Shown: in pieces, positions 1 through 64,000 of the stretch
Position numbering within the stretch: the stretch's first letter is position 1
Layout: each line of letters starts with the position of its first letter
DNA from: a virus
Lineage: Duplodnaviria > Caudoviricetes
Direction: 5' to 3' (one strand)
IMG/VR virus record: IMGVR_UViG_2728369482_000003
Coordinates: 1-64,000 of that record
Length of the DNA: 64,000 nucleotides
Program-made: the position numbers and the translations under genes
The notes under the pieces: model-generated
Told to the model about the DNA's origin: nothing
The model's database searches: none
What the model saw: the letters and a program-made list of their open reading frames with translations, nothing else

Positions 1-1224
1 ATGTTACAGCAGGTAAAATCGATTCTACAGAAGAAAAAACGGGCCACCGGACTTTATCCGATCATGCTACGGATCCGGCCCGAGGGAAAGGAACAGCTTA
101 TTTCTACTGGCTTTACCAGTAAACTGACCGACTGGGATCAGAAGAAAGGCCGGCCGAAGAAGTCTCATCCGTTATTCGAGGAAATGATGCTCAAGCTGCC
201 CGAACTGGAACTATCGGTAGCCAAGGGCTTAACCAACAGTCAGACGGGTCAATCCAGCCGGCAGATACTGGAAAAAGCCGTCAATAAGGCTTCAACGGGA
301 AGCCAGACCGGGGTACTGGAATACACCCGGGAAACGATCAAGCGGCTCAAAGCCGAGAACCGGCATGGTTATGCCAATGCTTTCCGGGGAATGGAGCTGA
401 GTCTGGAAAAGCAGTTAACCAAACGACAGACGGATTTCCAGTTTTCCCAGCTAAGCCCCCAGTTCATCCGGGCCTGGGAAAGCAGTCTCCGCCAGAAAGG
501 ATGTAAAGACACGACTATCTCAGCTTATTTCCGGGCTTTCCGGACGATGATCGGTTACGCCCGGTTGGAAAAGCTGACCACGGTTAATCCCTTTTCCGGG
601 GAGGATAAATTCAATATGAGTCCATACGGCAGTATCAAGACGGCCAAACGGGCTATTGAACGGGACAAGATCGAGCTACTCCACCAACTGGAGCTGGAAG
701 AAGATAGTCCGGAGTTTCACGCCCGTAACTTTTTTATGTTTTCCTTTTTCACCCGGGGCATGAACCTGATCGACATTGCCCGGCTGGAACCCAAGCAGAA
801 AGTCGGGGACTATTTGGAATACCGCCGGGCCAAGACTCATCAGTGGCAACGGGTGTTTATGCTAGATCCGGCCAAGGATATCTGGAACTATTACCTGGAA
901 CGGATGAAGAAAGGTCAGCAAACGGTCTTCTGGTTTATCTTCTGGCCCAGGCATAATACACCGGAACTACAACGAACCCGGATGCAGACGGTACTCAAAC
1001 AGATCAACAAACTACTACGGAAACTGGCTAGTCAGGTTGGGATTGAAACCCACCTGACGACCTACGTAGCCCGGCATTCGTTTGCTTCCAGTCTGAAACA
1101 CCTGGGTATTCCCACGGATCAGATCTCGGAGCTACTAGGTCATGACTCGGTAGAAACGACCCGGATTTACCTGGAGAGTTTCTCGGACGAGACCCTCAAC
1201 GAAGCCGTTCGAAAGCTACTGTAA
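1..1224 (+). CDS. int: Tyrosine recombinase/integrase, Bacteroidota type (arm-binding + SAM-like + catalytic domains)
   Basis: N-terminal YPIMLRI..ISTG arm-binding motif; catalytic-region motifs RGMNLIDI, YRRAKT, TTYVARHSFAS, LLGHDSVETTRIYL. Confidence 0.93.
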   Translation: MLQQVKSILQKKKRATGLYPIMLRIRPEGKEQLISTGFTSKLTDWDQKKGRPKKSHPLFEEMMLKLPELELSVAKGLTNSQTGQSSRQILEKAVNKASTGSQTGVLEYTRETIKRLKAENRHGYANAFRGMELSLEKQLTKRQTDFQFSQLSPQFIRAWESSLRQKGCKDTTISAYFRAFRTMIGYARLEKLTTVNPFSGEDKFNMSPYGSIKTAKRAIERDKIELLHQLELEEDSPEFHARNFFMFSFFTRGMNLIDIARLEPKQKVGDYLEYRRAKTHQWQRVFMLDPAKDIWNYYLERMKKGQQTVFWFIFWPRHNTPELQRTRMQTVLKQINKLLRKLASQVGIETHLTTYVARHSFASSLKHLGIPTDQISELLGHDSVETTRIYLESFSDETLNEAVRKLL

Positions 1225-1500
1225 CTGAATAATCTTTTTGGCTTCATAAACCTTTAACTGGAATGGATCTAGCAACTGAAAACATTTAAGATAAACCGAG
1301 ATAGGTCTTTTACGATCGAACCGATCGTCTATATAATAAAGGTTTTCACACTTAATCCAAGGACTTGAAACGTTGTTAATAGGACCTAATTCAACAATCC
1401 TGTAAATTTTACCGATTCGGTAATTAGAACCAAGTAAATCTGGATCTTGTCGATTAATCAGTTGAACCAAATCTCCTATGTTTAGCTCTTTAAGATTCAT
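1216..1500 (-). CDS. DPFQ-family paralog 16
   Basis: LNIGDLVQLI...IGKIYRI...CFQLLDPFQLKVYEAK; stop overlaps the integrase stop. Confidence 0.85.
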   Translation of the reverse strand: MNLKELNIGDLVQLINRQDPDLLGSNYRIGKIYRIVELGPINNVSSPWIKCENLYYIDDRFDRKRPISVYLKCFQLLDPFQLKVYEAKKIIQLQ

Positions 1501-1792
1501 GGTTTTTCAGTTTCTTTTTGGCTTCTAGTATTTTGGCTTGGAAAGGATCAATGGGTATAAAACAGTTTTTTTCAATCCAAACCTGGTTACCATATCTCTT
1601 TGTTTTCGGATCATCATTGGAGTTTATTCCGGCTACTTTTATCCATTCTCCATTAGCCGAATCGTTTGAGGTATAAATTTGGGTTATTCTGTAATGAGCC
1701 AGCCGAGTCCAATTAGTATATAGTTGAAGCCATTGACTATCCGTATTGACTAGCTGAACCCAATCACCGGGTTTTAATCTGTTAACTTCCAT
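1490..1792 (-). CDS. DPFQ-family paralog 15
   Basis: LKPGDWVQLV...CFIPIDPFQAKILEAK. Confidence 0.85.
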   Translation of the reverse strand: MEVNRLKPGDWVQLVNTDSQWLQLYTNWTRLAHYRITQIYTSNDSANGEWIKVAGINSNDDPKTKRYGNQVWIEKNCFIPIDPFQAKILEAKKKLKNHES

Positions 1793-2057
1793 GTGTCAAC
1801 TGGTTACGTGCCTGAAGAACTTTAACCTGAAATGGATCGAGTAATCTGAAATTCCGAAGATAAACAGCTGTCAATGTAACAGAAGGATTTGAATATGGGT
1901 CTATACAGTTAATCCAAGAGGACGGGATACCCATATAAGGTCCTAGTTTTGTTACCTGATAAAGTTTACCAATTTCATAACCAGTTCCATCCAAATAGTC
2001 ATCCTCAGCTTTAACCAACTGGACCCAGTCACCTACTTTTAGATCTTCAGGATTCAT
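1782..2057 (-). CDS. DPFQ-family paralog 14
   Basis: LKVGDWVQLV...NFRLLDPFQVKVLQARN. Confidence 0.85.
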   Translation of the reverse strand: MNPEDLKVGDWVQLVKAEDDYLDGTGYEIGKLYQVTKLGPYMGIPSSWINCIDPYSNPSVTLTAVYLRNFRLLDPFQVKVLQARNQLTHGS

Positions 2058-2340
2058 GATTTAATCGGTTACGGGCTTCTAAAACCTTGAGTTGAAACAG
2101 ATCTATTAGCCGAAAACAATCCAGGTATATCTGAGCGAGGTTACCGTCTACGGTTGTGGAGATTGCCTTGGTAAATAGAAGACCCTCACAGCTAACAATT
2201 GGACGAGGAGCTGTTGGAGCATATACCCGAATCACTTTGTAAATCTTACCCATTTCATAATTGGTGGCTTTCAGATCGTTATCATCATCGGTGATAAGCT
2301 GAATAAAATCACCAGGTTTCAAGGTTTGAGCATTTATCAT
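2047..2340 (-). CDS. DPFQ-family paralog 13
   Basis: LKPGDFIQLI...CFRLIDLFQLKVLEARN. Confidence 0.85.
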   Translation of the reverse strand: MINAQTLKPGDFIQLITDDDNDLKATNYEMGKIYKVIRVYAPTAPRPIVSCEGLLFTKAISTTVDGNLAQIYLDCFRLIDLFQLKVLEARNRLNHES

Positions 2341-2608
2341 TAGCTTTCAGTTGATTACGAGCTTCCAGAACTTTTACCTGGAACGGGTCCAGTTTTTCAA
2401 AACAGCAGTTATAAATCCTGGGGAATTTTCTATAGGTTTTCCAGGGATCAAGATCTTTTTTGAACGGTAGTCCGAGTACTTCAAACCAGTCAGGTTGAAC
2501 TACTTTTCCAACCGTGTATATACGATTTAACTGGTAGTCAGTATCGAACAGTTGGTTATCCTCTTCCCGAACCAATCGTACTTTATCACCGGTCTTAAAC
2601 TGGGTCAT
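2309..2608 (-). CDS. DPFQ-family paralog 12 (start corrected to ATG 2608)
   Basis: MTQFKTGDKVRLV...CFEKLDPFQVKVLEARN; the ORF-track start at 2686 overlaps the previous paralog. Confidence 0.85.
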   Translation of the reverse strand: MTQFKTGDKVRLVREEDNQLFDTDYQLNRIYTVGKVVQPDWFEVLGLPFKKDLDPWKTYRKFPRIYNCCFEKLDPFQVKVLEARNQLKANDKCSNLETW

Positions 2609-2861
2609 GATTGGACTGGGTTTGTTGCTGACGAATTTGAAGTACTTTGGCTTGAAAGGGATCGAGCTTTCTGAAACACCGATCAAATAGTAAGATTGGA
2701 CGTCTACTGTGTCTATAACTAATTCCGTCTACCTTGATAAATTCAGATTCAACTTCAACGACCCGATAAATCGTTCCGATTTGATAAGAATGAGCTTTAT
2801 TTAACCAATTATCATCGTCATTGACTAGTTGAACCCAGTCACCAATGGCAAAGTCACTCAT
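2595..2861 (-). CDS. DPFQ-family paralog 11
   Basis: FAIGDWVQLV...CFRKLDPFQAKVLQIR. Confidence 0.85.
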   Translation of the reverse strand: MSDFAIGDWVQLVNDDDNWLNKAHSYQIGTIYRVVEVESEFIKVDGISYRHSRRPILLFDRCFRKLDPFQAKVLQIRQQQTQSNHDPV

Positions 2862-3171
2862 AAGTCGGTTGGTTTAACTGGTGAAGAGCCTGGGCAACCC
2901 GGGCCTGAAACGGGTGAATCCGTTCAAAACAACGGCTATAAATCCGGGGATGGGTGTGATAACTGGTTACTCCGTCGAGCCATACAAGACCATCTAATTC
3001 GATGTAATGATTGAACCAGAAAAAGGTGGGTCCCGTAGCCCCTATTTCAGGGATTTTCTTTACCCGGTAAATCCGCCCGATTTGATAGTTGGTTTTTTCT
3101 AATTCCTCATCCGTTGTATCGACTAGTCTGACAAATTCACCCACCTGTAGATCGGTTAAATCATTGTACAT
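2854..3171 (-). CDS. DPFQ-family paralog 10
   Basis: LQVGEFVRLV...CFERIHPFQARVAQA. Confidence 0.85.
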   Translation of the reverse strand: MYNDLTDLQVGEFVRLVDTTDEELEKTNYQIGRIYRVKKIPEIGATGPTFFWFNHYIELDGLVWLDGVTSYHTHPRIYSRCFERIHPFQARVAQALHQLNQPTYE

Positions 3172-3439
3172 TGGTCAGGAGTTGATTACGGGCCTGGAAG
3201 ACTTTAAGCTGGAATGGGTCTAGTTTTCGAAAGCAATGAACATAAATTCCAGGTTCACCGGTACCATTACTAAAAACTGAAATCAGATCTTTACATCGGA
3301 TAAAACTGTACGGTCTTCCCATTACCGGGCCCAATTCGGATACCTGGTAAACTTCATTCAATCTACCTGTAGAACCGTTCAAATCTCGATCATCCATACT
3401 CACCAGTTGTACCCAATCCCCTACCTGAATATTATCCAT
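3161..3439 (-). CDS. DPFQ-family paralog 9
   Basis: IQVGDWVQLV...CFRKLDPFQLKVFQARN. Confidence 0.85.
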   Translation of the reverse strand: MDNIQVGDWVQLVSMDDRDLNGSTGRLNEVYQVSELGPVMGRPYSFIRCKDLISVFSNGTGEPGIYVHCFRKLDPFQLKVFQARNQLLTNVQ

Positions 3440-3677
3440 TGGTTTTGGTAGTTAAGAGTTTGTCGCGGGTTAGTCTAACTTTCGTTTGAAACGGGTCCTC
3501 GAGCCGGAACCAGGATTTAGGTAACCAGACCGAACTGATTCCGTCGTCCCATTCGGCTTGGATTAACAAATTACTTGAGTTACTTATCCGGTAACTTAAA
3601 CCAGTGGTAACTAATCCTTTAGTGTATAAAGCTGACTCACACACCACCCAATCACCGACTTCAAAGGGTCTATCCAT
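3432..3677 (-). CDS. DPFQ-family paralog 8
   Basis: FEVGDWVVC...WFRLEDPFQTKVRLTR. Confidence 0.85.
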   Translation of the reverse strand: MDRPFEVGDWVVCESALYTKGLVTTGLSYRISNSSNLLIQAEWDDGISSVWLPKSWFRLEDPFQTKVRLTRDKLLTTKTNG

Positions 3678-3957
3678 TTTCCTGTAGTTGTTGAAGGGTT
3701 AACCTGACTTTCGTCTGGAATGGATCTTCCAGCTCAAAATTCTTTGACTCTAACCAAAAATGAGTATATCCATTACTTGGCTTTAAATCAGTTTCTGAAT
3801 TAAGGCCCTTTACAGCTAAATGCCATTTAGAGTCTTTGTCTAATTCAGTTATCTGATAAACATTTTTAAGTTGGTAACTAGGATAGTACTTTTTTAATAT
3901 AAAATCATCGTCAGCCACCAGTATAACCCAGTCTCTTACCTTAAACCGATTATTCAT
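3670..3957 (-). CDS. DPFQ-family paralog 7
   Basis: FKVRDWVILV...NFELEDPFQTKVRLT. Confidence 0.85.
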   Translation of the reverse strand: MNNRFKVRDWVILVADDDFILKKYYPSYQLKNVYQITELDKDSKWHLAVKGLNSETDLKPSNGYTHFWLESKNFELEDPFQTKVRLTLQQLQENG

Positions 3958-4207
3958 TATACCTCTGGATTTGAGAAAGTGTGTTCCTTATTTTGGTTTG
4001 AAAGGGGTCTTCCAGTTGAAAACGGGAAGCGGCCAACCAAATCCCATCCCCGTTGTGATCTTTTTCCCAGGTTCCTTCTATAGAATCATCGATCACATCA
4101 GTTACCCGGTAGGCTTTACCTTGCTGAACCTGGGACTTTTTAAAATCCCCCGTGTACATAAAATCTATACAGACTACCCAATCTCCTTTCTTAAACGGAT
4201 TGTCCAT
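3950..4207 (-). CDS. DPFQ-family paralog 6
   Basis: FKKGDWVVC...RFQLEDPFQTKIRN. Confidence 0.85.
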   Translation of the reverse strand: MDNPFKKGDWVVCIDFMYTGDFKKSQVQQGKAYRVTDVIDDSIEGTWEKDHNGDGIWLAASRFQLEDPFQTKIRNTLSQIQRYNE

Positions 4208-4454
4208 GCTGCTGACGGGTTTGGTAGATTTTGATTAGAAACGAATCAACGGGTTCAAAACAAGCAGCCAGTAACGGAATCCGGGTATTTTGAAATCCCG
4301 GTTTTGTGTTAGTTACCGTTAGATACTGGGACGAGACAAGAGTAGCTACCTTTTCGATCTGATGATAGGAACCAATGCTAAGACCTGCCATTATAGCTAG
4401 TGAATCTGTCAGGGATACACAACGAACCCAGTCTCCGACTTGAAAATTAGCCAT
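4191..4454 (-). CDS. DPFQ-family paralog 5
   Basis: FQVGDWVRC...CFEPVDSFLIKIYQTR. Confidence 0.8.
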   Translation of the reverse strand: MANFQVGDWVRCVSLTDSLAIMAGLSIGSYHQIEKVATLVSSQYLTVTNTKPGFQNTRIPLLAACFEPVDSFLIKIYQTRQQHGQSV

Positions 4455-4707
4455 GTTGGTTGGATGAATTTAACCGGTGAGCTTCGAGTACCTTGAGCTG
4501 AAACGGTGTGATTGGACGGAAATAACTGGTTGGGTGATAAAAGTTTTTCTCGGTAAACTCATACCAGCTTTTTATACCAACAGTAATAGATACTACCTGG
4601 TAAATTTGACCAAGCTGGATGGAATCCTGTTTAAAGTAATCGTCATCCTCTTCTCCCTCTTCAGGTAAAGCTGTGCATAGTACCAGTTCTCCTTCTTCGG
4701 GCAACAT
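4447..4707 (-). CDS. DPFQ-family paralog 4
   Basis: PEEGELVLC...LGQIYQV...YFRPITPFQLKVLEAH. Confidence 0.8.
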   Translation of the reverse strand: MLPEEGELVLCTALPEEGEEDDDYFKQDSIQLGQIYQVVSITVGIKSWYEFTEKNFYHPTSYFRPITPFQLKVLEAHRLNSSNQHG

Positions 4708-4711
4708 TAGA

Positions 4712-4993
4712 TTATTTATCAGTTTTCATAGTTTGTAAGGCTTCCCGAACCTTGGTTTGGAATGGATCCTCGATTCGAAAGTTGGAAGCTAATAGGTAAT
4801 AATGACCGTGAGACAGGCTGGGTAATGGATCTTTGGTTGAATTGATACCCTCTACCAAAATGTAGTTTGCCGCTGGCTCTACATGACTGATTTTGTAGGC
4901 TTTACCAATCTGGTATCGTCCTGGGTAATATTTCCGCAGTACCTGATCCTTATCATTCAGCAGGACTGCCCATTTTTCAACTGGATCAGTCAT
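4712..4993 (-). CDS. DPFQ-family paralog 3
   Basis: YQIGKAYKI...NFRIEDPFQTKVREA; resembles 3670-3957 (shared L(R/K)KYYP, G(I/L)NS). Confidence 0.85.
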   Translation of the reverse strand: MTDPVEKWAVLLNDKDQVLRKYYPGRYQIGKAYKISHVEPAANYILVEGINSTKDPLPSLSHGHYYLLASNFRIEDPFQTKVREALQTMKTDK

Positions 4994-5256
4994 GGTTGAT
5001 TGAGTTGATCCCGGACTTGTCGAACCTTTGTCTGAAACGGATCTTCCTTGATAAAACAGTAGGAATAAATCCAGAAATCAAAGTCCATGTTAGGATGCTT
5101 TTTAAACTGTCTACAACGAACACACTGTGTATATCCTAATCCCCAATTAAGATCAGTTACCTGATATCGGTTTCCAATTTCAAGTCCTACGGCTTTTGAA
5201 TACGGATCATCCAGATTGACACAAACAATCCAGTCACCTACTTCGAAATCAGTCAT
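4990..5256 (-). CDS. DPFQ-family paralog 2
   Basis: FEVGDWIVC...CFIKEDPFQTKVRQVR. Confidence 0.85.
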   Translation of the reverse strand: MTDFEVGDWIVCVNLDDPYSKAVGLEIGNRYQVTDLNWGLGYTQCVRCRQFKKHPNMDFDFWIYSYCFIKEDPFQTKVRQVRDQLNQP

Positions 5257-5512
5257 GGTTCAGTAGTTTATTCCGGGCTAGGCGGACTTTGGTTTTGAAG
5301 GGATCTTCCGCTTCAAATAGGAAAGAATTATGAAACGTTTTATGACCTATTATAAGTCCTTTACATCGAATAAATGTACCAAATAAAGTAACTTCCTCTA
5401 CTTGAAATACCTGCCCTAACAGATCCGTTATATCGGGAACTTCCTGATTTTCGGGATTAGTTAAAACAACCCAATCTCCTTTTTTCAGTTGCAAGGCTTC
5501 TTTTTTTCTCAT
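5249..5512 (-). CDS. DPFQ-family paralog 1
   Basis: LKKGDWVVL...LFEAEDPFKTKVRLARN. Confidence 0.85.
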   Translation of the reverse strand: MRKKEALQLKKGDWVVLTNPENQEVPDITDLLGQVFQVEEVTLFGTFIRCKGLIIGHKTFHNSFLFEAEDPFKTKVRLARNKLLNHD

Positions 5513-5801
5513 CGAGTATTTCCCTTCCTTGTTTATCCAGTTTTTCCCATAACCCCCAGACCAGATCGTTCTGATACACCGTTCTGGTCATTAAGCCAAT
5601 CCGGTTCAGCTTTTCGTAGCAGGCCAGAATCTCGGGAATTGTCCCGGCTTTCCAGATTTGATTCTGTAGAGCCAGCCAGTCGTTGACAAACTGATCTTTC
5701 TGGGCTCTACGGGGCTTTAGGACAACCGATCTGTACCAGCCGTATCCCAAAGCCCCCAGTAGCAAACAATTGATTACTGCCCACTTAAAAAGCTCGTCCA
5801 T
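5457..5801 (-). CDS. Hypothetical protein with N-terminal transmembrane helix
   Basis: WAVINCLLLGALGYGWY hydrophobic segment; in leftward operon. Confidence 0.65.
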   Translation of the reverse strand: MDELFKWAVINCLLLGALGYGWYRSVVLKPRRAQKDQFVNDWLALQNQIWKAGTIPEILACYEKLNRIGLMTRTVYQNDLVWGLWEKLDKQGREILDEKKRSLATEKRRLGCFN

Positions 5802-6238
5802 GCGGATGGTCCGGTTAGTTTCTGTTTATTCTCTTCCTGGCTTTTAGTCAACAGGAATGATTCAACCTGCTCTCGGAACGTAAAGGGTAGATCACTCACG
5901 TGCTGCTCCAGGTATTGTTCCATCAGATTCACAACCTCAGCCTGGATATAATACGGTTTGGTCAGTTGCTGAGCCCGGTCATCATTAGTGAAGATACCCA
6001 GATAGGAATCCCGGTGATGGCCGTATACGACTTCCAAATCGTCCAGGTAAAACGGACTGCTCTGCATTTCGGAAGCTCCACTAACCCAGACATAAGCCCG
6101 ACCATCGTCGTAGATATGTTTCTCCCGGATGAACAGGTAAAATTCCAGTTTCATCATGTACTCTTCCAGCAGACTACTGGGTTGAAAACCTTCCCGGAGC
6201 CGGACAATTACATTTTTGGCTACCTCGTCTTTTCTCAT
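5774..6238 (-). CDS. Hypothetical protein
   Basis: 154 aa ORF coupled to the upstream gene by an ATGA overlap. Confidence 0.7.
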   Translation of the reverse strand: MRKDEVAKNVIVRLREGFQPSSLLEEYMMKLEFYLFIREKHIYDDGRAYVWVSGASEMQSSPFYLDDLEVVYGHHRDSYLGIFTNDDRAQQLTKPYYIQAEVVNLMEQYLEQHVSDLPFTFREQVESFLLTKSQEENKQKLTGPSAWTSFLSGQ

Positions 6239-6681
6239 GATACCTTGATTTTGTCAAACTTGATTCCATACCCACCCCAGCCATGTTTTGGCTCGATAGA
6301 CTTCTCTCCCATCACGGCTTCCCAGATTTCTTCAGACGTAAATTCTACAGCAGCTTCTTCCAGTAACCAATCAATCAGATGTCTTTTACTTAATGAATAT
6401 CGGATCAGGTCATAATTGGTATCGTCCCGACCCAGATAGGTGTTGGTAATTAAAACCGAGTAGACGTAGGTTTCCTCGTCTGATTGAATACGAGTAAGTT
6501 GGTAACCATCCGCTTCCAAGGCTTTCAACATCCGATAAGCCAGGTAGGTAGCATTTTCGTTATCCGTTGGAAACCAGTCTACGTAAGCTTCTGTCATCAA
6601 ATCAAGAGCCTGGTTAATTTCATCCCGTTTGTCAACCGAGACGGTTTTATCGGCCCAATCGGGCAGTGGAAATAGATTCAT
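6235..6681 (-). CDS. Hypothetical protein (start corrected to ATG 6681, MNLFPLP)
   Basis: ATGA overlap with the stop of 6678-6992. Confidence 0.7.
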   Translation of the reverse strand: MNLFPLPDWADKTVSVDKRDEINQALDLMTEAYVDWFPTDNENATYLAYRMLKALEADGYQLTRIQSDEETYVYSVLITNTYLGRDDTNYDLIRYSLSKRHLIDWLLEEAAVEFTSEEIWEAVMGEKSIEPKHGWGGYGIKFDKIKVS

Positions 6682-6992
6682 AGTTTGCTTAGTTGTTCCT
6701 GTAGATAAGCCCGGTACCAGGTATGGCAGAACTCCACGGCCTGATCCAGTTTTTTGAATTCTTTGGTTGGAATATCTTTGATCCAGGCAGAAACCGATTG
6801 GACATCCCATTGAGATGATTTTGTTCGAGGACATACCCACCAATGTTTCTTTCGGATTGTTTTTATTCCAGTATCCCTTGGAACATTATCGTGGCCTTTC
6901 AGAATATCAAAGGGCATAAAACCCTCCCAGACTACTTCTTGGTAATCATCGGAGTCCGGGTAATTATCCAGCCGTTTCAGCGTGTAATTCAT
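6678..6992 (-). CDS. Hypothetical phage protein
   Basis: 104 aa, ATGA-coupled on both sides. Confidence 0.7.
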   Translation of the reverse strand: MNYTLKRLDNYPDSDDYQEVVWEGFMPFDILKGHDNVPRDTGIKTIRKKHWWVCPRTKSSQWDVQSVSAWIKDIPTKEFKKLDQAVEFCHTWYRAYLQEQLSKL

Positions 6993-7279
6993 GGGTTGTC
7001 AAGTTTAGCTTTAGTCTGAAAGATCTTCCACAGGAATTCAAGTGAGTCTGGTATAGCGTGTAAGTGATGATCTTTTAACCAGTAGGAAAATTGAATCAAC
7101 GAAGAATCTTCAGATTGAAGAATCAGTTTACGTCGGCTATCTACTTTGTAATCATGTTTGACACAATCAGTCCAGTACGAAGCCAAGTTACCCGGAAAGT
7201 CATCATAGTACAGATACCAGGTAGTGGGTTTTTCTACGGTTGTTTCAGTTTGGTTTCCCGGATCAGAAATATCTTCCAT
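6989..7279 (-). CDS. FLWKIF-family paralog 3
   Basis: LILQSED...HHLHAIPDSLEFLWKIFQTK. Confidence 0.75.
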   Translation of the reverse strand: MEDISDPGNQTETTVEKPTTWYLYYDDFPGNLASYWTDCVKHDYKVDSRRKLILQSEDSSLIQFSYWLKDHHLHAIPDSLEFLWKIFQTKAKLDNP

Positions 7280-7467
7280 AGAAAATCGATGTTAGCAGGT
7301 GGTCCGTTTCTATATCTAACTCGTAGGTAGTCCCGAAATAACTTCAGATTTTGTTTGTCTGAACTCTTTAGTAATACCGGACTTGCAATCCGACTAGCAC
7401 TGTTGAAAACAGCGTAACCGTTAAACCAAGTCAAACTGTAAAAAAGACTATATTCCGGAGTTTCCAT
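7234..7467 (-). CDS. FLWKIF-family paralog 2
   Basis: VLLKSSD...GPPANIDFLWKIFLIRETK. Confidence 0.75.
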   Translation of the reverse strand: METPEYSLFYSLTWFNGYAVFNSASRIASPVLLKSSDKQNLKLFRDYLRVRYRNGPPANIDFLWKIFLIRETKLKQP

Positions 7468-7693
7468 CGGTTTCCAACTGTTGTTTGGTCAGGAATACTT
7501 TCCACAGAAACTCAATCGAATCGGGTACGGCTTGAAAGTGATGTTCGTTCAGGTAATGCTTGAATTTCCAGATATTTAGATGATCATCACTTACCAGAAT
7601 TGATTCCAGAATGTAATAACCCTGTGTACCAATCCAGTACCGGTCAACATCTGCATCAGCATCGTAGTAGAGATACCTGAGTTTATCTCTCAT
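7448..7693 (-). CDS. FLWKIF-family paralog 1
   Basis: ILVSDD...HHFQAVPDSIEFLWKVFLTK. Confidence 0.75.
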   Translation of the reverse strand: MRDKLRYLYYDADADVDRYWIGTQGYYILESILVSDDHLNIWKFKHYLNEHHFQAVPDSIEFLWKVFLTKQQLETDGNSGI

Positions 7694-8178
7694 AATCGAT
7701 TTAGAATTCGACCGGCCCGATAAACATGATTATGGGTCAAACCGGCATACGGATCGATCTGAATAAATCGATCGGCCTGCCAGAGTAGAAAGTCAGAATC
7801 ATCATCGAAAATCACGTAGTCAACCGGTTCAATACCGTACTGAGTATTGGTTCTGAGCCACATAAGGACCTCTACTCCCCGAACCCGGTGATCGGTCAAC
7901 GGTGTACAGCCAATAACCCGTTCGTCATAGGCAAACCCGGAATCTCTCAGAACCTGTAAACACCGTTCTTTTCCGCTGGCCCGCCAGGTAGAACTGATAA
8001 CCACTTGAAGCTCGGGAAACTGACTCAGTAGCAGATTAAGGTTATCAATGGTCCGCTGGTCAAAATCAGGTTTATCAGCTGCTACGGCTTCACCAGCTTG
8101 TATCCTGGTGTACCAGTCATGATTGAACAGTTCGTGGTTTAGGACTCCGTCAAAATCAAGGAACAGGTATTGCTTCAT
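7690..8178 (-). CDS. HAD-superfamily hydrolase (Swiss-Army-knife RNA-repair-like HAD domain)
   Basis: LFLDFDGVLN (DxD motif I), VVISSTWR, RGVEVLMWL, YVIFDDDSD. Confidence 0.85.
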   Translation of the reverse strand: MKQYLFLDFDGVLNHELFNHDWYTRIQAGEAVAADKPDFDQRTIDNLNLLLSQFPELQVVISSTWRASGKERCLQVLRDSGFAYDERVIGCTPLTDHRVRGVEVLMWLRTNTQYGIEPVDYVIFDDDSDFLLWQADRFIQIDPYAGLTHNHVYRAGRILNRL

Positions 8179-8221
8179 CAGTTATATCTGGACTGGTTTT
8201 GGGTTGTTTCTTCGTCTACCA

Positions 8222-8464
8222 TTAATGGCTATTTGCTTTTTTAAGAGCCTGTTTTTTGTTCCGAGCCATAATCGTTTTACCCCGGATAACAAATGGGTGA
8301 AGCTGGTTCGAATTATCATTTTTGTACATATCCGATTGATCCGGAGTCATCGGTGGCGGGCTATACGGATTACCATTTGATCCAGTATAGGTTCCGTGGG
8401 TTACTGAACTCATAGCGGCCATAGCTCCCATCATAGCCATCATTCCTTTTAAACGGGAAGTCAT
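8222..8464 (-). CDS. Hypothetical protein with Met/Ala-rich N-terminus
   Basis: MMAMMGAMAAMS; C-terminal FVIRGKTIMARNKKQALKK. Confidence 0.65.
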   Translation of the reverse strand: MTSRLKGMMAMMGAMAAMSSVTHGTYTGSNGNPYSPPPMTPDQSDMYKNDNSNQLHPFVIRGKTIMARNKKQALKKANSH

Positions 8465-8487
8465 AAATCAATTAGGTTTGGTTTAAA

Positions 8488-8523
8488 CGTAAAACGAGCC
8501 GGTCAGCATAACCAACCGGCCCG
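8488..8523 (-). terminator. Rho-independent terminator candidate
   Basis: Minus strand CGGGCCGGTTGG-TTAT-GCTGACCGGCTCG followed by TTTT, just after the 8548-9036 stop. Confidence 0.6.
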
Positions 8524-8547
8524 AAAGTCAGATAAAGCAAATCGGTA

Positions 8548-9036
8548 TTAAGCCGCCAGCAGCATAGGTTCCAGACCCAGACTAACCAGGTCAACTTCGG
8601 TTACCTTGTCCAGTGAATCCGTCCAGTAACCACTGTCGATGAGTCCCTGGGCCAGTTCCCGGTTCAGGTTTTGGGAAAAGCCCGGATTGGCAATCAGGTA
8701 GATCGTTTTCATCGGAGCCAGATCCTCGGATTTCTGGGTAAGCTGATCCCGCAGCAGTTTCAGAGCGATAGCCTTGTTGCGGGCATTCTGGGTCCGCTCT
8801 TCCATATCAGTTACTTTCTTCAGCTGCTCATCCAGTAGCTCCTGAACAACACTGGCATTATCCAGACAACTCTCGAAGGTCTGGGTAGTCAGATCGATTT
8901 CCATTCGAACGGTTTTACCCTTGAGTTGATCCGGCAACAGATCCAGGGCTTCCCGGCGGGCAAATAAACTACGGTTGAACTCCAGAACGGTTACGGCTTC
9001 ATTCTGTTTTACGCTGATATACTGGTCAGAATTCAT
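8548..9036 (-). CDS. Hypothetical protein with central coiled coil
   Basis: 162 aa, followed by a terminator-like hairpin. Confidence 0.75.
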   Translation of the reverse strand: MNSDQYISVKQNEAVTVLEFNRSLFARREALDLLPDQLKGKTVRMEIDLTTQTFESCLDNASVVQELLDEQLKKVTDMEERTQNARNKAIALKLLRDQLTQKSEDLAPMKTIYLIANPGFSQNLNRELAQGLIDSGYWTDSLDKVTEVDLVSLGLEPMLLAA

Positions 9037-9272
9037 TGGTTAGGTAGAATTTGGTTGATTGGGAATAAAAACTGAGCGAATGGTCTACAAAGAAAATCGG
9101 GTTCGATGAAACTACCAACTGGTACAGTTACATCGATTAACAAATAGTTTACATTGTTAGTAAACGGTTTTTGATACCCCATTTAATCCCCTGACCGATC
9201 CGACTTTTAATCCGTACTTCCCCCTACCCCAGGGGTACCCCGGCCGGTTGTAAACCAGCGGTTCGTTTACCG

Positions 9273-9359
9273 TTACTTCGGCAGACTATTCTGAAAACAC
9301 ATCGCCTGCTGGTAGTCCTCGAAGGTATACGGGATACCATCAACAAGAATCTGGTACAT
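9273..9359 (-). CDS. Putative 28-aa microprotein (MYQILVDGIPYTFEDYQQAMCFQNSLPK)
   Basis: Read directly from the minus strand; weak similarity to the 22-aa ORF at 16673-16741. Confidence 0.4.
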   Translation of the reverse strand: MYQILVDGIPYTFEDYQQAMCFQNSLPK

Positions 9360-9371
9360 AGCTAGCTGGTT

Positions 9372-9608
9372 TTAGTTGAGTTGATAGGTTTTGACTTTTC
9401 GGATGGACAGCCACTCGGCTTCTTTCTGGGTAAGTTCCCGTTGCCGGTCCCGGTAGTATAGGTTTACCTGGGACATGGCCAGCAGGGTCAGGATGATACT
9501 GGTTACTCCGCCACAGGCCAAAAGCGATCCGTCGAGCCGGGTATAGCCAATGAGAGCCGATTCACCCATAAGTAAAGCCACAAAGAAAATAAGCCAGGAA
9601 GTTGCCAT
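9372..9608 (-). CDS. Small two-TM membrane protein
   Basis: Two hydrophobic segments followed by a charged tail. Confidence 0.65.
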   Translation of the reverse strand: MATSWLIFFVALLMGESALIGYTRLDGSLLACGGVTSIILTLLAMSQVNLYYRDRQRELTQKEAEWLSIRKVKTYQLN

Positions 9609-9786
9609 TGGATAAACAGTTGATGGGGTTACCGAGTTGATTACGTAGCTTTACACTGTGATGCTGCCGGAAGAGCCGGTCAGGAATACCCCGTGGGTTA
9701 TCCTGGTCTATCACGAGACTAAAAAGCCGGATCTGTTGTCCTTTAAGGATCAGATCCGGCTTCACTGTTTAAAAGGTATTTAGGGA

Positions 9787-10137
9787 CTACAGGTCGATGT
9801 ACTCAATGACTGAACCCGTTGATTCCGGAGTTTTGGTATCAAAGAGACGAATCAATTCAGCCTTTCCATACCTGATGGCTTCTTCGGCGGACTTAAACCA
9901 GGTATCCGAATCCTGGTATCGGTAGTTTGCCGGACCATTTACATACCCCCAGTCACTGGTCAGGGTTTCTTCCAGTAGGTATTGATCTTTTTTAACGAAT
10001 CGATCGTCTATAAGGCTACCTGATTTTATCGGCAGATAGATCCGACACTGGTAATTCAGTTCCGGTAATTTAGCTGTATCCAGCAGCGCATGAACAAACG
10101 GCTTCAATCCAGTAAATTGATTGTCAACAGGTGGCAT
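9787..10137 (-). CDS. KPFV/VIEYxDL-family paralog 3
   Basis: KPFV...WG...F.SAEEAIRYGKAELIRLF...SVIEYIDL. Confidence 0.8.
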   Translation of the reverse strand: MPPVDNQFTGLKPFVHALLDTAKLPELNYQCRIYLPIKSGSLIDDRFVKKDQYLLEETLTSDWGYVNGPANYRYQDSDTWFKSAEEAIRYGKAELIRLFDTKTPESTGSVIEYIDL

Positions 10138-10148
10138 AACGGGTTGGT

Positions 10149-10472
10149 TTACAGGTCTACGTATTCGATTACCGATGATTGCTGGGCTGGCTGGGGTGTA
10201 CCGAAGATGGTCAGGAGTTGTTGTTTACCGTACTCGATGGCTTCCTGGGGTGTGTCGAAGAGTTGATTAACATCAACACGGTTTCTATACTCTTTATTAG
10301 TGAAAGTCCCCCAGACATTATACAAGCTTTCTCCCAGTAGTTTAGTGTTGGGTTTCTGAAATCTCTCCTCTATCTGACTAATTGAATTTACGGGTAAACC
10401 GATTACAGGTATATACTTAATTTCGGGAAGTATTTCCCGGCTGATTTGATAGGTAACAAATGGCTTTTTCAT
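10149..10472 (-). CDS. KPFV/VIEYxDL-family paralog 2
   Basis: MKKPFV...WG...FDTPQEAIEYGKQQLLTIFG...SVIEYVDL. Confidence 0.8.
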   Translation of the reverse strand: MKKPFVTYQISREILPEIKYIPVIGLPVNSISQIEERFQKPNTKLLGESLYNVWGTFTNKEYRNRVDVNQLFDTPQEAIEYGKQQLLTIFGTPQPAQQSSVIEYVDL

Positions 10473-10484
10473 AACTATCCCGGA

Positions 10485-11036
10485 TTACAAGTTGACAAAT
10501 TCGATGACGTTGGTGGATTCAGGCTCCGGTTTACCGAACACTCGTTGTAGCTCGGCTTTTCCGTAGGCCTTGGCTTCTTCGGGGGTATCAAAGATTGCTC
10601 TGCTCATTTTGTACCGGTAGGTATCTTTCTGATTCCTTCCACCCCAACGACTACCCAATCCTTCACTCAATAACGTTTCAACTGAACGGTATTGCTGGAC
10701 AATCATATTACCGCCGGGTTCAGCTGGAATAAAAATACCAGCCTTGTACTTGACGGCTTCTGGGAGCTGATCATCATCGATTAAAGCCGAAACAAAGGGT
10801 TTGTTCATGGGTTTAACGAGTTTGAAACGGGTGTAACGGAAATTCCAGGTATTTATGTCTGTATCACCAATGAGCGTGATGAAATCATTGGCTTTGTTGG
10901 AATAGCCATTGTTAGTAATTTGGTCTACCTGATACTCTTTTCCTTCGACCAACTTAGTTAACGGCTCGGAACAATTGGATGGAGATTTAGCATCAATACA
11001 GATGACCTTGTCACCCGGTTTGAACGGATTAGCCAT
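10485..11036 (-). CDS. Fusion of SH3-like module (DPFQ-family body) with KPFV/VIEYxDL domain (start corrected to ATG 11036)
   Basis: MANPFKPGDKVICID...LVEGKEYQV...RFKLV then MNKPFV...FDTPEEAKAYGKAELQRVFG...NVIEFVNL. Confidence 0.8.
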   Translation of the reverse strand: MANPFKPGDKVICIDAKSPSNCSEPLTKLVEGKEYQVDQITNNGYSNKANDFITLIGDTDINTWNFRYTRFKLVKPMNKPFVSALIDDDQLPEAVKYKAGIFIPAEPGGNMIVQQYRSVETLLSEGLGSRWGGRNQKDTYRYKMSRAIFDTPEEAKAYGKAELQRVFGKPEPESTNVIEFVNL

Positions 11037-11328
11037 GGTGTAACGGGGATTTAGTTGTGGATTACTGTTTAGCTGGGAAGAAGCCGCTACGTCCGTACCG
11101 GTTCTTGAGTACTCGTTCACCCTCAACTGTTCGGTAGTAGATTTTCAGAGCCCGGTATTTCAGGTTATTACCCAGAACAAAGTCAGAGAAGGTTAAGCTG
11201 GCAGCCGGCTTATCAAGTGAGGTATTCAGTAGATCAGTGGTTTCCAGCTCCAGATTGAAGTTTAACTCATTGATTGGGTGTTGAATCATACGGATTGTTT
11301 GGTGGATTGAATAATGGATCAAACAGGC

Positions 11329-11736
11329 TTATTCATCGGTTACAGCCAGTCCTTTTGGAATCAGGTTACCGACGTCGTAGTACAACGACTGAAGCCAGAG
11401 TACGGCTTCGGTAGAGTCACTCAGGTACTCAATTCGTCCAGGGTCCTGATTAAAGTAGTCAATGATGAAATCGTCCGTATGAGCTGATTCTGGATGAGTC
11501 AACCGGAACAGCTCGATAACGTGGCTGATTCGGATCTGGGAGAGTGGTCGAAGAACCGGCTTGACAAAGTTGGGATGTACCGTAGTGGTATAATCCGTTT
11601 TGCCTGGTTCAGTCACCCGGTACGTAATGTGATGACGGGTTAACTCGGTGATAGTGGATCGTTCATTAGTCACGCCCATCCCGTTGATCTCGATGGGTTG
11701 ACCGATGTGGTAATAGGTAATGGGCAGGTAATCCAT
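11329..11736 (-). CDS. Conserved-type Bacteroidota phage hypothetical protein
   Basis: VKPVLRPLS motif and C-terminal WL...YDV.NLI.KGLA pattern. Confidence 0.7.
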   Translation of the reverse strand: MDYLPITYYHIGQPIEINGMGVTNERSTITELTRHHITYRVTEPGKTDYTTTVHPNFVKPVLRPLSQIRISHVIELFRLTHPESAHTDDFIIDYFNQDPGRIEYLSDSTEAVLWLQSLYYDVGNLIPKGLAVTDE

Positions 11737-11746
11737 GGGTTACGGA

Positions 11747-12595
11747 TTAGTTGTGGTACCCTCTTGAAGGCATATTCACTCGTATCGTTTCGTCTTTGAT
11801 AATGGGTTTCTTCCCATTTTTCCGGTAATAATCAGTTTTACTCATGAACGTTGAAAAATCAAGGTTTTCCAATGCCCATTCGACATAGTTTGGATCAATC
11901 TTTTTTATTTCAGCTAAGCTTTTCATCCGATGTTTACCAAATGGAATAACTACACTATCCTTTACGGTTAAAAGATTGATTCTGTGTAAGTTATCGGGTT
12001 GATCTGGTTTACAGAATGTAGCTTCTTTTCGGTTATACGTTTTTAATCGAAGCCTACCAATCTGATATTGTTGCCCCCATTCCCCATGTATGAATTCACT
12101 CTTCATCGTATCTAGTTTGTACTGAAGCCAAGTGTATAATTTTGAGTAATCTCTGGTTACAATGTCAAACGTATTTGTTGAAGGATCATAGTGGGTGTAA
12201 CTCAATGGAGACTTGTTTACACCGTTTAACAGGTAGCTTCCTTTATCTTCAATATGGATATAGTCTCCAATTATCTGATACAAGTCTCCACCACGAGGTT
12301 TGTACTGAATGTTCAGAATGGGTTTGAAATATTCGATTCGTTTTCGTTCGACAGCCGTCAAGTCTGATAAAAACACTTCTTCATACCGGTACCGGGTAAA
12401 GTGTTTATTGGTCGAATGAGCCCCTATCCTTCCCTGTAGATTGGTTGTCTGTCCAATGTAGATCAGAATATTATCGTGATACAGATAATAGATGTATCCA
12501 ATTTCCTTGTGGTTTCTCTGAGGAGCATTGTACCAGTCTGAATAGACAATAAACGGAGCTTCCGGAGTAGTTTCCGGGGTTTGATCAGCCGTCAT
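11747..12595 (-). CDS. GIY-YIG nuclease-domain protein with C-terminal PFGK(H/Y) domain
   Basis: GYIYYL...IYIGQTTNLQGRIGAH...VERKRIEYFKPILN; C-terminal IPFGKHRMKSLAEI...PNYVEW (exonuclease X C-terminal/DUF3820-like). Confidence 0.75.
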   Translation of the reverse strand: MTADQTPETTPEAPFIVYSDWYNAPQRNHKEIGYIYYLYHDNILIYIGQTTNLQGRIGAHSTNKHFTRYRYEEVFLSDLTAVERKRIEYFKPILNIQYKPRGGDLYQIIGDYIHIEDKGSYLLNGVNKSPLSYTHYDPSTNTFDIVTRDYSKLYTWLQYKLDTMKSEFIHGEWGQQYQIGRLRLKTYNRKEATFCKPDQPDNLHRINLLTVKDSVVIPFGKHRMKSLAEIKKIDPNYVEWALENLDFSTFMSKTDYYRKNGKKPIIKDETIRVNMPSRGYHN

Positions 12596-12661
12596 GAAGG
12601 TTGGTGTATTCGGTACGAGTGAGGAAGGAGTCCCGTAGTATCAGGAGTCCTATTAATACAC

Positions 12662-12669
12662 CAAAGATA
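12662..12669 (-). promoter_or_regulatory. Bacteroidota sigma-A -7 element (TATCTTTG) facing the GIY-YIG gene
   Basis: Exact TAnnTTTG match on the minus strand in the divergent intergenic region. Confidence 0.6.
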
Positions 12670-12711
12670 CACTATTACTGATTAACTGTAGTATTAAAAT
12701 GGGGATTGTCG

Positions 12712-12719
12712 TATCTTTA
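12712..12719 (+). promoter_or_regulatory. Near-consensus -7 element (TATCTTTA) 4 nt before the repL-like ATG
   Basis: One mismatch to TAnnTTTG; forms an inverted pair with 12663-12670. Confidence 0.45.
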
Positions 12720-12723
12720 ATCT

Positions 12724-13314
12724 ATGGATACTTTACCGGATCAATTAATGAATCAAACCAAGAATCAATCTTTTCTCCCTGACCAGAACAAGACCTCAAT
12801 CAAGGAACACGGGGCTTACTTCAAAAACCCGTTCGATCTCTTTGGTATCAATCTGAAAGTTGTTCATGAACCAGCCGAAACCTTCGACGGAGTCAATGCG
12901 GATACTGGAGAAGTCATCAAAGGCAGCATTTATGGGAAAACCAAAACGATAGCTCACGACTCAACTCCGTACATCAAGCTATTCCAACCGGAAATGATGA
13001 AGTTTGGTGATTTGGGTGTACCCGGTCTTAAACTGTTATGCTATATCATGTACCGGCTGAAACCACGGCAGGATTTTATTCAGATGGATATCGAAGACTT
13101 TCTCCGGACTGCCGGATACTCCACGATTCCCAATAAACGAGGGCAGGTAAACCGGATTCCGTATTACACAGCCGTAGTTGAATTACTAAACAAAAACTAC
13201 ATTGCCAAGAAGACTGGTGGTGATACCCATTTCTTTATCAATGGCAACCGATTCTTTAACGGAGACCGCAGAACTCACTGGAAACCAGTACTGAGTAGTA
13301 TCGAAGTAGTGTAG
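12724..13314 (+). CDS. RepL-like (plasmid replication protein-type winged-helix) protein
   Basis: PYIKLF...GLKLLCYI...YYTAVVELLNKNYIAK...HFFINGNRFFNGDR pattern typical of the RepL family; lone plus-strand gene in the minus block. Confidence 0.7.
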   Translation: MDTLPDQLMNQTKNQSFLPDQNKTSIKEHGAYFKNPFDLFGINLKVVHEPAETFDGVNADTGEVIKGSIYGKTKTIAHDSTPYIKLFQPEMMKFGDLGVPGLKLLCYIMYRLKPRQDFIQMDIEDFLRTAGYSTIPNKRGQVNRIPYYTAVVELLNKNYIAKKTGGDTHFFINGNRFFNGDRRTHWKPVLSSIEVV

Positions 13315-13451
13315 TAAGTAGTATCATCTGGTGATAGTACTTGGTATTAGTAATCAGTGAGTTACGTCTCGTTCCTTTTTGAATATATTCAACCCGTATT
13401 CCAACGGATTCATCCCGGGTTTTCAACGGGTTCAGACGGGTAAAAATTGGC

Positions 13452-13664
13452 TCAATCGGGATCCCGGTATTCAGTCCGTAGGACATTCATGGCTTCTTCC
13501 CGGGTATATACGGTAGTCCAGCGGCCCAGAACCATCTGATGATCACAAACAGGACAGGTGGTTGCGATGATAACCCAGGGTTTCCCGTCTTTTTCACCAG
13601 GATGGAAATCAACGGATTCAACGGGAATACTGGAAAAGCAACGTGGACAAGGGATGGAAGACAT
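13452..13664 (-). CDS. Small zinc-ribbon protein
   Basis: CPRC...CPVC. Confidence 0.65.
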   Translation of the reverse strand: MSSIPCPRCFSSIPVESVDFHPGEKDGKPWVIIATTCPVCDHQMVLGRWTTVYTREEAMNVLRTEYRDPD

Positions 13665-13854
13665 GAGTCAAACAGGTTTATACGGCTATAACTCAGGAAT
13701 CAACGGGTTTTTGAGGGTTTGGAATGAAGGGCGAAAGGGTGGTTATTCCTTGACTATCAAGCAGTTACGTCCTCAGTCCCGTTAATCCCGTCCGTATTCC
13801 ACCGCTTCCCAGGTATTGTGTTATTCCGGGAATTCATCTGGAATATGTGCGGGT

Positions 13855-14145
13855 TTATTCCGATAAACACTGGATTATTCCGGGATATTCAACGGATTCA
13901 AATCTTCGTCTGTAATCCGTTTCAACCGCAGCGGCGGACCGTCCATCTCCACCCAGTACTCCCTGCAGGCCTTCGATACTGGCATTCAGGGAAGCCAGGT
14001 CAGCCTGTAATACCGGAAGAGATTCACTGGATACCTGGTCATGTTTACCGGTTAATTCGGAGATCATGGTGGTTAATTCATCCCGTTGTTCCAGGTATTG
14101 GTTCAACTGGTTGACAAGGGCAGGACGGTCGTCTGGTGTTTCCAT
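13855..14145 (-). CDS. Hypothetical coiled-coil protein
   Basis: Heptad pattern. Confidence 0.6.
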   Translation of the reverse strand: METPDDRPALVNQLNQYLEQRDELTTMISELTGKHDQVSSESLPVLQADLASLNASIEGLQGVLGGDGRSAAAVETDYRRRFESVEYPGIIQCLSE

Positions 14146-14194
14146 GAGTGATTCGATTGGTTTACCGGTGTAACCGGGTATTGGTTGTCTGGAT

Positions 14195-14389
14195 TCATAC
14201 CTGGTTTGGTTTAGGGATTCGACGGAGTTGCTGGAGTACCCACTGTAGTTCCTGATTCCGGCTGCCTAGGTTGACGACCTCTTCGTAGCGGCTCTGTTGA
14301 ACGGCGGACTCAGCCTGCACCAGGTTATCAGCCATCCGTCCCTGGATCAGATCGACCAGTTGTTTCCGTAGTCTATTACCTGGGTTCAT
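14195..14389 (-). CDS. Hypothetical protein
   Basis: ATGA-coupled. Confidence 0.55.
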   Translation of the reverse strand: MNPGNRLRKQLVDLIQGRMADNLVQAESAVQQSRYEEVVNLGSRNQELQWVLQQLRRIPKPNQV

Positions 14390-14652
14390 TGGTCTAGTTC
14401 AGGGTTAAACAGGAAGGCCAGGTGTGGGAAATCGATTCGCATCCGTTCCAGGTAGTAATCCATGTACCGGTTGTTCCAGTCATTGACGTCCTCTCCTGGC
14501 TGTTGATCGAGCTCGGCCGGTACATCCCGTTTGTGGTTTTTGTGTGGATATCCGTTCAGTTCCGGATACCTGTCGAAATCAAAGCAGTCCTGGCCCAGCA
14601 GTCCGGCTCTCCGTTTAAATCGTTCTTCCGGTGCTTCAGTAGTCTGGTTCAT
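14386..14652 (-). CDS. Hypothetical protein
   Basis: In leftward operon. Confidence 0.6.
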   Translation of the reverse strand: MNQTTEAPEERFKRRAGLLGQDCFDFDRYPELNGYPHKNHKRDVPAELDQQPGEDVNDWNNRYMDYYLERMRIDFPHLAFLFNPELDQ

Positions 14653-14664
14653 GGTTGGTAGAGC

Positions 14665-15057
14665 TTACAGTAACAGTTGTTCAAGGGTGTTGATCGATTC
14701 CTGGAGCTGATAGATAACTCCGACTCGAAACAGGTACCGTTCGATATTCCCCGATTCTTCCAATTGATCTCGTTTCAACCGTTCTTCATCCAGTTCGGTC
14801 TTCCAGTTAGCCAGTACGGCTTCTTCAGACCAGTTATCAGGTGAATCTCCGTAGTGAGCTGTGTCGAATCCGATAACCCATCCCTTTCCTTCCTCGAAGT
14901 TAGCATAGGTCAGACCTCCGTGAATATCCACTGGTATATGCTCGTAATGAACGTTGAACCACGGATGTCCTTCCGGTAATTCAACGTAGCCGTTTCCCCA
15001 GCCTGTTCCAAATTGTTTGCCCAGGTGTGACTCCATCAGGTGATAGTTCAGTTCCAT
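14665..15057 (-). CDS. Widespread phage hypothetical protein (GYV..P.GHP / HGGLTY / IGFDTAH family)
   Basis: WGNGYVELPEGHPW, VDIHGGLTY, WVIGFDTAHYGD. Confidence 0.8.
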   Translation of the reverse strand: MELNYHLMESHLGKQFGTGWGNGYVELPEGHPWFNVHYEHIPVDIHGGLTYANFEEGKGWVIGFDTAHYGDSPDNWSEEAVLANWKTELDEERLKRDQLEESGNIERYLFRVGVIYQLQESINTLEQLLL

Positions 15058-15071
15058 AATAGGTCTCGTAG

Positions 15072-15380
15072 TTAGTAATGAGTTTGTATCAGATCATAAA
15101 GCTCCGGTTGGTCTTTGTAGTCTTCCAGAGCCTCTCCGTCCACATCGATTCGGTGTTGTATCTGGGGTGTGTATAGGTAAAACCCACAGCTCTCGGCTAC
15201 CCGGAAGACATCGTGGTCAGCCGTTCCCAGATCCTTCCAGGATTCAGATTCATCGACGGGGAAGTTTGGGTTCTTGTCCAGCAGGCAATCCATTCGGGTG
15301 GATTCTACGGTCCAGTTAGAATACCCTTCGTCGAAAAGAGCACAGTGGACACAGGTGTAACAGCGTTTGTCGGAGCTCAC
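15072..15380 (-). CDS. Cys-rich hypothetical protein
   Basis: CYTCVHC...C...C. Confidence 0.6.
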   Translation of the reverse strand: MSSDKRCYTCVHCALFDEGYSNWTVESTRMDCLLDKNPNFPVDESESWKDLGTADHDVFRVAESCGFYLYTPQIQHRIDVDGEALEDYKDQPELYDLIQTHY

Positions 15381-15398
15381 AAGGAATCAGTAGTTAGT

Positions 15399-15587
15399 TC
15401 ACTTGACATAGTTGATTGACAGAAGTACGTGATCGGCTTCAGGTTGGTCCTCGAAGAACGGAGAACTGTACAGGGTCAGCCCACACTCGATGATCTCGGT
15501 AGCCGGATTCTCCTGAATAAACTGGATCAACCGGTTAGCGGCTTTCGTAAAGTCTGCTGCTTTGTAGATAAGCATGGGATCCGTCAT
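15399..15587 (-). CDS. Hypothetical protein
   Basis: Short ORF in operon. Confidence 0.5.
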   Translation of the reverse strand: MTDPMLIYKAADFTKAANRLIQFIQENPATEIIECGLTLYSSPFFEDQPEADHVLLSINYVK

Positions 15588-15596
15588 AGCCTGTAG

Positions 15597-15797
15597 TTAG
15601 TTATGTGAACTGATGGCCTGATTCAATACCTCTTCAGGATACATACCACCTAGTACCAGGATCACCGTCTGGGTTCTCGACGGAGCCCGGTGATAACTGA
15701 TTGATTCCCGGTTCAGGTAATCCAGCATGTTCATCAGATCACTGGCTGAATTGAACCGCAGGTAGGTTTGACGAGCACTTATACCTTGGTAGATCAT
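15597..15797 (-). CDS. Hypothetical protein
   Basis: Short ORF in operon. Confidence 0.5.
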   Translation of the reverse strand: MIYQGISARQTYLRFNSASDLMNMLDYLNRESISYHRAPSRTQTVILVLGGMYPEEVLNQAISSHN

Positions 15798-15906
15798 TGG
15801 TCAGTAGTTAGTTGTGGAATCAGGTGAGCAAAGAAACAACGATTCCACCGGATCACCAAGCCCCATCAAGGCCTGGATCACCGGTGGAATCAATTGTCGA
15901 ATCAGA

Positions 15907-16596
15907 CTAGGCTGCTACGGCCAGCTCTGGAGCCACCGGAATGGTTACACCCGGCTCGTTCCGCTCATTGTACTGCTGGTTGAGCCAGGCCTGATACTCC
16001 GGAGTCTTGTGCTTCTTGCCATCGGCTCCCTCAACCTTGGTTTCCCCCTCGAAGGGTTCCAGCTTGTACTCGTCGTAAGTCGGCTTGGTCTCCGAAGCTG
16101 GCAGGTCTTCCAGCTTACCGAAGCAAAGCTCCGTGTTACGGAACACCAGCTGGTCCTCCACCAGCATGATTTCACCCGTTTTTGGATTGCTCATCGGATC
16201 GATGGTCACGTTTTTGTCTCCGTCCAGACCTGGCCGGCACATGATCGAGACCCCGTTCACCGTGTAAGCCTGCTTGTTGTCCAGCTTAGCCCGGTACGTC
16301 TCCCGGATCGAATAGACGCCACCGTGACCCAGACTGTTGATGTCAACCCCGATGGAAAACCCACCTTCATCGACGGCCTGCTGGGTCATGTTCACGTAGA
16401 ACACCAGCTTCTTGGGACCACCACTGACAGATTCATCCCCCTTTCGACGGAAAGCCAGACTCATCAGGCTGTTGGTGGTGCTGTCCTCGATGATCTGACG
16501 AAGACCCACCGATACGTTCTGGACCCCGTTCTTCTCACTGGTTGGACGGATGTCGAATACTTCTACTACTGGCTTGGCAATGGCTACTGTGTTCAT
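15907..16596 (-). CDS. Hypothetical protein, first large gene of the leftward arm
   Basis: 229 aa with A-rich Bacteroidota-type leader (AAACAAACCAAACAAAAGCC-ATG). Confidence 0.8.
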   Translation of the reverse strand: MNTVAIAKPVVEVFDIRPTSEKNGVQNVSVGLRQIIEDSTTNSLMSLAFRRKGDESVSGGPKKLVFYVNMTQQAVDEGGFSIGVDINSLGHGGVYSIRETYRAKLDNKQAYTVNGVSIMCRPGLDGDKNVTIDPMSNPKTGEIMLVEDQLVFRNTELCFGKLEDLPASETKPTYDEYKLEPFEGETKVEGADGKKHKTPEYQAWLNQQYNERNEPGVTIPVAPELAVAA

Positions 16597-16672
16597 GGCT
16601 TTTGTTTGGTTTGTTTGTTTGGAAATGATTGGTACTACTGGGCAAAGACTATCTGTTCAAGATGGTCACTGC

Positions 16673-16741
16673 TCACTTCTTGTCGTAATCCCGGGCATCA
16701 GCGGGAGATACAACGACTCCGTTAATCAGAACGTAAGACAT
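16673..16741 (-). CDS. Putative 22-aa microprotein (MSYVLINGVVVSPADARDYDKK)
   Basis: Read directly from the minus strand; first ORF left of the switch region. Confidence 0.4.
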   Translation of the reverse strand: MSYVLINGVVVSPADARDYDKK

Positions 16742-16799
16742 GGCTCTACGAAGATTAGCAGGTGATACCCATCCGTTACCGGTCGATGAGTTTTACCCG

Positions 16800-17234
16800 A
16801 CTCCAGCCCGTTTGAAAAACCCTCGGAAACAGACCGGGGGTAGGGGGAAGCCGGTGGGGAGCTGGGCGGGGTTCATAATCCACGTTCTCACTCCCCTCTA
16901 TATCAACTACTTATCTCCTATGAGTTTCTCCCCGCTACCCATTCCAGATACTTTACCCCCGGGGGTACTTCTCACCAGCCGGATCAACCGGGGGATATAT
17001 ACCGGGAATCCCTACCGGATACACACCCGTATTAAAATTTAGTATTCCTGAACTTTTTTGGTAAAAAGTTGCCTACTCGTATAGCGGTATATCCGAAGTT
17101 CTGTTATCTTTGATACGGTTACTACACGTAACCCTTCCCGGGAACCTCTCCAGTTCCTTCTTCCGAATCCCGTTTCGGACCTACTACCGGATCGACGGTA
17201 GATTTCTTCTCCCCTCTCTTCTTCTGCTATCCCA
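16800..17234. promoter_or_regulatory. Divergent switch/control region
   Basis: G-tract cluster 16836-16871, perfect 14-bp palindrome TACCCCCGGGGGTA (16954-16967), inverted repeat AACTTTT..AAAAGTT (17051-17070), TATCTTTG -7 element (17105-17112). Confidence 0.65.
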
Positions 17235-18161
17235 GTGATCGACTACGTCTCGTTCCGGGAATCCGATCACTCCTACACCTCCCGATCGGGTCATTCCTAC
17301 ATCTCGGTAACCAGTTTACTGTCTGTTTTTAAGCAACCCTTCGACGGAGCTTACTGGAGTCTATACAAGGCCATCGAGCAGTATCTCACTGATAACGTCT
17401 CAGAAGTCTTCTGGCTGACGTTCAAACGACAGGTGATACAATCACTACCCAAGCGGGAAGATCGTTTAACCTGGGCCATTTCTGAGCATCTGAAAGAGCA
17501 TGAGCTCTACATCCAGGCAGTCCGCCGGTTGATCCTGGCTCAGTGGGAAGAAAAAAAGGACAAGGCCTGTGAGAAAGGAACGGCTTACCACCTCAAACGA
17601 GAACACCAGGCTTATCAGAACGGCTTCGAGCTACACCCGTCTTTACCTACTGAAAAAGTTATTTCTACTACCCAGTCAGTATACAGCTTTGATCTGACAG
17701 AATTACCTGACGGTTATTATGCCGAACTACTGGTCTACAATCATAACAACTATCTGGCCGGGCAGATTGATAAAGTCTGGATTACTACTGATCGAACTAC
17801 GGGAATCCGGTACGTAGACATCGATGACTATAAGTCCAATGAGCAGATCAAGACCAGTAATAAGTACCAGAAAATGCAGTACCCGCTGCAGATGCTGGAT
17901 GACTGTTCTCTGAATCACTACCGGATGCAGATCTCGACCTACGGCTGGATGCTGGAGCAGTTCGGTTATAAGGTCCGCTCTACCCGGTTTACCCACATCA
18001 AGGATGAGCTGGACTTTCTGGGTGAGCCGGTCCAGACCGAGATTCCCTACGAGTTCGACTACAAAGCCTACAAGCCCCTGGTCGAAGCCATGCTCAGTCA
18101 CTACCAGGCTACCCGGCAAACAGCTTCTTCCCCTCCTACCGCTATAGTTTCCCCCCTGTGA
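17235..18161 (+). CDS. PD-(D/E)xK nuclease (RecB/Cas4-like exonuclease)
   Basis: SVTSLL, KGTAYH, AGQIDKV, IDDYKSN, HYRMQISTYGWML. Confidence 0.85.
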   Translation: MIDYVSFRESDHSYTSRSGHSYISVTSLLSVFKQPFDGAYWSLYKAIEQYLTDNVSEVFWLTFKRQVIQSLPKREDRLTWAISEHLKEHELYIQAVRRLILAQWEEKKDKACEKGTAYHLKREHQAYQNGFELHPSLPTEKVISTTQSVYSFDLTELPDGYYAELLVYNHNNYLAGQIDKVWITTDRTTGIRYVDIDDYKSNEQIKTSNKYQKMQYPLQMLDDCSLNHYRMQISTYGWMLEQFGYKVRSTRFTHIKDELDFLGEPVQTEIPYEFDYKAYKPLVEAMLSHYQATRQTASSPPTAIVSPL

Positions 18162-18592
18162 GCATCCTTCATTCTACCGTTACCCGTCGTCAGCAGCTGG
18201 GAGCCGCCAAAAAGCTGATCGAAGTTTACCTGGTCTGCAACGACATCGGCTACCACGACTCGGATCTGAACCTGCTGGCTTACTACTGCCTGTTCGGGCC
18301 GACCAAAACCACCAACCTGCGGATTCAGCAGGAGTACTATCCCCGGCTGGAAAAAAAGAATGCCTGCTATTCGATCTGGAAAACGAGGAGTAAGCTGAAA
18401 AAACTGGGCCTGCTGATTCAGAACGTCTACACCCTGGAGCTGTCGGTGAAGCCCGAGCTGCTGGCGGCCTTCGAAGAAAAAACCAAACTGGGCTATTTAA
18501 TCAACTTCCGTTATGAAGAGCTGGAAACAGATTCAGGCCCAGCTGGCCACCGAATTCAACCTGCCCCTGAAGACGATCCAGCTAACGACTGA
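18158..18592 (+). CDS. Putative winged-helix DNA-binding protein
   Basis: SIWKTRSKLKKLGLL pattern. Confidence 0.55.
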   Translation: MSILHSTVTRRQQLGAAKKLIEVYLVCNDIGYHDSDLNLLAYYCLFGPTKTTNLRIQQEYYPRLEKKNACYSIWKTRSKLKKLGLLIQNVYTLELSVKPELLAAFEEKTKLGYLINFRYEELETDSGPAGHRIQPAPEDDPAND

Positions 18593-18929
18593 TCCCTACT
18601 GGCAGCTCATCCGCCAGAAGCTGCGGAATCCTCAGGACTGGATCTACCGGCTGGAAGGGCTTGGTTCCTACCGAATGAACGGGAACCGGTTATTCAAACT
18701 CCTGGCCATGCTGCTGATCCGGCTTCGGCAAAACCGCGCAGGTCTGTTCCCGCTGGCTCCCCGGGATATCGAGGAACACCACCAGCAGATCCGGATGCTC
18801 TGGAGACTGAAACAGGCCCTGAGTTGGCGGCTGCTCAAACGAACCGACGGACTGAACCGTCCCGCTCCCAAAGCCCAGGTCGAAGCCCTTATCCAACAGA
18901 AAGCCAATGTGTCAGACAAAGACGTGTAG
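18513..18929 (+). CDS. IHF/HU-like DNA-binding protein
   Basis: Two N-terminal helices followed by YRLEGLGSYRM (HU v.l.GfG.F motif). Confidence 0.6.
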   Translation: MKSWKQIQAQLATEFNLPLKTIQLTTDPYWQLIRQKLRNPQDWIYRLEGLGSYRMNGNRLFKLLAMLLIRLRQNRAGLFPLAPRDIEEHHQQIRMLWRLKQALSWRLLKRTDGLNRPAPKAQVEALIQQKANVSDKDV

Positions 18930-19326
18930 AGACTGTAAAGAGACTAAACCAGTCACGGAGTTCTATAAATCAGGTACAGGTAATCGTCTTCAGTCGTACT
19001 GTAAACTGTGTAATAGTAAACGGGCTTCAGCTAGTTACAAACGGATTTATCAGAAAAATCCGGATTTAAAAAAGTCCAGAAATTTACGTAACCGGTATGG
19101 TATAACGCTGGATCAGTACAACCAGCTTTTACACCGGCAGAACCGATGCTGCCGAATTTGTGGTACTCACGAAGATCTGGAGGGAAAGTCTCTGGCCGTC
19201 GATCACTGCCACAGCTCCGGTAAAATCCGGGGGCTACTCTGCTCCAACTGCAACACGGCCCTGGGCAAAGTCCGGGACAACGTCGTCATTCTCCATTCCA
19301 TGATTCACTACCTCCAGGCTGCATAA
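18907..19326 (+). CDS. Endonuclease VII-like HNH nuclease (probable free-standing homing endonuclease)
   Basis: CRDC..SYCKLC; YGITLDQY; CRICG; LAVDHCHSSGKIRGLLCSNCN. Confidence 0.9.
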   Translation: MCQTKTCRDCKETKPVTEFYKSGTGNRLQSYCKLCNSKRASASYKRIYQKNPDLKKSRNLRNRYGITLDQYNQLLHRQNRCCRICGTHEDLEGKSLAVDHCHSSGKIRGLLCSNCNTALGKVRDNVVILHSMIHYLQAA

Positions 19327-19616
19327 TGAACTTTTCTGAAGCCCTACAAAAGCTGGTAACAGGGCATAAAATGAGACGGTATTACTGGAAGCCTTCCGAT
19401 TATATCTATTTCTGTCCGGGAGTATTTCTTGATCCATACCGGGACGATGATGAACCGATTGCGGGAGTTCCTGTAAAATACTTCGAAGTTGGGTTCATTG
19501 GCCGTACATCGTTAGAGCCTCAGTTTTTTAATCAGGACAATCAACTTGTCAAACTGTCAGCCGCTTCGGTATTGGCTGAGGACTGGTATGAATTCACTCA
19601 AACACCTGTAGAATGA
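19326..19616 (+). CDS. DUF2829/Tad2-like protein (candidate Thoeris anti-defence sponge)
   Basis: MNFSEAL..L..G.KMRR..W ... SVLAEDW. Confidence 0.75.
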   Translation: MNFSEALQKLVTGHKMRRYYWKPSDYIYFCPGVFLDPYRDDDEPIAGVPVKYFEVGFIGRTSLEPQFFNQDNQLVKLSAASVLAEDWYEFTQTPVE

Positions 19617-19996
19617 ACTACTTCTCTGAACGAGCCCGGTTGCTGATTGCCGGCATCAAACACATCGACGGGGTTCTGGAATCCCGCTACAACCAGGTCA
19701 AACGGGCTACCGTCGGTCTGTCTCCCGAGATTGAAGCCGAAGCTGATCGTAGGCTAGAGATCTGTCTGGACTGTCCGTTCAACTCGGTCAATGCCCGAAC
19801 TTCTCCCGAATACAAGGCCCTCACGGGGCAATCCTATAGCACTACCCGGGATGAATTGCATTGTTCCCTCTGCTCCTGTCCGATTCATTACAAGGTCCTC
19901 TCGATGGGAACGGCCTGCGGAGCCAACGAGTGGAACAATGCGAATCCGGGTAAGTACGTCCAGCCGAAGTGGTTCACTTACCCACCGACTACCTGA
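19613..19996 (+). CDS. Cys-rich Zn-binding protein of a type found in crAss-like late regions
   Basis: ADRRLEICLDCP...CSLCSCPI..KV....CG..KW. Confidence 0.7.
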   Translation: MNYFSERARLLIAGIKHIDGVLESRYNQVKRATVGLSPEIEAEADRRLEICLDCPFNSVNARTSPEYKALTGQSYSTTRDELHCSLCSCPIHYKVLSMGTACGANEWNNANPGKYVQPKWFTYPPTT

Positions 19997-20036
19997 CGTA
20001 TACAGTTAACCGTTAGTAATAGAATAAACAGATACC

Positions 20037-20336
20037 ATGAAACAAACAGAGTTTACCAAACAGCAGCGGGCCCAGCTGTCAACGGGTCGAATACTGAATT
20101 ACCTGGCCCTATTGGACCGCCGGGCTGCGGGAACCCCCGATAAACAGCTCCAAAGAGATTACCGGGTAACCAAAAGCCGGATTGAGTTCCTGCTACAGGA
20201 CTGGGTCCGGCCGGCCCTGGAAGAGCTGCTCTGGCAGCGGCCCCTAAACGAGACAGGATTGATCCGAAGTACCGATGAACCACCAACAATTACCACGATA
20301 CTGACTGATTCCAACTTAGACCGTTATTTCCAATGA
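20037..20336 (+). CDS. Hypothetical protein
   Basis: In rightward operon. Confidence 0.55.
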   Translation: MKQTEFTKQQRAQLSTGRILNYLALLDRRAAGTPDKQLQRDYRVTKSRIEFLLQDWVRPALEELLWQRPLNETGLIRSTDEPPTITTILTDSNLDRYFQ

Positions 20337-20641
20337 CACTGACTACCGAACTACTCCAGGCCCTGGGTTTCCAGGAAGGTGAAGCCACCTGGACTGATGA
20401 ATACGGAGTAACCCTATACAAGACGGCTATGCCCGACGATCTGTTCACCCTCAAACGGGTACTGACAGGTACAGCTTACAACAAGGGTAAAAAAGCCATG
20501 CAGTACCTGGCTACCACCAAACCCTGTCCGGTAAACCCCTGTCCTACGGAAACGAAGCTGATGACCACGGTACTACCGGTTGACACAACCGATCAGAGCT
20601 ATAGTATTCCGCAGTGGGGAGCCCGTTTCCTGGAATCATAA
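20333..20641 (+). CDS. Hypothetical protein
   Basis: LTTELLQALGF N-terminus, common in Bacteroidota phage small proteins. Confidence 0.6.
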   Translation: MTLTTELLQALGFQEGEATWTDEYGVTLYKTAMPDDLFTLKRVLTGTAYNKGKKAMQYLATTKPCPVNPCPTETKLMTTVLPVDTTDQSYSIPQWGARFLES

Positions 20642-20841
20642 CCGTATTCATATGATTTCCGAAAAATTGAAACAGGCCCTGAGCCATGTCGAACAATCCG
20701 ATGAAGAGCGTCTGAAACACAGAGAAGCCCTTCTTGAACACTACAACGGCTTACTAGAAACACTCGAATCAGGTTCTTCCACTGCTGAAGGAGTTCGACA
20801 GATTATCAAATTGATAACCACCCAGGTAACCGAATTAAAAA

Positions 20842-21252
20842 ATGAACAGAGCTGATTTCATAAAATCACTTCTGGCTGTTCCAGCCCTATTAAGTTTATC
20901 ATCTAAAGCTAAAGGTGATTCAGCTTTTAAAGATGGTGTTGATCGGAGTAGTTGGACAAAGCCGTACATACCGGTAGATGCTGTTATAGATTCTACTAAG
21001 TTGTATGTTGCAGATGGAGAATCATTTGTACTTCCTCTAACAAATGGCTATTTCTCAAAAAACGATTTGATCTGCCCGGACAATGATAAATCGTACTACT
21101 TATTTGTTAGTAACAGCCACGAAACAATGCCAGGTGTTTATCTGCACACGGTACAGGTAGTAGGAAATTGGGGAGATAAAAAGACCATAACTCTGGTACC
21201 AGGTACTTCTTACTCCAGAGTATGTTCAGCCAAAATGGAGTACAATGGCTAA
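20842..21252 (+). CDS. Signal-peptide-like leader + domain resembling an internal domain of the major capsid protein
   Basis: MNRADFIKSLLAVPALLSLSSKAKG leader; by-eye alignment to the MCP region 32708-32962. Confidence 0.6.
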   Translation: MNRADFIKSLLAVPALLSLSSKAKGDSAFKDGVDRSSWTKPYIPVDAVIDSTKLYVADGESFVLPLTNGYFSKNDLICPDNDKSYYLFVSNSHETMPGVYLHTVQVVGNWGDKKTITLVPGTSYSRVCSAKMEYNG

Positions 21253-21817
21253 AAAGAAAAACATTTACACTCGGATCGGTTATGACCAGGTTCGGGCTGA
21301 GCTCGACTCCACAGCCGACTGGTTAAGTCTTCAGGTAATCGAGGATCTGTTCGATGACATTGAGTACAAGGTTACCCAGACCGGAGGCATAGCCCCGCTA
21401 ATTTCAGACCGAATAGAAGACAAGCTGAAGGGCATTGTTAATGTCATCCATATCCAGATTGGAATGTTGACAGCTATTCTGGAGAAGGATGGATTGACCA
21501 GTTATGTCGAGGAAAAAACGGAGATCTTCCGGAATACCCTCGAACAGATTCAGCAGTACTACCAGAAGCGGCCGGTATCCAGCATTGAAAGCCGGAAGAT
21601 TACGAAAGTGTCCGGTAAAACCAAGACCGGAGCTTCCCGGGAAATTACCTTTGTTGTGGCTACCAAGTACCAGCAGATAGCCAACCGGAACATCATTAAC
21701 GACAAGGTACTCAAGACCTTACCCTTGCTGGAAAAACTCGAAGAAGCGACTGAAGCCCTTGACGTCAAGGGTGATTACGAAGTACCCATTTCCCTTCAAA
21801 TTCGTGGACTTGCCTAA
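21245..21817 (+). CDS. Helical protein upstream of TerL; terminase small subunit candidate
   Basis: Position and overlap with TerL; 190 aa. Confidence 0.45.
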   Translation: MAKKKNIYTRIGYDQVRAELDSTADWLSLQVIEDLFDDIEYKVTQTGGIAPLISDRIEDKLKGIVNVIHIQIGMLTAILEKDGLTSYVEEKTEIFRNTLEQIQQYYQKRPVSSIESRKITKVSGKTKTGASREITFVVATKYQQIANRNIINDKVLKTLPLLEKLEEATEALDVKGDYEVPISLQIRGLA

Positions 21818-24800
21818 TTCCGCTTCACAGGCTCCCCGGGATTTTTTCAATGTTGATTCACCTGAGATGTTTATCAACATGGACCCGGCCAAACTTCCCC
21901 CCAAGAATCACCCGGAGTTTTTACAGCTGGCGGCCCACGAACGGGACAAGTGTAAAAACGGGGTAAACATCAACGGACAATACGTCGTTCCCAGTCTGTA
22001 CTATGATCTGAACTTTCACACCATCCTTTATGATGCCCTGGATGAACAGGGTAATGAAATCCGAGTAAAGGGTCGTCCCCAACTCCGGGATAACGGCTGG
22101 ATTCTTCATAACGATTACTACCAGGCTAAGAAAGAAAAGAAAGGCTATGTGGTGGGGGGTGCCCGCCAGATTGGCAAGGACCTGCTAAATACATCCCTGT
22201 TGTACACCCCGACGGGTGAAATCCAGATCGGAGATGCCCAGGTAGGTCAACAGATCTATGGAGCTGATGGTAAACTAACCACGATCACCGGGGTATATCC
22301 CCAAGGGGTTCAACCTGTTTACCAGATGACCTTACGGGATGGTCGAAAACTATATTGTGGTTTGAATCACAACTGGTATGTCTGGAATAATCGAAAATTC
22401 AGTGGACGGGGGGTTTATGAAGTCAAAACTACCCGGGAATTGTTGGTCGATTATAAAAAAGAAATTGATCAACGACCAAATCGGTACGAAACTCAGCATA
22501 GTAAATATGCTATTCCAACGGCTAAACCCGTCGAGTATAGTGAAAAAAACCTGCCAGTTGATCCGTACATTCTAGGTATCTGGCTAAGCTGTGGAGATGA
22601 CCGTCATACAGCTCTGATAACGTCAGATCGACAATTGGAAAAGGTATGGTGTGATTTTGCCAAGCAATCAGGTTTAACTTGTAATCGCTGGAAAAAGAAG
22701 TGGGTTGGGCATCCTGAAGAAGTAATTATCAAAGGACCAAAGAATTGCCTTCACTGTAACCCACTTCGAAAACAGCTGACAGAACTTGGTCTACTTTGTA
22801 ATAAGCATATCCCGGAACTCTACAAGAAAGCGTCTGTTTCACAACGACTAGCTTTAGTCCAGGGAATACTGGATGGGAAAGGCTCGTTCAATGCTTCTAA
22901 CAATGTTGAGTTTTCAACGGATATAACTCAGTTGATGGCTGATATGGAATGGGTTTGTCGAAGCCTGGGAATGAGCGTTAAACAGCGGTCTAATTTTGCA
23001 GAACTAAAAAACTCAACCAGTACACCAACGGTTATTACCATTCATTCCATATTCCCTCTTTTTCGACTTGATTATAAACTAAGTGAGTTAGCTGATAAAT
23101 CTGAGCAGCTAAATCCGTACAAATCCAGTATCGTTGATATCCAGTACGTCTACAATGCTCTGACTACCTGTATTACGGTTGACAATCAAGACCACCTGTT
23201 TTTGACCGATGGGTTTACGGTTACCCACAACTCGGACTTTATCGTCTCGCTTACCTGCCGGGAGTTGTTCTGTTTTGATAACGCCGAGGTTCTTGGTTTG
23301 TTCTCAATTTCCCAGGACAAGGATACCTTCAACAAAAAGTTTGGGGTAGCTATTTCGGATAAGGATAACTTTCTGATTGTTCCCAGTATCGACAAGGACT
23401 TATCCCAGACCTTGATTCGGTTCGGAGTAACCCGGAAAAATAACGAGCCGATCATTCTTTCCCAGCTGTTTACTTACCTAACCAAGGCGGGTAAAGCCAC
23501 CGAAGTGGGGGCTGGTAAATCGACCACATTCTTTTTCTTCGACGAGATTGCCAAGGAAGAAATGCAGGGAGCCTGGGATGCGGTTAAACCAGCCCTCCGT
23601 TCTTCATTTGGTGGTTACCGAAACCCACCCCTATTTGCATTCACAGGTGGAAACGTAGAAAAATCCAAAGATGCCATTGATTTGTTCATGAATCCTGACG
23701 TAAACGAGCTTCTCAGCTTTGATACGGAAGGAAAACAAACGGGCAAGTTTATGGGGGGGTGGTACCGGGCAGATTTCAAAAACACGATTCCACTGGCTCA
23801 GTACCTAAATAAACCCGTCACGGGAGAACTAGCCAAGCTCCAGATTCAGGTGACTGATTTTGAACGAGCTAATACAATCCTGGATCAGGAACAGACGGTA
23901 GCCAAGGAAAGTAAAAAGCCGGGGACGTTGGCCAAACATAAAATGTACAATCCCCGTACATTGGACGAAATGTCCCTTTCCGTTACGGAATCCCCGTTCC
24001 AACGCTACCGGGAAGGACTCAAACGTCACCAGGACTGGCTGTACGAAACAAAGCCCGGAAAAGCTGTTGAGCTATATACATTACCCGGCGGAGAAGTCAA
24101 ATACACCCTCTCGGAGAAACTACCCATTGCCAATTTTCCCCACAAGGATACCGATCTGATTGAGGATGCCCCGATCATGCTTTATGATGAACCGGTCCAC
24201 AAAGGCAGTTATAAGCTTCACGTGGGTGGGCTTGACCCCTATAACATTGGGCAAACGGGTACATCATCCTCCCTGGGGGCCCTCTACCTGATGCGCCGGC
24301 ATTACGGAGGACTCGACGATGCCTTTCAGGATACGATGGTGGCCAGCTACGTAGCCCGGCCCGAACGGATTCCGATGTTTCTGAAAAAGATCAAGGAACT
24401 TCTGGATTACTTCGAAGCCAGTATGCTCCACGAGTCCAGTACCGATGCCGTCCTGGATTACTTCGACAAGGATTACGGAGCGGAAACCTACCTGGCCAAG
24501 ACCTGGAATCTGAAGCAGGAAATCCAGCCCAACACCAGCTACAAGGGAACCTACGGAGTACCCCCCACCCCGGCCTTCCAGAAAGCCTGGATGAACAAAA
24601 TCATCGATTATATCTCCGAAGTCATCGGGGAAACCGATACGGGAAAACCGATTCTGGGCTACACCCGGATTCTGGATCCACTGCTGATCGAGGAAATGCT
24701 CCAGTGGAAAGAAGACCTCAATGTTGATAGAGTGGTCTCATTCGGACATATGCTACTTTACCGGGACAGTCTGGAGAAAAATGACAAACCCGTCGTCATC

Positions 24801-24923
24801 AACCGGACCGAATCGGATCAACCGGCTCAACCAAAAACCCGGTCTGTCTGGGGGATCAGTCAGAAAACCAGCAGACGGACTACTTCCGTAAAACAAACCC
24901 GTAAACCCTTTGGGATTAAATGA
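21759..24923 (+). CDS. terL: Terminase large subunit with intein (true start may be 21804-21867)
   Basis: Walker A GARQIGK|S split by the intein; FFFDEIAK Walker B; FTGG motif; nuclease domain GGLDPY and NVDRVVSF. Confidence 0.92.
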   Translation: MTSRVITKYPFPFKFVDLPNSASQAPRDFFNVDSPEMFINMDPAKLPPKNHPEFLQLAAHERDKCKNGVNINGQYVVPSLYYDLNFHTILYDALDEQGNEIRVKGRPQLRDNGWILHNDYYQAKKEKKGYVVGGARQIGKDLLNTSLLYTPTGEIQIGDAQVGQQIYGADGKLTTITGVYPQGVQPVYQMTLRDGRKLYCGLNHNWYVWNNRKFSGRGVYEVKTTRELLVDYKKEIDQRPNRYETQHSKYAIPTAKPVEYSEKNLPVDPYILGIWLSCGDDRHTALITSDRQLEKVWCDFAKQSGLTCNRWKKKWVGHPEEVIIKGPKNCLHCNPLRKQLTELGLLCNKHIPELYKKASVSQRLALVQGILDGKGSFNASNNVEFSTDITQLMADMEWVCRSLGMSVKQRSNFAELKNSTSTPTVITIHSIFPLFRLDYKLSELADKSEQLNPYKSSIVDIQYVYNALTTCITVDNQDHLFLTDGFTVTHNSDFIVSLTCRELFCFDNAEVLGLFSISQDKDTFNKKFGVAISDKDNFLIVPSIDKDLSQTLIRFGVTRKNNEPIILSQLFTYLTKAGKATEVGAGKSTTFFFFDEIAKEEMQGAWDAVKPALRSSFGGYRNPPLFAFTGGNVEKSKDAIDLFMNPDVNELLSFDTEGKQTGKFMGGWYRADFKNTIPLAQYLNKPVTGELAKLQIQVTDFERANTILDQEQTVAKESKKPGTLAKHKMYNPRTLDEMSLSVTESPFQRYREGLKRHQDWLYETKPGKAVELYTLPGGEVKYTLSEKLPIANFPHKDTDLIEDAPIMLYDEPVHKGSYKLHVGGLDPYNIGQTGTSSSLGALYLMRRHYGGLDDAFQDTMVASYVARPERIPMFLKKIKELLDYFEASMLHESSTDAVLDYFDKDYGAETYLAKTWNLKQEIQPNTSYKGTYGVPPTPAFQKAWMNKIIDYISEVIGETDTGKPILGYTRILDPLLIEEMLQWKEDLNVDRVVSFGHMLLYRDSLEKNDKPVVINRTESDQPAQPKTRSVWGISQKTSRRTTSVKQTRKPFGIK
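22179..23231 (+). mobile_element. Class 3 intein (351 aa) with LAGLIDADG-type endonuclease domain
   Basis: Starts DLLNTSLLYTPTG; block B NHNW; block F TTCITV; ends TVTHN|S; endonuclease motifs DPYILGIWLSCG and LVQGILDGKGS. Confidence 0.9.
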
Positions 24924-25408
24924 CGAAAACGGTTATATTTGAAGACGAGATTACGGTCGCAACCGTCCGTGGGTTAATCGATCAGATTCAACCTGATCTG
25001 CTGGCGGGTGATCTGATCAAGCTCTTCTTTTCTTCCCACGGTGGTGATTGTTACGCCGAGGAAATCCTCTCCGAATTTCTGGCCGACTGGGCCGACAGCA
25101 TTATCCTGATCGGAGCTTATAAGTTGTTTTCCAACGGGTTTGTCGTTTTCCTGAATTTTCCGGGTGAAAAGCGGCTGCTTCGGGACTGTATGGGAATGAT
25201 TCATGAATCTACCCTGATCATCGCGCTCCGGGAAATCAAAAAGCCCAATACCTACGCGAATCTGGATAACGAACTCCTCAAGATTATTCTCCGGGAAGAC
25301 TTCCAGAAACTCCAGCCCCTGCTGACCCCTGACGAACAGAAACGGTATTTGGCCGGGGAAGACCTTTACTTTCATACCGACCGCCTGCGGGCCATCTTTT
25401 CCCTATGA
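24920..25408 (+). CDS. ClpP/crotonase-fold protease-like protein
   Basis: IFEDEIT, LFFSSHGGD, LFSNG (nucleophile-elbow-like Ser), MIHE, EDLYF. Confidence 0.65.
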   Translation: MTKTVIFEDEITVATVRGLIDQIQPDLLAGDLIKLFFSSHGGDCYAEEILSEFLADWADSIILIGAYKLFSNGFVVFLNFPGEKRLLRDCMGMIHESTLIIALREIKKPNTYANLDNELLKIILREDFQKLQPLLTPDEQKRYLAGEDLYFHTDRLRAIFSL

Positions 25409-25932
25409 CCGATATCAAAGACTCCGAGTTCTACCAGGAGCTTACCCTGACCGATGCTGAACGGGCAGCCTTCAGTGACACCCTGGACTTTAAGCTGGAA
25501 GACATTCCTCTCTCGTTTTCGGGTCCCCAGGAGCTGAAGGCCTTTGTAAACGGGATGGTGTTTTTCACCGATAATCTCCACCCGGTGGCCTACCGAATGA
25601 ATGCCCTGAACCCGATGACGACGCCGGCTCCGGTTATGCTCCGGTTCAATCAGGAACTGCTGGTGATCAACAAGCTCCTGACCATGCACCGCTATGAGCT
25701 GAATCCCGACCATACCAAAGCCTGGTACAAAGGAAAAATCACCGATCCCAATCCGACTTACCTCAATGACACCGAAGCCATTCTGGGCATCATTCCGATG
25801 GGGGTTCACTTGAGTCCGGCCGAATGGGATCTCTACAAAGGGGTATTTGATGAGCTCTTCGAGCTACACCAGGAAAAACTGGCGGCTCCCGTTCTGGGCC
25901 CCACCGAAGAGCAACTAACCAATCTGAACTGA
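25405..25932 (+). CDS. Hypothetical protein
   Basis: 175 aa, ATGA-coupled. Confidence 0.65.
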   Translation: MTDIKDSEFYQELTLTDAERAAFSDTLDFKLEDIPLSFSGPQELKAFVNGMVFFTDNLHPVAYRMNALNPMTTPAPVMLRFNQELLVINKLLTMHRYELNPDHTKAWYKGKITDPNPTYLNDTEAILGIIPMGVHLSPAEWDLYKGVFDELFELHQEKLAAPVLGPTEEQLTNLN

Positions 25933-26077
25933 TGAGAGCCGACGACGACCGGATTCCCCTTGAGATGACGTACGAGCCCAAGCCGGTTCCTACCCGTATC
26001 CAGTACCGAAAAATGATTCCCCGCCAGTACCGGTTTTCCAATCTGGTATCCACCCTACTAACCAACAAAAAGAAACC

Positions 26078-26326
26078 ATGACGGATCGTTTCCGACAGCA
26101 GTACACCCCGGTCACTGACCAGCAAAAGGGGTTCATGATCGAAATCAAAAAGAAAGCGACCGAACTGGAAAGCCTGCTTAGCCAGGTTCAGACCTATTCG
26201 AACCTGGAATCCAAGAGTGACAAAAGCAAAGCCGAGTACGGCCGGGCCCTCTCGATTGCCACTACCAAGCTGGAAGAATCGGTCATGTGGGCCGTTAAAG
26301 CCGCGTCAACCGATCTGAACCAATGA
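26078..26326 (+). CDS. Acb2/Tad1-like helical-hairpin protein (candidate anti-CBASS sponge)
   Basis: Q...M.EIK..A.EL ... GRALSIATTKLEESVMWAVKA. Confidence 0.75.
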   Translation: MTDRFRQQYTPVTDQQKGFMIEIKKKATELESLLSQVQTYSNLESKSDKSKAEYGRALSIATTKLEESVMWAVKAASTDLNQ

Positions 26327-26697
26327 GCCGTTACTGCCAAAACGTCGATGCCATTCAGGCTACGACCGATAACCAGTCGGAACTGGAAAGTTTTCTGGGG
26401 GTAAACCTTCGGTTACAGGACAACTGTGAACACTGTCCCACCGAAGTGTACCGGAATTTTGTCCCCAAGTGGGTAGCCATCCCGATAAACCCACCGATCA
26501 GCTTCGTGGAAATCGGGGGCTGGATAAGCCGAAACGCATCGGGTCATTACCAGACGTATACCGCCCAGGCCTGGCAGGATGCCGGATTCTGGGTAAGCCC
26601 GGAAGAAACAGCTACTCCGACGGATAGCTCGACTCCTCCGGCAGAAGAACCATCCAGTCCGGAACCCTCCAGTCCGGCATCGTCAACCACTGACTAG
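26323..26697 (+). CDS. Divergent member of the phage V(D/E)AIQ...G(D/G)WI...G.Y family, with Pro/Ser-rich tail
   Basis: NVDAIQATTDN...FVEIGGWISRNASGHYQTY. Confidence 0.5.
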   Translation: MSRYCQNVDAIQATTDNQSELESFLGVNLRLQDNCEHCPTEVYRNFVPKWVAIPINPPISFVEIGGWISRNASGHYQTYTAQAWQDAGFWVSPEETATPTDSSTPPAEEPSSPEPSSPASSTTD

Positions 26698-26900
26698 TGA
26701 GAAACGTCCTGCAGCTTCATCCCAAAACTCTGGCCCGGTTGATGACCGACCAGGGACACGGTGGACTTCCGGCTTACCTGGATAGTCTCGGATTCTCCGA
26801 CGTTCGGATACTGGCCAATCCCAACGTACCGGAAGACAAAATGATTGTACCCAGTGAATGGCTGGACCCTAAATCAACTGCTATCGATGACAAAGATTGA
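26697..26900 (+). CDS. Hypothetical protein
   Basis: GTG start overlapping the previous stop. Confidence 0.45.
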   Translation: MRNVLQLHPKTLARLMTDQGHGGLPAYLDSLGFSDVRILANPNVPEDKMIVPSEWLDPKSTAIDDKD

Positions 26901-27191
26901 AATTACCAAGAATGGGATGCGGGAATCAATCCTGCTATCTGACAACCTGAGCTATTCAGAATACGAGGAAGCCATCAGGTATTTACAGAACATCTTGGAA
27001 CCAGCTTCAACTATTAGCGACGTTGATCCAAATCAATTGATTAAGGAGCAACTAGGACCGGTCATTGAGGAATCAATCGACAAAGACCTGAAACAGGGAA
27101 CAAAGTTATGTACCTGGCCACCAATCCATCCGAGACGACCGTTTCTACCTCCTTGGCCAAATCCAATTTATTTTTATTCTCAGACCAACCC

Positions 27192-27386
27192 ATGACCGGA
27201 GCCGAAATACTAACTGCTATTGAACAGGGTCTGAAAGTCCGGCTGCCGGAATGGAAGGGCTACTGGAAAGGTGTCGAGGATACCCACGGCCGGCTGCACA
27301 TTCTTGTCTTCACCCACGACGGAAAAATCCTGGATACCCCGGACAGCCATTACCTGTTTCGAGATGATTGGGAAATCTGTCCGTAA
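27192..27386 (+). CDS. Second DUF2829/Tad2-like protein (start corrected to ATG 27192)
   Basis: MTGAEILTAIEQGLKVRLPEWKGYW...YLFRDDWEI. Confidence 0.7.
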   Translation: MTGAEILTAIEQGLKVRLPEWKGYWKGVEDTHGRLHILVFTHDGKILDTPDSHYLFRDDWEICP

Positions 27387-27508
27387 CCCTACTGACAAAT
27401 GGCCCTTGTAATGATCGTGCTAGGAATGCTGTTAATGTGTGCTGAAATCTGGCTCCCTCCGCTACTGGATTGGTGGATGATTCGTAATGACCGTAAACCC
27501 AATTCCAA

Positions 27509-27748
27509 ATGAACCTGACTGTTGGTGATTTACAGGATGCCTTGTACGGCGTCGATCGGGATTTACCCGTCTACTTGGACAAAACGACCCCGGAGATTCA
27601 GGCCCGGGGACTGTTTAACCTGGCTACGGTTAAAGTAGCCGGGGTGTACGACGTACCGGGTCTGAAAGATCGGGTTTGTCTAATCTCCTTCCGGGATTTC
27701 TCGGATTTACCCGAACCTGGTGAACTACCCGATTTTCTTCAAAACTAA
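27509..27748 (+). CDS. Hypothetical phage protein
   Basis: LTVGDL..AL..VD.DLPV N-terminus. Confidence 0.6.
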   Translation: MNLTVGDLQDALYGVDRDLPVYLDKTTPEIQARGLFNLATVKVAGVYDVPGLKDRVCLISFRDFSDLPEPGELPDFLQN

Positions 27749-28096
27749 CCAGTTAATCGATGAACGGTCTTGAACGCGAACAGACTATTCAATACATTAT
27801 TGAAAATGCTGGTGGATTCGAGGGGAAAACCCCGGATGAAATCAGACAGTATTTGCTTGAAAAAGGGGACGGATTTATCCAGACCTTGGCACGAGGTTTA
27901 ATACGAGACTACTACTTTGGTCCTGAATCCCGACTCTAATTTAACAACATGGTTTCTCCTCCTTTTGAACTGATTCTTTCGGTAGCTCTTATTGGGTTAC
28001 TCTGGTGGTATCGGTGGGTTACCAGGAACGCACCCTAGTTACACTACCTGGAAAGACATTGCCCTGTTGGTACCAGGGACGTTACGGTGGATACCG

Positions 28097-28134
28097 AAAC
28101 CTCGACTGGATTCCGGCCGGGGTTTTTTGTTTTT
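28097..28134 (+). terminator. Rho-independent terminator before the portal operon
   Basis: AAACCTCGACTGGA-TTCCGGCCGGGGTTT followed by a T-tract. Confidence 0.6.
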
Positions 28135-28265
28135 AACTAAACGTATATATCCTACCGTTAGTTAGTTTATCCGTCTGTTCAGCTTCCCTGAACGGGGTAT
28201 TCAGCTTACTTGACCCACCCGTTCAGGAACCGAGAAGCCCGTAGAAATGGGTCTAGTTTCGGGCT

Positions 28266-31028
28266 ATGTATCTGTCCCCCCACCCGTTTCTGGCCGCCCA
28301 GTCGGCCGGTGGAACCCTCCCGCCCCAGCTGCTTCCCCTCGACCAGAAAACCGAACACTGGCGAAAAGCCTGTATGGATGCCCTGGAAGGACTGGGTTTT
28401 CGGCAGTACTGGGACAACCAGAAGCTACGGGAGAATTACCGGATGGCATCGGGGGAGTTTCTGCTTTACCAGTACCAGGACGAAGAACCCAACGAGTACG
28501 CCAGTCTGATTCAGCTGGCCGCCCAGTACAGTAAGGAAGACCAGCCGATGGGCCGGATGCGGCATTTCGATTTTACCCGGCAGGTGATCAACACGCTGAC
28601 GGGGGAGCTGGAATCCCACCCGGCCGAGCAGCGGGTCGTGGCCAAAGGAGACAGTATCGATTCGGCCCGGAGCCGGGAAAAAGCCCGTCTGTTGTCCGAA
28701 TACGTTCACCAGCAGATCGATGCCGAGATCAACGCGGCCCTCATCGAGCAGGGCCTGGATCCCCAGAAGTCTGATTTTCAATCTCCAGAGCAGCAGCAGG
28801 CCTACAGCCAGCAGGTCGAGGAAGCCCGTAAGGCCCTGACCCCCGAAGAAATTCAGCGGTATATGTCCAGTAACTGGCAGCACGTAGCCGAGATCTGGGG
28901 AAACATTACCCTGGAAGATGCCCAGGAACGCTACCAGATGAAACCCAAAGCCAGCCTGGAGTTCGGGGACATGCTCAAGGTAGACCGGTGTTTTCGGCAT
29001 TTCTACCTGACGGGTACGGGGTTTACCCAGGAAAGCTGGAATCCGCTGGAAACCTTTTTCCATACCTCTCCCGACGTTACCGACGTCGAAAAAGGAAACT
29101 ACGCCGGCCGGGTAACGTTCCTCTCTCTACCCGACATCATCGACCGGTATGGTCATTTGATGGACGGCTCCGAGCTGGAGGATCTCTACGGTAAACTGGC
29201 ACTCAGCGGGGGTTACCAGACGGTTAAGGACTGGTACGGTAACCCGATCGATTACCTGTCGATCGAAGGAATGCCCTACGGCGTCAAGGTTCCCACGACC
29301 AATCCGGACCTGCTCCACTACCTGCCCCAGGTATCTCAGACGGGGGGTGGTTACCCGGCCCACGAGGTGCTGTTCGGTACCGGTAACCGGTACGGGGATC
29401 AGCGGTTTTATTACGGTAATCTCTACCAGGTGACCGAAGCCTACTGGAAATCCCAGAAACGGGTGGGCCGGCTGACCTGGCTGAATCCCGAAACAGGGCA
29501 GATCGAAAAAGTCATCGTTGATGAAACGGTCGTCTTGCCCCAGGGTACCAAAGAGAAAAAGGGGAATCTGACCAGGAATGACCCGGACGAGGATTCGGTG
29601 TTCACCGGTAAGGCCTTCGAGCCGACCATCGAATGGACCTGGATCAACGAAGTCTGGGGCGGTATCAAGCTGATGCCGATGGGTTCCCAGCCGGGAGCTA
29701 CTGCCAATCATAAACCCCTCTACCTGGCCGTCAAACCACTGGATTTTCAGGGTAAGCCGGATGCGTTTCTTTATGAGCCGGAACTGCCCGTAGTGGGCTC
29801 GGTCTTTACGGCCCGGAATGCCCCGTCCCAGTCGCTGGTCGATCTGATGAAACCCTATCAGATCGCCTATAACCTGTTTATGAACCAGGCTCTGACGATG
29901 GCCGAGGAAGAAATTCTGCCGTTTCTGCTGATGGATCCCAACCTGATTCCAACCATCAACGGCTGGAACGACCGGGAAAACGGGGGCTTTCTGAACTGGC
30001 TGCAGAGTATCCGGGATACCCGGCTGGGCTTGGCCGATACCCGGCCTTCGGTTACCCAGGGAGCTAACCTGGGCGGACAGCTACCCCAAGTAATCAACCT
30101 GGATGCCACGTCCCGGATGATTGCCCGGGTGAACCTGGCCATGAGCTTCAAACAGATGGCTTTGGAGCAGGTGGGTTTTTCTCCCCAGCGGCTGGGCGAC
30201 GTTAAACCTACCGAAACGGCCACCGGGGTCAATACGGCAGCGGCCCGGAGTTACATCCAGACAGCCCCGCTGTTCACCCGGTTTTTCGATTACATCCGCC
30301 GGGTCAACAAAAAAACGCTGGACTTTGCCCAGTTCTGCCAGGCTACCGACCGGGATATTACCGTCAGTACGATTCATTCGGATTATTCCAACAGCTTGCT
30401 GACCCTGAACGGAACCGAGCTGCTACTGGCCCAGCTCCACGTGTACGTAACTGATGCCCAGGCCGAACGGCGGAATCTGGAAATTGCCCGTCAACTGGCC
30501 CTGGAAAACAACACCTCGACGCTGTCGGCTTCCGATCGAATCGAGATGGGTACGGGCAATTCACTGGAGAAAATCAAGCAGATCGTCAAAAACTCGGAAC
30601 TGAAAAACGATCAGCTCGTCCAGCAGAGCCAGCAACTCGAACAGCAGAAACTGGCAGCCGCCCAAAAACTCCAGGACGACCGGCAAAGCTTCGAAGCCGA
30701 GCAGAACGAGCTGGACCGGGAAGCCCGCAAAGAAGAAGCTTACATCCGAACCTTTGGCGGTAAGAACAATACAACAATGGGAGATACCAATAATGATGGT
30801 ACTCCGGATTCCTTACAGTTTGCCAAACTCAGCCAGGCCCAGCAGGCCCAGCTCCAGAAACAGCAGGCTGATCAGCAGAAGAATGAACTGGCCCGGACCA
30901 AGCTACTGGTCGATAATCAGCAGCACCAGGATGGACTCCGGGAAGCCCAGGCCGAGCGGGCCAGCCGGGAAAAGATTGCCCGTATGAAAATCTCCCAGGC
31001 CCAGATCCAGGGGGATAAATCCAGGTAA
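28266..31028 (+). CDS. Portal protein (crAss-like)
   Basis: 920 aa; INTLTGE, AYWKSQKRVG, WINEVWGGIK, SLVDLMKPYQ..YN, GFSPQRLG motifs; Q-rich coiled C-terminus; position after TerL. Confidence 0.9.
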   Translation: MYLSPHPFLAAQSAGGTLPPQLLPLDQKTEHWRKACMDALEGLGFRQYWDNQKLRENYRMASGEFLLYQYQDEEPNEYASLIQLAAQYSKEDQPMGRMRHFDFTRQVINTLTGELESHPAEQRVVAKGDSIDSARSREKARLLSEYVHQQIDAEINAALIEQGLDPQKSDFQSPEQQQAYSQQVEEARKALTPEEIQRYMSSNWQHVAEIWGNITLEDAQERYQMKPKASLEFGDMLKVDRCFRHFYLTGTGFTQESWNPLETFFHTSPDVTDVEKGNYAGRVTFLSLPDIIDRYGHLMDGSELEDLYGKLALSGGYQTVKDWYGNPIDYLSIEGMPYGVKVPTTNPDLLHYLPQVSQTGGGYPAHEVLFGTGNRYGDQRFYYGNLYQVTEAYWKSQKRVGRLTWLNPETGQIEKVIVDETVVLPQGTKEKKGNLTRNDPDEDSVFTGKAFEPTIEWTWINEVWGGIKLMPMGSQPGATANHKPLYLAVKPLDFQGKPDAFLYEPELPVVGSVFTARNAPSQSLVDLMKPYQIAYNLFMNQALTMAEEEILPFLLMDPNLIPTINGWNDRENGGFLNWLQSIRDTRLGLADTRPSVTQGANLGGQLPQVINLDATSRMIARVNLAMSFKQMALEQVGFSPQRLGDVKPTETATGVNTAAARSYIQTAPLFTRFFDYIRRVNKKTLDFAQFCQATDRDITVSTIHSDYSNSLLTLNGTELLLAQLHVYVTDAQAERRNLEIARQLALENNTSTLSASDRIEMGTGNSLEKIKQIVKNSELKNDQLVQQSQQLEQQKLAAAQKLQDDRQSFEAEQNELDREARKEEAYIRTFGGKNNTTMGDTNNDGTPDSLQFAKLSQAQQAQLQKQQADQQKNELARTKLLVDNQQHQDGLREAQAERASREKIARMKISQAQIQGDKSR

Positions 31029-31093
31029 GGCTATAGCAGTCCCCCTTTCAGCGGCCCCCTCCGCATCAAACCCCCTTCGACCCCTATACTTTT

Positions 31094-32386
31094 ATGCCAA
31101 CGCTCACCAGTACCCTGGACGAGAGTCTGTACGACACCATTTTTTCCGGAGCAACCCCTACACCAGCTCCTGATCCGGTTAGCTCTCCTTCTCCCAGTCC
31201 GGCCGTCGCCACGGCGGGACCCTCCAGTCCGGCTCCTGCAGCAGTTTCTACTGCTCCGGCGGACTCCAACCCGGCTCAGCCCACTTCTTCCGCAACACCT
31301 CCGACTCCTACCCAGCCCGCCCGGGTCACTCCAGACCGGCTATTATCCGAACAGGAGATTATGGATTCGGTGTTTCCCGAAGAATCGGTCAATCCACCGG
31401 CAACTCCGGCTACGACTGCTCCGGTAACTACTCCGGTTTCAGATCCCGCTCAACCCACCAGTGATACGGTGGATGAAGCCGAACAGGAAAAAGAATTCAC
31501 CAGCCAAGTCTTCAAGCGTCAGGTTCAAAAGCTGATCGATAAGGGGCTTTGGCAGGACGTGGAAGGCCTGGACGAAATGGTTCTGGACGAAGACAGTTTC
31601 GACGAGCTGGCCCGGATGCAGGACGAGTACCGCATCGAGCAGGGCTGGCAGTCGGTCAAACAGGCTTCTCCGCTGGTCAACGATATTTTTTCGATTATCG
31701 AAGCCGGGGGTAATCCCGAGCAGATTCTGGAACTCCACCGGGATCACCAGCAGCTGGCGGCCATCAACACCGATACGCTGGAGGGGAAAAAAGAGCTGAT
31801 TGCCCGCTACTACGAAGACGTAGTCGGCTTTCCCAAAACTGAAGTCAACCGCCGGCTGAAAAAGCTGGATCTGGACGGGGAAGCCGAAATCGAAGCCGAG
31901 TTCAGCATTGCCAACCAGAAGTACGGGGAGCATTTTCAGAAGGAAAAAGACCGGATCACCCAGGCCGAAACCGACCGGCTGGCGGCTATCGAAGCCCGCA
32001 AACGGCAGAAGCTCGAAGCATCGGTGGCCCACCTACGGAGCCAGAAAGTAGCCGATAGTGAGATTCGTTCCCAGCTGGGAGCTATCTACACCCCGAAGTG
32101 GAAAATGCCCGATACGGGAGAAGTACTTTCCGAATTCGATTACCAGCTGCTGCAGATCCGAAACGATCCCCAGAAAAGTCTGGAATTGGCCCGCTTCGTT
32201 TTGAACCGGGACAAGTTCGTCAAGGAACTCACCACCCAGGCGACCAACCAGGTCGTCGAGCAGAACTACCAGAAACTCAAGTTCAAGCCGAAACCCACGG
32301 CAACAACCCCCGCTCCCGGCCAATCGGGACCGGGCCGTCCCCGGACCGATACACCGGAGAATCTCTATAAACCCTTCCTTTCTTAA
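31094..32386 (+). CDS. Conserved gene between portal and MCP (scaffold-like)
   Basis: Pro/Thr-rich disordered N-terminus, acidic helical body, synteny. Confidence 0.65.
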   Translation: MPTLTSTLDESLYDTIFSGATPTPAPDPVSSPSPSPAVATAGPSSPAPAAVSTAPADSNPAQPTSSATPPTPTQPARVTPDRLLSEQEIMDSVFPEESVNPPATPATTAPVTTPVSDPAQPTSDTVDEAEQEKEFTSQVFKRQVQKLIDKGLWQDVEGLDEMVLDEDSFDELARMQDEYRIEQGWQSVKQASPLVNDIFSIIEAGGNPEQILELHRDHQQLAAINTDTLEGKKELIARYYEDVVGFPKTEVNRRLKKLDLDGEAEIEAEFSIANQKYGEHFQKEKDRITQAETDRLAAIEARKRQKLEASVAHLRSQKVADSEIRSQLGAIYTPKWKMPDTGEVLSEFDYQLLQIRNDPQKSLELARFVLNRDKFVKELTTQATNQVVEQNYQKLKFKPKPTATTPAPGQSGPGRPRTDTPENLYKPFLS

Positions 32387-32389
32387 CCA

Positions 32390-34120
32390 ATGATTCAAAC
32401 TGGGAGCCCGAATAACGGGATGAACCGGGGTGTTGCCATTCACACGACCAAGCTGGAGCTGGGTACCAAGCACACCGAGAAAAACTCACTCACCCAGCTG
32501 ATGGGTCCCTCCGAGCAGTACCTGGGTCTGTTGAAACTCTGGAACCAATACCAGATCATTTCGACTCCGCTGCTGTCGGCTACCGAGCTGAGCAACAACG
32601 TGATGTATACCAACGGCCTGGGGGCGTCCCTGAGCTATTCGGTACCCGTCAAGTTTGCCCTGCCCTTTACCACCGACGACATCAACGAGGAAGCCAAACC
32701 GGGTCTGAACCGGGAAGTTTTCTGGCTGCTGCTCAACACGCCCAACTACACCAAGGGTGATTTGCTGACCTACGACAGGGAAAACGGTAAGCAGGTCGTC
32801 GTCGATTTCTCGGTCGAGGAAAACCCGGCTCCCTACGGGGGCGGAGCCTGGCTCTACGGGGTTAAACTAACCTCGGACGATCCAAAAGATTTCGTGTCCC
32901 GCCGGTTTACGGCCGCCGGGATCAGCTGGGTTAAAATCGGTAACGTCAAATCGGAATGGAGCCGGGAAAACTCGGCCATCACCCAGGATTCGGACGGTAC
33001 CGAGACGCTGATGTTCAAGACGGGTAATGCCCTTCAGTCGGTCGAGCACTGGATGACGGGTCACGCCGACATGCTCGAATACAACGTCGATAGCCGGGGT
33101 GGTGGTACGAACCTGGCCCAGACAAAATCCGTCATGGGTCAGTTTGCCGATCCCCACAAGGCGGCCGTGATGTATTTCTTCGAGACCCTGGGTGATCCCA
33201 ACGATCCGAACAACCCGGATATTCAAAAGAATCCGATCCCGAATTCGGGCCGCTGGATGCCAGTCATCATCATGATGCTCATGAAGGAGACCGCCCGGAT
33301 GCAGAACGACTTTTATATGTACTCCCAGGGTGGTGTCGTCTGGGACGGCCGGGGTACGGCAACCCGTATCGGGATGGGGTATTATCCCCAGATCAAATCG
33401 TCGGGTAACTACCACACCTACCAGAAACCCGAGCAGATCGGCCCGCTGCTGAAAGAAATCACGGGGGATCTGTTTTTTGGCCGGGTGGATCTGCCCTACG
33501 ACCAGCGGAAGGTTAAATTCCGGATGGGTATGGGTGCGTTGATCGAAACCCAGAAATACTTTAAACGGGAGTTCGGTCAGGACATCGCCTTCACCGTCTG
33601 GGCCCAACACAAAGCCCTCGATGGAATGCTGACGGGGACCAACCTGGATCTATCCTACAAGGGCTACCGGTTTACTTCGTTTTTGTTCCCCGAAGTAGGG
33701 TTCGTCGAGATCGAACACGATCCGGCCCTGGACCAGATCGGCACCAAGGAAACCAACGGGTTCCGGGGCCGCTACTCGACAAAATCCTACCGGGTGTTTG
33801 TCGAGGATCTCACCGAGGGAGCCTTCTCGAATGCTATGCCCCCGGCGGCCAATTACGACGTCCGGGAAGGTTTCAACAACGGAGCCAACGTGGTACTGGT
33901 CAAGCCCAAAAACTACGATAAGGTTTATAGTTCCTACCGGGTCGGTACCTACTGTCCGGATATGCTCAAAACCTACGTCGGAGCCGGAGCCAATGCCCAC
34001 ATGCGGTCGGATGACGACAACAAGTTCTCGGTTCAGATGCAGTGGGCAGGTGAAGTCTGGGTAAAAGACCCCAGCCGCACAATCCTCATCGAGCTGGAAG
34101 ACCTGCTGGAAACGGCCTAG
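32390..34120 (+). CDS. Major capsid protein (crAss-like)
   Basis: 576 aa; GYRFTSF..PEVG.VEIEHDPALD; C-terminal VWVKDPSR; followed by a strong terminator; synteny. Confidence 0.85.
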   Translation: MIQTGSPNNGMNRGVAIHTTKLELGTKHTEKNSLTQLMGPSEQYLGLLKLWNQYQIISTPLLSATELSNNVMYTNGLGASLSYSVPVKFALPFTTDDINEEAKPGLNREVFWLLLNTPNYTKGDLLTYDRENGKQVVVDFSVEENPAPYGGGAWLYGVKLTSDDPKDFVSRRFTAAGISWVKIGNVKSEWSRENSAITQDSDGTETLMFKTGNALQSVEHWMTGHADMLEYNVDSRGGGTNLAQTKSVMGQFADPHKAAVMYFFETLGDPNDPNNPDIQKNPIPNSGRWMPVIIMMLMKETARMQNDFYMYSQGGVVWDGRGTATRIGMGYYPQIKSSGNYHTYQKPEQIGPLLKEITGDLFFGRVDLPYDQRKVKFRMGMGALIETQKYFKREFGQDIAFTVWAQHKALDGMLTGTNLDLSYKGYRFTSFLFPEVGFVEIEHDPALDQIGTKETNGFRGRYSTKSYRVFVEDLTEGAFSNAMPPAANYDVREGFNNGANVVLVKPKNYDKVYSSYRVGTYCPDMLKTYVGAGANAHMRSDDDNKFSVQMQWAGEVWVKDPSRTILIELEDLLETA

Positions 34121-34128
34121 TTTGATTA

Positions 34129-34161
34129 CCCCCGGCCGGGTAATTCCGGTCGGGGCCTTTT
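34129..34161 (+). terminator. Rho-independent terminator after MCP
   Basis: CCCCGGCCGG-GTAATT-CCGGTCGGGG followed by CCTTTT. Confidence 0.7.
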
Positions 34162-34191
34162 AACCACCCCTGAGAACGTACTGACAAGCCT

Positions 34192-35079
34192 ATGGCTGAT
34201 CTAAAATTTATCCGGCAGCGGCCGAGCAAAGTCGCCCGGTACTACGATACCGAAAGCCGGCACAATAACCGCTCGGTCTGGCCGGGTGTCCACCAGACCT
34301 ACGGAGTCCGGCTGGAAACCGATAACCGGACCTGGGTAACGGGACTCAACGCGGATGCGGCCAGCATCCGGGCCATCAAAAATCCAAAGCTCAAGGAAGC
34401 GGCTCAGAAAGAAGCTAGTGACCGGCTTGATTTTTTCACCAAACATTTTAACCAGGATCTGTCGGCAACCTCGGACTTCTGGAGTGATTACCGGCTGGAT
34501 CTGGTTCGACGGGATTTGCTGGAGTACACGCTGGATCTGGAAAAGCCAGAGGAAGCCCTGCAGTACTACGTAGCCATTGCCAACCGGCGGCTGGCCCCGT
34601 CGGAAGAAGACCTGGACGAACCGGCTTACGAAAACACGTTTCTCTACGTCTACGATCCCAAACTGCACATCAGCCGCCGGGCCCGCCTGCGGGAGCTAAA
34701 GGACGAAGTCGGTTCACTGATTCACGCGCAGCGGAACAACCCCGACCGGCTGTTTTACTGGGTGGCTTATCTGAACATGCAGCCCAACATTCACATGAGC
34801 CGGGAAGAGTTGTACGAAAAGCTGAACAACTACCGGGACACCAAAAAAACGGTGGAAGAGTTCGAAGCCCTCGAACTGGTGCTCAACAAAGATTCCGAAG
34901 AACTACAGGCCGCTTATTTGTTCCGGCAGGCCCGTCAGAAAAAACGGATCGTCAAAGTCGGTAGTCAGTACACGCTGCTGGAACACGAACTGGGTAAAAC
35001 CGATTCGGAAGCCATCGATACCCTGCTGCTGCCGGAAAACACTCACCTGCTGGATTCGCTGATGGATCTGGCCCGCTAG
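34192..35079 (+). CDS. Conserved crAss-like protein downstream of MCP
   Basis: WVTGL, DLSATSDFW, LDLEKPEE motifs; synteny. Confidence 0.7.
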   Translation: MADLKFIRQRPSKVARYYDTESRHNNRSVWPGVHQTYGVRLETDNRTWVTGLNADAASIRAIKNPKLKEAAQKEASDRLDFFTKHFNQDLSATSDFWSDYRLDLVRRDLLEYTLDLEKPEEALQYYVAIANRRLAPSEEDLDEPAYENTFLYVYDPKLHISRRARLRELKDEVGSLIHAQRNNPDRLFYWVAYLNMQPNIHMSREELYEKLNNYRDTKKTVEEFEALELVLNKDSEELQAAYLFRQARQKKRIVKVGSQYTLLEHELGKTDSEAIDTLLLPENTHLLDSLMDLAR

Positions 35080-35697
35080 ATGACCACCGAACAGCTGTAC
35101 TACCAGAGCCTGGCCCAGCTAAGCCGGCTGGGTACGGGGGTTGGTCAGAAGATCGAACCCGACATCTGGGTTGCCCTCTGGAACGCGGCTCAGGCCAGCT
35201 GGTTCGGTAAGTCCCTGGAAAGCCGGTCGGATTCAGTACTCCGGGATCAGCTCAGCTACCTCTACGTTCCCGACGAACTGCTGACCCCTGTACAGGGAGA
35301 AACCCCCGACCGGTTCCGCTCGTTTAACCTACCCGATACCCTCTACCAGCTGACCAGCATCCGAGTACGGGCTATCCGTGACAGCTGCGAAGCCGAGCTG
35401 CTGGCCACACCCCAGATGCCCCAGCTAGTAGCCGAGCAGTGGGAAGACCCGATGCTGCGGCCGGACTTCGACTGGCGGGAAACGATCTACAGCCAGGCCC
35501 GGGGCAAGCTACTGGTTTACCAGCGAAACTTTCAGGTAAACCAGGCCCGTATCAGCTACTACCAACGGCCCATCGATCTGGAGCTACCCGGTTACCAGAA
35601 ACTCGACGGGTCGATTAGCCAGGCAATCAATTCGGACATGCCGGCCGAGCTGCAACAGGAGATCCTTCAGCTGCTTTTGCCCCAGCTACAAGCCTAA
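35080..35697 (+). CDS. Tail ring/head-tail adaptor protein
   Basis: WNAAQ..W, PDFDWRET, ISYYQRP, QQEIL; synteny. Confidence 0.65.
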   Translation: MTTEQLYYQSLAQLSRLGTGVGQKIEPDIWVALWNAAQASWFGKSLESRSDSVLRDQLSYLYVPDELLTPVQGETPDRFRSFNLPDTLYQLTSIRVRAIRDSCEAELLATPQMPQLVAEQWEDPMLRPDFDWRETIYSQARGKLLVYQRNFQVNQARISYYQRPIDLELPGYQKLDGSISQAINSDMPAELQQEILQLLLPQLQA

Positions 35698-35748
35698 CCT
35701 TTTCTTTTTTACCCCTACCCTTTTTTCCGGTACGCACCGGATCCCTTT

Positions 35749-37677
35749 ATGAACGAAGGAAAACTTTACAACGGCCAGCGAATCTCGATGGTCACAAACA
35801 ACACCAAGTTGTTCGCCGGGACTGGTCCTGAAGACCTGGCAACCGAGCAGATTGGTGTGTTTCAGCAGGACGGTAAGACCCGCTTCAAAGGGACCCGTAC
35901 ACCGGTCAAAAACAAAGGCCGCAAGTTTAAAATCATGCAGGGTTTCCCGAATCGGTATTCGGCCCTGACGTCCCGGGCTCAGCTGCCCTCCTTCCCCCAC
36001 CAGACGGTCGAATTCAAGGCCGAACAGATCGTGGGCTGGAACGGGATTGCCGCCAAACCCTTTACCAAAGAGCCGATGGTAGCCGTGGGTTACGACGGTT
36101 CGGATGCGGCCAAAACCCTTTCGGTTAAAAAAGGAGAATCGGTTCAGTTCCATTTGCACCTGACGGGATCACCCATCCATAAGCTGACCAACCAGCGGGG
36201 CTGGCTCCACCAGGAATTCAACATCGAACCCGACTGTCTGGGCGATGCCGAACCCGGTACCCAACAGGCCTGCGCGAAAATCCAGAAGGCCTTCCTCGAC
36301 CAGTTCGAACGGAAAACCTTTGGTACCATTCCGCTCAAAACTCTGGTCAAAGCCACGGGTGTTTCGACCTGTGATACCCCGCCGTCGGGTCTGGTTCAGT
36401 TCAGTGAATACAGCATCGACGTTACCGATACGGGCTCGGAAGCGGCCCTGGGCCGGGTTCAGGCCCAGTACCCCGGTAAAGTCGTTACCCGGAAAAGCTA
36501 CGCCGACCAGATCTCGACTTACCTAGTTCAGACGCCTTCGGGAGCCGGTAACGCCCCGGCTCAGCTATCGGTAAGCAAGAACCCCGTGTTGCCCAACTGT
36601 TCGACCTGTCCGAGTGGCTACACACTGGTGGCTCAGGGTTCGGTCTTTGAGGTTACGGTACCCAACGACACGACTCCGGCCGACCAGCCCGGTCAGATCA
36701 GCAAAACCAAAATTGGCGGACAGCCCGAAGAAGCCGTCTTCCAGTACGTTATGCCGGCCGCCCAGGATCCGGCCCAGTTCGAGACCAACATCAAAGCCGG
36801 TACGGGTACCGCTTCGGCCGAAGTGAAGTTTCAGGGACTCCAGCGGGGTCTGTGTACGCCCCCGGCGGCCCAGACATTATCCTGGACGGCAACCGGTAAA
36901 ACCTTCTCGAAGGCTCCCGCCGACTACACGATTACCCTGCAGGATACGACCTGCGGTACGTCCCGGCTGGTCGAATTGCAGGCCCGCTACGGTTCGGGGG
37001 TATCCGAAGACGTGGATGGTCAGTGTACCCGCCGGTATAAACTGACGACTTACTCGGATGCAGTTTTCGACGACAGCTGCGGGCTGGAACGCTACAAGTT
37101 CGTGGCCCCCGATGCCTACGACAGCATTCCCTGGGTACCGGTAGTGCTGACGGGTTCGGGTACAACGGGTTGCTCGTGCGGTATTATCCTGGAAGGAGCC
37201 CGGTTTATCCGGCCGGTAAACGAGGTAACGTTCCCGCTGATCGGCTACGACCGGCGTGATCTGGAACCCGTTCAGATCCGGGTATCGGCGTTCTCCCACG
37301 ATTATACGGGGCCGGTCTGTCAGACAACGTCGGTTCCCTTCACGATCCTGCAGAACTCGGATTATCCGGTTGGTTTTGGCCGGGACGTCATTGAGACCGA
37401 ACGGGACAGCCTGGGTTATTTTCTGAAGGAGTACACCTATCACCCGATCGTTCGGGAACTCTACGGGGATCGGTTCATTGCCAAGCCGGAGCTGTACTAC
37501 GACGAGTACCAGCTGACGGTAAACACGAAGTCGAACAACATGGGCTTCTTCGGGGAAACGGGCTTTAAGATTATGTACCGGTTTTTCTTCCCGGTCGGGC
37601 AGGGTAAGGAGTTCGAAGCAGCCATCAACTCGCTGGTGGCTTCGGTAGACTCTGACCTGTCCCTGGTAACCCTCTAA
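35749..37677 (+). CDS. Abundant structural protein (auxiliary capsid protein-like)
   Basis: 642 aa, followed by its own terminator; crAss-like synteny. Confidence 0.6.
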   Translation: MNEGKLYNGQRISMVTNNTKLFAGTGPEDLATEQIGVFQQDGKTRFKGTRTPVKNKGRKFKIMQGFPNRYSALTSRAQLPSFPHQTVEFKAEQIVGWNGIAAKPFTKEPMVAVGYDGSDAAKTLSVKKGESVQFHLHLTGSPIHKLTNQRGWLHQEFNIEPDCLGDAEPGTQQACAKIQKAFLDQFERKTFGTIPLKTLVKATGVSTCDTPPSGLVQFSEYSIDVTDTGSEAALGRVQAQYPGKVVTRKSYADQISTYLVQTPSGAGNAPAQLSVSKNPVLPNCSTCPSGYTLVAQGSVFEVTVPNDTTPADQPGQISKTKIGGQPEEAVFQYVMPAAQDPAQFETNIKAGTGTASAEVKFQGLQRGLCTPPAAQTLSWTATGKTFSKAPADYTITLQDTTCGTSRLVELQARYGSGVSEDVDGQCTRRYKLTTYSDAVFDDSCGLERYKFVAPDAYDSIPWVPVVLTGSGTTGCSCGIILEGARFIRPVNEVTFPLIGYDRRDLEPVQIRVSAFSHDYTGPVCQTTSVPFTILQNSDYPVGFGRDVIETERDSLGYFLKEYTYHPIVRELYGDRFIAKPELYYDEYQLTVNTKSNNMGFFGETGFKIMYRFFFPVGQGKEFEAAINSLVASVDSDLSLVTL

Positions 37678-37694
37678 GGTGGTTGTGATGCGGA

Positions 37695-37728
37695 TGGGGT
37701 GGTGTCGATGATACCACCCCATTTTTTA
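37695..37728 (+). terminator. Rho-independent terminator
   Basis: ATGGGGTGGTGTC-GAT-GATACCACCCCAT followed by TTTTT. Confidence 0.8.
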
Positions 37729-37753
37729 TGGCTCCCGTTTTTTTCTTTTTCCC

Positions 37754-38221
37754 ATGACCCGTCATCACCTCGAACTGCTTTCGCTGCCGGCCACCGACGA
37801 GACCATCCTGCTGCAGGACCTGTCGGTTTATAACGGCTACCCCGAATACCCTCGGCTCGTACTTACGGTTCCGGGCCGAAATAGCTGCTCGGTTCCCATC
37901 AAACCCGGAGAAACCACCGTCATCCGGCCCCTGAACCCGGGAGAACTACTGCCCGACGGTATCTACACGGCTGATTACTCGGTAACCCCGCACGACCAGA
38001 TCCAGCTTTGTTACCCCTTTCTGAGAACCTACCAGCTGGAATGCCGGCTTAACCGCTGGATTCAGACCATCGACTGGTTGCAGGAACCGGTGACCAGCCG
38101 TAACTACCAGACCCTGCAAAAAGTCACGGCCCTGCTGCTGGCGGCTACCTCATCGGTTCAGGCCGGGGATTTAGCCGGGGGGCAGCGGTATTTTCAGGGG
38201 TTACAAACCACCTGTCCGTGA
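37754..38221 (+). CDS. Structural protein (tail hub-like)
   Basis: LQDLSVY, LTVPG, LPDGIY..DYSV.P. Confidence 0.55.
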   Translation: MTRHHLELLSLPATDETILLQDLSVYNGYPEYPRLVLTVPGRNSCSVPIKPGETTVIRPLNPGELLPDGIYTADYSVTPHDQIQLCYPFLRTYQLECRLNRWIQTIDWLQEPVTSRNYQTLQKVTALLLAATSSVQAGDLAGGQRYFQGLQTTCP

Positions 38222-38504
38222 ACCTCTCTACCCCGCACCTGCGGTATCTGCTCACCCAGCTACCCCGGCTGAGCTGCCCCAAAAAGCATGACATCTACCG
38301 AACAGTCCTGGAGACCGCCCTGCTGCGACCAGACCGCCGGCCGTATCAACCTGAAATCGAGCTTCTCACCCGGGCTTTCGGCGGTTCAGCAAACGGCTGA
38401 TTCCATCTTGTCCGAAACCCTGGGAGCCCGCTCCCACCTTTCCTCCTCGGCAATCTGGCTGGCCTACTGGGCTAGTCGGAGCCGCCGGTTAACCTGTTTA
38501 TCCC

Positions 38505-40196
38505 GTGGCCTGTCAGCCTGCTAATCCCTGCCAAAAACCAACCTGTACCCGCTGCCAGGGAACAGGTTCAACCACTCCGGGTTCGGGGACGGGTCTGATT
38601 ATCGATTCAAGCCAGGTTATCTACCACCTGACCCCCGGCCAGACCAGTAAGCTGATTTGCCTGGCGCTGGCCAACGGGGTTAGTCTGGAGACGATTCTGG
38701 AACGGATCGATCAGGCCCTGTGCGCCCGTAGTCTGCCCGAACCGGCCAAGCTAAATCTGGCCTGCTTTCTGCAGAACAAACCGGCTCCGGCTACGATGGG
38801 GGGGTTGCTGGAAGCTATTGGCCAGGCTATCTGTAACCTGCGGACGGCCACCGACATCGGTAATCTGATTCAGCAACTGCTGGCCAGTTCGGTATTTGTC
38901 TCGGGGCTGGCCACACTGATTGCCACCAACCCCAGCTTTATTTCCACGCTGCTGGCCAACCAGAGTTTTCTCTCTCAACTGGCCGCCAGTGAGTACTTCG
39001 TTTCCCAGCTGGCCAACAATCCCAGCTTTATTACCCAGGTCGGTACCAAGCTGGTAAATGATTCCCACTTTGTCTCCAGCCTGGTGCAGAAGATCACCAC
39101 GGATCCAACCCTGAAAGAGCAGTTCTGCTGCGATACGGGGGGCTCGTCCCCCTGCCAGACAATGATCGTCGGCGGAGTTCCCCAGGTTATCTGTTCCTGC
39201 CAGGCTCCGACGAGTCTGCTGCTGACGGGGCCGGCTACGGGTTCCCCAGACACCGATCTGACCTACCAGCTGAGCTACGCCGGAACGCCGGGCCACGTCA
39301 GCTGGAGCATTGCCGGGGGTCAGATTCAGTCCCAGACGGATACAGCGGCCACCGTTCGCTTCAGCCAGTCAGGTAGTCTGACGGCCACGGTGACGGGCTG
39401 CGACGGGAATAACTACCCCGTCAGCAAACAAACCAGTATCGGCCCGGCCTGCATACCGGTAAGCGGCCTGACCATCACCGGTCAGATCAAGCCGATTCCG
39501 GGTACCAGCGTTACCTACCAGCGGGCCGTAACGGCCGGTACGGTACTCAGCCACAGCTGGACCATCTCGGGTGGTATCATTACCGGTTCGGCTTCGGGCG
39601 AATCGGTGACGGTTACCTGGACGGGCAACGGTATTCCGGGCGTACTCAGCCTGTCGGTCAATGACTGTTCGGGCTCGGCCAAAACCACCCAGCTCTCGGT
39701 TGCTCCCCAGCAATTGACCACCGAGCAGATCGGGGAGCTGAGTGCCAGCTGCCGGATCAGTGGGTCCTGTAACGATAACGGACTTTGCAGCGTTCGTCAC
39801 CTGGTCAGCTTCAGCGGCTTACAGCCGAATCTGGGCTACAGTGCCGAACTGGAAACAGCGTCGGCCAGCGGAGCCAGTCTGACCGTACTGGATTTCAACC
39901 AGTCATCTACTACGGCCGTTGGCCAACTGGTGTATACCCAGCTTAGCGGTACGGGCAGCTACAGCGGGGCCCTTGTGCTTAAACAGGGCGGTCAGACCAT
40001 CGGCAGCAAGCTACTGACCCTAACTAACTCCAGCAGCTTTGCCGCCCTGCCATCGTGTCAGAGTCCGGCTACCGTACAACCCACCAACTCGGCCGGTCAG
40101 TACACCGTCAGCTTTGACGATACCGGTCTGACGCCCCCCTACACCTATACTCTCAAAGACCAGGCCGGTACGACCCAGGCCAGCGGCAGTTTATGA
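38505..40196 (+). CDS. Tail fibre-like protein: Cys-rich N-terminus, helical repeats, PKD/Ig-like domains
   Basis: LxxNxxF repeats; two ITG...Y...WSI.GG.I PKD-like units. Confidence 0.7.
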   Translation: MACQPANPCQKPTCTRCQGTGSTTPGSGTGLIIDSSQVIYHLTPGQTSKLICLALANGVSLETILERIDQALCARSLPEPAKLNLACFLQNKPAPATMGGLLEAIGQAICNLRTATDIGNLIQQLLASSVFVSGLATLIATNPSFISTLLANQSFLSQLAASEYFVSQLANNPSFITQVGTKLVNDSHFVSSLVQKITTDPTLKEQFCCDTGGSSPCQTMIVGGVPQVICSCQAPTSLLLTGPATGSPDTDLTYQLSYAGTPGHVSWSIAGGQIQSQTDTAATVRFSQSGSLTATVTGCDGNNYPVSKQTSIGPACIPVSGLTITGQIKPIPGTSVTYQRAVTAGTVLSHSWTISGGIITGSASGESVTVTWTGNGIPGVLSLSVNDCSGSAKTTQLSVAPQQLTTEQIGELSASCRISGSCNDNGLCSVRHLVSFSGLQPNLGYSAELETASASGASLTVLDFNQSSTTAVGQLVYTQLSGTGSYSGALVLKQGGQTIGSKLLTLTNSSSFAALPSCQSPATVQPTNSAGQYTVSFDDTGLTPPYTYTLKDQAGTTQASGSL

Positions 40197-42868
40197 GCTA
40201 CGTCCGAAACATTCAGCTCCCCTCGACATTAGCGAGTGGGAGCTTTCAGCTGAGCATTCAGGATGCCGCCGGGGTTACCCTGCCGCCCCAGTCGCTGAGC
40301 TACAGCCGTCCCAGTTACCCTTCGGGTATGAGTCTGCGGGTTACCTACCAGGCGGCTACCAAACGGCTGTACATCAACCAGGCCGGGGACAACATCCAAA
40401 TTCGGATTCTGCGGCAGGACGGGGCCGTATTTGTCATGGCTAACCCGGATAATCCGAATCTGTCGTCCGGGGTTTTCTACGGAGCCGGTCCCCTGTCAGG
40501 GCAGGGAATATATACCCGGCAGTGGGATTTCCGGCAGAAAGCCGATGGGTCGGGCGGAATTCCCCAGTTACCGATCCAGATTACGGGGAAGCTCGATAAC
40601 GGCGTTACTTTCGATTTTTTCTGGACCCCCACGGAAGTAACGAATCTGGTCCTGTTCGAACCCAGTTCAACGACGCCGGTCGATCCGTCGGTAAAGGCTT
40701 ACAACAAGGTACTCTTCTGGGACAACTCGATCGGTTTCCACCCAGCGGTTCCCGGTATCGGCTGGCCCTACAACTGGGGGATGGCGGCTACCGAAGCCAG
40801 CAAGGATTACCGCCACCGGTTAATCGACAAGCTCCGGCTGAGTAACCCGGCCCTGCAGGCTTATGCCCTGGGAGGTGAAAACAATGCCAACGGCATCAAC
40901 GGCCTGACCAGTGGCGTAACCGTAGCATCGGTACCCGACTGGGAAGCCAATTACGATACCCGTAGTCTGGACAGTTACGCGGATGCCTATAACGTAGGAG
41001 CCGATCTGCTGATATTTGCCATCGGGGAAAACGTGGATGACGACGGGGTTACGGGCCGGGGCTTTAAGCAAAAAGTCCTCGATCTGTTTGCCCGCTTCAA
41101 AGCCGTCAACCCGACTATTCAGATCGTGATTCGAACGCCGGTCTGGAACAAACCGACCGTAACGGGAAATCTGATCCAGATTGCCCAGGAACAGGGTATT
41201 CCGTTCTGGACGGGTTCGGCCCTGATTGGTGATCCGGCCAACTTTGGCTTCGATAAGCCGGCCGGACAGACGACCGAACCGACCGATGGGGTCAAAGCCC
41301 ACCCCAACAACACGGGGATGGCAAAAATTGCCGAAGGGGTTTATGCAGCTATTCCGGTTAAAAACTCGACGATTCCACCCTCGGCCGGTAACGCTACCCG
41401 AATCAGCGGGGGTTTCTACGAGTCTCCTTCGCTGGCGGATATGTTCAGTCGGGCTCCGTTCGTTCCCGATCAGAACCAGCTTTCCGACTGGCCCAATGCT
41501 ACGGCTAAAATTCTGGAAAACGACCAGATCGTACTGGGGATTCATAAATCGATTGGCGGTTCGATTACCATCATCAAGGATAAACGGGACGGAATCAACC
41601 TGGTCAATACCTACGCGATCGGTCAGCCCAGCAATCCTGATGCCTGGGATACGGGACGATCGGGTGACTACTCGATCTACGGAACGCCGATCGGGTCAGG
41701 AGATTCCTACTACGAAGCCGGACAAAACACCAACCAGACCGGGGACGATACGGGCTACAACGGGGTTCCCGGTGGTTCCCGCTACCTGGACCGCTCAACG
41801 ATTACCTTTTACCAGCGGAAAAACGTGGAAGGACTGGGTCTGGTCGATTACGTCCGAACGACACCCAAACAATGGAGCATCCAGAACATCGATACCCAGT
41901 ACGTTCGTCACGCCTGGTACTATCTGCTGGGCAGCAGCTACTGCTGGACCTATCTGATCGAGTGTAACCGAACTGATTCCCAGCGTACGTTCGAAGGTCG
42001 AGAACAGGAAGGTCCGTTTATTTATACCATCGGTAACAACTACCAGTACCTGGTCGAGCTGGGAACCGATGGTACGACTACCCAGATTCAGAAAAGTGAT
42101 TTCCCGGGCGGTCAGAACGATACGGGGATCTACTATACGACGGGTAACTACATCGGTTCCTACAACCCGACGTCGGGCCGGGGGCTTACGCTGTTCGCTC
42201 CTCACTGCTCCCGGGTCCGGGGTAAACAGTTTATCGGTCAGGCGGGTGACGAGTACTCCAACTCCAGTGGTTACATCGATATTGCTGACTTTAAAGATGC
42301 CGACAGTATCGGTAAATGGATGGTTCAGGGCTTTACCCACGTGGGTAGCAATGCCGAGTTCAAGACCTGGCGGGCGGCTCAGATGATTCCGACGCTGCCC
42401 CTGAAATGGAATTTCTCGGGAGGAGACTTCCAGGGCTGGGCCAGTCTGTCGGGTAAGTTCCAGAAGATCGGGGGCGTGAGTACGCTGTTCATGGGGGAAC
42501 CCCGTAAGCAGGACGGATCCCGGGGTGAGACCGTATTCGTTTCTCCGTCGGGCAGCTGGCAGGTAGACAGCCTGCAGACGTTGTATCTCAACGCGGCCAT
42601 CAAAGGCTTGTCCCGGCTCTATATCAGCTGGCTTAAACCCGGTCAGACCGAGATCCAGGCGGCTCAGGCCGGTCAGTACAAGGAATTCGACGTCAGCGCC
42701 ACCGACAGCTTTCAGACCTATACCTTCTCGATGGCGGGTAGTCCCTGGAACGGGATCATCTCCCGCTTTCAGTTCGGTATTCCCGGTGCCAACCGGAGTG
42801 GTCTCAACGGCTCGGAATACCTCAAACCCGGCTGGATCAATACCGTCAACCAGGCTCCCCAGTTCTAA
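40193..42868 (+). CDS. Tail spike-like protein with SGNH hydrolase domain and carbohydrate-binding-like C-terminus
   Basis: LFWDNSI, WGMAA, AIGENV, DGVKAHPNNTGM. Confidence 0.7.
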   Translation: MSYVRNIQLPSTLASGSFQLSIQDAAGVTLPPQSLSYSRPSYPSGMSLRVTYQAATKRLYINQAGDNIQIRILRQDGAVFVMANPDNPNLSSGVFYGAGPLSGQGIYTRQWDFRQKADGSGGIPQLPIQITGKLDNGVTFDFFWTPTEVTNLVLFEPSSTTPVDPSVKAYNKVLFWDNSIGFHPAVPGIGWPYNWGMAATEASKDYRHRLIDKLRLSNPALQAYALGGENNANGINGLTSGVTVASVPDWEANYDTRSLDSYADAYNVGADLLIFAIGENVDDDGVTGRGFKQKVLDLFARFKAVNPTIQIVIRTPVWNKPTVTGNLIQIAQEQGIPFWTGSALIGDPANFGFDKPAGQTTEPTDGVKAHPNNTGMAKIAEGVYAAIPVKNSTIPPSAGNATRISGGFYESPSLADMFSRAPFVPDQNQLSDWPNATAKILENDQIVLGIHKSIGGSITIIKDKRDGINLVNTYAIGQPSNPDAWDTGRSGDYSIYGTPIGSGDSYYEAGQNTNQTGDDTGYNGVPGGSRYLDRSTITFYQRKNVEGLGLVDYVRTTPKQWSIQNIDTQYVRHAWYYLLGSSYCWTYLIECNRTDSQRTFEGREQEGPFIYTIGNNYQYLVELGTDGTTTQIQKSDFPGGQNDTGIYYTTGNYIGSYNPTSGRGLTLFAPHCSRVRGKQFIGQAGDEYSNSSGYIDIADFKDADSIGKWMVQGFTHVGSNAEFKTWRAAQMIPTLPLKWNFSGGDFQGWASLSGKFQKIGGVSTLFMGEPRKQDGSRGETVFVSPSGSWQVDSLQTLYLNAAIKGLSRLYISWLKPGQTEIQAAQAGQYKEFDVSATDSFQTYTFSMAGSPWNGIISRFQFGIPGANRSGLNGSEYLKPGWINTVNQAPQF

Positions 42869-42879
42869 ACCTCTCTTTT

Positions 42880-43086
42880 ATGGCCTGTTCATCCTGCCAG
42901 GACCCACCCGTTGCCGGCTGCGTGGATACCCTGCCCGCCGACTGTCTCCAGTTCCCCGACGGAACCAAAGCCGGCGGGCTGCTTTACCAGCTTAAACCGC
43001 TGGTCAGTAACAACCAGCTCGATCTGATTACCTACCTGAAGGCTAACCCGGCCGTTGTGGCCCAGCTCAAACTTCTGCTCAGCTAA
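42880..43086 (+). CDS. Small Cys-containing structural protein
   Basis: MACSSC...GC..TLPADC; N-terminus resembles that of 38505. Confidence 0.55.
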   Translation: MACSSCQDPPVAGCVDTLPADCLQFPDGTKAGGLLYQLKPLVSNNQLDLITYLKANPAVVAQLKLLLS

Positions 43087-43685
43087 TGGCGGCAACAACC
43101 TTATCCATTTCGGGGGGAACGCCCCCTTTTAAAGTTACCATCACCGAAGCCGCTTCGGGTAACCAGATTCCCTGTAGCTCGGGCTGCGGCAGTAGCAACG
43201 ACCGAAGCCGGAACATCGTTTTTTCGGCCCTGACGGGGACTTACAACTACCGGATGCGGATCGAGGATTCGTCCTCACCCGTCTGCGTTTCCGAGCAGCT
43301 GACCGGTGCGTTGACCTGTCAGTCCGGATCGACCGTCAGTTTTACGGCCAACGTAATCCAGCCCACCTGTTCGGGGTCTACCCTAAGCTCGTCGGCTACC
43401 GTTCAGCTGAGTAACATTGCCAACGGAAACCGCTACCACATCTACCAGAACAACAGCATTTCGGGTAACGACTGCGGGGGAGCCATTTCCTTTACCGGTT
43501 CTTCGGTAAGTATTCCCGTCAATGCTCCGGCCCAGGGACAGTCCCAGCCCTACGCCATCCGAATCTGGGGTGGTTCGGACTGTTCCAGTTACGCCGATGC
43601 CATCGTTACCGTCAATTCACCGACCTGCCAGCCTGGTTCCAGCTGTAACCTGACTATTTCGCTGGGAACCCCGACCTGCTCCTGA
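43086..43685 (+). CDS. Cys-rich Ig-like repeat protein
   Basis: ISGGTPPF (SprB-like) and QPTC...YAIRIWG..C..YAD repeat. Confidence 0.7.
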   Translation: MAATTLSISGGTPPFKVTITEAASGNQIPCSSGCGSSNDRSRNIVFSALTGTYNYRMRIEDSSSPVCVSEQLTGALTCQSGSTVSFTANVIQPTCSGSTLSSSATVQLSNIANGNRYHIYQNNSISGNDCGGAISFTGSSVSIPVNAPAQGQSQPYAIRIWGGSDCSSYADAIVTVNSPTCQPGSSCNLTISLGTPTCS

Positions 43686-43686
43686 T

Positions 43687-45177
43687 ATGGGTAAAATCCC
43701 GTTGAGTATCCAGAACGCACCCGGACCGGCTACGATCTCGGTCAAGCTGGCCGGCGATGCCACCGAAAGGTATACCGGCTATACCGACGGGTACTGCTAT
43801 TTCAATGCTCCCCAGGACGCCCAGACCCACACCTATACCCTTCAGGTCAACGCGGGTTCCTGTCAGACGGCCCAGACTTTTTCGCTCTATTGCGGAGCTC
43901 CTCAGACCTGTTCCCCACCCAATAACGTGTACCGGTTTGCCGTTCCACCGGGCGAGGTTCGTTACAATACGGCCGATGAAGCCTGTCAGGGAGTCTGTAG
44001 CGGAACGACCGGGAACGAAGGCGGGCATCCGGTCGATTACCTGGGAGTGGGTGGTAAAATCTTCGATAACTTCGTCAACTGTACCGCCTGGAATAATACC
44101 GGCTGGTTTCCCGTTCACCAGAACCCGGGGGATCCGTTTACCCAGATCGTTCAGGTTCAGAACGGGATTATTCAGGCCCTGCAAAGCTGCCCGTGCGGAA
44201 ACAACGATACCCAGCCCAGCTTTACATTGTCCGCCCGCAACCCGACCTGTGACGGCTCGATTTCGAGCGGCTTACTGCTAACAGGTATTCAACGGGTGGA
44301 TCGGTACCGGTACACGAGTGGTACCAGCTACACGGGTCCCATCGACTGCCAGCAGGGTACTCCGCTAACGTCGGCCAACGGCTCGTTTCTGATCGACATT
44401 CCGGCCCCGGCTCCGGGCAACTCAAACACCTATACGGTACGGGGCTGGAATACGGCCAACTGCGGTCAGTGGTGGGATCAGACGGTTACCGTTACGGCTC
44501 CGGTCTGTCAGACGGGACCGGCTCCGATGACCGTGACGGCTTTTCAGCCAAGCTGCCAGAACGGGCAAATTACGGGGGGCGGCTTTTCGATTCGGAACGG
44601 GGATAGATCGGGAAAATTCCGGTACTGTTACGGTAGCAGCTTTGGTTGTACCAGTGACTGCTCGGCTCCCGACGGGTATCTGCAGAACGGTTCTGTCGAT
44701 TACGGTTTATCTTTCAATAGCCGCTCATCGGGCTACAATCAGGACGTAACCATCCGGGTTTACAAGGGAGACTGTTCGTCGTTTACCGATACGACCCTGA
44801 CCTTTTCGGTACCGGCCTGTAACGTCCCCTGTACGCCTTCGGAAGCCAATGTATCCGAGCGGTATGACGGTAAAGCGGAGATTAAAAACTATAGCTATCA
44901 GAATACCAACTGCGTCGATCAGACGGTTTACGTAGCCTTCAACCCCTTTAGTATACCCGACAAGATCAGTTTGTTTATCGACGGCCGTCAGGTATTTACC
45001 TCGGGCTGTCTGGGGGATGACGTGCGAACCGGTAAAACGGTCCTGCTCCACCACGGGGAAACGCTCCGGGTCGAAGTAGACGGAACCTGTTCGGGTAATT
45101 CTGGTACGCTCTGGCAGCTGGTGATGTCGAGTAAACAGGGGGTATTCGGACAGGAGTATACGCCCGTCAACCGGTAA
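43687..45177 (+). CDS. Cys-rich Ig-like repeat protein
   Basis: Two further P(T/S)C...T(V/I)R...C...D repeats; C-terminal FNPFSIPDKI domain. Confidence 0.7.
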   Translation: MGKIPLSIQNAPGPATISVKLAGDATERYTGYTDGYCYFNAPQDAQTHTYTLQVNAGSCQTAQTFSLYCGAPQTCSPPNNVYRFAVPPGEVRYNTADEACQGVCSGTTGNEGGHPVDYLGVGGKIFDNFVNCTAWNNTGWFPVHQNPGDPFTQIVQVQNGIIQALQSCPCGNNDTQPSFTLSARNPTCDGSISSGLLLTGIQRVDRYRYTSGTSYTGPIDCQQGTPLTSANGSFLIDIPAPAPGNSNTYTVRGWNTANCGQWWDQTVTVTAPVCQTGPAPMTVTAFQPSCQNGQITGGGFSIRNGDRSGKFRYCYGSSFGCTSDCSAPDGYLQNGSVDYGLSFNSRSSGYNQDVTIRVYKGDCSSFTDTTLTFSVPACNVPCTPSEANVSERYDGKAEIKNYSYQNTNCVDQTVYVAFNPFSIPDKISLFIDGRQVFTSGCLGDDVRTGKTVLLHHGETLRVEVDGTCSGNSGTLWQLVMSSKQGVFGQEYTPVNR

Positions 45178-45229
45178 ACCCAATCCTTACCCGTTCGTTC
45201 AGGACCCTGACCGGTTCGAACCGGACGGG

Positions 45230-45237
45230 TAAGTTTG
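45230..45237 (+). promoter_or_regulatory. Bacteroidota sigma-A -7 element TAAGTTTG, 4 nt before ATG 45242
   Basis: Exact consensus; overlaps the 3' arm of the inverted repeat CTTACCCGT/ACGGGTAAG (45186-45233). Confidence 0.55.
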
Positions 45238-45241
45238 CCTT

Positions 45242-45616
45242 ATGAATCCAACGCCCCTAGAAGCTAACTGGCTGGCCGAATCCGAGCGGGTTCCCTTCCG
45301 GCTTTACCCGTATAAATCACCCGGTCAGCTGCCGGCCGAAAGTCTGACTCCGGACCTGCAGCTACGGATGCAGTCGATCAAGGGTCAACTGGCCGTAGCG
45401 ACTGGTCTGGGCTGTTCCTGCCGGGTCCACGGTCAGTTTTACCGGGCCGTACCACCGGGCGATCCCCAACCCCAGTTTTCCACCAGCTTTGGCTCCCAGG
45501 CCGTGATCGATCTGCAGACGGGTCACCTTTATTTCGGACCCGCCCAGGAAACTCTGGAAATCGGAAAAGCCGCTCAGACCGACTGGCAGTACTTTCTTCA
45601 CTACAGTATCAACTGA
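45242..45616 (+). CDS. Hypothetical protein
   Basis: 124 aa behind its own promoter element. Confidence 0.6.
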   Translation: MNPTPLEANWLAESERVPFRLYPYKSPGQLPAESLTPDLQLRMQSIKGQLAVATGLGCSCRVHGQFYRAVPPGDPQPQFSTSFGSQAVIDLQTGHLYFGPAQETLEIGKAAQTDWQYFLHYSIN

Positions 45617-45620
45617 GCCT

Positions 45621-45938
45621 TTGGAGCCTGTGAATCAAATTCGTTGGAATGGATATGACACCGGTACGTTGAAGCAGCATTATGCCGACTTTACCGGGTT
45701 TAACCCGGACTATATCCAGGTTATACTCTATGACACGAAAGAGTTGATGTTTACTTACCCTTTGGACAAACTGGAGAATTTTCATCAAACGTTTGGCCTG
45801 GTAACGATCCAGGCTAACCACCTCAGTGAAGTCGTATCCTTGATAACGTTAACCGAACGGGTAGCCACCAGTAAACCCGTAATAGCCGTTCGGGCTTCTA
45901 TTATGGAACGGGAAAGACTAAAAAATCTCGCCTTATGA
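45621..45938 (+). CDS. Hypothetical protein
   Basis: TTG start, ATGA-coupled to the next gene. Confidence 0.5.
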   Translation: MEPVNQIRWNGYDTGTLKQHYADFTGFNPDYIQVILYDTKELMFTYPLDKLENFHQTFGLVTIQANHLSEVVSLITLTERVATSKPVIAVRASIMERERLKNLAL

Positions 45939-46525
45939 TTGTTCAGGAAACCGAATACCGTATACCAGCCGTCGATGAGCTGGTAGATGGTTTTAACTAC
46001 GAGAAACTAATACCGGCTTTGGGTTGGGTAGCTAAAACCCAGGAGGGAGTACCGTCAGCTGATACTCAGGAGTTGTTTGCCAGTTTGATTCAATGGGAAC
46101 AGGTCCGGGTTTCCTATACAGTCACCCGGGAGATCGAACCGCCTAAACCTTCATACCTGGATCGGTTCAAAAGCTGGCTTTCGGAAACCCCGTTTTTCAG
46201 TACGTACGTGGCTCCCCTGCTGGCCGTGGCCGCTCCATTGGTGCTGCTGGTACTAGGCTTTGCCGGCATCGGCTTTCTGGACCTGTTGAAAATCGGGGCT
46301 ACCGGTCATCAGCTGGTTTATCTGTTTCTGAACGGACTGGTTCTGCTCACGCTGGCCCGGATCGGTGACCGGATAATCCGGTACGCCTTCGAGCATTTCA
46401 ACCTGCTGAATACCCGGCCGTCAGCAACGGATAAACCCTGGCTGCTCCCCGTCCAGACTGATTATACCCGAATCCTGCTGATTGTGATGGGGGTTCTCTA
46501 CACGGTAACCCTGCTGGCCAAGTGA
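45935..46525 (+). CDS. Membrane protein (about 3 TM helices)
   Basis: Hydrophobic segments in the C-terminal half. Confidence 0.7.
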   Translation: MIVQETEYRIPAVDELVDGFNYEKLIPALGWVAKTQEGVPSADTQELFASLIQWEQVRVSYTVTREIEPPKPSYLDRFKSWLSETPFFSTYVAPLLAVAAPLVLLVLGFAGIGFLDLLKIGATGHQLVYLFLNGLVLLTLARIGDRIIRYAFEHFNLLNTRPSATDKPWLLPVQTDYTRILLIVMGVLYTVTLLAK

Positions 46526-47124
46526 ATACCCGACGGGACTGGATTTATCAGGTACGCAGCCGGTTTCGGGCCGATACGGTAGACAGCCGGTTGTCCAATC
46601 GGATGATCAGCTTCGAACTGGAAAAAATGCTGACCCTGTTGATCCGGCGGGATTCCGACAGCCGCAAGACCTGGAAGCAGACCAACCTGTTTACCCGGCA
46701 ACTCATCGAACTGACCACCGTAGACGGTCGGAGCCGCTCGGTAAATCCCTTACCACCGATTTTTCAGGGAAGTCTGAACCCGTACCTGCAGATTCTGGGG
46801 AGTGACGGGACCAGCTGGACCTTATCGACGCCGTTGCAGCAGGCGGGTAGCTGTGGTTTTTATGGCTGGCTGGATAACGAGAATTACCTGGTACTGACCC
46901 GGCCGGGTATTACCCAGATCGAGGTTCGGTATTTCGGTAAGCCGTACCGGCAGCCGGGTAGCTGCCAGTCGGAACTGGACGTGCTGCTGCCCGTACCGGA
47001 CCACCTGGAAGAAGACCTGCTGACGAGTGTCTGCAAGAACCTGGCCGCTGCTCCCCTACCCATACCCGAAGATTCCTTTCCCAACCAGAATGCCCAGACT
47101 ACCGCTCCACGACCCACTGCGTAG
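46522..47124 (+). CDS. Tail ring protein (crAss-like)
   Basis: DSRLSNR.I, LLIRRD, S..PLP.I, YGWLDNENYL; synteny. Confidence 0.65.
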   Translation: MNTRRDWIYQVRSRFRADTVDSRLSNRMISFELEKMLTLLIRRDSDSRKTWKQTNLFTRQLIELTTVDGRSRSVNPLPPIFQGSLNPYLQILGSDGTSWTLSTPLQQAGSCGFYGWLDNENYLVLTRPGITQIEVRYFGKPYRQPGSCQSELDVLLPVPDHLEEDLLTSVCKNLAAAPLPIPEDSFPNQNAQTTAPRPTA

Positions 47125-47560
47125 GGGAACCCCCCGTTTTAACAAAGGGCTTTACCAGGAGCTGGCTCCCCCGGTACCGTTTATGGTCTGGAAGCAGATT
47201 ATGCTACGGATGATGGCCCTGATCGGGGAAGAAATCCTCAGCAACCGTACGGGATTTACTCTGCCGGCCCAGCTGGGTCTGCTGGTGGTAGAAAAGATCA
47301 AACGACGGTCTGATGCCAAAAAACCCTTCATCGACCGGATTCATTTCTGCAAGACCGGAGAAAAACGAATCAACTACAACCGGCATACCTTTCAGCACAC
47401 CTACCGGATCGTCTGGGCCCCGCTAAGCAACACCCGGCTGCCCACCCGAACCCTGTGGCGATTCAAAGCCAGCCGGGCCCTCAATCGTCAGCTGGCCCAG
47501 CGGATCTTTGCTGGCCAGGATTACCTGCCCCTGGCTAAACAAGCTATTCCCCACCGGTAA
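47090..47560 (+). CDS. IHF-like protein of the crAss-like tail module
   Basis: EEILSNRTGFTLPAQLGLL.V, YNRHT, WRFKASR..R.LAQ.I. Confidence 0.7.
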   Translation: MPRLPLHDPLRRGTPRFNKGLYQELAPPVPFMVWKQIMLRMMALIGEEILSNRTGFTLPAQLGLLVVEKIKRRSDAKKPFIDRIHFCKTGEKRINYNRHTFQHTYRIVWAPLSNTRLPTRTLWRFKASRALNRQLAQRIFAGQDYLPLAKQAIPHR

Positions 47561-48168
47561 TGTCCTACACCTTTGTCAACGCCGATACACTGATTCGACG
47601 GGTTCGACGGGTCCTGCGATCCTACGACGAAACGGGAATGATTGATCCGGTGGATTTTCCCCGGCTTCTCCGGGCCGGTCTGCACGATCTGGGCCTGCTG
47701 CCCGGCTACGAGCTGGAAACCCCCTTAGCCCTGATCCGGGGGAAAGCCCGGTTGCCTGACGGATTCCAGTCGGTTCATTCGGTATCGACCCAGACGGGCG
47801 ATCAGACCCGGTACTACGAACCATACCCCCGCAGCCGTCACGGCTATAAACTGGAAGCCGGCTGGCTTCATCTGCCGCTGGACGATCAGGAGATCTGGCT
47901 GCAATACGTGGGAGATAGTGAACCCGGTGAGCTGCCGGCCATTCCGGACAATCCGATCATTCAGACGTTTCTGGAGAAAAAGCTGGTGTACGAGCTGATT
48001 CATGACTGGCAATTTAACGGGGAAGAACTGAACCTGGAACGTAAGCTCCAACAGGCCGCCCAGGAGTACGAAGTAGCCTACCGGAATGCCCAGTTTGCCG
48101 TCAAACTCCCGTCTCCCCAGCAGGTAGCCACTTTTTTTCACCGGCAAAAACGCCGGCTTTACCGGTAA
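47560..48168 (+). CDS. Tail tubular/ring protein
   Basis: GKARLPDGF, YKLE.G.L, LQY, ELPAIPDN; position before the stabilisation protein. Confidence 0.7.
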   Translation: MSYTFVNADTLIRRVRRVLRSYDETGMIDPVDFPRLLRAGLHDLGLLPGYELETPLALIRGKARLPDGFQSVHSVSTQTGDQTRYYEPYPRSRHGYKLEAGWLHLPLDDQEIWLQYVGDSEPGELPAIPDNPIIQTFLEKKLVYELIHDWQFNGEELNLERKLQQAAQEYEVAYRNAQFAVKLPSPQQVATFFHRQKRRLYR

Positions 48169-48171
48169 GTT

Positions 48172-51100
48172 ATGGAACCCATCCGTTCGTCCTCGGACCA
48201 GGGCCTTTCGCCCGATACCCATCCCATTCAGCAGAAGCCCGGCGTTACCTACGTGCTCAACGGCCGGGCGGAATCCCACCCTACCGGTTCCTACCAGTGG
48301 AGTAATGAGCCAGCCTCCGAGCTGGCTTTTTTGTTACCCGATGGGTATACCCTCTACGGTACCCTGCGGATTGCCGAACTGGCCCGGACGTTACTGTTTA
48401 CCGGTAACGGTAATCTGTCCCGAATCGATCAGGTGGGCCACAACCTGGGCCCTGAAGTCAGTGACGAATCGGTACCCGTCGGTACGGTGATAAATCTATT
48501 AAGCTCGGCCTGTCTGGACTTCAGCTCGGAACTATCCCTGGCCTACCAGCTTAAAAACGATTCCTTATTTATTTACCTGGCCGATGGTCGTAACCCGGAC
48601 CGCCGGATTCGGCTAGCCGTCAATGTAGCCGGTCAGCTGAGTCTGCATACGGACAGCCGAACGATTACGGGTAGAGGTCCCTGTCAGGAGCCTCAGTACG
48701 GAAACTCACTGGACTGTGATCGCTGCCGACTCGATCCACTGGCCAGTCTACCCCATGTCAGTATCGGTTCGGTCAATACCGGAGGTAGTTTTGAGACGGG
48801 AGCGGTTCAGGTACGGGCTGCCTACGCTACCGCCCAGGGAGAACGATTAACCGAATTTGGTTCGGGTAGCCGGTTGATTCCGCTTTTCGACGGACCGCTT
48901 ATCAGTAAACCCGGCATAGTCTCATCCAAGAGTATTACCTGTCAGCTATTGGCTCCCTCGGATACGATCTATACCCACGTGGTCCTGGGGGTCCTGCTGA
49001 ACATCGGCGGGCAGGTAACCACCTACCAAACGGACGTGTATCCGATTACTGGTCAGCAGATCGTTCTGCAGGGCAACGAAACCCGGTTTCCGCTGAGTCT
49101 TGCCGAGCTGCTGGAAGTGAGGACCCATTACGATCACAGTGATGGGCTGACTATTGGGGCTAACCGGCTGCTGCGGTGGGGGCTGGCTGAAAAAGCCATT
49201 TCGAATCTGCAGAAATACCTGCTTACTATCCCGGTTCAATGGCAGACCACCCGGCTCAGGGAAGGAGCGTACGGAGATCCGCTGGTAGCGGCCCAATTCA
49301 AAACCTACCCCCGGGACGAGGTAATCGGGCTGGGGATCGTTTTCGAGTACAACGACGGGGACGAGACGGGCGTGTTTCATCTACCGGGCCGCCCGTCGGT
49401 ATCCACGGACTGGACAACGGACATCTCGGCGGACGGACTAAGTCTGGATACTACTGGTTCGGGCGTACCCCGCTGGAAAGTACGTTCGACGGCTACGCTG
49501 AACTTTGCCCCCCGTAATCCCGAACCGGGAGCGTTGTGGGAATCCGGCTCGATGGGATACTGGGAATCCAGTCTGAGGTATCCCAACCGGCCCGAGGTGT
49601 GGGGAGAGCTGTGCGGGACTCCGATTCGTCACCACAAGCTACCCTCCTCGGCCGTCACCCACATTCACGACGGGCTGGTAACGGGGAATACGGCCCCGGC
49701 TCTGACCAAAGGAGCCAACTACATTTATCCACTGGGTATCCAGATTGATCCGGCCTTGATTCGGCAGGCCGTACAGCGGGCCGAAGCGGACGGGGTGGTC
49801 AAACCCGGTCTGATCAGCCGGTTCCGCATCGTTCGGGCCGACCGGACGGGACAGGCTTCGGTGGTGGCCCGAGGAGCTCTGTTCAATCTGAATTCTTACC
49901 AACACAAAGCCAAAACGGTTTATTATCCGAACTATCCCTTCAACGACCGGAGGACCGATCCCCTGCTGAGCGTGGAAGATTATTCGTACGGAGATTCGGT
50001 TCAGGGAACTCTGGCGGCCCAGACCCCGCTACCATTTACACCGTCGAACCGATATACGTTTCATTCACCGGATACTCATTTTACCACCGCTGGTCGGGCG
50101 GACTATTTGCAGATTGAAACCGAGGAAGTCGGTCAGATGCAGGGTGAGTTTCGGCTGGCCGAGGGACAGGCTGAACAGAAACTGTTCAACCGGCTACTGG
50201 GTCAAATTGCTTTTGATCTGACGGCTACTTCCATCAGTCGGGATGGTGACCCGGTTCTGCTAATTCTACGAATCCTGGCGGAATCGGAAACCTACAAAAC
50301 CTTACTAAAATCAGCCATTCCGTACGAGAACCAATCAACCCAGTTTACGGGAGTTGGGTATTACAATGGCTACAAACTCAATACCAGTCCGGGTAGCAGT
50401 ATCCGACCCCTGGAACAACAGGTCTATCTGGAACCGGCTGTTCAGCAGGTAGGACCCGATCTGATTAACAATCGTTTTCGGGAACGCTCGGTCTATTTGA
50501 AAACAAGTGACGGCGGAGCCAGCGGACAGACTATTCAGGTAACCATCGGGGGAGCTACGTTTACCATTCCCAAACCCCGGTTTTCTACGTTACCGTTACC
50601 TACTGTAGCCGATACCAGCCGGCGGACCATCTACGAAGCCGGCGGGCTGAACATCGAAATAACCGAACCTGTTTCGCTACAATATGCTACACTCCGGGTT
50701 CGAAAAGATGCTCAGTACGGGAACCTGTCGAGCATGAACTACCTGGAGATGGGGGATGCACCGGTGGAACTATCCGCAACGGGACTGGTGAATTACTTCG
50801 GTGGGGATACATTTATCAACCGATTCAGCCTGAAGCGGAAACATTCCTTTTTTACCCAGACCTGGTATAAACTGCCAGCCGGCTCATCCGTCAATTATAC
50901 CGATTTAGCCAACGTAGCGTATCCAACGTATGTATTCAATACAAGCGGTCTACCAACCAGTGTACCCGATTTAGGAGGTATAGGTAGTTTAGTCCGTACA
51001 GCTGTCGAAGCTTCATTTGGGCAGGTCGTTACCCGGCTGGATCAACCGGTCAACAAAGGGCTCTACCAACGGGGATACGTCCATCTCTACAGTTACGGTA

Positions 51101-52635
51101 TCCCGTACTTTCTCTGTGAATCATCGGTCAACCTGGATCTTCGGCGGGCGGATGATTTGCTGGAAGGCGGGTTTTATCCACTGACCGATCCCTTCCAGTG
51201 GACCCAGGAAAACCAGGTTCCCATCGATCGGGACAACACCTACCTCTATGATAAAGCCTACTCGGCTCCACTGCGGCAGAACCGGCTACTGACTTACCCG
51301 GATTTTCAGCTGTACAACCAGTACTACGACCAGTTTCATCCCAACCGGACGATCTACTCTGAACCCGACGAGTTCCGTTACAGCAAAGCCCTCAACAGTT
51401 ACGATTTTGGTCTCGAGCAGGGAAAGCTCATCGGGCTGACGGCCCTGGAAGCCGGTAAAATCCTGGCCCGCTTTACGGGAGGTAGTTCGGTTTACAATGC
51501 CTACGATACGCTGCCCGTCGGAGCCAAAACCGTCGAGCTGGGCAACGGGGGCATGTTTGCTACCCGGCCCCAGCAGTTTATTGCCGTGGACGGGGGAGCC
51601 ATTGGGGCCCAGCACCGGGAGCTGATCCGTACTCCCTACGGAGTGGTCTGGGCCGACAGCAGCCGGGGAGCTTTGTATTTGCTGGCTCCGGGGGATATTC
51701 CCCAGAATCTGGCCCAGGGTCCCCTGGAATTCTGGCTGCGGGAACACCTACCGGCCAAACTCAAAACGCTTTATCCGGCCCTGCCGGAAGAAGCCCTGCC
51801 GATCCGGCTGGTCTATGATGACGTCAACCACCGGCTGCTACTGAGCCGGGCCGACTACTACCCAATCGTTTCAGGTATGGTGTACCGGGCGGATCAGGGC
51901 GTATTTTCCCTGAATGGTCCCCCGGTTCGCTTATCCGATTCGACAAAGTTCGAGAACCGGAGCTGGACGATCGGTTATCATTTTCCGACCAAAACCTGGG
52001 CCTACTACAGTTTCAGCCCCAGTCGATATCTGGGCTGGCCGGGTGGTTTTGTTTCCTACTACGAGCCGGGTATGACCGGCGGGAAAGGGGGCTGGATTCA
52101 CCGCAACAGCCGGCTGAAGTACCAGCGGTTCGGGGGTAAACCTTATCCGTTCATGCTGACCATCCATACCGGTCAGCAGGTTTCTTCGGTTCGGCTGGCC
52201 AGTCTGAGCTACGGACACGACGTTCGGCTTTACCGGGCGGGGACGGATGCTTACCAGCAGCTCGACGGGCAAACCTATGATCAACTGGTAGTTACCACTG
52301 ACCGGCAGACATCGGGTATCATCTCGCTGGCTCCGGCTACCGGTGGATCCATGCGGGCTTTGATCAATCCGGGTCCCCGGCTGGTGCAGGTTCAGAGCGG
52401 CATCTGGAACATCAACGGTATCCTGGACAAAACCGTAGCCGGGCAGCCCCTGTGGCTGACGGATCCGTCGGGTACGGTTCGGTTCGTCAACGATGCAGCG
52501 GTTCGCAATCCGATCCGTTCGTTCGACAAATCAGCCCTGATCGGATCGGGTTTTAGTTTCAGTTTCATCCAGAACAGCCGGTTCGACCGGCAATTCATTC
52601 ATCAGTTCGTTACCCCCGAGTTTAAACCGGTATGA
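48172..52635 (+). CDS. Tail stabilisation/muzzle protein
   Basis: 1487 aa; YPRDEV..LGI, MGYWES..RYP, IRHHKLP, FHSPDTHF, FGGDTFINRF, SWTIGY. Confidence 0.8.
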   Translation: MEPIRSSSDQGLSPDTHPIQQKPGVTYVLNGRAESHPTGSYQWSNEPASELAFLLPDGYTLYGTLRIAELARTLLFTGNGNLSRIDQVGHNLGPEVSDESVPVGTVINLLSSACLDFSSELSLAYQLKNDSLFIYLADGRNPDRRIRLAVNVAGQLSLHTDSRTITGRGPCQEPQYGNSLDCDRCRLDPLASLPHVSIGSVNTGGSFETGAVQVRAAYATAQGERLTEFGSGSRLIPLFDGPLISKPGIVSSKSITCQLLAPSDTIYTHVVLGVLLNIGGQVTTYQTDVYPITGQQIVLQGNETRFPLSLAELLEVRTHYDHSDGLTIGANRLLRWGLAEKAISNLQKYLLTIPVQWQTTRLREGAYGDPLVAAQFKTYPRDEVIGLGIVFEYNDGDETGVFHLPGRPSVSTDWTTDISADGLSLDTTGSGVPRWKVRSTATLNFAPRNPEPGALWESGSMGYWESSLRYPNRPEVWGELCGTPIRHHKLPSSAVTHIHDGLVTGNTAPALTKGANYIYPLGIQIDPALIRQAVQRAEADGVVKPGLISRFRIVRADRTGQASVVARGALFNLNSYQHKAKTVYYPNYPFNDRRTDPLLSVEDYSYGDSVQGTLAAQTPLPFTPSNRYTFHSPDTHFTTAGRADYLQIETEEVGQMQGEFRLAEGQAEQKLFNRLLGQIAFDLTATSISRDGDPVLLILRILAESETYKTLLKSAIPYENQSTQFTGVGYYNGYKLNTSPGSSIRPLEQQVYLEPAVQQVGPDLINNRFRERSVYLKTSDGGASGQTIQVTIGGATFTIPKPRFSTLPLPTVADTSRRTIYEAGGLNIEITEPVSLQYATLRVRKDAQYGNLSSMNYLEMGDAPVELSATGLVNYFGGDTFINRFSLKRKHSFFTQTWYKLPAGSSVNYTDLANVAYPTYVFNTSGLPTSVPDLGGIGSLVRTAVEASFGQVVTRLDQPVNKGLYQRGYVHLYSYGIPYFLCESSVNLDLRRADDLLEGGFYPLTDPFQWTQENQVPIDRDNTYLYDKAYSAPLRQNRLLTYPDFQLYNQYYDQFHPNRTIYSEPDEFRYSKALNSYDFGLEQGKLIGLTALEAGKILARFTGGSSVYNAYDTLPVGAKTVELGNGGMFATRPQQFIAVDGGAIGAQHRELIRTPYGVVWADSSRGALYLLAPGDIPQNLAQGPLEFWLREHLPAKLKTLYPALPEEALPIRLVYDDVNHRLLLSRADYYPIVSGMVYRADQGVFSLNGPPVRLSDSTKFENRSWTIGYHFPTKTWAYYSFSPSRYLGWPGGFVSYYEPGMTGGKGGWIHRNSRLKYQRFGGKPYPFMLTIHTGQQVSSVRLASLSYGHDVRLYRAGTDAYQQLDGQTYDQLVVTTDRQTSGIISLAPATGGSMRALINPGPRLVQVQSGIWNINGILDKTVAGQPLWLTDPSGTVRFVNDAAVRNPIRSFDKSALIGSGFSFSFIQNSRFDRQFIHQFVTPEFKPV

Positions 52636-54131
52636 TCGATTTTACCCAGCTTCTTTCCCTGGCACCGGCCAATGACGGAATCGATCTGTCGGGCTACGGA
52701 TTTGATTCGGCCGGGCAACAACCGGTCTCAATCGATACCGGCCGGGATCTTTCGGCAGAACCGGACGGCGATTCGGACGACGCGTATTTCCAGCAGGCCG
52801 AACAGCCCGTCTGGGACTACGATCCGACGGACGACGACGAGTTTGTCCGGCAGCTGCTGTATCAGCCGACGTACCGGTCCCGGGCTTTATCAATCCGGCC
52901 GGCGAGCCCGGACAACCAATCGGATTATTCCGGAATGCCGGGGAACAAGACTGGTCAATTTTATCGGACTACGAGGAATCTATCGGCTTTGGATGCGTTT
53001 CGATACTACACCGAGCAGAAGGGCCTGGCTCCCCACGTAGCCGCCGGTATCGTGGGTAATCTTCAGCAGGAATCAGGTTTTAATCCCCGGGCGGTGGGTG
53101 ATTCGGGGACGTCTCACGGGCTGGCCCAGTGGCATAACGAGCGGTGGCAGGGACTGCAGCAGGCAGCCCGACAGCAGGGCCGGGATCCCTACGATCCATA
53201 TTTCCAGCTGGACCACGTTCTCTCGGAACCGGGGGAATCGGCTTCGGTCTTAAACAAGTTAAACCAGACACGGACGGCTTCGGAAGCAGCCCGGGTTTTC
53301 GGCCGGAGCTACGAACGGTACAATCCGGTCCAGGCCAACGAAGCGGGTCGGGCGGCCTATGCCCGCCGGCTCCACGGAGAACCTTCCAGTCGGGAAACCT
53401 ACCAGGACGGTGGGTTGATTACGGGACTGATCGGTCAGGTAGCCGGCCAGGTAGTAAACTACGGACTGGAAAAGATATTCAACCCGACGGCATCTTCGGT
53501 TCCGGCCATCAACGGGTTTATTCAGCAGCAGCTGGGACAGGGTAATGTACAGGACCAGCAACTCCGGGCTTACCGAAATCAGCAGGAAGACGAGCTGAGT
53601 AACCCGGCCACCTACCAGCAGGGCGGGATGTCTCCCGGCTTTAACCAGCTCCGGGCCTACAAACCCCAGCTGGTGGGTGGTATTCCCCTGTCAGCAGCCG
53701 GAGCAACAGACTGGAAAACGAGCCAGTTGCAGAAGTTTGGCTTTTCCTATAACCAGGATAACACGGGCCGGGAGCTGATCAACTACTCGATGAAGACCCT
53801 GGGTAACAACGTGACCGGTAAAGCCTACGGGAATGATCCATTGAAACCGGCTACTGGTCTGCAGCCCGTTCAACCGGCGGCTCCCCAGCAACAGGCTCCG
53901 GTTATCAAGGCCCCCACGGGCTGGCTGGATGCGCTACTCAATCCGGGTATTCCGGTAGCTGTTCAGGCGGCTTCGGCCCTGGCCCTGAACGGACAGGCTC
54001 AGCAGCAGCGGGCCCTGGAGTGGAATAAACTCAAGGATCTTCCGTACCAGAAAGTACGGGCGGCCCAGCCCATTACCGGTACGGCACAACCCCTTTACGC
54101 CCGGTACGGGTATAATTCCTATGACTGCTAG
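52632..54131 (+). CDS. Virion cargo protein with phage tail lysozyme domain
   Basis: AAGIVGNLQQESGFNP...GLAQW..ERW...QLD...YER. Confidence 0.85.
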   Translation: MIDFTQLLSLAPANDGIDLSGYGFDSAGQQPVSIDTGRDLSAEPDGDSDDAYFQQAEQPVWDYDPTDDDEFVRQLLYQPTYRSRALSIRPASPDNQSDYSGMPGNKTGQFYRTTRNLSALDAFRYYTEQKGLAPHVAAGIVGNLQQESGFNPRAVGDSGTSHGLAQWHNERWQGLQQAARQQGRDPYDPYFQLDHVLSEPGESASVLNKLNQTRTASEAARVFGRSYERYNPVQANEAGRAAYARRLHGEPSSRETYQDGGLITGLIGQVAGQVVNYGLEKIFNPTASSVPAINGFIQQQLGQGNVQDQQLRAYRNQQEDELSNPATYQQGGMSPGFNQLRAYKPQLVGGIPLSAAGATDWKTSQLQKFGFSYNQDNTGRELINYSMKTLGNNVTGKAYGNDPLKPATGLQPVQPAAPQQQAPVIKAPTGWLDALLNPGIPVAVQAASALALNGQAQQQRALEWNKLKDLPYQKVRAAQPITGTAQPLYARYGYNSYDC

Positions 54132-54351
54132 TATCAAACCGATTGTTACGGAAGTCTCCGAGGAGCAGGTCCGGATGGTCAAGCTCTACAACGACGATCT
54201 CCGGCAGAGCATCAGCTGTCTTCGGGAACTACTCTCGGCCGGGGTTCGGACGGGTTCCGAGTTTCAGACCGAGTACACGTATATCCTGCCCGATGAGATC
54301 GACCGGGGGCTGGTACAGCAGAAAATTATGGAACTGCTCAAAAAGTTATGA
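54121..54351 (+). CDS. Hypothetical protein
   Basis: Overlaps both neighbours. Confidence 0.5.
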   Translation: MTASIKPIVTEVSEEQVRMVKLYNDDLRQSISCLRELLSAGVRTGSEFQTEYTYILPDEIDRGLVQQKIMELLKKL

Positions 54352-56414
54352 AGCTGAAACTAAAACAGTCGGGCGGTCCAGCTACCAATCAGGTAATCGT
54401 GGAAGCCGGTGAAATCGGCCGGGATTTGCAGGGTAATCTGGTTCAGATCGATTCTCAGGCTCCGTCCCATGACGATCCTAGGCTGATTCATTCCGGTGGG
54501 GTTAATTACGCACGGCCGGGTAAGGGTGGCGTACTGACCGATCAGCTCAAATCGATACTCTCTGATTCCCAAACTCAGATCAACCGGGGTGAGCGGAGTC
54601 AGAATCCGGCCGATGCTCAGATTGCCATTTCGGGTAAACAAGCTAACCAGCTAGGTAAAGAACTGGGGTTACCTGTCAAGATCCGTGGTTCGATATCCCC
54701 CAGTAAACTATTTCTTAGCCTGCAGACGGCCCGGGATAAAATGGCTAAAAAATACGTGTTGAAACCAAAACACCAGCAACTCTCGGGTAAAGCCTTTCAG
54801 ACCAGTCAGCACGTGAATGCCCTTCAGCAGCAGCAGCTACCGGACGATCAGGCCCTTTATAATCTGGTGTTCGGGATGCAGGAAGCCATGAAAAAACCGG
54901 AACCGGTAGCTACGGCCGTTATGCAGCAGGGTGGCCGGGTCAAGTTATCTACCCAGGGCTACAAACGAAATTCACCGGATAAGCACGAACCGGCTCTGGT
55001 GATCCCTTCCAACCAGATCACGATGGACGGAGTCGATCACGATATCCTGCTCTACGGGGACGGAGGTGAGGTGATTCACGCTACTCCGGACAAAGATTAC
55101 TACCTACCCAACTCCAGTCAGGTGCTGGAGATCCCATTAGGGCAGCAGGGTTACCACCGACCCTCGGTGAGCAACGGACAACGAGATCCGGTGACGGGCC
55201 GGGTATTGTTTCCTGCGGATGGACCCCTGCCAGTAATTGGTAAACCGGGCCAGTTCGATTATTCCCAGTCAGCCATCGATCAGTGGGCCACTGGAACCCT
55301 GCCGGCTCCGGTTAAACCGGCTCCTGTCAAAAAAACAGCTGGTAAACTAAACCCGAAAACTAGGGGAGTCAACCGGCCTACCCCTACCCGTCCGGTAACC
55401 CGGCAGGCTCAGGCAGCCGGTCTGTCCAAAACCGATTATTCGGCTTTTCTGCCCGATCCATCAGGTGATCCCACAGTTCCGCTGGTAGCTCCCCAAACCT
55501 ACGCTCCAGGTCAGATTCAAGCCGATTCCCTGGAACGGACCATGACTCCGGTTCGTACCGAGTCGGGTGTACCCGTCCAGTCGATCGTAGCCGGTGAACC
55601 AATTATTTCCAGTCTGGATAGCCGGGTAGCCGAACGTCGGCCCGGTCAAAAATACGTGGATGAGCTGAATCCATTCCGGCCCCGGTCCGAGCAGTTCATG
55701 GGGGATCTGTACAACCTGCTGGATGCCCAGACCCGTCAGCCGGGATACCTTCAACAAATGGACTACGTACCCCTGCACCTGGACCGGGTAAACCCTACGG
55801 CCAGCCGGCAAGCAATACAGGATGCCTACCAGGCGGCTAATCAGTCGATACCGGATCCGGGTACCCAAATCGGCCGGGCCCAGCAGGTAGCCCAGTACAG
55901 TAGCTACCTGGACAGTCTGAATCAGCTCAACGGACAGATCGACGGGCAGAACGTACAGATCGGCAACCAGGAGAACCAGTACAACCAGGCCGCCCGGCAG
56001 CAGATCGAGAGTCAGAATGCCCAGCTGCGGGATCAGTTCTACGTCCGGGACTTGCAGACCGAAGAAGCCCGCCGGCAGCAGACCTCGGCCAGTCTGAACA
56101 GTATTACCGGTAAGCTAAGTCAGGCCCGTCAGCAGATGGCCAACTACGACCTGTTTAAGTCGGCTTTTGCTCCCCGGTATAAAGTCAACGGGGACGGCAA
56201 GCTGGTCCTGGACAGCTCGGCTCCTCCGGTTCAATTCGGTCAGAAAGCCGTTCCAGCCAGTCCGAATGAACTGACAACGACGGAGACCACCCTGGACAAA
56301 GACGGTAAACCGGTCAAGACCCGGATCACCAAAAAAGAACTGGACTTTCTTACCCAGAACCGGGGCATCCTGCAACGACTCGGTCAGCTGGGAGCCCTGA
56401 AAGCTATCTACTGA
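54348..56414 (+). CDS. Virion cargo/ejected protein
   Basis: VEAGE..APSH motif, QQGG motifs, Q/N-rich coiled C-terminus; synteny. Confidence 0.65.
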   Translation: MKLKLKQSGGPATNQVIVEAGEIGRDLQGNLVQIDSQAPSHDDPRLIHSGGVNYARPGKGGVLTDQLKSILSDSQTQINRGERSQNPADAQIAISGKQANQLGKELGLPVKIRGSISPSKLFLSLQTARDKMAKKYVLKPKHQQLSGKAFQTSQHVNALQQQQLPDDQALYNLVFGMQEAMKKPEPVATAVMQQGGRVKLSTQGYKRNSPDKHEPALVIPSNQITMDGVDHDILLYGDGGEVIHATPDKDYYLPNSSQVLEIPLGQQGYHRPSVSNGQRDPVTGRVLFPADGPLPVIGKPGQFDYSQSAIDQWATGTLPAPVKPAPVKKTAGKLNPKTRGVNRPTPTRPVTRQAQAAGLSKTDYSAFLPDPSGDPTVPLVAPQTYAPGQIQADSLERTMTPVRTESGVPVQSIVAGEPIISSLDSRVAERRPGQKYVDELNPFRPRSEQFMGDLYNLLDAQTRQPGYLQQMDYVPLHLDRVNPTASRQAIQDAYQAANQSIPDPGTQIGRAQQVAQYSSYLDSLNQLNGQIDGQNVQIGNQENQYNQAARQQIESQNAQLRDQFYVRDLQTEEARRQQTSASLNSITGKLSQARQQMANYDLFKSAFAPRYKVNGDGKLVLDSSAPPVQFGQKAVPASPNELTTTETTLDKDGKPVKTRITKKELDFLTQNRGILQRLGQLGALKAIY

Positions 56415-56469
56415 TTTCCCAGCCAGTTCTTCTGAATTCAGTCCCTTTCCTTTTTTCTCTTTTCTCAAC

Positions 56470-56796
56470 GTGATTGAATTCGTCAAAACCCTGGGTATCC
56501 TGCTGGATAACTTTCCCCCCGTGATTCTGAGTCTGCTGGCCGTCCCGGCCGGGGCCCTGATTTTCGGACTCATCCAGAAACAGCGGGGTATCATCAAGAC
56601 CCCGAAGGAGCTGGTGGAAACGATCTTTATCGGTACGGTAACCGGCGGCTTCTGCGGGGCTCTGATTGCTCCCATGATCGGTTCGGTCACCAACCTGCCG
56701 GGCTACTGTTCCTCCTTTGTTTCGGGGGCTTCGGGCCACTGGATCGCCACCACCCTGCTACCCAAAAAGCAGGATGATTACTTACACAAACCCTAA
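56470..56796 (+). CDS. Holin-like membrane protein
   Basis: 108 aa, about 3 hydrophobic helices, charged C-terminus. Confidence 0.55.
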   Translation: MIEFVKTLGILLDNFPPVILSLLAVPAGALIFGLIQKQRGIIKTPKELVETIFIGTVTGGFCGALIAPMIGSVTNLPGYCSSFVSGASGHWIATTLLPKKQDDYLHKP

Positions 56797-56810
56797 TCCG
56801 TCCATTACCG

Positions 56811-57632
56811 ATGATCTACGGTACTGAAGAAGCCTTTATCTGGCTTACTGTCCTGCTGGGCCTTGTCAACGTATTTTTCCTCTACATCCGCTGGGACCGG
56901 ACCCATGAGCTATCTACCGGTCACGACCGGGTGGGGCTTATCAGTTGTTTTGGCAGCGGGCTGTGTCTGCTGATCTGTGCCCTGACGCCCAGTCTGGCCT
57001 ACCTGTTTATCTGGCTGGGACTTGGCTTTCTGGGGCTGAGTCTGGGTTACGAGTACTGGTACTTTGGTAAGTACCCGGTTAAAGTCGTCAAGATCGACAC
57101 TATTCCGGCTTACAAACCCCGGTTACACTGGGTAGCCGATCTGGTCGAAGCCAACCCGGATCCGATCCGACCCAAACCCTTCTGGCAGCGGCCGTTTTCG
57201 AGGGCTGAAGTCAGCTGGGGTATCTGCTTTTTTCTGATCGTCTTCGGCTTCGACCGGGTCATGACGGCCCTGGCCTACAAGGATAACGAAGTGATTGCCG
57301 CTAAACGGGAAAGCTCCCAGGTCGTTAAATCCGTCGTCAGTCAGCAGGGAGCCCGGACCCGTTCGGCCATTGCCCAGGCGGTGGATTCCCTCCGACAAAC
57401 CGATACGGTTATTTTGAACGGAATGCTCTACTACCGGATTCACCTTCAGCACCTGGACCAGCAGCAAAAGTTGGGAGACCGGCCGAAGCTGGGCAGCATA
57501 AAACCCAGACGGTCCGGAAAACTCAGCTACCCGGTTCAACCGATTGCTCCCAGCTTCGAGCAGCTGGATTCCCTGAGTAGTCCTGGTCAGTACGCCCTCT
57601 TACCCCCCGATACGCTGCGGATTCAGTTTTAG
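56811..57632 (+). CDS. Multi-TM membrane protein (possibly lysis-associated)
   Basis: Four hydrophobic segments followed by a coiled region. Confidence 0.5.
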   Translation: MIYGTEEAFIWLTVLLGLVNVFFLYIRWDRTHELSTGHDRVGLISCFGSGLCLLICALTPSLAYLFIWLGLGFLGLSLGYEYWYFGKYPVKVVKIDTIPAYKPRLHWVADLVEANPDPIRPKPFWQRPFSRAEVSWGICFFLIVFGFDRVMTALAYKDNEVIAAKRESSQVVKSVVSQQGARTRSAIAQAVDSLRQTDTVILNGMLYYRIHLQHLDQQQKLGDRPKLGSIKPRRSGKLSYPVQPIAPSFEQLDSLSSPGQYALLPPDTLRIQF

Positions 57633-57698
57633 AAACCGGACTGCTCAATTGATTCAGTCTATCTCACCTACTTCACCCAGGCTTTATTTTTAGCTTTT

Positions 57699-59822
57699 AT
57701 GGCTGCTTTATTCAATAACCCCAACGGCTATGGACTGGAACGGGAAATTCAGGAAACCATGCGGGAATCCGATATTCTGGGTCAAGATGGTACACAGTAC
57801 CGGTTTACGGCAGAAGACCGGGCCAAACTCAATACTGTTGTTTCTAATAGTTTGACGTGGCGGGGAGTTTGGACGGCCCATACGGTATACGCGGTGAATG
57901 ATACGGTAACAAACAACGGAAACACCTATCGACGATTGGTAGCGGGCACATCAGGAGCTAGTTTCGACCCGGCGATGTGGGAACTACTGGCCGCGAAGGG
58001 GGACACGGGTGAAATTACGAAAGCTACTCTTGACTCCGCCATATCGGGGGTGTTTTCTCCTCCTGCAATCGACGGGTATCTCTACCGGGCAAAGAACAAC
58101 AACCTGAACCTAGTACAACCCTGCTTCGCTTTCGACCTGTCTGCAATCGCCTGGTCATCAGGGGCCAGTTTCACGTTTTCCTGCAAAATTGTTTCCAAGT
58201 CGGGCAACATCGTCTCTACTCCCCAGATTCGCACGTTCTGGAATGGTGTTTCTACAATCAACGACATTACGGGACCGTCACTTAACATATCGAAGTCCAC
58301 GACATTACCAGCTAACCAGACCATCAGTTATGCAGTAAGCGGCACTAGCAATTTCTCCAAAACCAGCTACGTGCATGTGTTTCTGGACGTGTCACTAACC
58401 GACGGAACAGTGTCGAGCGACCTGTTAATCTACGATGTAGCATTCACGGTTTCGGGTATGCCCGGCCCAAAGCTACCGGGATCGGACCTCTACCGAGCGA
58501 ACGGAACCGACACGATAACGGCTGTCACGACCCTGACCGAAGCGGCAGCTACGAAAACGTACGTGGACCAGAAAAAGGTAGAGGCACTGGCCTATACCGA
58601 TGCAGTGGTTGGACCCTTGAAGTCTAACCCTGTCGTCGGGAGTCGATACACCGGAGTGGCGAACACGGTCAATCCTACCTTAATGCAGCCGATCATCGTC
58701 TTCGATACTCAGGGGATCAACTGGGCAGTCAACGATGCTATTGCGTTCACCTGTAAGCTAATCTCCCGTAGTGGCAACATCACCAACATCGCCACTACCC
58801 GCGTGTTCGTGAATGACGTAGCCGCACTGGACAGTACGGGTGGAAGCTCTGGCAACATGGGATCGGCTTCCGCCAGTCCGGGGACGGATACAGCATTAGT
58901 CTACACGGCAACCAGGGCAGCAGCGGTGAAGGCTCGTTACATCCACGTCTATATCGACGTGACACTAACCGCTCCGACGACTCCAACTACGTTCGACATC
59001 TACGATGCAGCCCTGACGGTTAAAGGTATTTCAACCGTGCGGGTAGCGGGATCGGCCCTCTATATGGCTAACGCGAACGATACTGTTACTTCGTTTTCCT
59101 ATTTCGATAATCAGTTAGCCAATGTCGGCTACGTAAATACGCAGCGAGATGCCGCAAAAACCTACGCGGATAGCCTGATCTCTAGCAAGCTGAAGGGGAA
59201 AAAGTGGAACGCACTGGGTGATAGTATCACCTATGGACATGGGGTCGGTGTGAACGGGACCTACCGGGCAATACTCGCACAACGTTGGGGCATGACAGCT
59301 CGAAACTACGGAATTTCGGGTACCTGCTTGGCTGGTACGAGTAACAGCTTCGGGGCGAGTATGGCAACCCGGTATAATGATATGGACAACGACGCGGACT
59401 ATATTACTGTGTTTGGCGGCACAAACGACTGGTCGGCAGCAATTCCTATAGGAGTGAATACAGACACGCCAGTGGATACGTTTAAAGGAGCTTTAAACGT
59501 ACTCTGCAAGGGGTTGATTGAGAAATATCCGACTAAGAAAATTGGATTCATTAGCCCTTTAAACCATAGAACGACCAACAATTCAGGAGGGCTGTCTGTC
59601 TTGAATTATGTAGACGCGACCATCGAAATATGTGGTTTGTGGGCAATCCCTGTGCTCGATCTATATCGTCGTGGTGGCGTTCTACCAATCAACTCGGTAC
59701 AAAGGGGTACCGTGATGTTCGATAGTAACAATGATGGTATAGGTGACGATGTTCAACATCCAGGCCCCGTGGGTCACGGAATGTTGGCTGACCGAATCGA
59801 AGCTTTTATGTTGATGCTCTGA
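57699..59822 (+). CDS. Tail fibre/spike with duplicated beta-domain and C-terminal SGNH esterase
   Basis: WRGVW..Y..NDTV..G..Y motif; internal repeat (F(S/T)CK(I/L)(V/I)S(K/R)SGNI...Y(V/I)HV(F/Y)(L/I)DV.LT...IYD); ALGDSIT, FGGTND, DVQHP. Confidence 0.8.
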   Translation: MAALFNNPNGYGLEREIQETMRESDILGQDGTQYRFTAEDRAKLNTVVSNSLTWRGVWTAHTVYAVNDTVTNNGNTYRRLVAGTSGASFDPAMWELLAAKGDTGEITKATLDSAISGVFSPPAIDGYLYRAKNNNLNLVQPCFAFDLSAIAWSSGASFTFSCKIVSKSGNIVSTPQIRTFWNGVSTINDITGPSLNISKSTTLPANQTISYAVSGTSNFSKTSYVHVFLDVSLTDGTVSSDLLIYDVAFTVSGMPGPKLPGSDLYRANGTDTITAVTTLTEAAATKTYVDQKKVEALAYTDAVVGPLKSNPVVGSRYTGVANTVNPTLMQPIIVFDTQGINWAVNDAIAFTCKLISRSGNITNIATTRVFVNDVAALDSTGGSSGNMGSASASPGTDTALVYTATRAAAVKARYIHVYIDVTLTAPTTPTTFDIYDAALTVKGISTVRVAGSALYMANANDTVTSFSYFDNQLANVGYVNTQRDAAKTYADSLISSKLKGKKWNALGDSITYGHGVGVNGTYRAILAQRWGMTARNYGISGTCLAGTSNSFGASMATRYNDMDNDADYITVFGGTNDWSAAIPIGVNTDTPVDTFKGALNVLCKGLIEKYPTKKIGFISPLNHRTTNNSGGLSVLNYVDATIEICGLWAIPVLDLYRRGGVLPINSVQRGTVMFDSNNDGIGDDVQHPGPVGHGMLADRIEAFMLML

Positions 59823-59885
59823 TATTTACTTAATCTGACTAGAATCTGTATAACCTAAACGATTCAGGTTTCCTGCTGCCCACTA

Positions 59886-59928
59886 AAACCGGCTTACCTT
59901 AACGGGTCTGCCGGTTTTCTTTATTTTT
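59886..59928 (+). terminator. Terminator-like hairpin
   Basis: AAAACCGGC...GCCGGTTTT followed by a T-rich tract. Confidence 0.5.
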
Positions 59929-59930
59929 CT

Positions 59931-62558
59931 ATGGCCGTTTCGTTTATTTCCCGAACCCTTTCTTCCCCCGACTACATTGCTCCGCTGGATCAGAACCTGG
60001 TATTCCAAAGTCTGATCACCCGCCAGCAGGCCTACGATAAGGGGGTACAGCAGGTGGATAGTCTACTGGAGAATCTGTCTTCCCAGCCCATCTACAACCA
60101 GGGTCACAAAGCCTACTACGAGCAGAAGGTAGGACAGCTCACCGACCAGCTCAACCGATTGGGGGGAGCCGACTTTTCCGACCGAACCACCCTGCAGCAG
60201 ATCGGACAACTCTCGGGACTAGTCAGCCGGGACGGGCGGATTTTGTCAGCCATCGAAGACGGTAAACGAATTCAGCAGGCCCGCCAGCAGATCGATACCT
60301 GGAAAGCCGACCCCAAAAAGTATCCCGGGCAGTACGCTCCCCAGAACGAGTGGCTGCTGGGCCAGCAGATTCAGGCCTACAGTACCGATTCATCCGAGGG
60401 AGCCCGTTTTCAGGGCGGGGCTACCCCCTACGTCAACCACCGGAAAATCATCGGGGACCGGGTGCTGCAGATTCAGAAACAGATTGCTCAGACGGGGGGC
60501 TACGATACACTGGTCGGTGGCAAGCAGCAGTTTATCCAGACCACCAAAGCCCTAACCCCGCTGCAGATCCAGCAGATCGTTCAGGGAGAATTGGCCGGAG
60601 ATCCTGCTCTGATGAACCAGCTCCAGATCGATGCCCAGTACGAAGCCCGGAACCTGCCGACCGATACACCCAGCTACCAGCGGGCCCGTCTGGCTCAGCT
60701 GACCTCGGCCCGGGACCGATTGGCCAAACAGGCCGATGACTATAACTCAGAGGGATTATTGGCTCTGACGACGGGATCTCCCGCCCAGCAGGAAGCCGCC
60801 CGGACTGAGCACCAGCAGCAGCTCAAACAGATCAGCCGGCAGATGCGGGCTTATGAAGAACAGATCCGGGCCGTTGGCTCCCAGAGTCGGGACGAAGCCG
60901 TGCTGGGGATGCACCTGGACAGCTACGTAACGGGCCTTCAAGCCGAGTACGGCTTTGAAAGTCGGAAACTTCAGGCTAACCCGATTTACGGGGTGGAGCT
61001 GGCCCACCAGGACCGGCAGGCCGCCCTTGAGCAGGCGGGTAGTCAGTTCCGAATCCGGGAGCAGAACGAAAACGACCGGTTTCTCTACGGCTGGAAAAAA
61101 CAGGACGAACACCTGGACAAACAGCAGGCCTTTCAGCGGGAACAGAAACTCCTGGACCTGGAAGCTAAAACGGGTCTACAGGCTAACGGAGATGGTTCGT
61201 ATTCTACCCCGGATACAGCCTTTAAAGCCGTGGACCTGGGAGCTTCCCAGGTAACGACGACCAGTCTGGAAGCCATGCAGGCCCAGAGTCAGTCGGACGC
61301 CCGGGCCCAGAACGGCCGGATTCTGGATCTGGTGGTTAGTTACGTAGGTAACGGAGACCTGCAGAAGATGGCCGGACTCCGGGCCCAGCTAACGGTCAGT
61401 ACGGATAGTGACGGCAATATCAATGGGATCAAATACCCCAAATCGGTGGCTCCCAACGTAGCCGTTGCCGCCCGGCAGATCGTGGATGATTACCACCAGT
61501 ATCTGCAGGGTAACGGTCATAACCCGGACCTGATTCGGCAGCTCAAACCCGAGCAGCGAGCCATGCTCCAGCAGATCGAAGTCGGAGCCGCCCAAAACCG
61601 GATTGCCCAGCAGCAGTACAAAGACATCGAACAGCAGGCCATTCGGGAATCCGGTATGACCCAGGCTGAGCTAAACCGGATGAACCAGCTCCGGCTGGAA
61701 AAAGCCCGTAACCCCCAGCTGTTTTCAACGGCTACACCCGTACCCGGCGGGGGTGGACTGGCCATAACCAGCTCGGCTAAAGCCCAGGAACTGGCCAGTC
61801 TGGAAGCCCGCTTCAAACCCGCCCAGCAGACGGTAATCGAGCAACTGGGTAAATCAGGTATTTATAACCGGGGGTTTCTGGTGACGGGAGACGCGGCCAA
61901 AAAAGACTCCGATCTCTACCGAATCGTCAAACACCGGATCGACCAGCAGGCCGTTGACCCGGCGGGAGCCACCAACAGCCAGCTCCGGGCCATTCAGTCT
62001 CAGCTGGAAAACGGGGAGATTACCCAGATGGTGGTACTGAAAGATTCCCAGCAGATCGAAGTATCGGGCTTTACCAAAAACGGAGAGGAGAAAGTACCCT
62101 TTAAGGCCCGGGTCGATTTCATGGGCTCCGCCGACTGGAATGCGGTACTGTCCGATAAACTCCGTACGGAACAGGGTGGCGGACAGAAAGCCCTGCTATC
62201 CGAGCTGGATAAAAAAGGGGCCCTGCTGGCTGGTAAACGGGCCGTAGCCTTTGCTCCGGTTCAGAGTCAGCTGGCCTTCTCGGTATCACCGGTTAAAACG
62301 AGTAGTGGCTACGGACTGGGTCTACTCTACCAGGGTAAACAGATTCCGATTCCACCCTACTTTAAAAACGGGGTTCCCTTTATTCCAACCGTGTTCCAGC
62401 AGAAACCCATCCAGTTCGTCTCGGGCGGTTTGGATAACTGGTCATCGACCAACATCGAACGGCAGCTTAAAGCCCGCTACGGAGCTACTGACCCGGCCTA
62501 CAAACCGACCATTCACGATTTTTACCGCTTCATCACCGATCCCGAACTCTTCCCCTAA
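59931..62558 (+). CDS. Virion cargo/ejected protein
   Basis: YIAPLD....RQQAYD.G..Q N-terminus and GGADFS motif, as in crAss-like cargo proteins; helical and Q-rich. Confidence 0.65.
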   Translation: MAVSFISRTLSSPDYIAPLDQNLVFQSLITRQQAYDKGVQQVDSLLENLSSQPIYNQGHKAYYEQKVGQLTDQLNRLGGADFSDRTTLQQIGQLSGLVSRDGRILSAIEDGKRIQQARQQIDTWKADPKKYPGQYAPQNEWLLGQQIQAYSTDSSEGARFQGGATPYVNHRKIIGDRVLQIQKQIAQTGGYDTLVGGKQQFIQTTKALTPLQIQQIVQGELAGDPALMNQLQIDAQYEARNLPTDTPSYQRARLAQLTSARDRLAKQADDYNSEGLLALTTGSPAQQEAARTEHQQQLKQISRQMRAYEEQIRAVGSQSRDEAVLGMHLDSYVTGLQAEYGFESRKLQANPIYGVELAHQDRQAALEQAGSQFRIREQNENDRFLYGWKKQDEHLDKQQAFQREQKLLDLEAKTGLQANGDGSYSTPDTAFKAVDLGASQVTTTSLEAMQAQSQSDARAQNGRILDLVVSYVGNGDLQKMAGLRAQLTVSTDSDGNINGIKYPKSVAPNVAVAARQIVDDYHQYLQGNGHNPDLIRQLKPEQRAMLQQIEVGAAQNRIAQQQYKDIEQQAIRESGMTQAELNRMNQLRLEKARNPQLFSTATPVPGGGGLAITSSAKAQELASLEARFKPAQQTVIEQLGKSGIYNRGFLVTGDAAKKDSDLYRIVKHRIDQQAVDPAGATNSQLRAIQSQLENGEITQMVVLKDSQQIEVSGFTKNGEEKVPFKARVDFMGSADWNAVLSDKLRTEQGGGQKALLSELDKKGALLAGKRAVAFAPVQSQLAFSVSPVKTSSGYGLGLLYQGKQIPIPPYFKNGVPFIPTVFQQKPIQFVSGGLDNWSSTNIERQLKARYGATDPAYKPTIHDFYRFITDPELFP

Positions 62559-62561
62559 GCC

Positions 62562-63032
62562 ATGATCGATTCACAAGTTGAAAAACAGGAACTAAACCTG
62601 TACCTGAACCGGACCTACTATCCAACCGGTACCAACGGATCATTAACCGACGGAATGCGGGAAATCAGTAAAACCATCGAACTACCCTGGAAGGATAACC
62701 AGCCCCGCATCAGCTGTATACCGGAAGGAACCTACCCGGTAGTGATCTATAATTCACCCAAACACGGTCCGAGCCTGCTGCTGAAGAAAGTACCCGGCCG
62801 CTCGATGATCGAAGTCCATTCGGCCAACTGGGCCATGGGAAAAGACGGTACCGGTAAAACCCCGCAGCTGCTGGGCTGCATTGCCCCGGTGACCCAGCTG
62901 GATACCGAGACGGGTGGTCGGCCCGGCGTGGGCTGGAACTCCGGTAAAGCCCTGGAAAAAGTCGAAGCCCTGACCTTCCCTGTTATCAAGGCCGGTGGTC
63001 AGGTATTTCTCCACATCCGTAAAGCCGCTTAA
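62562..63032 (+). CDS. DUF5675-family protein (L,D-peptidase-like; endolysin candidate)
   Basis: LNR...T.G.L, TIELPW..N....SCIPEGTY, VPGRS.IEVHSAN, LLGCIAP. Confidence 0.8.
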   Translation: MIDSQVEKQELNLYLNRTYYPTGTNGSLTDGMREISKTIELPWKDNQPRISCIPEGTYPVVIYNSPKHGPSLLLKKVPGRSMIEVHSANWAMGKDGTGKTPQLLGCIAPVTQLDTETGGRPGVGWNSGKALEKVEALTFPVIKAGGQVFLHIRKAA

Positions 63033-64000
63033 TGAATCCCCAGGCCCCAACACCACCTAACCCTGTATTTGATCCGAACAGGGTTCCATTCGAAGGAGCC
63101 GGTGAGCCAAAACCCCTGCCCCTGTCTCCCCTGGAGATTGCCAGCAGCATTTCGGCTCCGCTGATTAAGGAAGCCGCCCGGAAACCCAGTCCGGCGGATA
63201 CCCTGCTGAAGCTGGGTCAGTCGGAAATGCTCACCGGCCGGGAAGCCCAGGAAGCCAGCCGGTACACCGACGGAGGTAACACCTACCTGCGGGGCCGGGA
63301 TAACGAAGCCGTGGCTGCCGCCGGGCAGGGGTTCTGGAGCCGGACCTGGAACGATACCAAAGCTCTGGTGGGTATTACCGGCTCCTCGATCCTGCAGGCT
63401 CCCCTAGCCATCCCCCAGCTGGTTAAAGCCGGGGTGAGTCTTTTGCAGGGAGAAGGAATCGACAAAGCCCTGGACTACGCTCGGGGTGAAGAAGGTTCCT
63501 GGATGCGGGGTCTATCGGACTGGCAGGATCAGCTGAACCAGGATACGACTAACTACAGCTCCAGCTGGGCCCGGGAGAATCCCTGGAAGAATTTAATTCC
63601 CGGTTACGGCGGAGAAGGCGGTACGGACTTTGGTAGCTTGGTTCGCTCGGGTGGGTTTGTGCTGTCAGGCATTGCTACCAGTCTGGCCGAGGGAGCCCTG
63701 GGGGCGGCTTTAGCTCCGGTAACCGGCGGAATTTCTCTGGCTGCCGTTGGTGTCGATCTGACGGGTAAACTCGTCCGGGGTTTCAAGGCTTTATCAACCA
63801 TCGGAAAAAGTCTGGATAAGCTGGATGATGCGCTACGGCTCAAACGGGAAGCCGAAGGAGTTCTCCACGGGGTAGACACCATTCAGGGGTTGGGTAAGCT
63901 CTGGAGTGGAATTGATACGCCACTGGGTAATCTCTCCACCCGATCGGCCCTGCACGGTTTCTTGCTGGCTAATTCCGAAGCCAGTCTGGAAGGCTACGGA
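63032..64000 (+). CDS. N-terminus of giant virion protein (runs off the window; in crAss-like phages this locus often carries the virion RNA polymerase)
   Basis: ATG overlapping the previous stop (TAATG); open to the window end: MNPQAPTPP...RGRDNEAVAAAGQGFWSR..., Gly/Ala-rich hydrophobic segment; missing from the ORF track because it has no stop. Confidence 0.7.
   Translation, partial: MNPQAPTPPNPVFDPNRVPFEGAGEPKPLPLSPLEIASSISAPLIKEAARKPSPADTLLKLGQSEMLTGREAQEASRYTDGGNTYLRGRDNEAVAAAGQGFWSRTWNDTKALVGITGSSILQAPLAIPQLVKAGVSLLQGEGIDKALDYARGEEGSWMRGLSDWQDQLNQDTTNYSSSWARENPWKNLIPGYGGEGGTDFGSLVRSGGFVLSGIATSLAEGALGAALAPVTGGISLAAVGVDLTGKLVRGFKALSTIGKSLDKLDDALRLKREAEGVLHGVDTIQGLGKLWSGIDTPLGNLSTRSALHGFLLANSEASLEGYG

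Follow-up and report, generated by a model that had tools for sequence, protein, structure and literature searches.

The closest described counterparts of the gene family reported here are GoF and MotB.1, along with Frd.2, from phage T4, which are small early or accessory phage proteins folded into a bent five-stranded barrel of the SH3/LSm type (PMC12152347). They are encoded as several paralogs per genome, are non-essential in the laboratory, show very low sequence similarity and have no known target, and the only phenotype, that of a GoF mutant, suggests binding to RNA rather than to protein (PMC12152347). The GoF(D25Y) variant stabilises an mRNA, and the same study mentioned an Sm-like protein, putatively from a cyanophage, that carries a C-terminal helix (Kim et al. 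2025, PMC12152347). Another look-alike is DUF4926 (PF16277), a protein of about 75 amino acids with an SH3-like barrel and a C-terminal helix, which is common in the bacterial family of the host and has been proposed to be the immunity partner of BECR-Tox3/DUF6883 (bioRxiv 10.64898/2026.08.28.747851). Tandem immunity arrays are known in polymorphic toxin systems (PMC3482391). By analogy, poxvirus ankyrin/PRANC proteins and cellular F-box adaptors may also be compared, in that a variable binding body is joined to a constant short C-terminal element, although these differ in fold, in kingdom and in machinery.

We analysed a stretch of viral DNA of 64,000 nucleotides (IMGVR_UViG_2728369482_000003:1-64000), here called the window, which opens with a tyrosine integrase gene on the plus strand (1..1224) containing the Pfam domains Arm-DNA-bind_5, Phage_int_SAM_5 and Phage_integrase. 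A 49-nt direct repeat was found in identical copies at C9:108,030-108,078 (attL), about 167-215 nt to the left of window position 1, and at C19:14,881-14,929 (attR). The repeat represents the 3' part of a tRNA-Arg(TCT) gene, and the copy on C19 overlaps an intact tRNA-Arg. With an integrase and att direct repeats at a tRNA gene, the element has the features of an integrated temperate prophage. Two arrays of small paralogous genes were identified, one with 16 copies in the window, at the left end of the prophage beside the integrase, and one with 13 copies on another contig of the same genome (C19:10,560-13,850), at the right end, giving a family total of 29. The second array is new relative to the preliminary description of this DNA. 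Since the 49-nt repeat marks both attL and attR, the two arrays belong to one crAss-like prophage of ~136 kb, of which they make up about 7.6 kb. After excision and circularisation, nothing but the integrase, attP and a single gene of 231 amino acids would lie between them.

The genome contained a single crAss-like portal gene and a single phage-type PolA gene, the latter located on C19. In tblastn searches, the portal showed 37% identity to that of Leptolyngbya phage Lbo-JY46, 28% to that of phage csAssE-Sib and 26% to those of Cellulophaga phages phi17:2 and phi4:1; all four matches covered more than 80% of the query, with E values ranging from 5e-139 for the best to 5e-59 for the weakest. 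The portal is thus related to those of crAss-like phages, and the prophage was classified as Crassvirales-like. The arrays occupied a leftward block of early or accessory genes that also contained the replication genes, while the structural genes formed a rightward block. The G+C content was 42% to 50% at both prophage ends versus 54% in the genome.

The array in the window consisted of 16 chained genes on the minus strand (1216-5512), each encoding 81 to 105 amino acids. Their C-terminal helices fell into two classes, one with the residues E..T..R (T class, 12 of the 29 copies) and one with hydrophobic residues (L class, 17 copies), and each class was present in both arrays. Reading frames and alignments, and for genes 2 and 16 also AlphaFold2 models, were used to describe the individual copies, which are listed here in the order of transcription. 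The T class was represented by gene 1 (5249..5512, 87 aa, helix motif EDPFKTKVR), gene 2 (4990..5256, 88 aa, EDPFQTKVR) and gene 3 (4712..4993, 93 aa), which has lost the GD of the GDWV motif and contains VEKWAV instead. These were followed by two genes of the L class, gene 4 (4447..4707, 86 aa), with the motif ITPFQLKVL and an acidic insert, and gene 5 (4191..4454, 87 aa), with the most deviant motif, VDSFLIKIY. Three further T-class genes came next, namely gene 6 (3950..4207, 85 aa, EDPFQTKIR), gene 7 (3670..3957, 95 aa) and gene 8 (3432..3677, 81 aa), the last being the shortest copy. The remaining eight genes were all of the L class: gene 9 (3161..3439, 92 aa, LDPFQLKVF), gene 10 (2854..3171, 105 aa, IHPFQARVA), which had the longest loops, gene 11 (2595..2861, 88 aa), gene 12 (2309..2608, 99 aa if read from its ATG at 2608), gene 13 (2047..2340, 97 aa, IDLFQLKVL), gene 14 (1782..2057, 91 aa), the copy nearest to the consensus, gene 15 (1490..1792, 100 aa) and gene 16 (1216..1500, 94 aa), the 3' end of which overlaps the stop of the convergent integrase gene by 9 nt. 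The open frame of gene 12 reaches a TTG at 2686; in the protein collection this gene is entered in its 99-aa form (P0009).

Overlaps of 4 to 32 nt were observed at 14 of the 15 internal junctions, the sole exception being a 4-nt gap between genes 3 and 4 (4707/4712), and the upstream gene at 5457-5801 likewise overlaps gene 1. A strong terminator-like hairpin of 13 pairs on the minus strand (8495..8523) ends the preceding leftward operon, and no convincing terminator-like site was seen within the window array. The array-bearing operon probably starts just below this hairpin, at the gene located at 8222-8464, and ends at 1216. The overlapping stop and start codons, in a series that no convincing terminator interrupts, make it most likely that the array genes share a transcript and are coupled in translation. 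The reading frames were intact in all 29 copies, which encode small proteins with no signal peptide.

The copies were highly divergent in sequence, with a mean column identity of 27% to 33% in the family alignments (A1, A3 and A6) and a protein identity of at most 47% for every pair of copies tested. In the family alignments, the F of DPF was invariant (29/29). Four other residues were each retained in at least 90% of the copies, namely G and D in GDWV, the last-strand F and the K in QxKV. Indels of up to ~12-15 residues were located between strands 2 and 3 and between strands 3 and 4 (alignment A6), and the n-Src and distal loops, which make up the face where SH3 domains classically bind ligands, varied between copies in both length and sequence. 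An acidic loop of the RT type, DDDxxL, was recognized as semi-conserved on reading the sequences. At the nucleotide level the window array is not a repeat: Tandem Repeats Finder detected nothing, and the longest direct repeats were 39 to 44 nt with 60% to 85% identity. Furthermore, in the six copies compared on the coding strand, the stretch encoding EDPFQTKV was only 62% to 72% identical in DNA sequence, and each of the eight codons had two or three synonymous variants (GAA/GAG, GAT/GAC, CCA/CCG/CCC, TTC/TTT, CAG/CAA, ACG/ACC/ACA, AAA/AAG and GTC/GTT). Purifying selection appears to act on the hydrophobic core, on the GDWV strand and on the helix. The preliminary description had reported sixteen mostly overlapping genes of this size, a common GDWV start and F...DPFQxKV end, and selection on the protein rather than on the DNA, and our data agree on all of these points. 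Its proposal of serial duplication turned out to be too simple, since copies in the second array resemble those in the first as closely as they resemble their own neighbors. It had also suggested that the two subtypes cluster by position; both subtypes exist, but the series T,T,T,L,L,T,T,T followed by eight L matches such clusters only broadly.

AlphaFold2 models of genes 16 and 2 had the same topology, with pLDDT values of 88.8 and 89.6 and pTM values of 0.78 and 0.76, respectively. Both were predicted to form a canonical five-stranded barrel of the SH3 type followed by one C-terminal α-helix. In the model of gene 16, the strands span residues 11-14, 32-38, 48-56, 66-70 and 74-76, and the helix residues 79-93; DSSP also assigned a short helical turn at residues 71-73, before the last strand, in these predicted rather than experimentally solved structures. 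By DSSP and VIA, the models were classified as SH3-like small β-barrels, as had been suggested for the body of the proteins. VIA-align gave Z scores of 5 to 7.5 to the barrels of uL24/KOW, NusG KOW, the Mind bomb REP (Z 6.2 for Mib1 REP), PsaE and PetP, values that fall below 8 and hence in the range of common arrangements. Sm/LSm proteins proper have an N-terminal helix before the barrel and assemble into rings; in neither model did a helix of at least four residues precede the barrel, and the helix that is present lies at the C-terminus.

The family was found in one genome only, with no copy in any other genome, phage or metagenome protein set searched. The only sequence relatives outside this genome were proteins with tandem-repeated barrels on phage-like contigs (P0024, P0025, P0029, P0043 and others), two of which were encoded on 110-125-kb contigs with a high density of small genes lacking annotation. 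The repeats of these proteins have the pattern FKxGDxVxC...GxxYxV...RFxL in common and correspond to positions 2 to about 60-75 of the profile, but each polypeptide contains 3 to 6 fused barrels and no DPFQ helix. They gave weak, sub-threshold matches to Pfam SH3_15, the Mind bomb/HERC2 SH3 repeat, to which none of the 29 copies matched at E ≤ 0.01. A 30th barrel, also with no DPFQ helix, was identified within the window on the minus strand (10800..11036) as the N-terminal part of the gene at 10485-11036, where it is joined to a domain belonging to a second paralog family (9787-10472). When A3 was compared with this protein by hhalign, the probability was 97% (E 8.6e-11, profile columns 3-77). 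The helix-free fusion and the tandem repeats on other phage-like contigs support the view that the barrel is a separable module.

Kinship to the T4 proteins could not be traced in the sequence profiles, with hhalign probabilities of 0.4% for GoF and 1.7% for MotB.1, and the likeness in fold class is taken from the published description (PMC12152347) rather than from a comparison of models. Moreover, the T4 proteins end in C-terminal domains of various kinds, attached through flexible linkers, and do not form one array, whereas the prophage family has one conserved helix and 29 chained copies. Similarly, no sequence relation was detected to DUF4926 (hhalign probability 0.8%), which occurs as a single copy beside a toxin gene and not in arrays; the Pfam model matched two other loci in the genome, on C21 and C10, and none in the arrays.

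A hydrophobic stripe runs along the helix at F0, V/I+4, A+7 and L+11 (i, i+4, i+7, i+11). In two sets of look-alikes the alignment with the barrel continues through the helix, namely a Bacteroidota cluster of DUF4926 (query residues 5-88, TM 0.62/0.70) and a viral cluster (residues 4-88, TM 0.74). The preliminary description, which had proposed a docking role for the helix, had named an integral place in the fold as the finding that would speak against it, and it is towards an integral place that we lean because of the stripe and these look-alikes. The helix is best read as mainly a structural cap, in which F0, V/I+4, A+7 and L+11 would pack onto the barrel, burial and exposure being judged from helical periodicity and look-alike folds and not from model coordinates. 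The residues E-3, T+2 and R+5 were invariant in all 12 copies of the T class, and the corresponding positions were hydrophobic in the 17 copies of the L class; this opposite face, conserved within each subtype, is alone in leaving room for a docking role.

Upstream of the window array lies a gene for a HAD_SAK_2 phosphatase on the minus strand (7690..8178, Pfam E 5.6e-25), a conserved anchor of the variable region. A related prophage in genome G328, with a portal of 53% and an integrase of 39% identity, carried some 20 small genes unrelated to the family in the interval from the corresponding HAD gene to the integrase, and no match to the family was obtained in this stretch, even at E 10. The arrays reside in an AT-rich, att-proximal accessory region, which this comparison suggests is hypervariable.

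We tentatively read the arrays, with a probability of about 45%, as a repertoire of host-directed binding modules in this hypervariable region, the predicted helix serving mainly as a cap. The copies would be expressed together, and each may engage a different target in the host or in a rival element, for host takeover or counter-defence; the outward face of the helix would define two functional classes, T versus L, and could be a site of contact with a shared partner or with a further copy. Placed at the prophage ends, the arrays could equally contain lysogen-expressed genes that serve the host instead. No match to known anti-defence families was obtained with PADLOC. It is unlikely that the proteins are LSm- or KOW-like regulators that bind RNA or the transcription or translation machinery and tune the stability of phage or host mRNAs, as proposed for T4 GoF. 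The best structural neighbors are RNA-associated (uL24 and NusG/Spt5 KOW, Z 5.4-7.5), and the effect of GoF(D25Y) and the helix-bearing Sm-like protein (PMC12152347) argue in the same direction, but Z scores of this size and the hhalign probabilities given above do not, the copies are near-neutral or acidic and have an acidic RT-type loop, which is atypical of RNA binders, and one RNA function would hardly explain 29 diversified copies. Rather improbable, too, is a poly-immunity or antitoxin array, in which each copy would neutralise a different toxin, be it from toxin-antitoxin systems, from abortive infection or a polymorphic toxin deployed by competitors, much as is proposed for the small SH3-like DUF4926 proteins and the RNase toxins of DUF6883. 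The resemblance to DUF4926 through the helix, its proposed immunity role, its presence in 43 of 121 genomes of the host's bacterial family, its position there directly downstream of genes for ~111 amino acids, the precedent of tandem immunity arrays and the location at prophage ends are consistent with such a function; against it stand the profile comparison and the Pfam matches outside the arrays, and the gene listings of both loci showed no toxin-like neighbor beside either array and no copy paired with a toxin gene.

The cap reading preferred here also has to be weighed against the adaptor model of the preliminary description, in which the constant helix would dock the diverse targets bound by the barrels onto a shared hub or drive the formation of hetero-oligomers among the copies. 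In its two-class form, the T and L faces (E/T/R versus hydrophobic) would be docking tags for one or two hubs or for each other, so that a library of 29 binders on an SH3 scaffold would deliver diverse host targets to a common fate. Helical periodicity places T+2 and R+5, together with E-3 immediately ahead of the helix, on the side away from the packing stripe, and the conservation of residues with predicted solvent exposure suggests a contact in common; a helix-free barrel moreover exists elsewhere. The classic hydrophobic stripe, the confident modelling of the helix (pTM 0.76-0.78) and its match in look-alike folds all fit an integral cap, however, and no hub candidate was found, which makes docking doubtful. 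If true, the library would be a prokaryotic-virus counterpart of the F-box/PRANC adaptor families, placed in the first crAss-like phage shown to be integrated by att sites. From the literature, crAss-like phages are known to package and eject cargo proteins, and the T4 internal proteins share a common N-terminal capsid-targeting sequence that is cleaved. The latter follow the logic of a short, constant tag on a variable body, and the constant motif might be a packaging signal for proteins ejected with the DNA as first-strike effectors. We regard this as very unlikely, since the arrays are located in the leftward early/accessory block with the replication genes and not in the rightward structural block, and the constant element is a folded C-terminal helix rather than an N-terminal targeting sequence with a prohead-protease site. 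That the copies are decaying or functionless duplicated frames is scarcely credible: the family was found in one genome only, but all 29 frames are intact, the motif has been kept despite saturated synonymous sites, and both modelled copies fold with high confidence.

The prophage resides in an apparently sequenced isolate (100% complete genome, 75 contigs) and has defined att sites, so that studies of induction, deletion and expression are feasible. Two helix classes on one scaffold provide a sharp internal contrast that suggests clean mutational tests, and the related family-free prophage in G328 offers a natural comparison. An integrase and a pair of matching att sites (attL, attR) within a tRNA gene also document integration of a crAss-like phage and bear on how such phages persist. 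Finally, a cpYpsA/SLOG gene was located directly after the second array, and together with HAD_SAK_2 such conflict-type neighbors give a weak hint to the function of the arrays.

A 49-nt direct repeat was present in two identical copies in the host genome, which has a size of 6.57 Mb and a G+C content of 54%. One copy was located on C9, the contig whose positions 108,245-172,244 make up the window, at positions 108,030-108,078. This site borders the integrase gene on the left, 167-215 nt ahead of window position 1. The other was located on contig C19 at positions 14,881-14,929, where it formed the 3' part of an intact gene for tRNA-Arg(TCT). We interpret these copies as the attL and attR sites of a crAss-like prophage, and thereby as direct evidence, at the level of sequence, that the phage is integrated in the host genome. 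The gene that opens the window encodes a tyrosine integrase of the Bacteroidota type, as indicated by its family domains, and the portal protein encoded to the right of it was 37% identical to that of Leptolyngbya phage Lbo-JY46 and 26% to 28% identical to those of crAss-like phages. Only one crAss-like portal gene and only one phage-type PolA gene were found in the genome, the former on C9 and the latter on C19. The part of C9 beyond 108 kb and the initial 15 kb of C19 were both AT-richer than the host. Together with the shared repeat, these features argue that the prophage extends from C9:108,079 to the contig end at position 228,862 and continues in C19:1-14,880, a total of about 136 kb over the contig break. 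The last 95 nt of C9 and the first 95 nt of C19 consisted of a short hairpin-rich repeat, which was also found at the end of contig C25 and the start of contig C6 and could represent an element of the REP or MITE type. It was also noted that the large terminase frame of 1054 amino acids (window 21759-24923, plus strand) contained a long inserted domain, judged by eye to be intein- or homing-endonuclease-like, and that a tRNA-Phe(GAA) of 101 nt was called inside the phage structural region (window 39832-39932, minus strand), which is unusually long and may carry an insert.

The DPFQ family, which consists of small proteins with a barrel that contains an N-terminal GDWV strand and a C-terminal helix with the motif DPFQxKV, was encoded by two arrays, one at each prophage end and both in the same orientation, and occupied about 7.6 kb of the phage. 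In the excised circle, nothing but the integrase gene, attP and one gene for a protein of 231 amino acids would lie between the two arrays. Array 1 contained 16 minus-strand ORFs of 81 to 105 amino acids each at window 1216-5512. The fifth of these from the left encodes 99 amino acids with an ATG at position 2608, and the 99-aa form was present in the protein collection (P0009). Neighboring ORFs overlapped by 4 to 32 nt at 14 of the 15 internal junctions, the remaining one (4707/4712) being a 4-nt gap. At the borders, the first array gene was overlapped by the gene upstream of it (5457-5801), and the last array gene overlapped the stop codon of the convergent integrase gene by 9 nt. No convincing internal terminator was found in the array, and a scan for sigma-70 promoters, a type of scan ill-suited to this type of host, yielded fewer hits than expected from shuffled sequences. 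The antisense strand contained short, unconserved frames only, and an Rfam scan of window 1-17,500 identified no family. None of the sequencing runs listed as containing the stretch was an RNA run; there was one DNA run only, which is the probable source.

The mean column identity of the family was only 27% to 33% in three alignments (A1, A3 and A6). In these, however, the G and D of GDWV, the F of the last strand and the K of QxKV were kept in at least 90% of the copies, the F of DPF was invariant (29 of 29), and a strand with the pattern G..Y.V was common to the copies. Six copies with the motif EDPFQTKV (family D1) used 2 to 3 synonymous forms of each codon, and their DNA was 62% to 72% identical in this segment. 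The preliminary description had proposed a 16-gene array with constant landmarks at both ends of the proteins, and synonymous variation of the motif codons indicative of selection on the protein, both of which agree with the ORFs, alignments and codons examined here. Neither a tandem repeat, as searched for with Tandem Repeats Finder, nor a long similar DNA repeat was identified in the array DNA, which indicates that the duplications are either old or fast-diverging and that the conservation is at the protein level.

Searching the complete genome with a profile recovered the 16 copies in the window and another 13 copies at C19:10,560-13,850, here referred to as array 2, which was interrupted by an unrelated minus-strand gene for 96 amino acids without a match in Pfam (C19:11,269-11,559). 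The pairwise protein identities were at most 47% among the copies tested. The copy at C19:11,042 was 41% identical to the copy at window 3950 and 40% identical to the copy at C19:13,608, while identities of 40% and 43%, respectively, were obtained for C19:10,560 versus window 3161 and for window 4990 versus C19:13,189. The array-2 copies were as close to the copies in array 1 as to their own neighbors, and both of the helix classes described below were present in both arrays. This pattern is consistent with a single old cluster that had already diversified and that would now be split by the integration module, rather than with simple serial duplication within each array.

Models were generated with AlphaFold2 and the family alignments for one copy of each helix class, the L-class copy at window 1216-1500 (mean pLDDT 88.8, pTM 0.78) and the T-class copy at window 4990-5256 (mean pLDDT 89.6, pTM 0.76). 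The two models had one topology, with five strands in the former and four, counting those of at least three residues, in the latter. In both, the last strand was preceded by a short helical turn, and a single C-terminal helix began at the P of DPF. The predicted fold corresponds to the canonical SH3 topology with an added helix, in line with the SH3-like body previously assigned. According to the alignments, length variation was concentrated between strands 2 and 3 and between strands 3 and 4, corresponding to the n-Src and distal loops, while the RT-type loop after strand 1 carried a semi-conserved acidic pattern, DDDxxL. Foldseek searches of PDB and BFVD produced no match at E ≤ 0.001, just generic SH3-like barrels and uncharacterised phage proteins. 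VIA-align Z scores of 5 to 7.5, a range that is common for such small folds, were obtained against uL24/KOW barrels, the NusG KOW domain, Mind bomb REP, PsaE and PetP. Structural look-alikes were a DUF4926 cluster, aligned over residues 5-88 (TM 0.62/0.70), and a viral cluster, aligned over residues 4-88 (TM 0.74), and a search for look-alikes in the ESM Atlas provided PF27001 (Phage_T4_Y07B) as a lead.

A hydrophobic stripe runs along the helix at F0, the F of DPF, V/I+4, A+7 and L+11. Three other positions, -3 just before the helix, +2 and +5, split the family cleanly, as expected from the two subtypes recognized at the outset. These residues were E, T and R in all of the 12 T-class copies, and L/I/V, L/V/A/I and L/Y/F in most of the 17 L-class copies. 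Judging from the periodicity rather than from model coordinates, positions +2 and +5 would be placed on the helix face opposite to the stripe. Because the DUF4926 and viral look-alikes align through the helix, we regard it mainly as capping the fold, and a putative shared contact would most plausibly involve its class-specific outer face.

When 1.84 billion representative proteins were searched with a profile, the only full-length relatives came from this genome. The nine relatives outside the genome's own record were all encoded on one Logan contig that matched C19 with 100% identity along the aligned 2.6 kb, and hence belong to the same organism. Likewise, among 5.8 billion clusters searched by a word-based method, only this genome's own proteins were returned, each on one contig. 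The family profile had no real match among 400 genomes from the same bacterial family, motif scans covering species genomes and IMG/VR revealed no relative, tblastn searches with two copies against 50,697 phage records yielded nothing meaningful, and megablast of the first 12 kb produced no match. Scans of the copies against Pfam, PHROGs and PADLOC gave no consistent family, and no PDB sequence was matched in a profile search at an E-value below 0.3. Comparisons with hhalign ruled out DUF4926, GoF and MotB.1 as sequence relatives of the family.

The barrel was also found without the DPFQ helix. Upstream of array 1, three minus-strand paralogs ending with VIEY(V/I)DL were located at window 9787-11126, the first of which (10485-11036) contained an N-terminal barrel at 10800-11036 that was homologous to that of the DPFQ family (hhalign probability 97%) and fused to a different domain. 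Other matches to the barrel were three to six tandem repeats in proteins encoded on contigs of 110-125 kb that were rich in small unannotated genes, and these repeats too lacked the helix. Between array 1 and the VIEY(V/I)DL paralogs, three adjacent minus-strand genes for small paralogs of 96, 77 and 81 amino acids with a common C-terminal EFLWKIF motif and no Pfam match were located at window 6989-7693, and a minus-strand gene for a HAD_SAK_2 phosphatase was located upstream of array 1 at 7690-8178. Directly after array 2, a gene for a cpYpsA/SLOG protein was identified on the minus strand at C19:10,100-10,573. HAD_SAK_2 and cpYpsA/SLOG are domain types known from biological-conflict and RNA-repair systems.

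A related prophage was identified in G328, a genome of the same genus, at C33:529,693-559,303, with 53% identity for the portal and 39% for the integrase. In the place of array 1, between the conserved HAD_SAK_2 gene and the integrase gene, this prophage contained about 20 unrelated small genes, and no match to the DPFQ family was obtained at the locus (L041, 543,000-560,500) even at an E-value of 10. Array 1 therefore lies in a hypervariable accessory region. By eye, one of these small genes, L041 11147-11374, resembled the gene that follows the cpYpsA gene on C19, and both begin with MYKLTP.

At a probability of about 45%, we tentatively favor that the DPFQ family is a co-expressed repertoire of small putative binding modules aimed at targets in the host or in rival elements. 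This is based on the fixed core with variable ligand-face loops and selection at the protein level, the chained genes without a convincing internal terminator, the placement in a region with turnover among related phages, and the neighboring genes for conflict-type domains. The copies would be expressed together, each barrel with different ligand-face loops on a fixed core, and the helix would mainly cap the barrel, while its class-specific outer face may make a shared contact. The preliminary description instead viewed the proteins as adaptors, in which the constant helix docks on one shared partner or drives hetero-oligomerisation, which is one of the alternatives.

An immunity-type array similar to DUF4926 would be in line with the structural resemblance to that cluster, but the sequences did not group with DUF4926. 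By analogy, an RNA-related role might be considered, as suggested for GoF of T4 (PMC12152347), yet the proteins were not members of GoF or MotB.1 by sequence. The sole published anchor that we found is the T4 LSm-like family. Other alternatives are that the proteins are cargo of the virion or that the arrays are junk. What sets the system apart is a helix that is specific to the family and falls into two classes, the division of the 29 copies across the att site, and a demonstrably integrated crAss-like phage. The system looks amenable to study, and such a contrast between two classes of helix is unusual.

Finally, an exact 15-nt motif, CCGTTTACTAACAAT, occurred only twice in the DNA examined, at window 9153-9167 on the minus strand and at C19:14,742-14,756 on the plus strand. 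Each copy lay in an intergenic region that precedes a leftward operon, the C19 copy being just inside attR and ahead of array 2, and the motif may be an operator.

Follow-up and report, generated by a model that had tools for sequence, protein, structure and literature searches.

The I-domain of the phicrAss001 coat protein gp32 (residues 79-180) is a β-barrel located in the E-loop and is widespread in crassviruses (Bayfield et al. 2023, PMC10172136). Together with an auxiliary capsid protein, it builds three-fold assemblies that account for a large part of the capsid's exposed exterior (PMC10172136). The P22 coat protein likewise has a small β-barrel inserted in its HK97 fold, the P22 I-domain (residues 226-344, PF11651), for which structural similarity to the crAss001 I-domain has been reported (PMC10172136). 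Duplication of a coat protein into a separate gene is known from phage T4, where it gave the vertex protein gp24. Finally, T5 Llp, phi80/N15 Cor and TP-J34 Ltp are small, accessory and fast-evolving proteins that reach the envelope by means of a signal or lipoprotein signal and act in exclusion or receptor masking.

Here we compare with these systems a gene found in a stretch of 64,000 nucleotides from a virus of the Caudoviricetes (positions 1 to 64,000 of IMG/VR record IMGVR_UViG_2728369482_000003), hereafter called the window. Profile comparison and model superposition over ~95-100 residues indicate that its product, P0001, has the same barrel as the gp32 I-domain (PDB 7QOF/7QOH). However, the gp32 domain is part of an HK97-fold coat protein, inserted in its E-loop, and is located on the capsid, whereas P0001 is the 136-aa product of a separate gene and has a signal-like N-terminus. 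Unlike the gp32 I-domain, a gene of the P0001 type is found in some relatives only. The P22 I-domain is an insertion in the A-domain, not in the E-loop, and has no detectable sequence relation to P0001. T4 gp24 differs from P0001 in being a structural paralogue of full length that has no signal. As regards the Tat signals (PF10518, TIGR01409), the M-N-R-x-D-F-I-K start of P0001 and its h- and c-regions are like those of host signals and of many small phage proteins, but the second arginine is an alanine and the syntenic relatives of P0001 use Sec-type signals instead. The exclusion and masking proteins resemble P0001 in the properties listed above, envelope targeting being inferred for P0001, and the lipobox of one syntenic relative (P0029) fits this group. 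However, they have no known sequence or fold relation to P0001 and none of them is capsid-derived. In addition, the P0001 gene looks co-translated with late genes, and the function of P0001 is only inferred.

Results

Genomic setting of P0001

The relevant features of the window are listed with their coordinates, strand and basis.

1..1224, + strand: tyrosine integrase, at the left of the window (context)
20640..21300, no strand: low-GC island (0.36-0.43) with P0001 at its centre (composition)
20842..21252, + strand: P0001, a 136-aa ORF consisting of a signal-like peptide and a very probable free-standing I-domain-like β-barrel (sequence, profiles, model)
20842..20916, + strand: signal-like N-terminus, P0001 residues 1-25 (sequence, hydropathy, host RR signals)
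20953..21246, + strand: I-domain-like β-barrel, P0001 residues 38-135 (hhalign, HMM, model pLDDT, VIA)
21245..21817, + strand: conserved 190-aa gene before the large terminase (position, conservation)
21759..24923, + strand: large terminase with an insertion earlier read as an intein (phrog_6681, E = 1.7e-49)
32390..34120, + strand: resident major capsid protein (MCP), Crass_capsid PF23898 (Pfam, PHROG, relatives)
32660..32959, + strand: I-domain of the resident MCP (residues 91-190), homologous to P0001 (hhalign, gp32 comparison)

Translation of P0001 can start only at ATG 20842, since a stop is found two codons before it and no further Met occurs until residue 96. The hydrophobic N-terminus therefore belongs to the product. 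The gene begins before the upstream ORF ends and shares 8 nt with the next gene, which starts at 21245. By position only, this 190-aa gene is possibly a small terminase. No family match was found for it. Used as a locus query, its family returned no relatives in viral, genome or metagenome contigs, and the gene was not recovered from the 300 genomes of the host family that were searched.

The window sits in a 229-kb contig (C9) of a 6.57-Mb bacterial genome (G000). The tyrosine integrase, which has an Arm-binding domain, lies to the left of the crAss-like gene set. The occurrence of this integrase together with the large terminase and a Crass_capsid-type MCP in a bacterial contig leads us to conclude that the element is an integrated temperate crAss-like phage. 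The contigs that contain relatives of the MCP are 144-574 kb long and include one from Spirosoma terrae. Because of the relative in Spirosoma we infer that the host is probably one of the Cytophagales.

Other accessory genes were observed in this region. An endonuclease VII gene (E = 1e-23) followed by a gene resembling Tad2 (Thoeris anti-defence 2; 19326-19616, E = 3.5e-7) occupies window positions 18907-19616, ~1.2 kb upstream of P0001. Among the relatives, Tad2-like and Acb2/Tad1-hairpin genes are located between the terminase and portal genes. The large terminase itself varies in length from 715 to 1821 aa among relatives (L012:4529-9994, L013:5812-10008, L008:6891-10004, window 21759-24923). 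Its long forms have homing-endonuclease or intein Pfam matches; those of L012 (Hom_end, Intein_splicing) are clear, those of L013 and L008 only weak or faint. As both the length and the intein matches vary, insertions appear to come and go in the large terminase gene.

Sequence similarity of P0001 to the capsid protein

The initial annotation, made by eye, had aligned P0001 colinearly with a segment of the resident MCP (32708-32962). This segment is in frame and reads as quoted there. The colinear similarity held, but it is supported by profile methods and not by plain pairwise BLASTP with the resident MCP, in which the claimed alignment scored only 10 bits and was not significant (E = 64). 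Smith-Waterman alignment of full P0001 with the full resident MCP gave p ~0.015 by shuffling. These two comparisons with the resident MCP alone would leave the similarity unsupported.

The profile methods gave a different picture. Using hhalign and an alignment of 21 MCP sequences (A1), residues 40-134 of P0001 were placed on MCP residues 91-190 with a probability of 82.5% and an E-value of 1e-5. The observed score of 41.1 compares with 15.2 ± 3.0 for 100 shuffles of the mature part (maximum 26.2; z ~8.6) and with 14.5 for the reversed P0001 sequence. A genome-wide search was chosen to avoid selection after the fact. An I-domain HMM was built from MCP columns 88-195 and run against 61,928 six-frame host ORFs. 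The MCP was retrieved with an E-value of 1.9e-36 and P0001 came second (9.2e-4, 21 bits). The next ORF had an E-value of 4.3 (9 bits), leaving a gap of 12 bits. In pairwise BLASTP, P0001 matched the I-domain of a distant MCP, P0025, with an E-value of 2e-5 (28% over 101 residues); its identity to any MCP is 13-32%. Reciprocally, an HMM made only from P0001 and the two other free copies described below (P0028 and P0029) matched nothing but MCP I-domains among 2,876 locus ORFs and the 61,928 genome ORFs. The alignment of the three free copies (A2) compared with the MCP alignment gave a probability of 97.3% and an E-value of 2e-11.

Searches beyond these sets returned little. Neither Pfam nor PHROG contained a family matching P0001 at E ≤ 1, and the only PHROG match of P0029 was to phrog_11589, a major head protein family, with an E-value of 0.094. 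Among 5.8 billion protein clusters and 1.8 billion representatives, P0001 retrieved only itself and one BACON_2 repeat protein. The latter (8 repeats) shares only a 19-residue motif with P0001 and was dismissed as a short convergent strand motif; no Pfam match to a BACON domain (PF13004/PF19190) was obtained with P0001. A search with the three-member family found no further members, and tblastn of P0001 and P0028 against GenBank phages gave no match. In 400 genomes of the host class, the family profile found one MCP-length open frame. This 506-aa frame (G449:C32:9664-9930, L107) lies in a genome from a different family of that class, fits the I-domain profile with an E-value of 4.8e-5 and is likely to be another crass-type MCP in a bacterial genome. 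A 129-aa signal-bearing host ORF beside a coaE-like gene, with an E-value of 6.5e-4 per genome in the 400-genome scan, was regarded as a chance match.

Fold of the domain

In the MCP profile, the segment similar to P0001 aligns with residues 98-173 of phicrAss001 gp32. What had first been called an internal domain is the known crassvirus I-domain of the E-loop and not an unnamed piece, and the earlier reading is corrected on this point.

AlphaFold2 run on the single P0001 sequence gave an unusable model (pLDDT 35). The nearest structures to the model of P0001 made by the ESM Atlas itself were Crass_capsid clusters (TM 0.58 and 0.56, residues 33-135), with SU10_MCP proteins lower in the list (TM 0.52). 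This model is independent of the alignments made here but of low confidence (pLDDT 0.53). The same approach with P0028 was uninformative. When AlphaFold2 was supplied with an alignment of the free copies and MCP I-domains (A5), the pLDDT of P0001 rose to 74 overall and to 85-93 in the barrel (residues 60-130). The first seven PDB matches of this model in Foldseek were all phicrAss001 gp32. Using VIA-align, residues 40-136 of the model were superimposed on residues 81-183 of gp32 (7qoh_A) with a Z-score of 10.8 and an rmsd of 3.0 Å; over the gp32 chains, 94-102 residues were aligned, starting at 74 or 81 and ending at 183, with an rmsd of 3.0-3.1 Å. The next fold, the pyruvate kinase B domain, had a Z-score of 6.9. 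Since alignment A5 consists mostly of MCP I-domains, this model is partly circular; it demonstrates fold compatibility and is not an independent proof.

The absence of profile or structural similarity to the MCP segment would have refuted the proposed relationship; such similarity was found, and homology and fold are shown. An HK97 body is absent from P0001, which has neither an A nor a P domain and whose ORF is bounded by stops. P0001 is a derivative of the I-domain and not a coat protein. Its identity as a free-standing barrel of the I-domain type can be accepted with high confidence.

Free-standing I-domain genes occupy the same slot in related phages

The MCP/terminase regions of six related phages were scanned with the I-domain HMM. 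Besides the MCPs, exactly three ORFs matched in the fetched loci.

P0001, window 20842-21252: 136 aa, I-domain HMM E = 4e-5 among loci
P0028, L007:8956-9357: 133 aa, I-domain HMM E = 2.7e-11
P0029, L008:5913-6296: 127 aa, I-domain HMM E = 2.6e-8

All three genes lie immediately upstream of a conserved 190-194-aa gene, which they overlap or abut and which precedes the large terminase, and all three are coupled translationally to this downstream packaging gene. The slot upstream of the pre-terminase gene contains an I-domain gene in three of the six related phages examined. The synteny is shown. At the L007 position no gene was listed by the gene caller; the protein database does, however, contain an identical 133-aa protein. 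The slot upstream of the large terminase is covered by the stretches fetched from L012, L013 and L014, and no I-domain-like ORF was found in them, in the slot or elsewhere; in L013 and L014 the slot holds a different small gene. Similarly, no such ORF besides the MCP was found in 21.6 kb around the distant clade-B MCP P0025 (L016). The claim of a repurposed capsid domain standing free behind an export-like signal is upheld by profile, reciprocal-profile, structural and synteny evidence.

The Bacteroidota-type -7 promoter motif TAnnTTTG was not found upstream of the free I-domain genes of the window and L008; one copy is present in L007, ~430 nt upstream of the gene. In L008, an uncalled gene for a 66-aa protein with two hydrophobic stretches (5716-5916, +) precedes the lipoprotein-type I-domain copy, and the two genes overlap in an ATGA. 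A 69-aa hydrophobic ORF is present in L007 (8555-8764), and no such ORF is found beside P0001. These two ORFs could encode a small membrane partner or a holin-like protein.

N-terminal signals of the three free copies

The N-terminus of P0001 consists of an n-region, MNRADFIK, a 13-residue h-region, SLLAVPALLSLSS, and a basic c-region, KAKG. Small residues at -3/-1 would allow cleavage after SKA or AKG. Compared with ~30 twin-arginine signals of the host (M-x-RR-x-F-[LI]-[KQ]), the consensus is matched except for R-A in place of R-R. The remaining features of the Tat architecture are met (F-[LI]-K, a short h-region of moderate hydrophobicity, a basic c-region and small residues at -3/-1), and the host encodes TatC. 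However, Pfam TAT_signal (PF10518/TIGR01409) did not match P0001 at E ≤ 1, and consecutive twin arginines are absent. The description of this segment in the initial annotation, as a Tat signal with one arginine replaced, held as a description. The Kyte-Doolittle hydropathy is 2.15 for the best 11-mer and only 1.04 for a 19-mer; the segment is therefore signal-like rather than a transmembrane helix. There is no lipobox in P0001, which has no Cys before residue 78.

The two syntenic copies begin differently. P0029 starts with MRK and a short hydrophobic stretch followed by AILG-C, which fits the lipobox pattern. P0028 has RKR and a 17-residue hydrophobic stretch ending in SAS, with a 19-mer hydropathy of 1.93; from its sequence, we infer a Sec-type signal or anchor. 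The presence of N-terminal hydrophobic signals is shown. That three diverged copies each carry a different secretion-type N-terminus is our main argument that targeting or export is a selected feature. Export or membrane targeting of P0001 is likely; this inference rests on sequence rules and on the three differing hydrophobic N-termini, without localisation data.

In a MAFFT alignment, residues 9-35 of P0001 (KSLLAVPALLSLS...; 20866-20955) are colinear with MCP residues ~55-85 (...STPLLSATELS...; 32540-32660). The signal-like segment could have been derived from the coat sequence just upstream of the I-domain; this alignment has no hhalign support and may be due to chance.

Composition and phylogeny

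P0001 has a GC content of 38.9%, compared with 48-49% in the flanks, and a GC3 of 31%, compared with 58% for the next gene and 74% for the MCP. The earlier observation that the gene is AT-richer than its neighbours thus held for both GC and GC3, and the foreign composition of P0001 is shown. From this composition we conclude that P0001 was imported from an AT-richer phage.

Identity among the free copies is only 19-27%, against 54-65% among the I-domains of the corresponding three MCPs; the flanking genes of the three phages are 36-54% identical. P0028 and P0029 are clearly related (BLASTP 1.4e-10), and for both the resident MCP clade gives the highest scores. For P0001, no greater closeness to these two copies than to MCPs could be detected. 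The tree places it with the distant MCP P0025 (support 95/90), but its branch is very long. Monophyly of the free copies (p = 0.19) and a position of P0001 within the resident clade (p = 0.27) are both compatible with the AU tests, and for P0001 clade-specific HMMs do not discriminate (13.1 vs 14.5 bits). A common origin of the three free copies is not shown; it is only not rejected. For P0001, a duplication in an ancestor shared with P0028 and P0029 and a separate capture both remain possible. The resident MCP is not shown to be the donor, and the earlier reading is qualified here too: the composition is foreign and, among single sequences, the I-domain of a distant MCP is closest.

Signals joined to capsid fragments in other phages

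Scanning viral contigs for MNR-x-DFIK gave 89 sites. At 39 of these a small ORF with a hydrophobic h-region begins; the residue pair is R-R in 32 cases, R-K in two and R-L in two. The viral MNRRDFIK proteins do match Pfam TAT_signal, unlike P0001. With this one narrow pattern giving 39 such ORFs, small proteins that start with MNRRDFIK and an h-region (60-190 aa) occur in many viral contigs of IMG/VR (L017-L105; for example L082:4898-5407 and L027:1892-2398). They include two recurrent families of ~160-190 aa, with the motifs WDYRVYC... and PYFVNCYI..., that have no Pfam or PHROG annotation beyond TAT_signal.

Two proteins combine such a signal with a piece of a capsid protein. The first (L029:191-511, -; 107 aa) matches both TAT_signal (E = 1.5e-6) and phrog_283, a major head protein family (E = 1.4e-7). 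It also aligns with the P22 coat I-domain region (profile positions 261-313, E = 3.6e-4), below the Pfam cut-off. The second (L087:1608-1841, +; 78 aa) has a Tat signal and is 52% identical to residues 11-52 of the MCP of its own locus (L087:7784-8851, +; phrog_9953, E = 5e-67). Neither protein has a sequence relation to P0001. The combination of a signal with a capsid piece therefore recurs in unrelated capsid lineages.

Discussion

We propose that P0001 is a paralogue of the crassvirus MCP I-domain that stands free, evolves fast and has a secretion-type signal fused to its N-terminus. The gene would belong to a small accessory set that uses a fixed slot directly upstream of the pre-large-terminase gene, and would have reached the prophage horizontally from an AT-richer phage. 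The barrel would be exported or tethered to the membrane by a Sec or weakened Tat-type signal. At the cell envelope it may serve as an accessory factor, the capsid barrel being used only as a stable binding scaffold. We assign a probability of about 0.6 to this explanation as a whole (paralogue, export and accessory role at the envelope), in which the function is inferred.

The most likely role would be phage-versus-phage exclusion or receptor masking by the temperate phage. In the absence of expression or localisation data, this narrower assignment is tentative and, in our judgement, more likely to be wrong than right. A decoy, an assembly modulator and an exported blocking or exclusion factor had been offered as examples in the initial annotation; these functions are untested. 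We favour the exported option over a cytoplasmic decoy or assembly role, as an inference, because two syntenic relatives carry Sec-type signals. P0001 has no sequence similarity to any known exclusion protein; exclusion and masking proteins are grouped by function and share no sequence signature. Moreover, the coupling of the gene to the downstream packaging gene suggests late lytic expression, which argues against classic exclusion expressed from the lysogen. Lambda Bor is a lipoprotein moron encoded just upstream of cos-Nu1, and the position of the slot recalls that of bor.

The main rival of this proposal is a capsid mimic. In the cytoplasm, the I-domain copy would bind a capsid-recognising partner, for example a defence protein that senses capsids or a rival phage's coat or auxiliary protein, and the Tat-like signal would drag or sequester this partner at the membrane by 'hitchhiker' co-export. 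Tat carries folded proteins, and the N-terminus of P0001 follows the Tat consensus. Anti-defence genes are nearby (Tad2-like, 19326-19616), P0001 is closest to a heterologous MCP, and unrelated phages fuse true TAT_signal peptides to MCP fragments (L029, L087). However, P0001 lacks the second arginine and fails TAT_signal, no partner is known, and the lipoprotein and Sec-type signals of the relatives translocate unfolded chains and cannot carry a partner along. The mimic fits the Tat-type examples but not the signals of the two syntenic relatives, and we consider it unlikely. Still less support is available for a structural or assembly role, in which an extra I-domain would attach to capsomers or to the auxiliary protein, decorating the capsid or modulating its assembly, and the N-terminus would not be an export signal. 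The gene does lie in a packaging and structural run to which it is translationally coupled, and the phicrAss001 I-domain contacts the auxiliary protein at three-fold positions (PMC10172136). Against this, the gene was not detected at the slot in three of the six related phages examined despite the same capsid genes, the free copies are extremely divergent compared with the conserved MCP I-domain, all three have signal-type N-terminal segments, one with a lipobox, and the composition of P0001 is foreign. Such a role is very unlikely.

We attach even less weight to a decaying remnant, that is, a functionless partial duplication of the MCP or recombination scar. This would account for the very high divergence and for the orphan status of P0001 among the 1.8 and 5.8 billion proteins searched. 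However, three diverged phages have intact ORFs (127-136 aa) in which the core residues of the barrel are retained, each copy has acquired a different well-formed signal, and the overlaps with flanking genes are tight. Finally, P0001 could be a generic small β-barrel or Ig-like secreted protein, for example BACON-like, unrelated to the capsid and similar to it by chance or convergence. The PGVY-x-HT motif, the BACON_2 repeat protein with its 19-residue motif as the sole non-self match in 1.8 billion, and the many β-barrels that score Z 6-7 against the P0001 model can be cited in its favour. This explanation is made very improbable by the colinear profile match over ~95 residues (E = 1e-5), by the second rank genome-wide with a 12-bit gap to the noise, by the pairwise E-value of 2e-5 to an MCP (P0025) and by the syntenic copies, which reach 3e-11; nor was there a Pfam BACON match.

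No description of free-standing I-domain copies was found in the full-text literature searched, where the crassvirus I-domain appeared only in a structural atlas paper (PMC10172136). The parts, I-domain and signal peptides, are known; their combination in a separate signal-bearing gene is undescribed in that literature, export being inferred. A bolder reading than our preferred one is possible, namely that a signal joined to a coat fragment represents a recurrent, undescribed class of phage accessory gene, with the crass-type I-domain, the P22-type I-domain region of L029 and the N-terminal MCP piece of L087 as examples. Excised pieces of coat protein might be sent to or through the membrane, where they would interfere with the assembly of rivals or with a host capsid sensor. 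If so, P0001 would be a capsid-derived weapon against related phages, a temperate phage carrying an I-domain of heterologous type.

Insertion domains of coat proteins have been known only as parts of the capsid shell. The crassvirus I-domain now appears also as a separate, mobile and rapidly evolving gene, placed behind secretion-type signals in a fixed accessory slot of a clade of temperate crAss-like phages. The L029 and L087 examples suggest that evolution has arrived at this solution more than once. If its role lies in conflict between phages or between phage and host, the free I-domain would be a bacterial-virus counterpart of the capsid-derived restriction factors of animals, and would extend the accessory genes of the Crassvirales by a new category.
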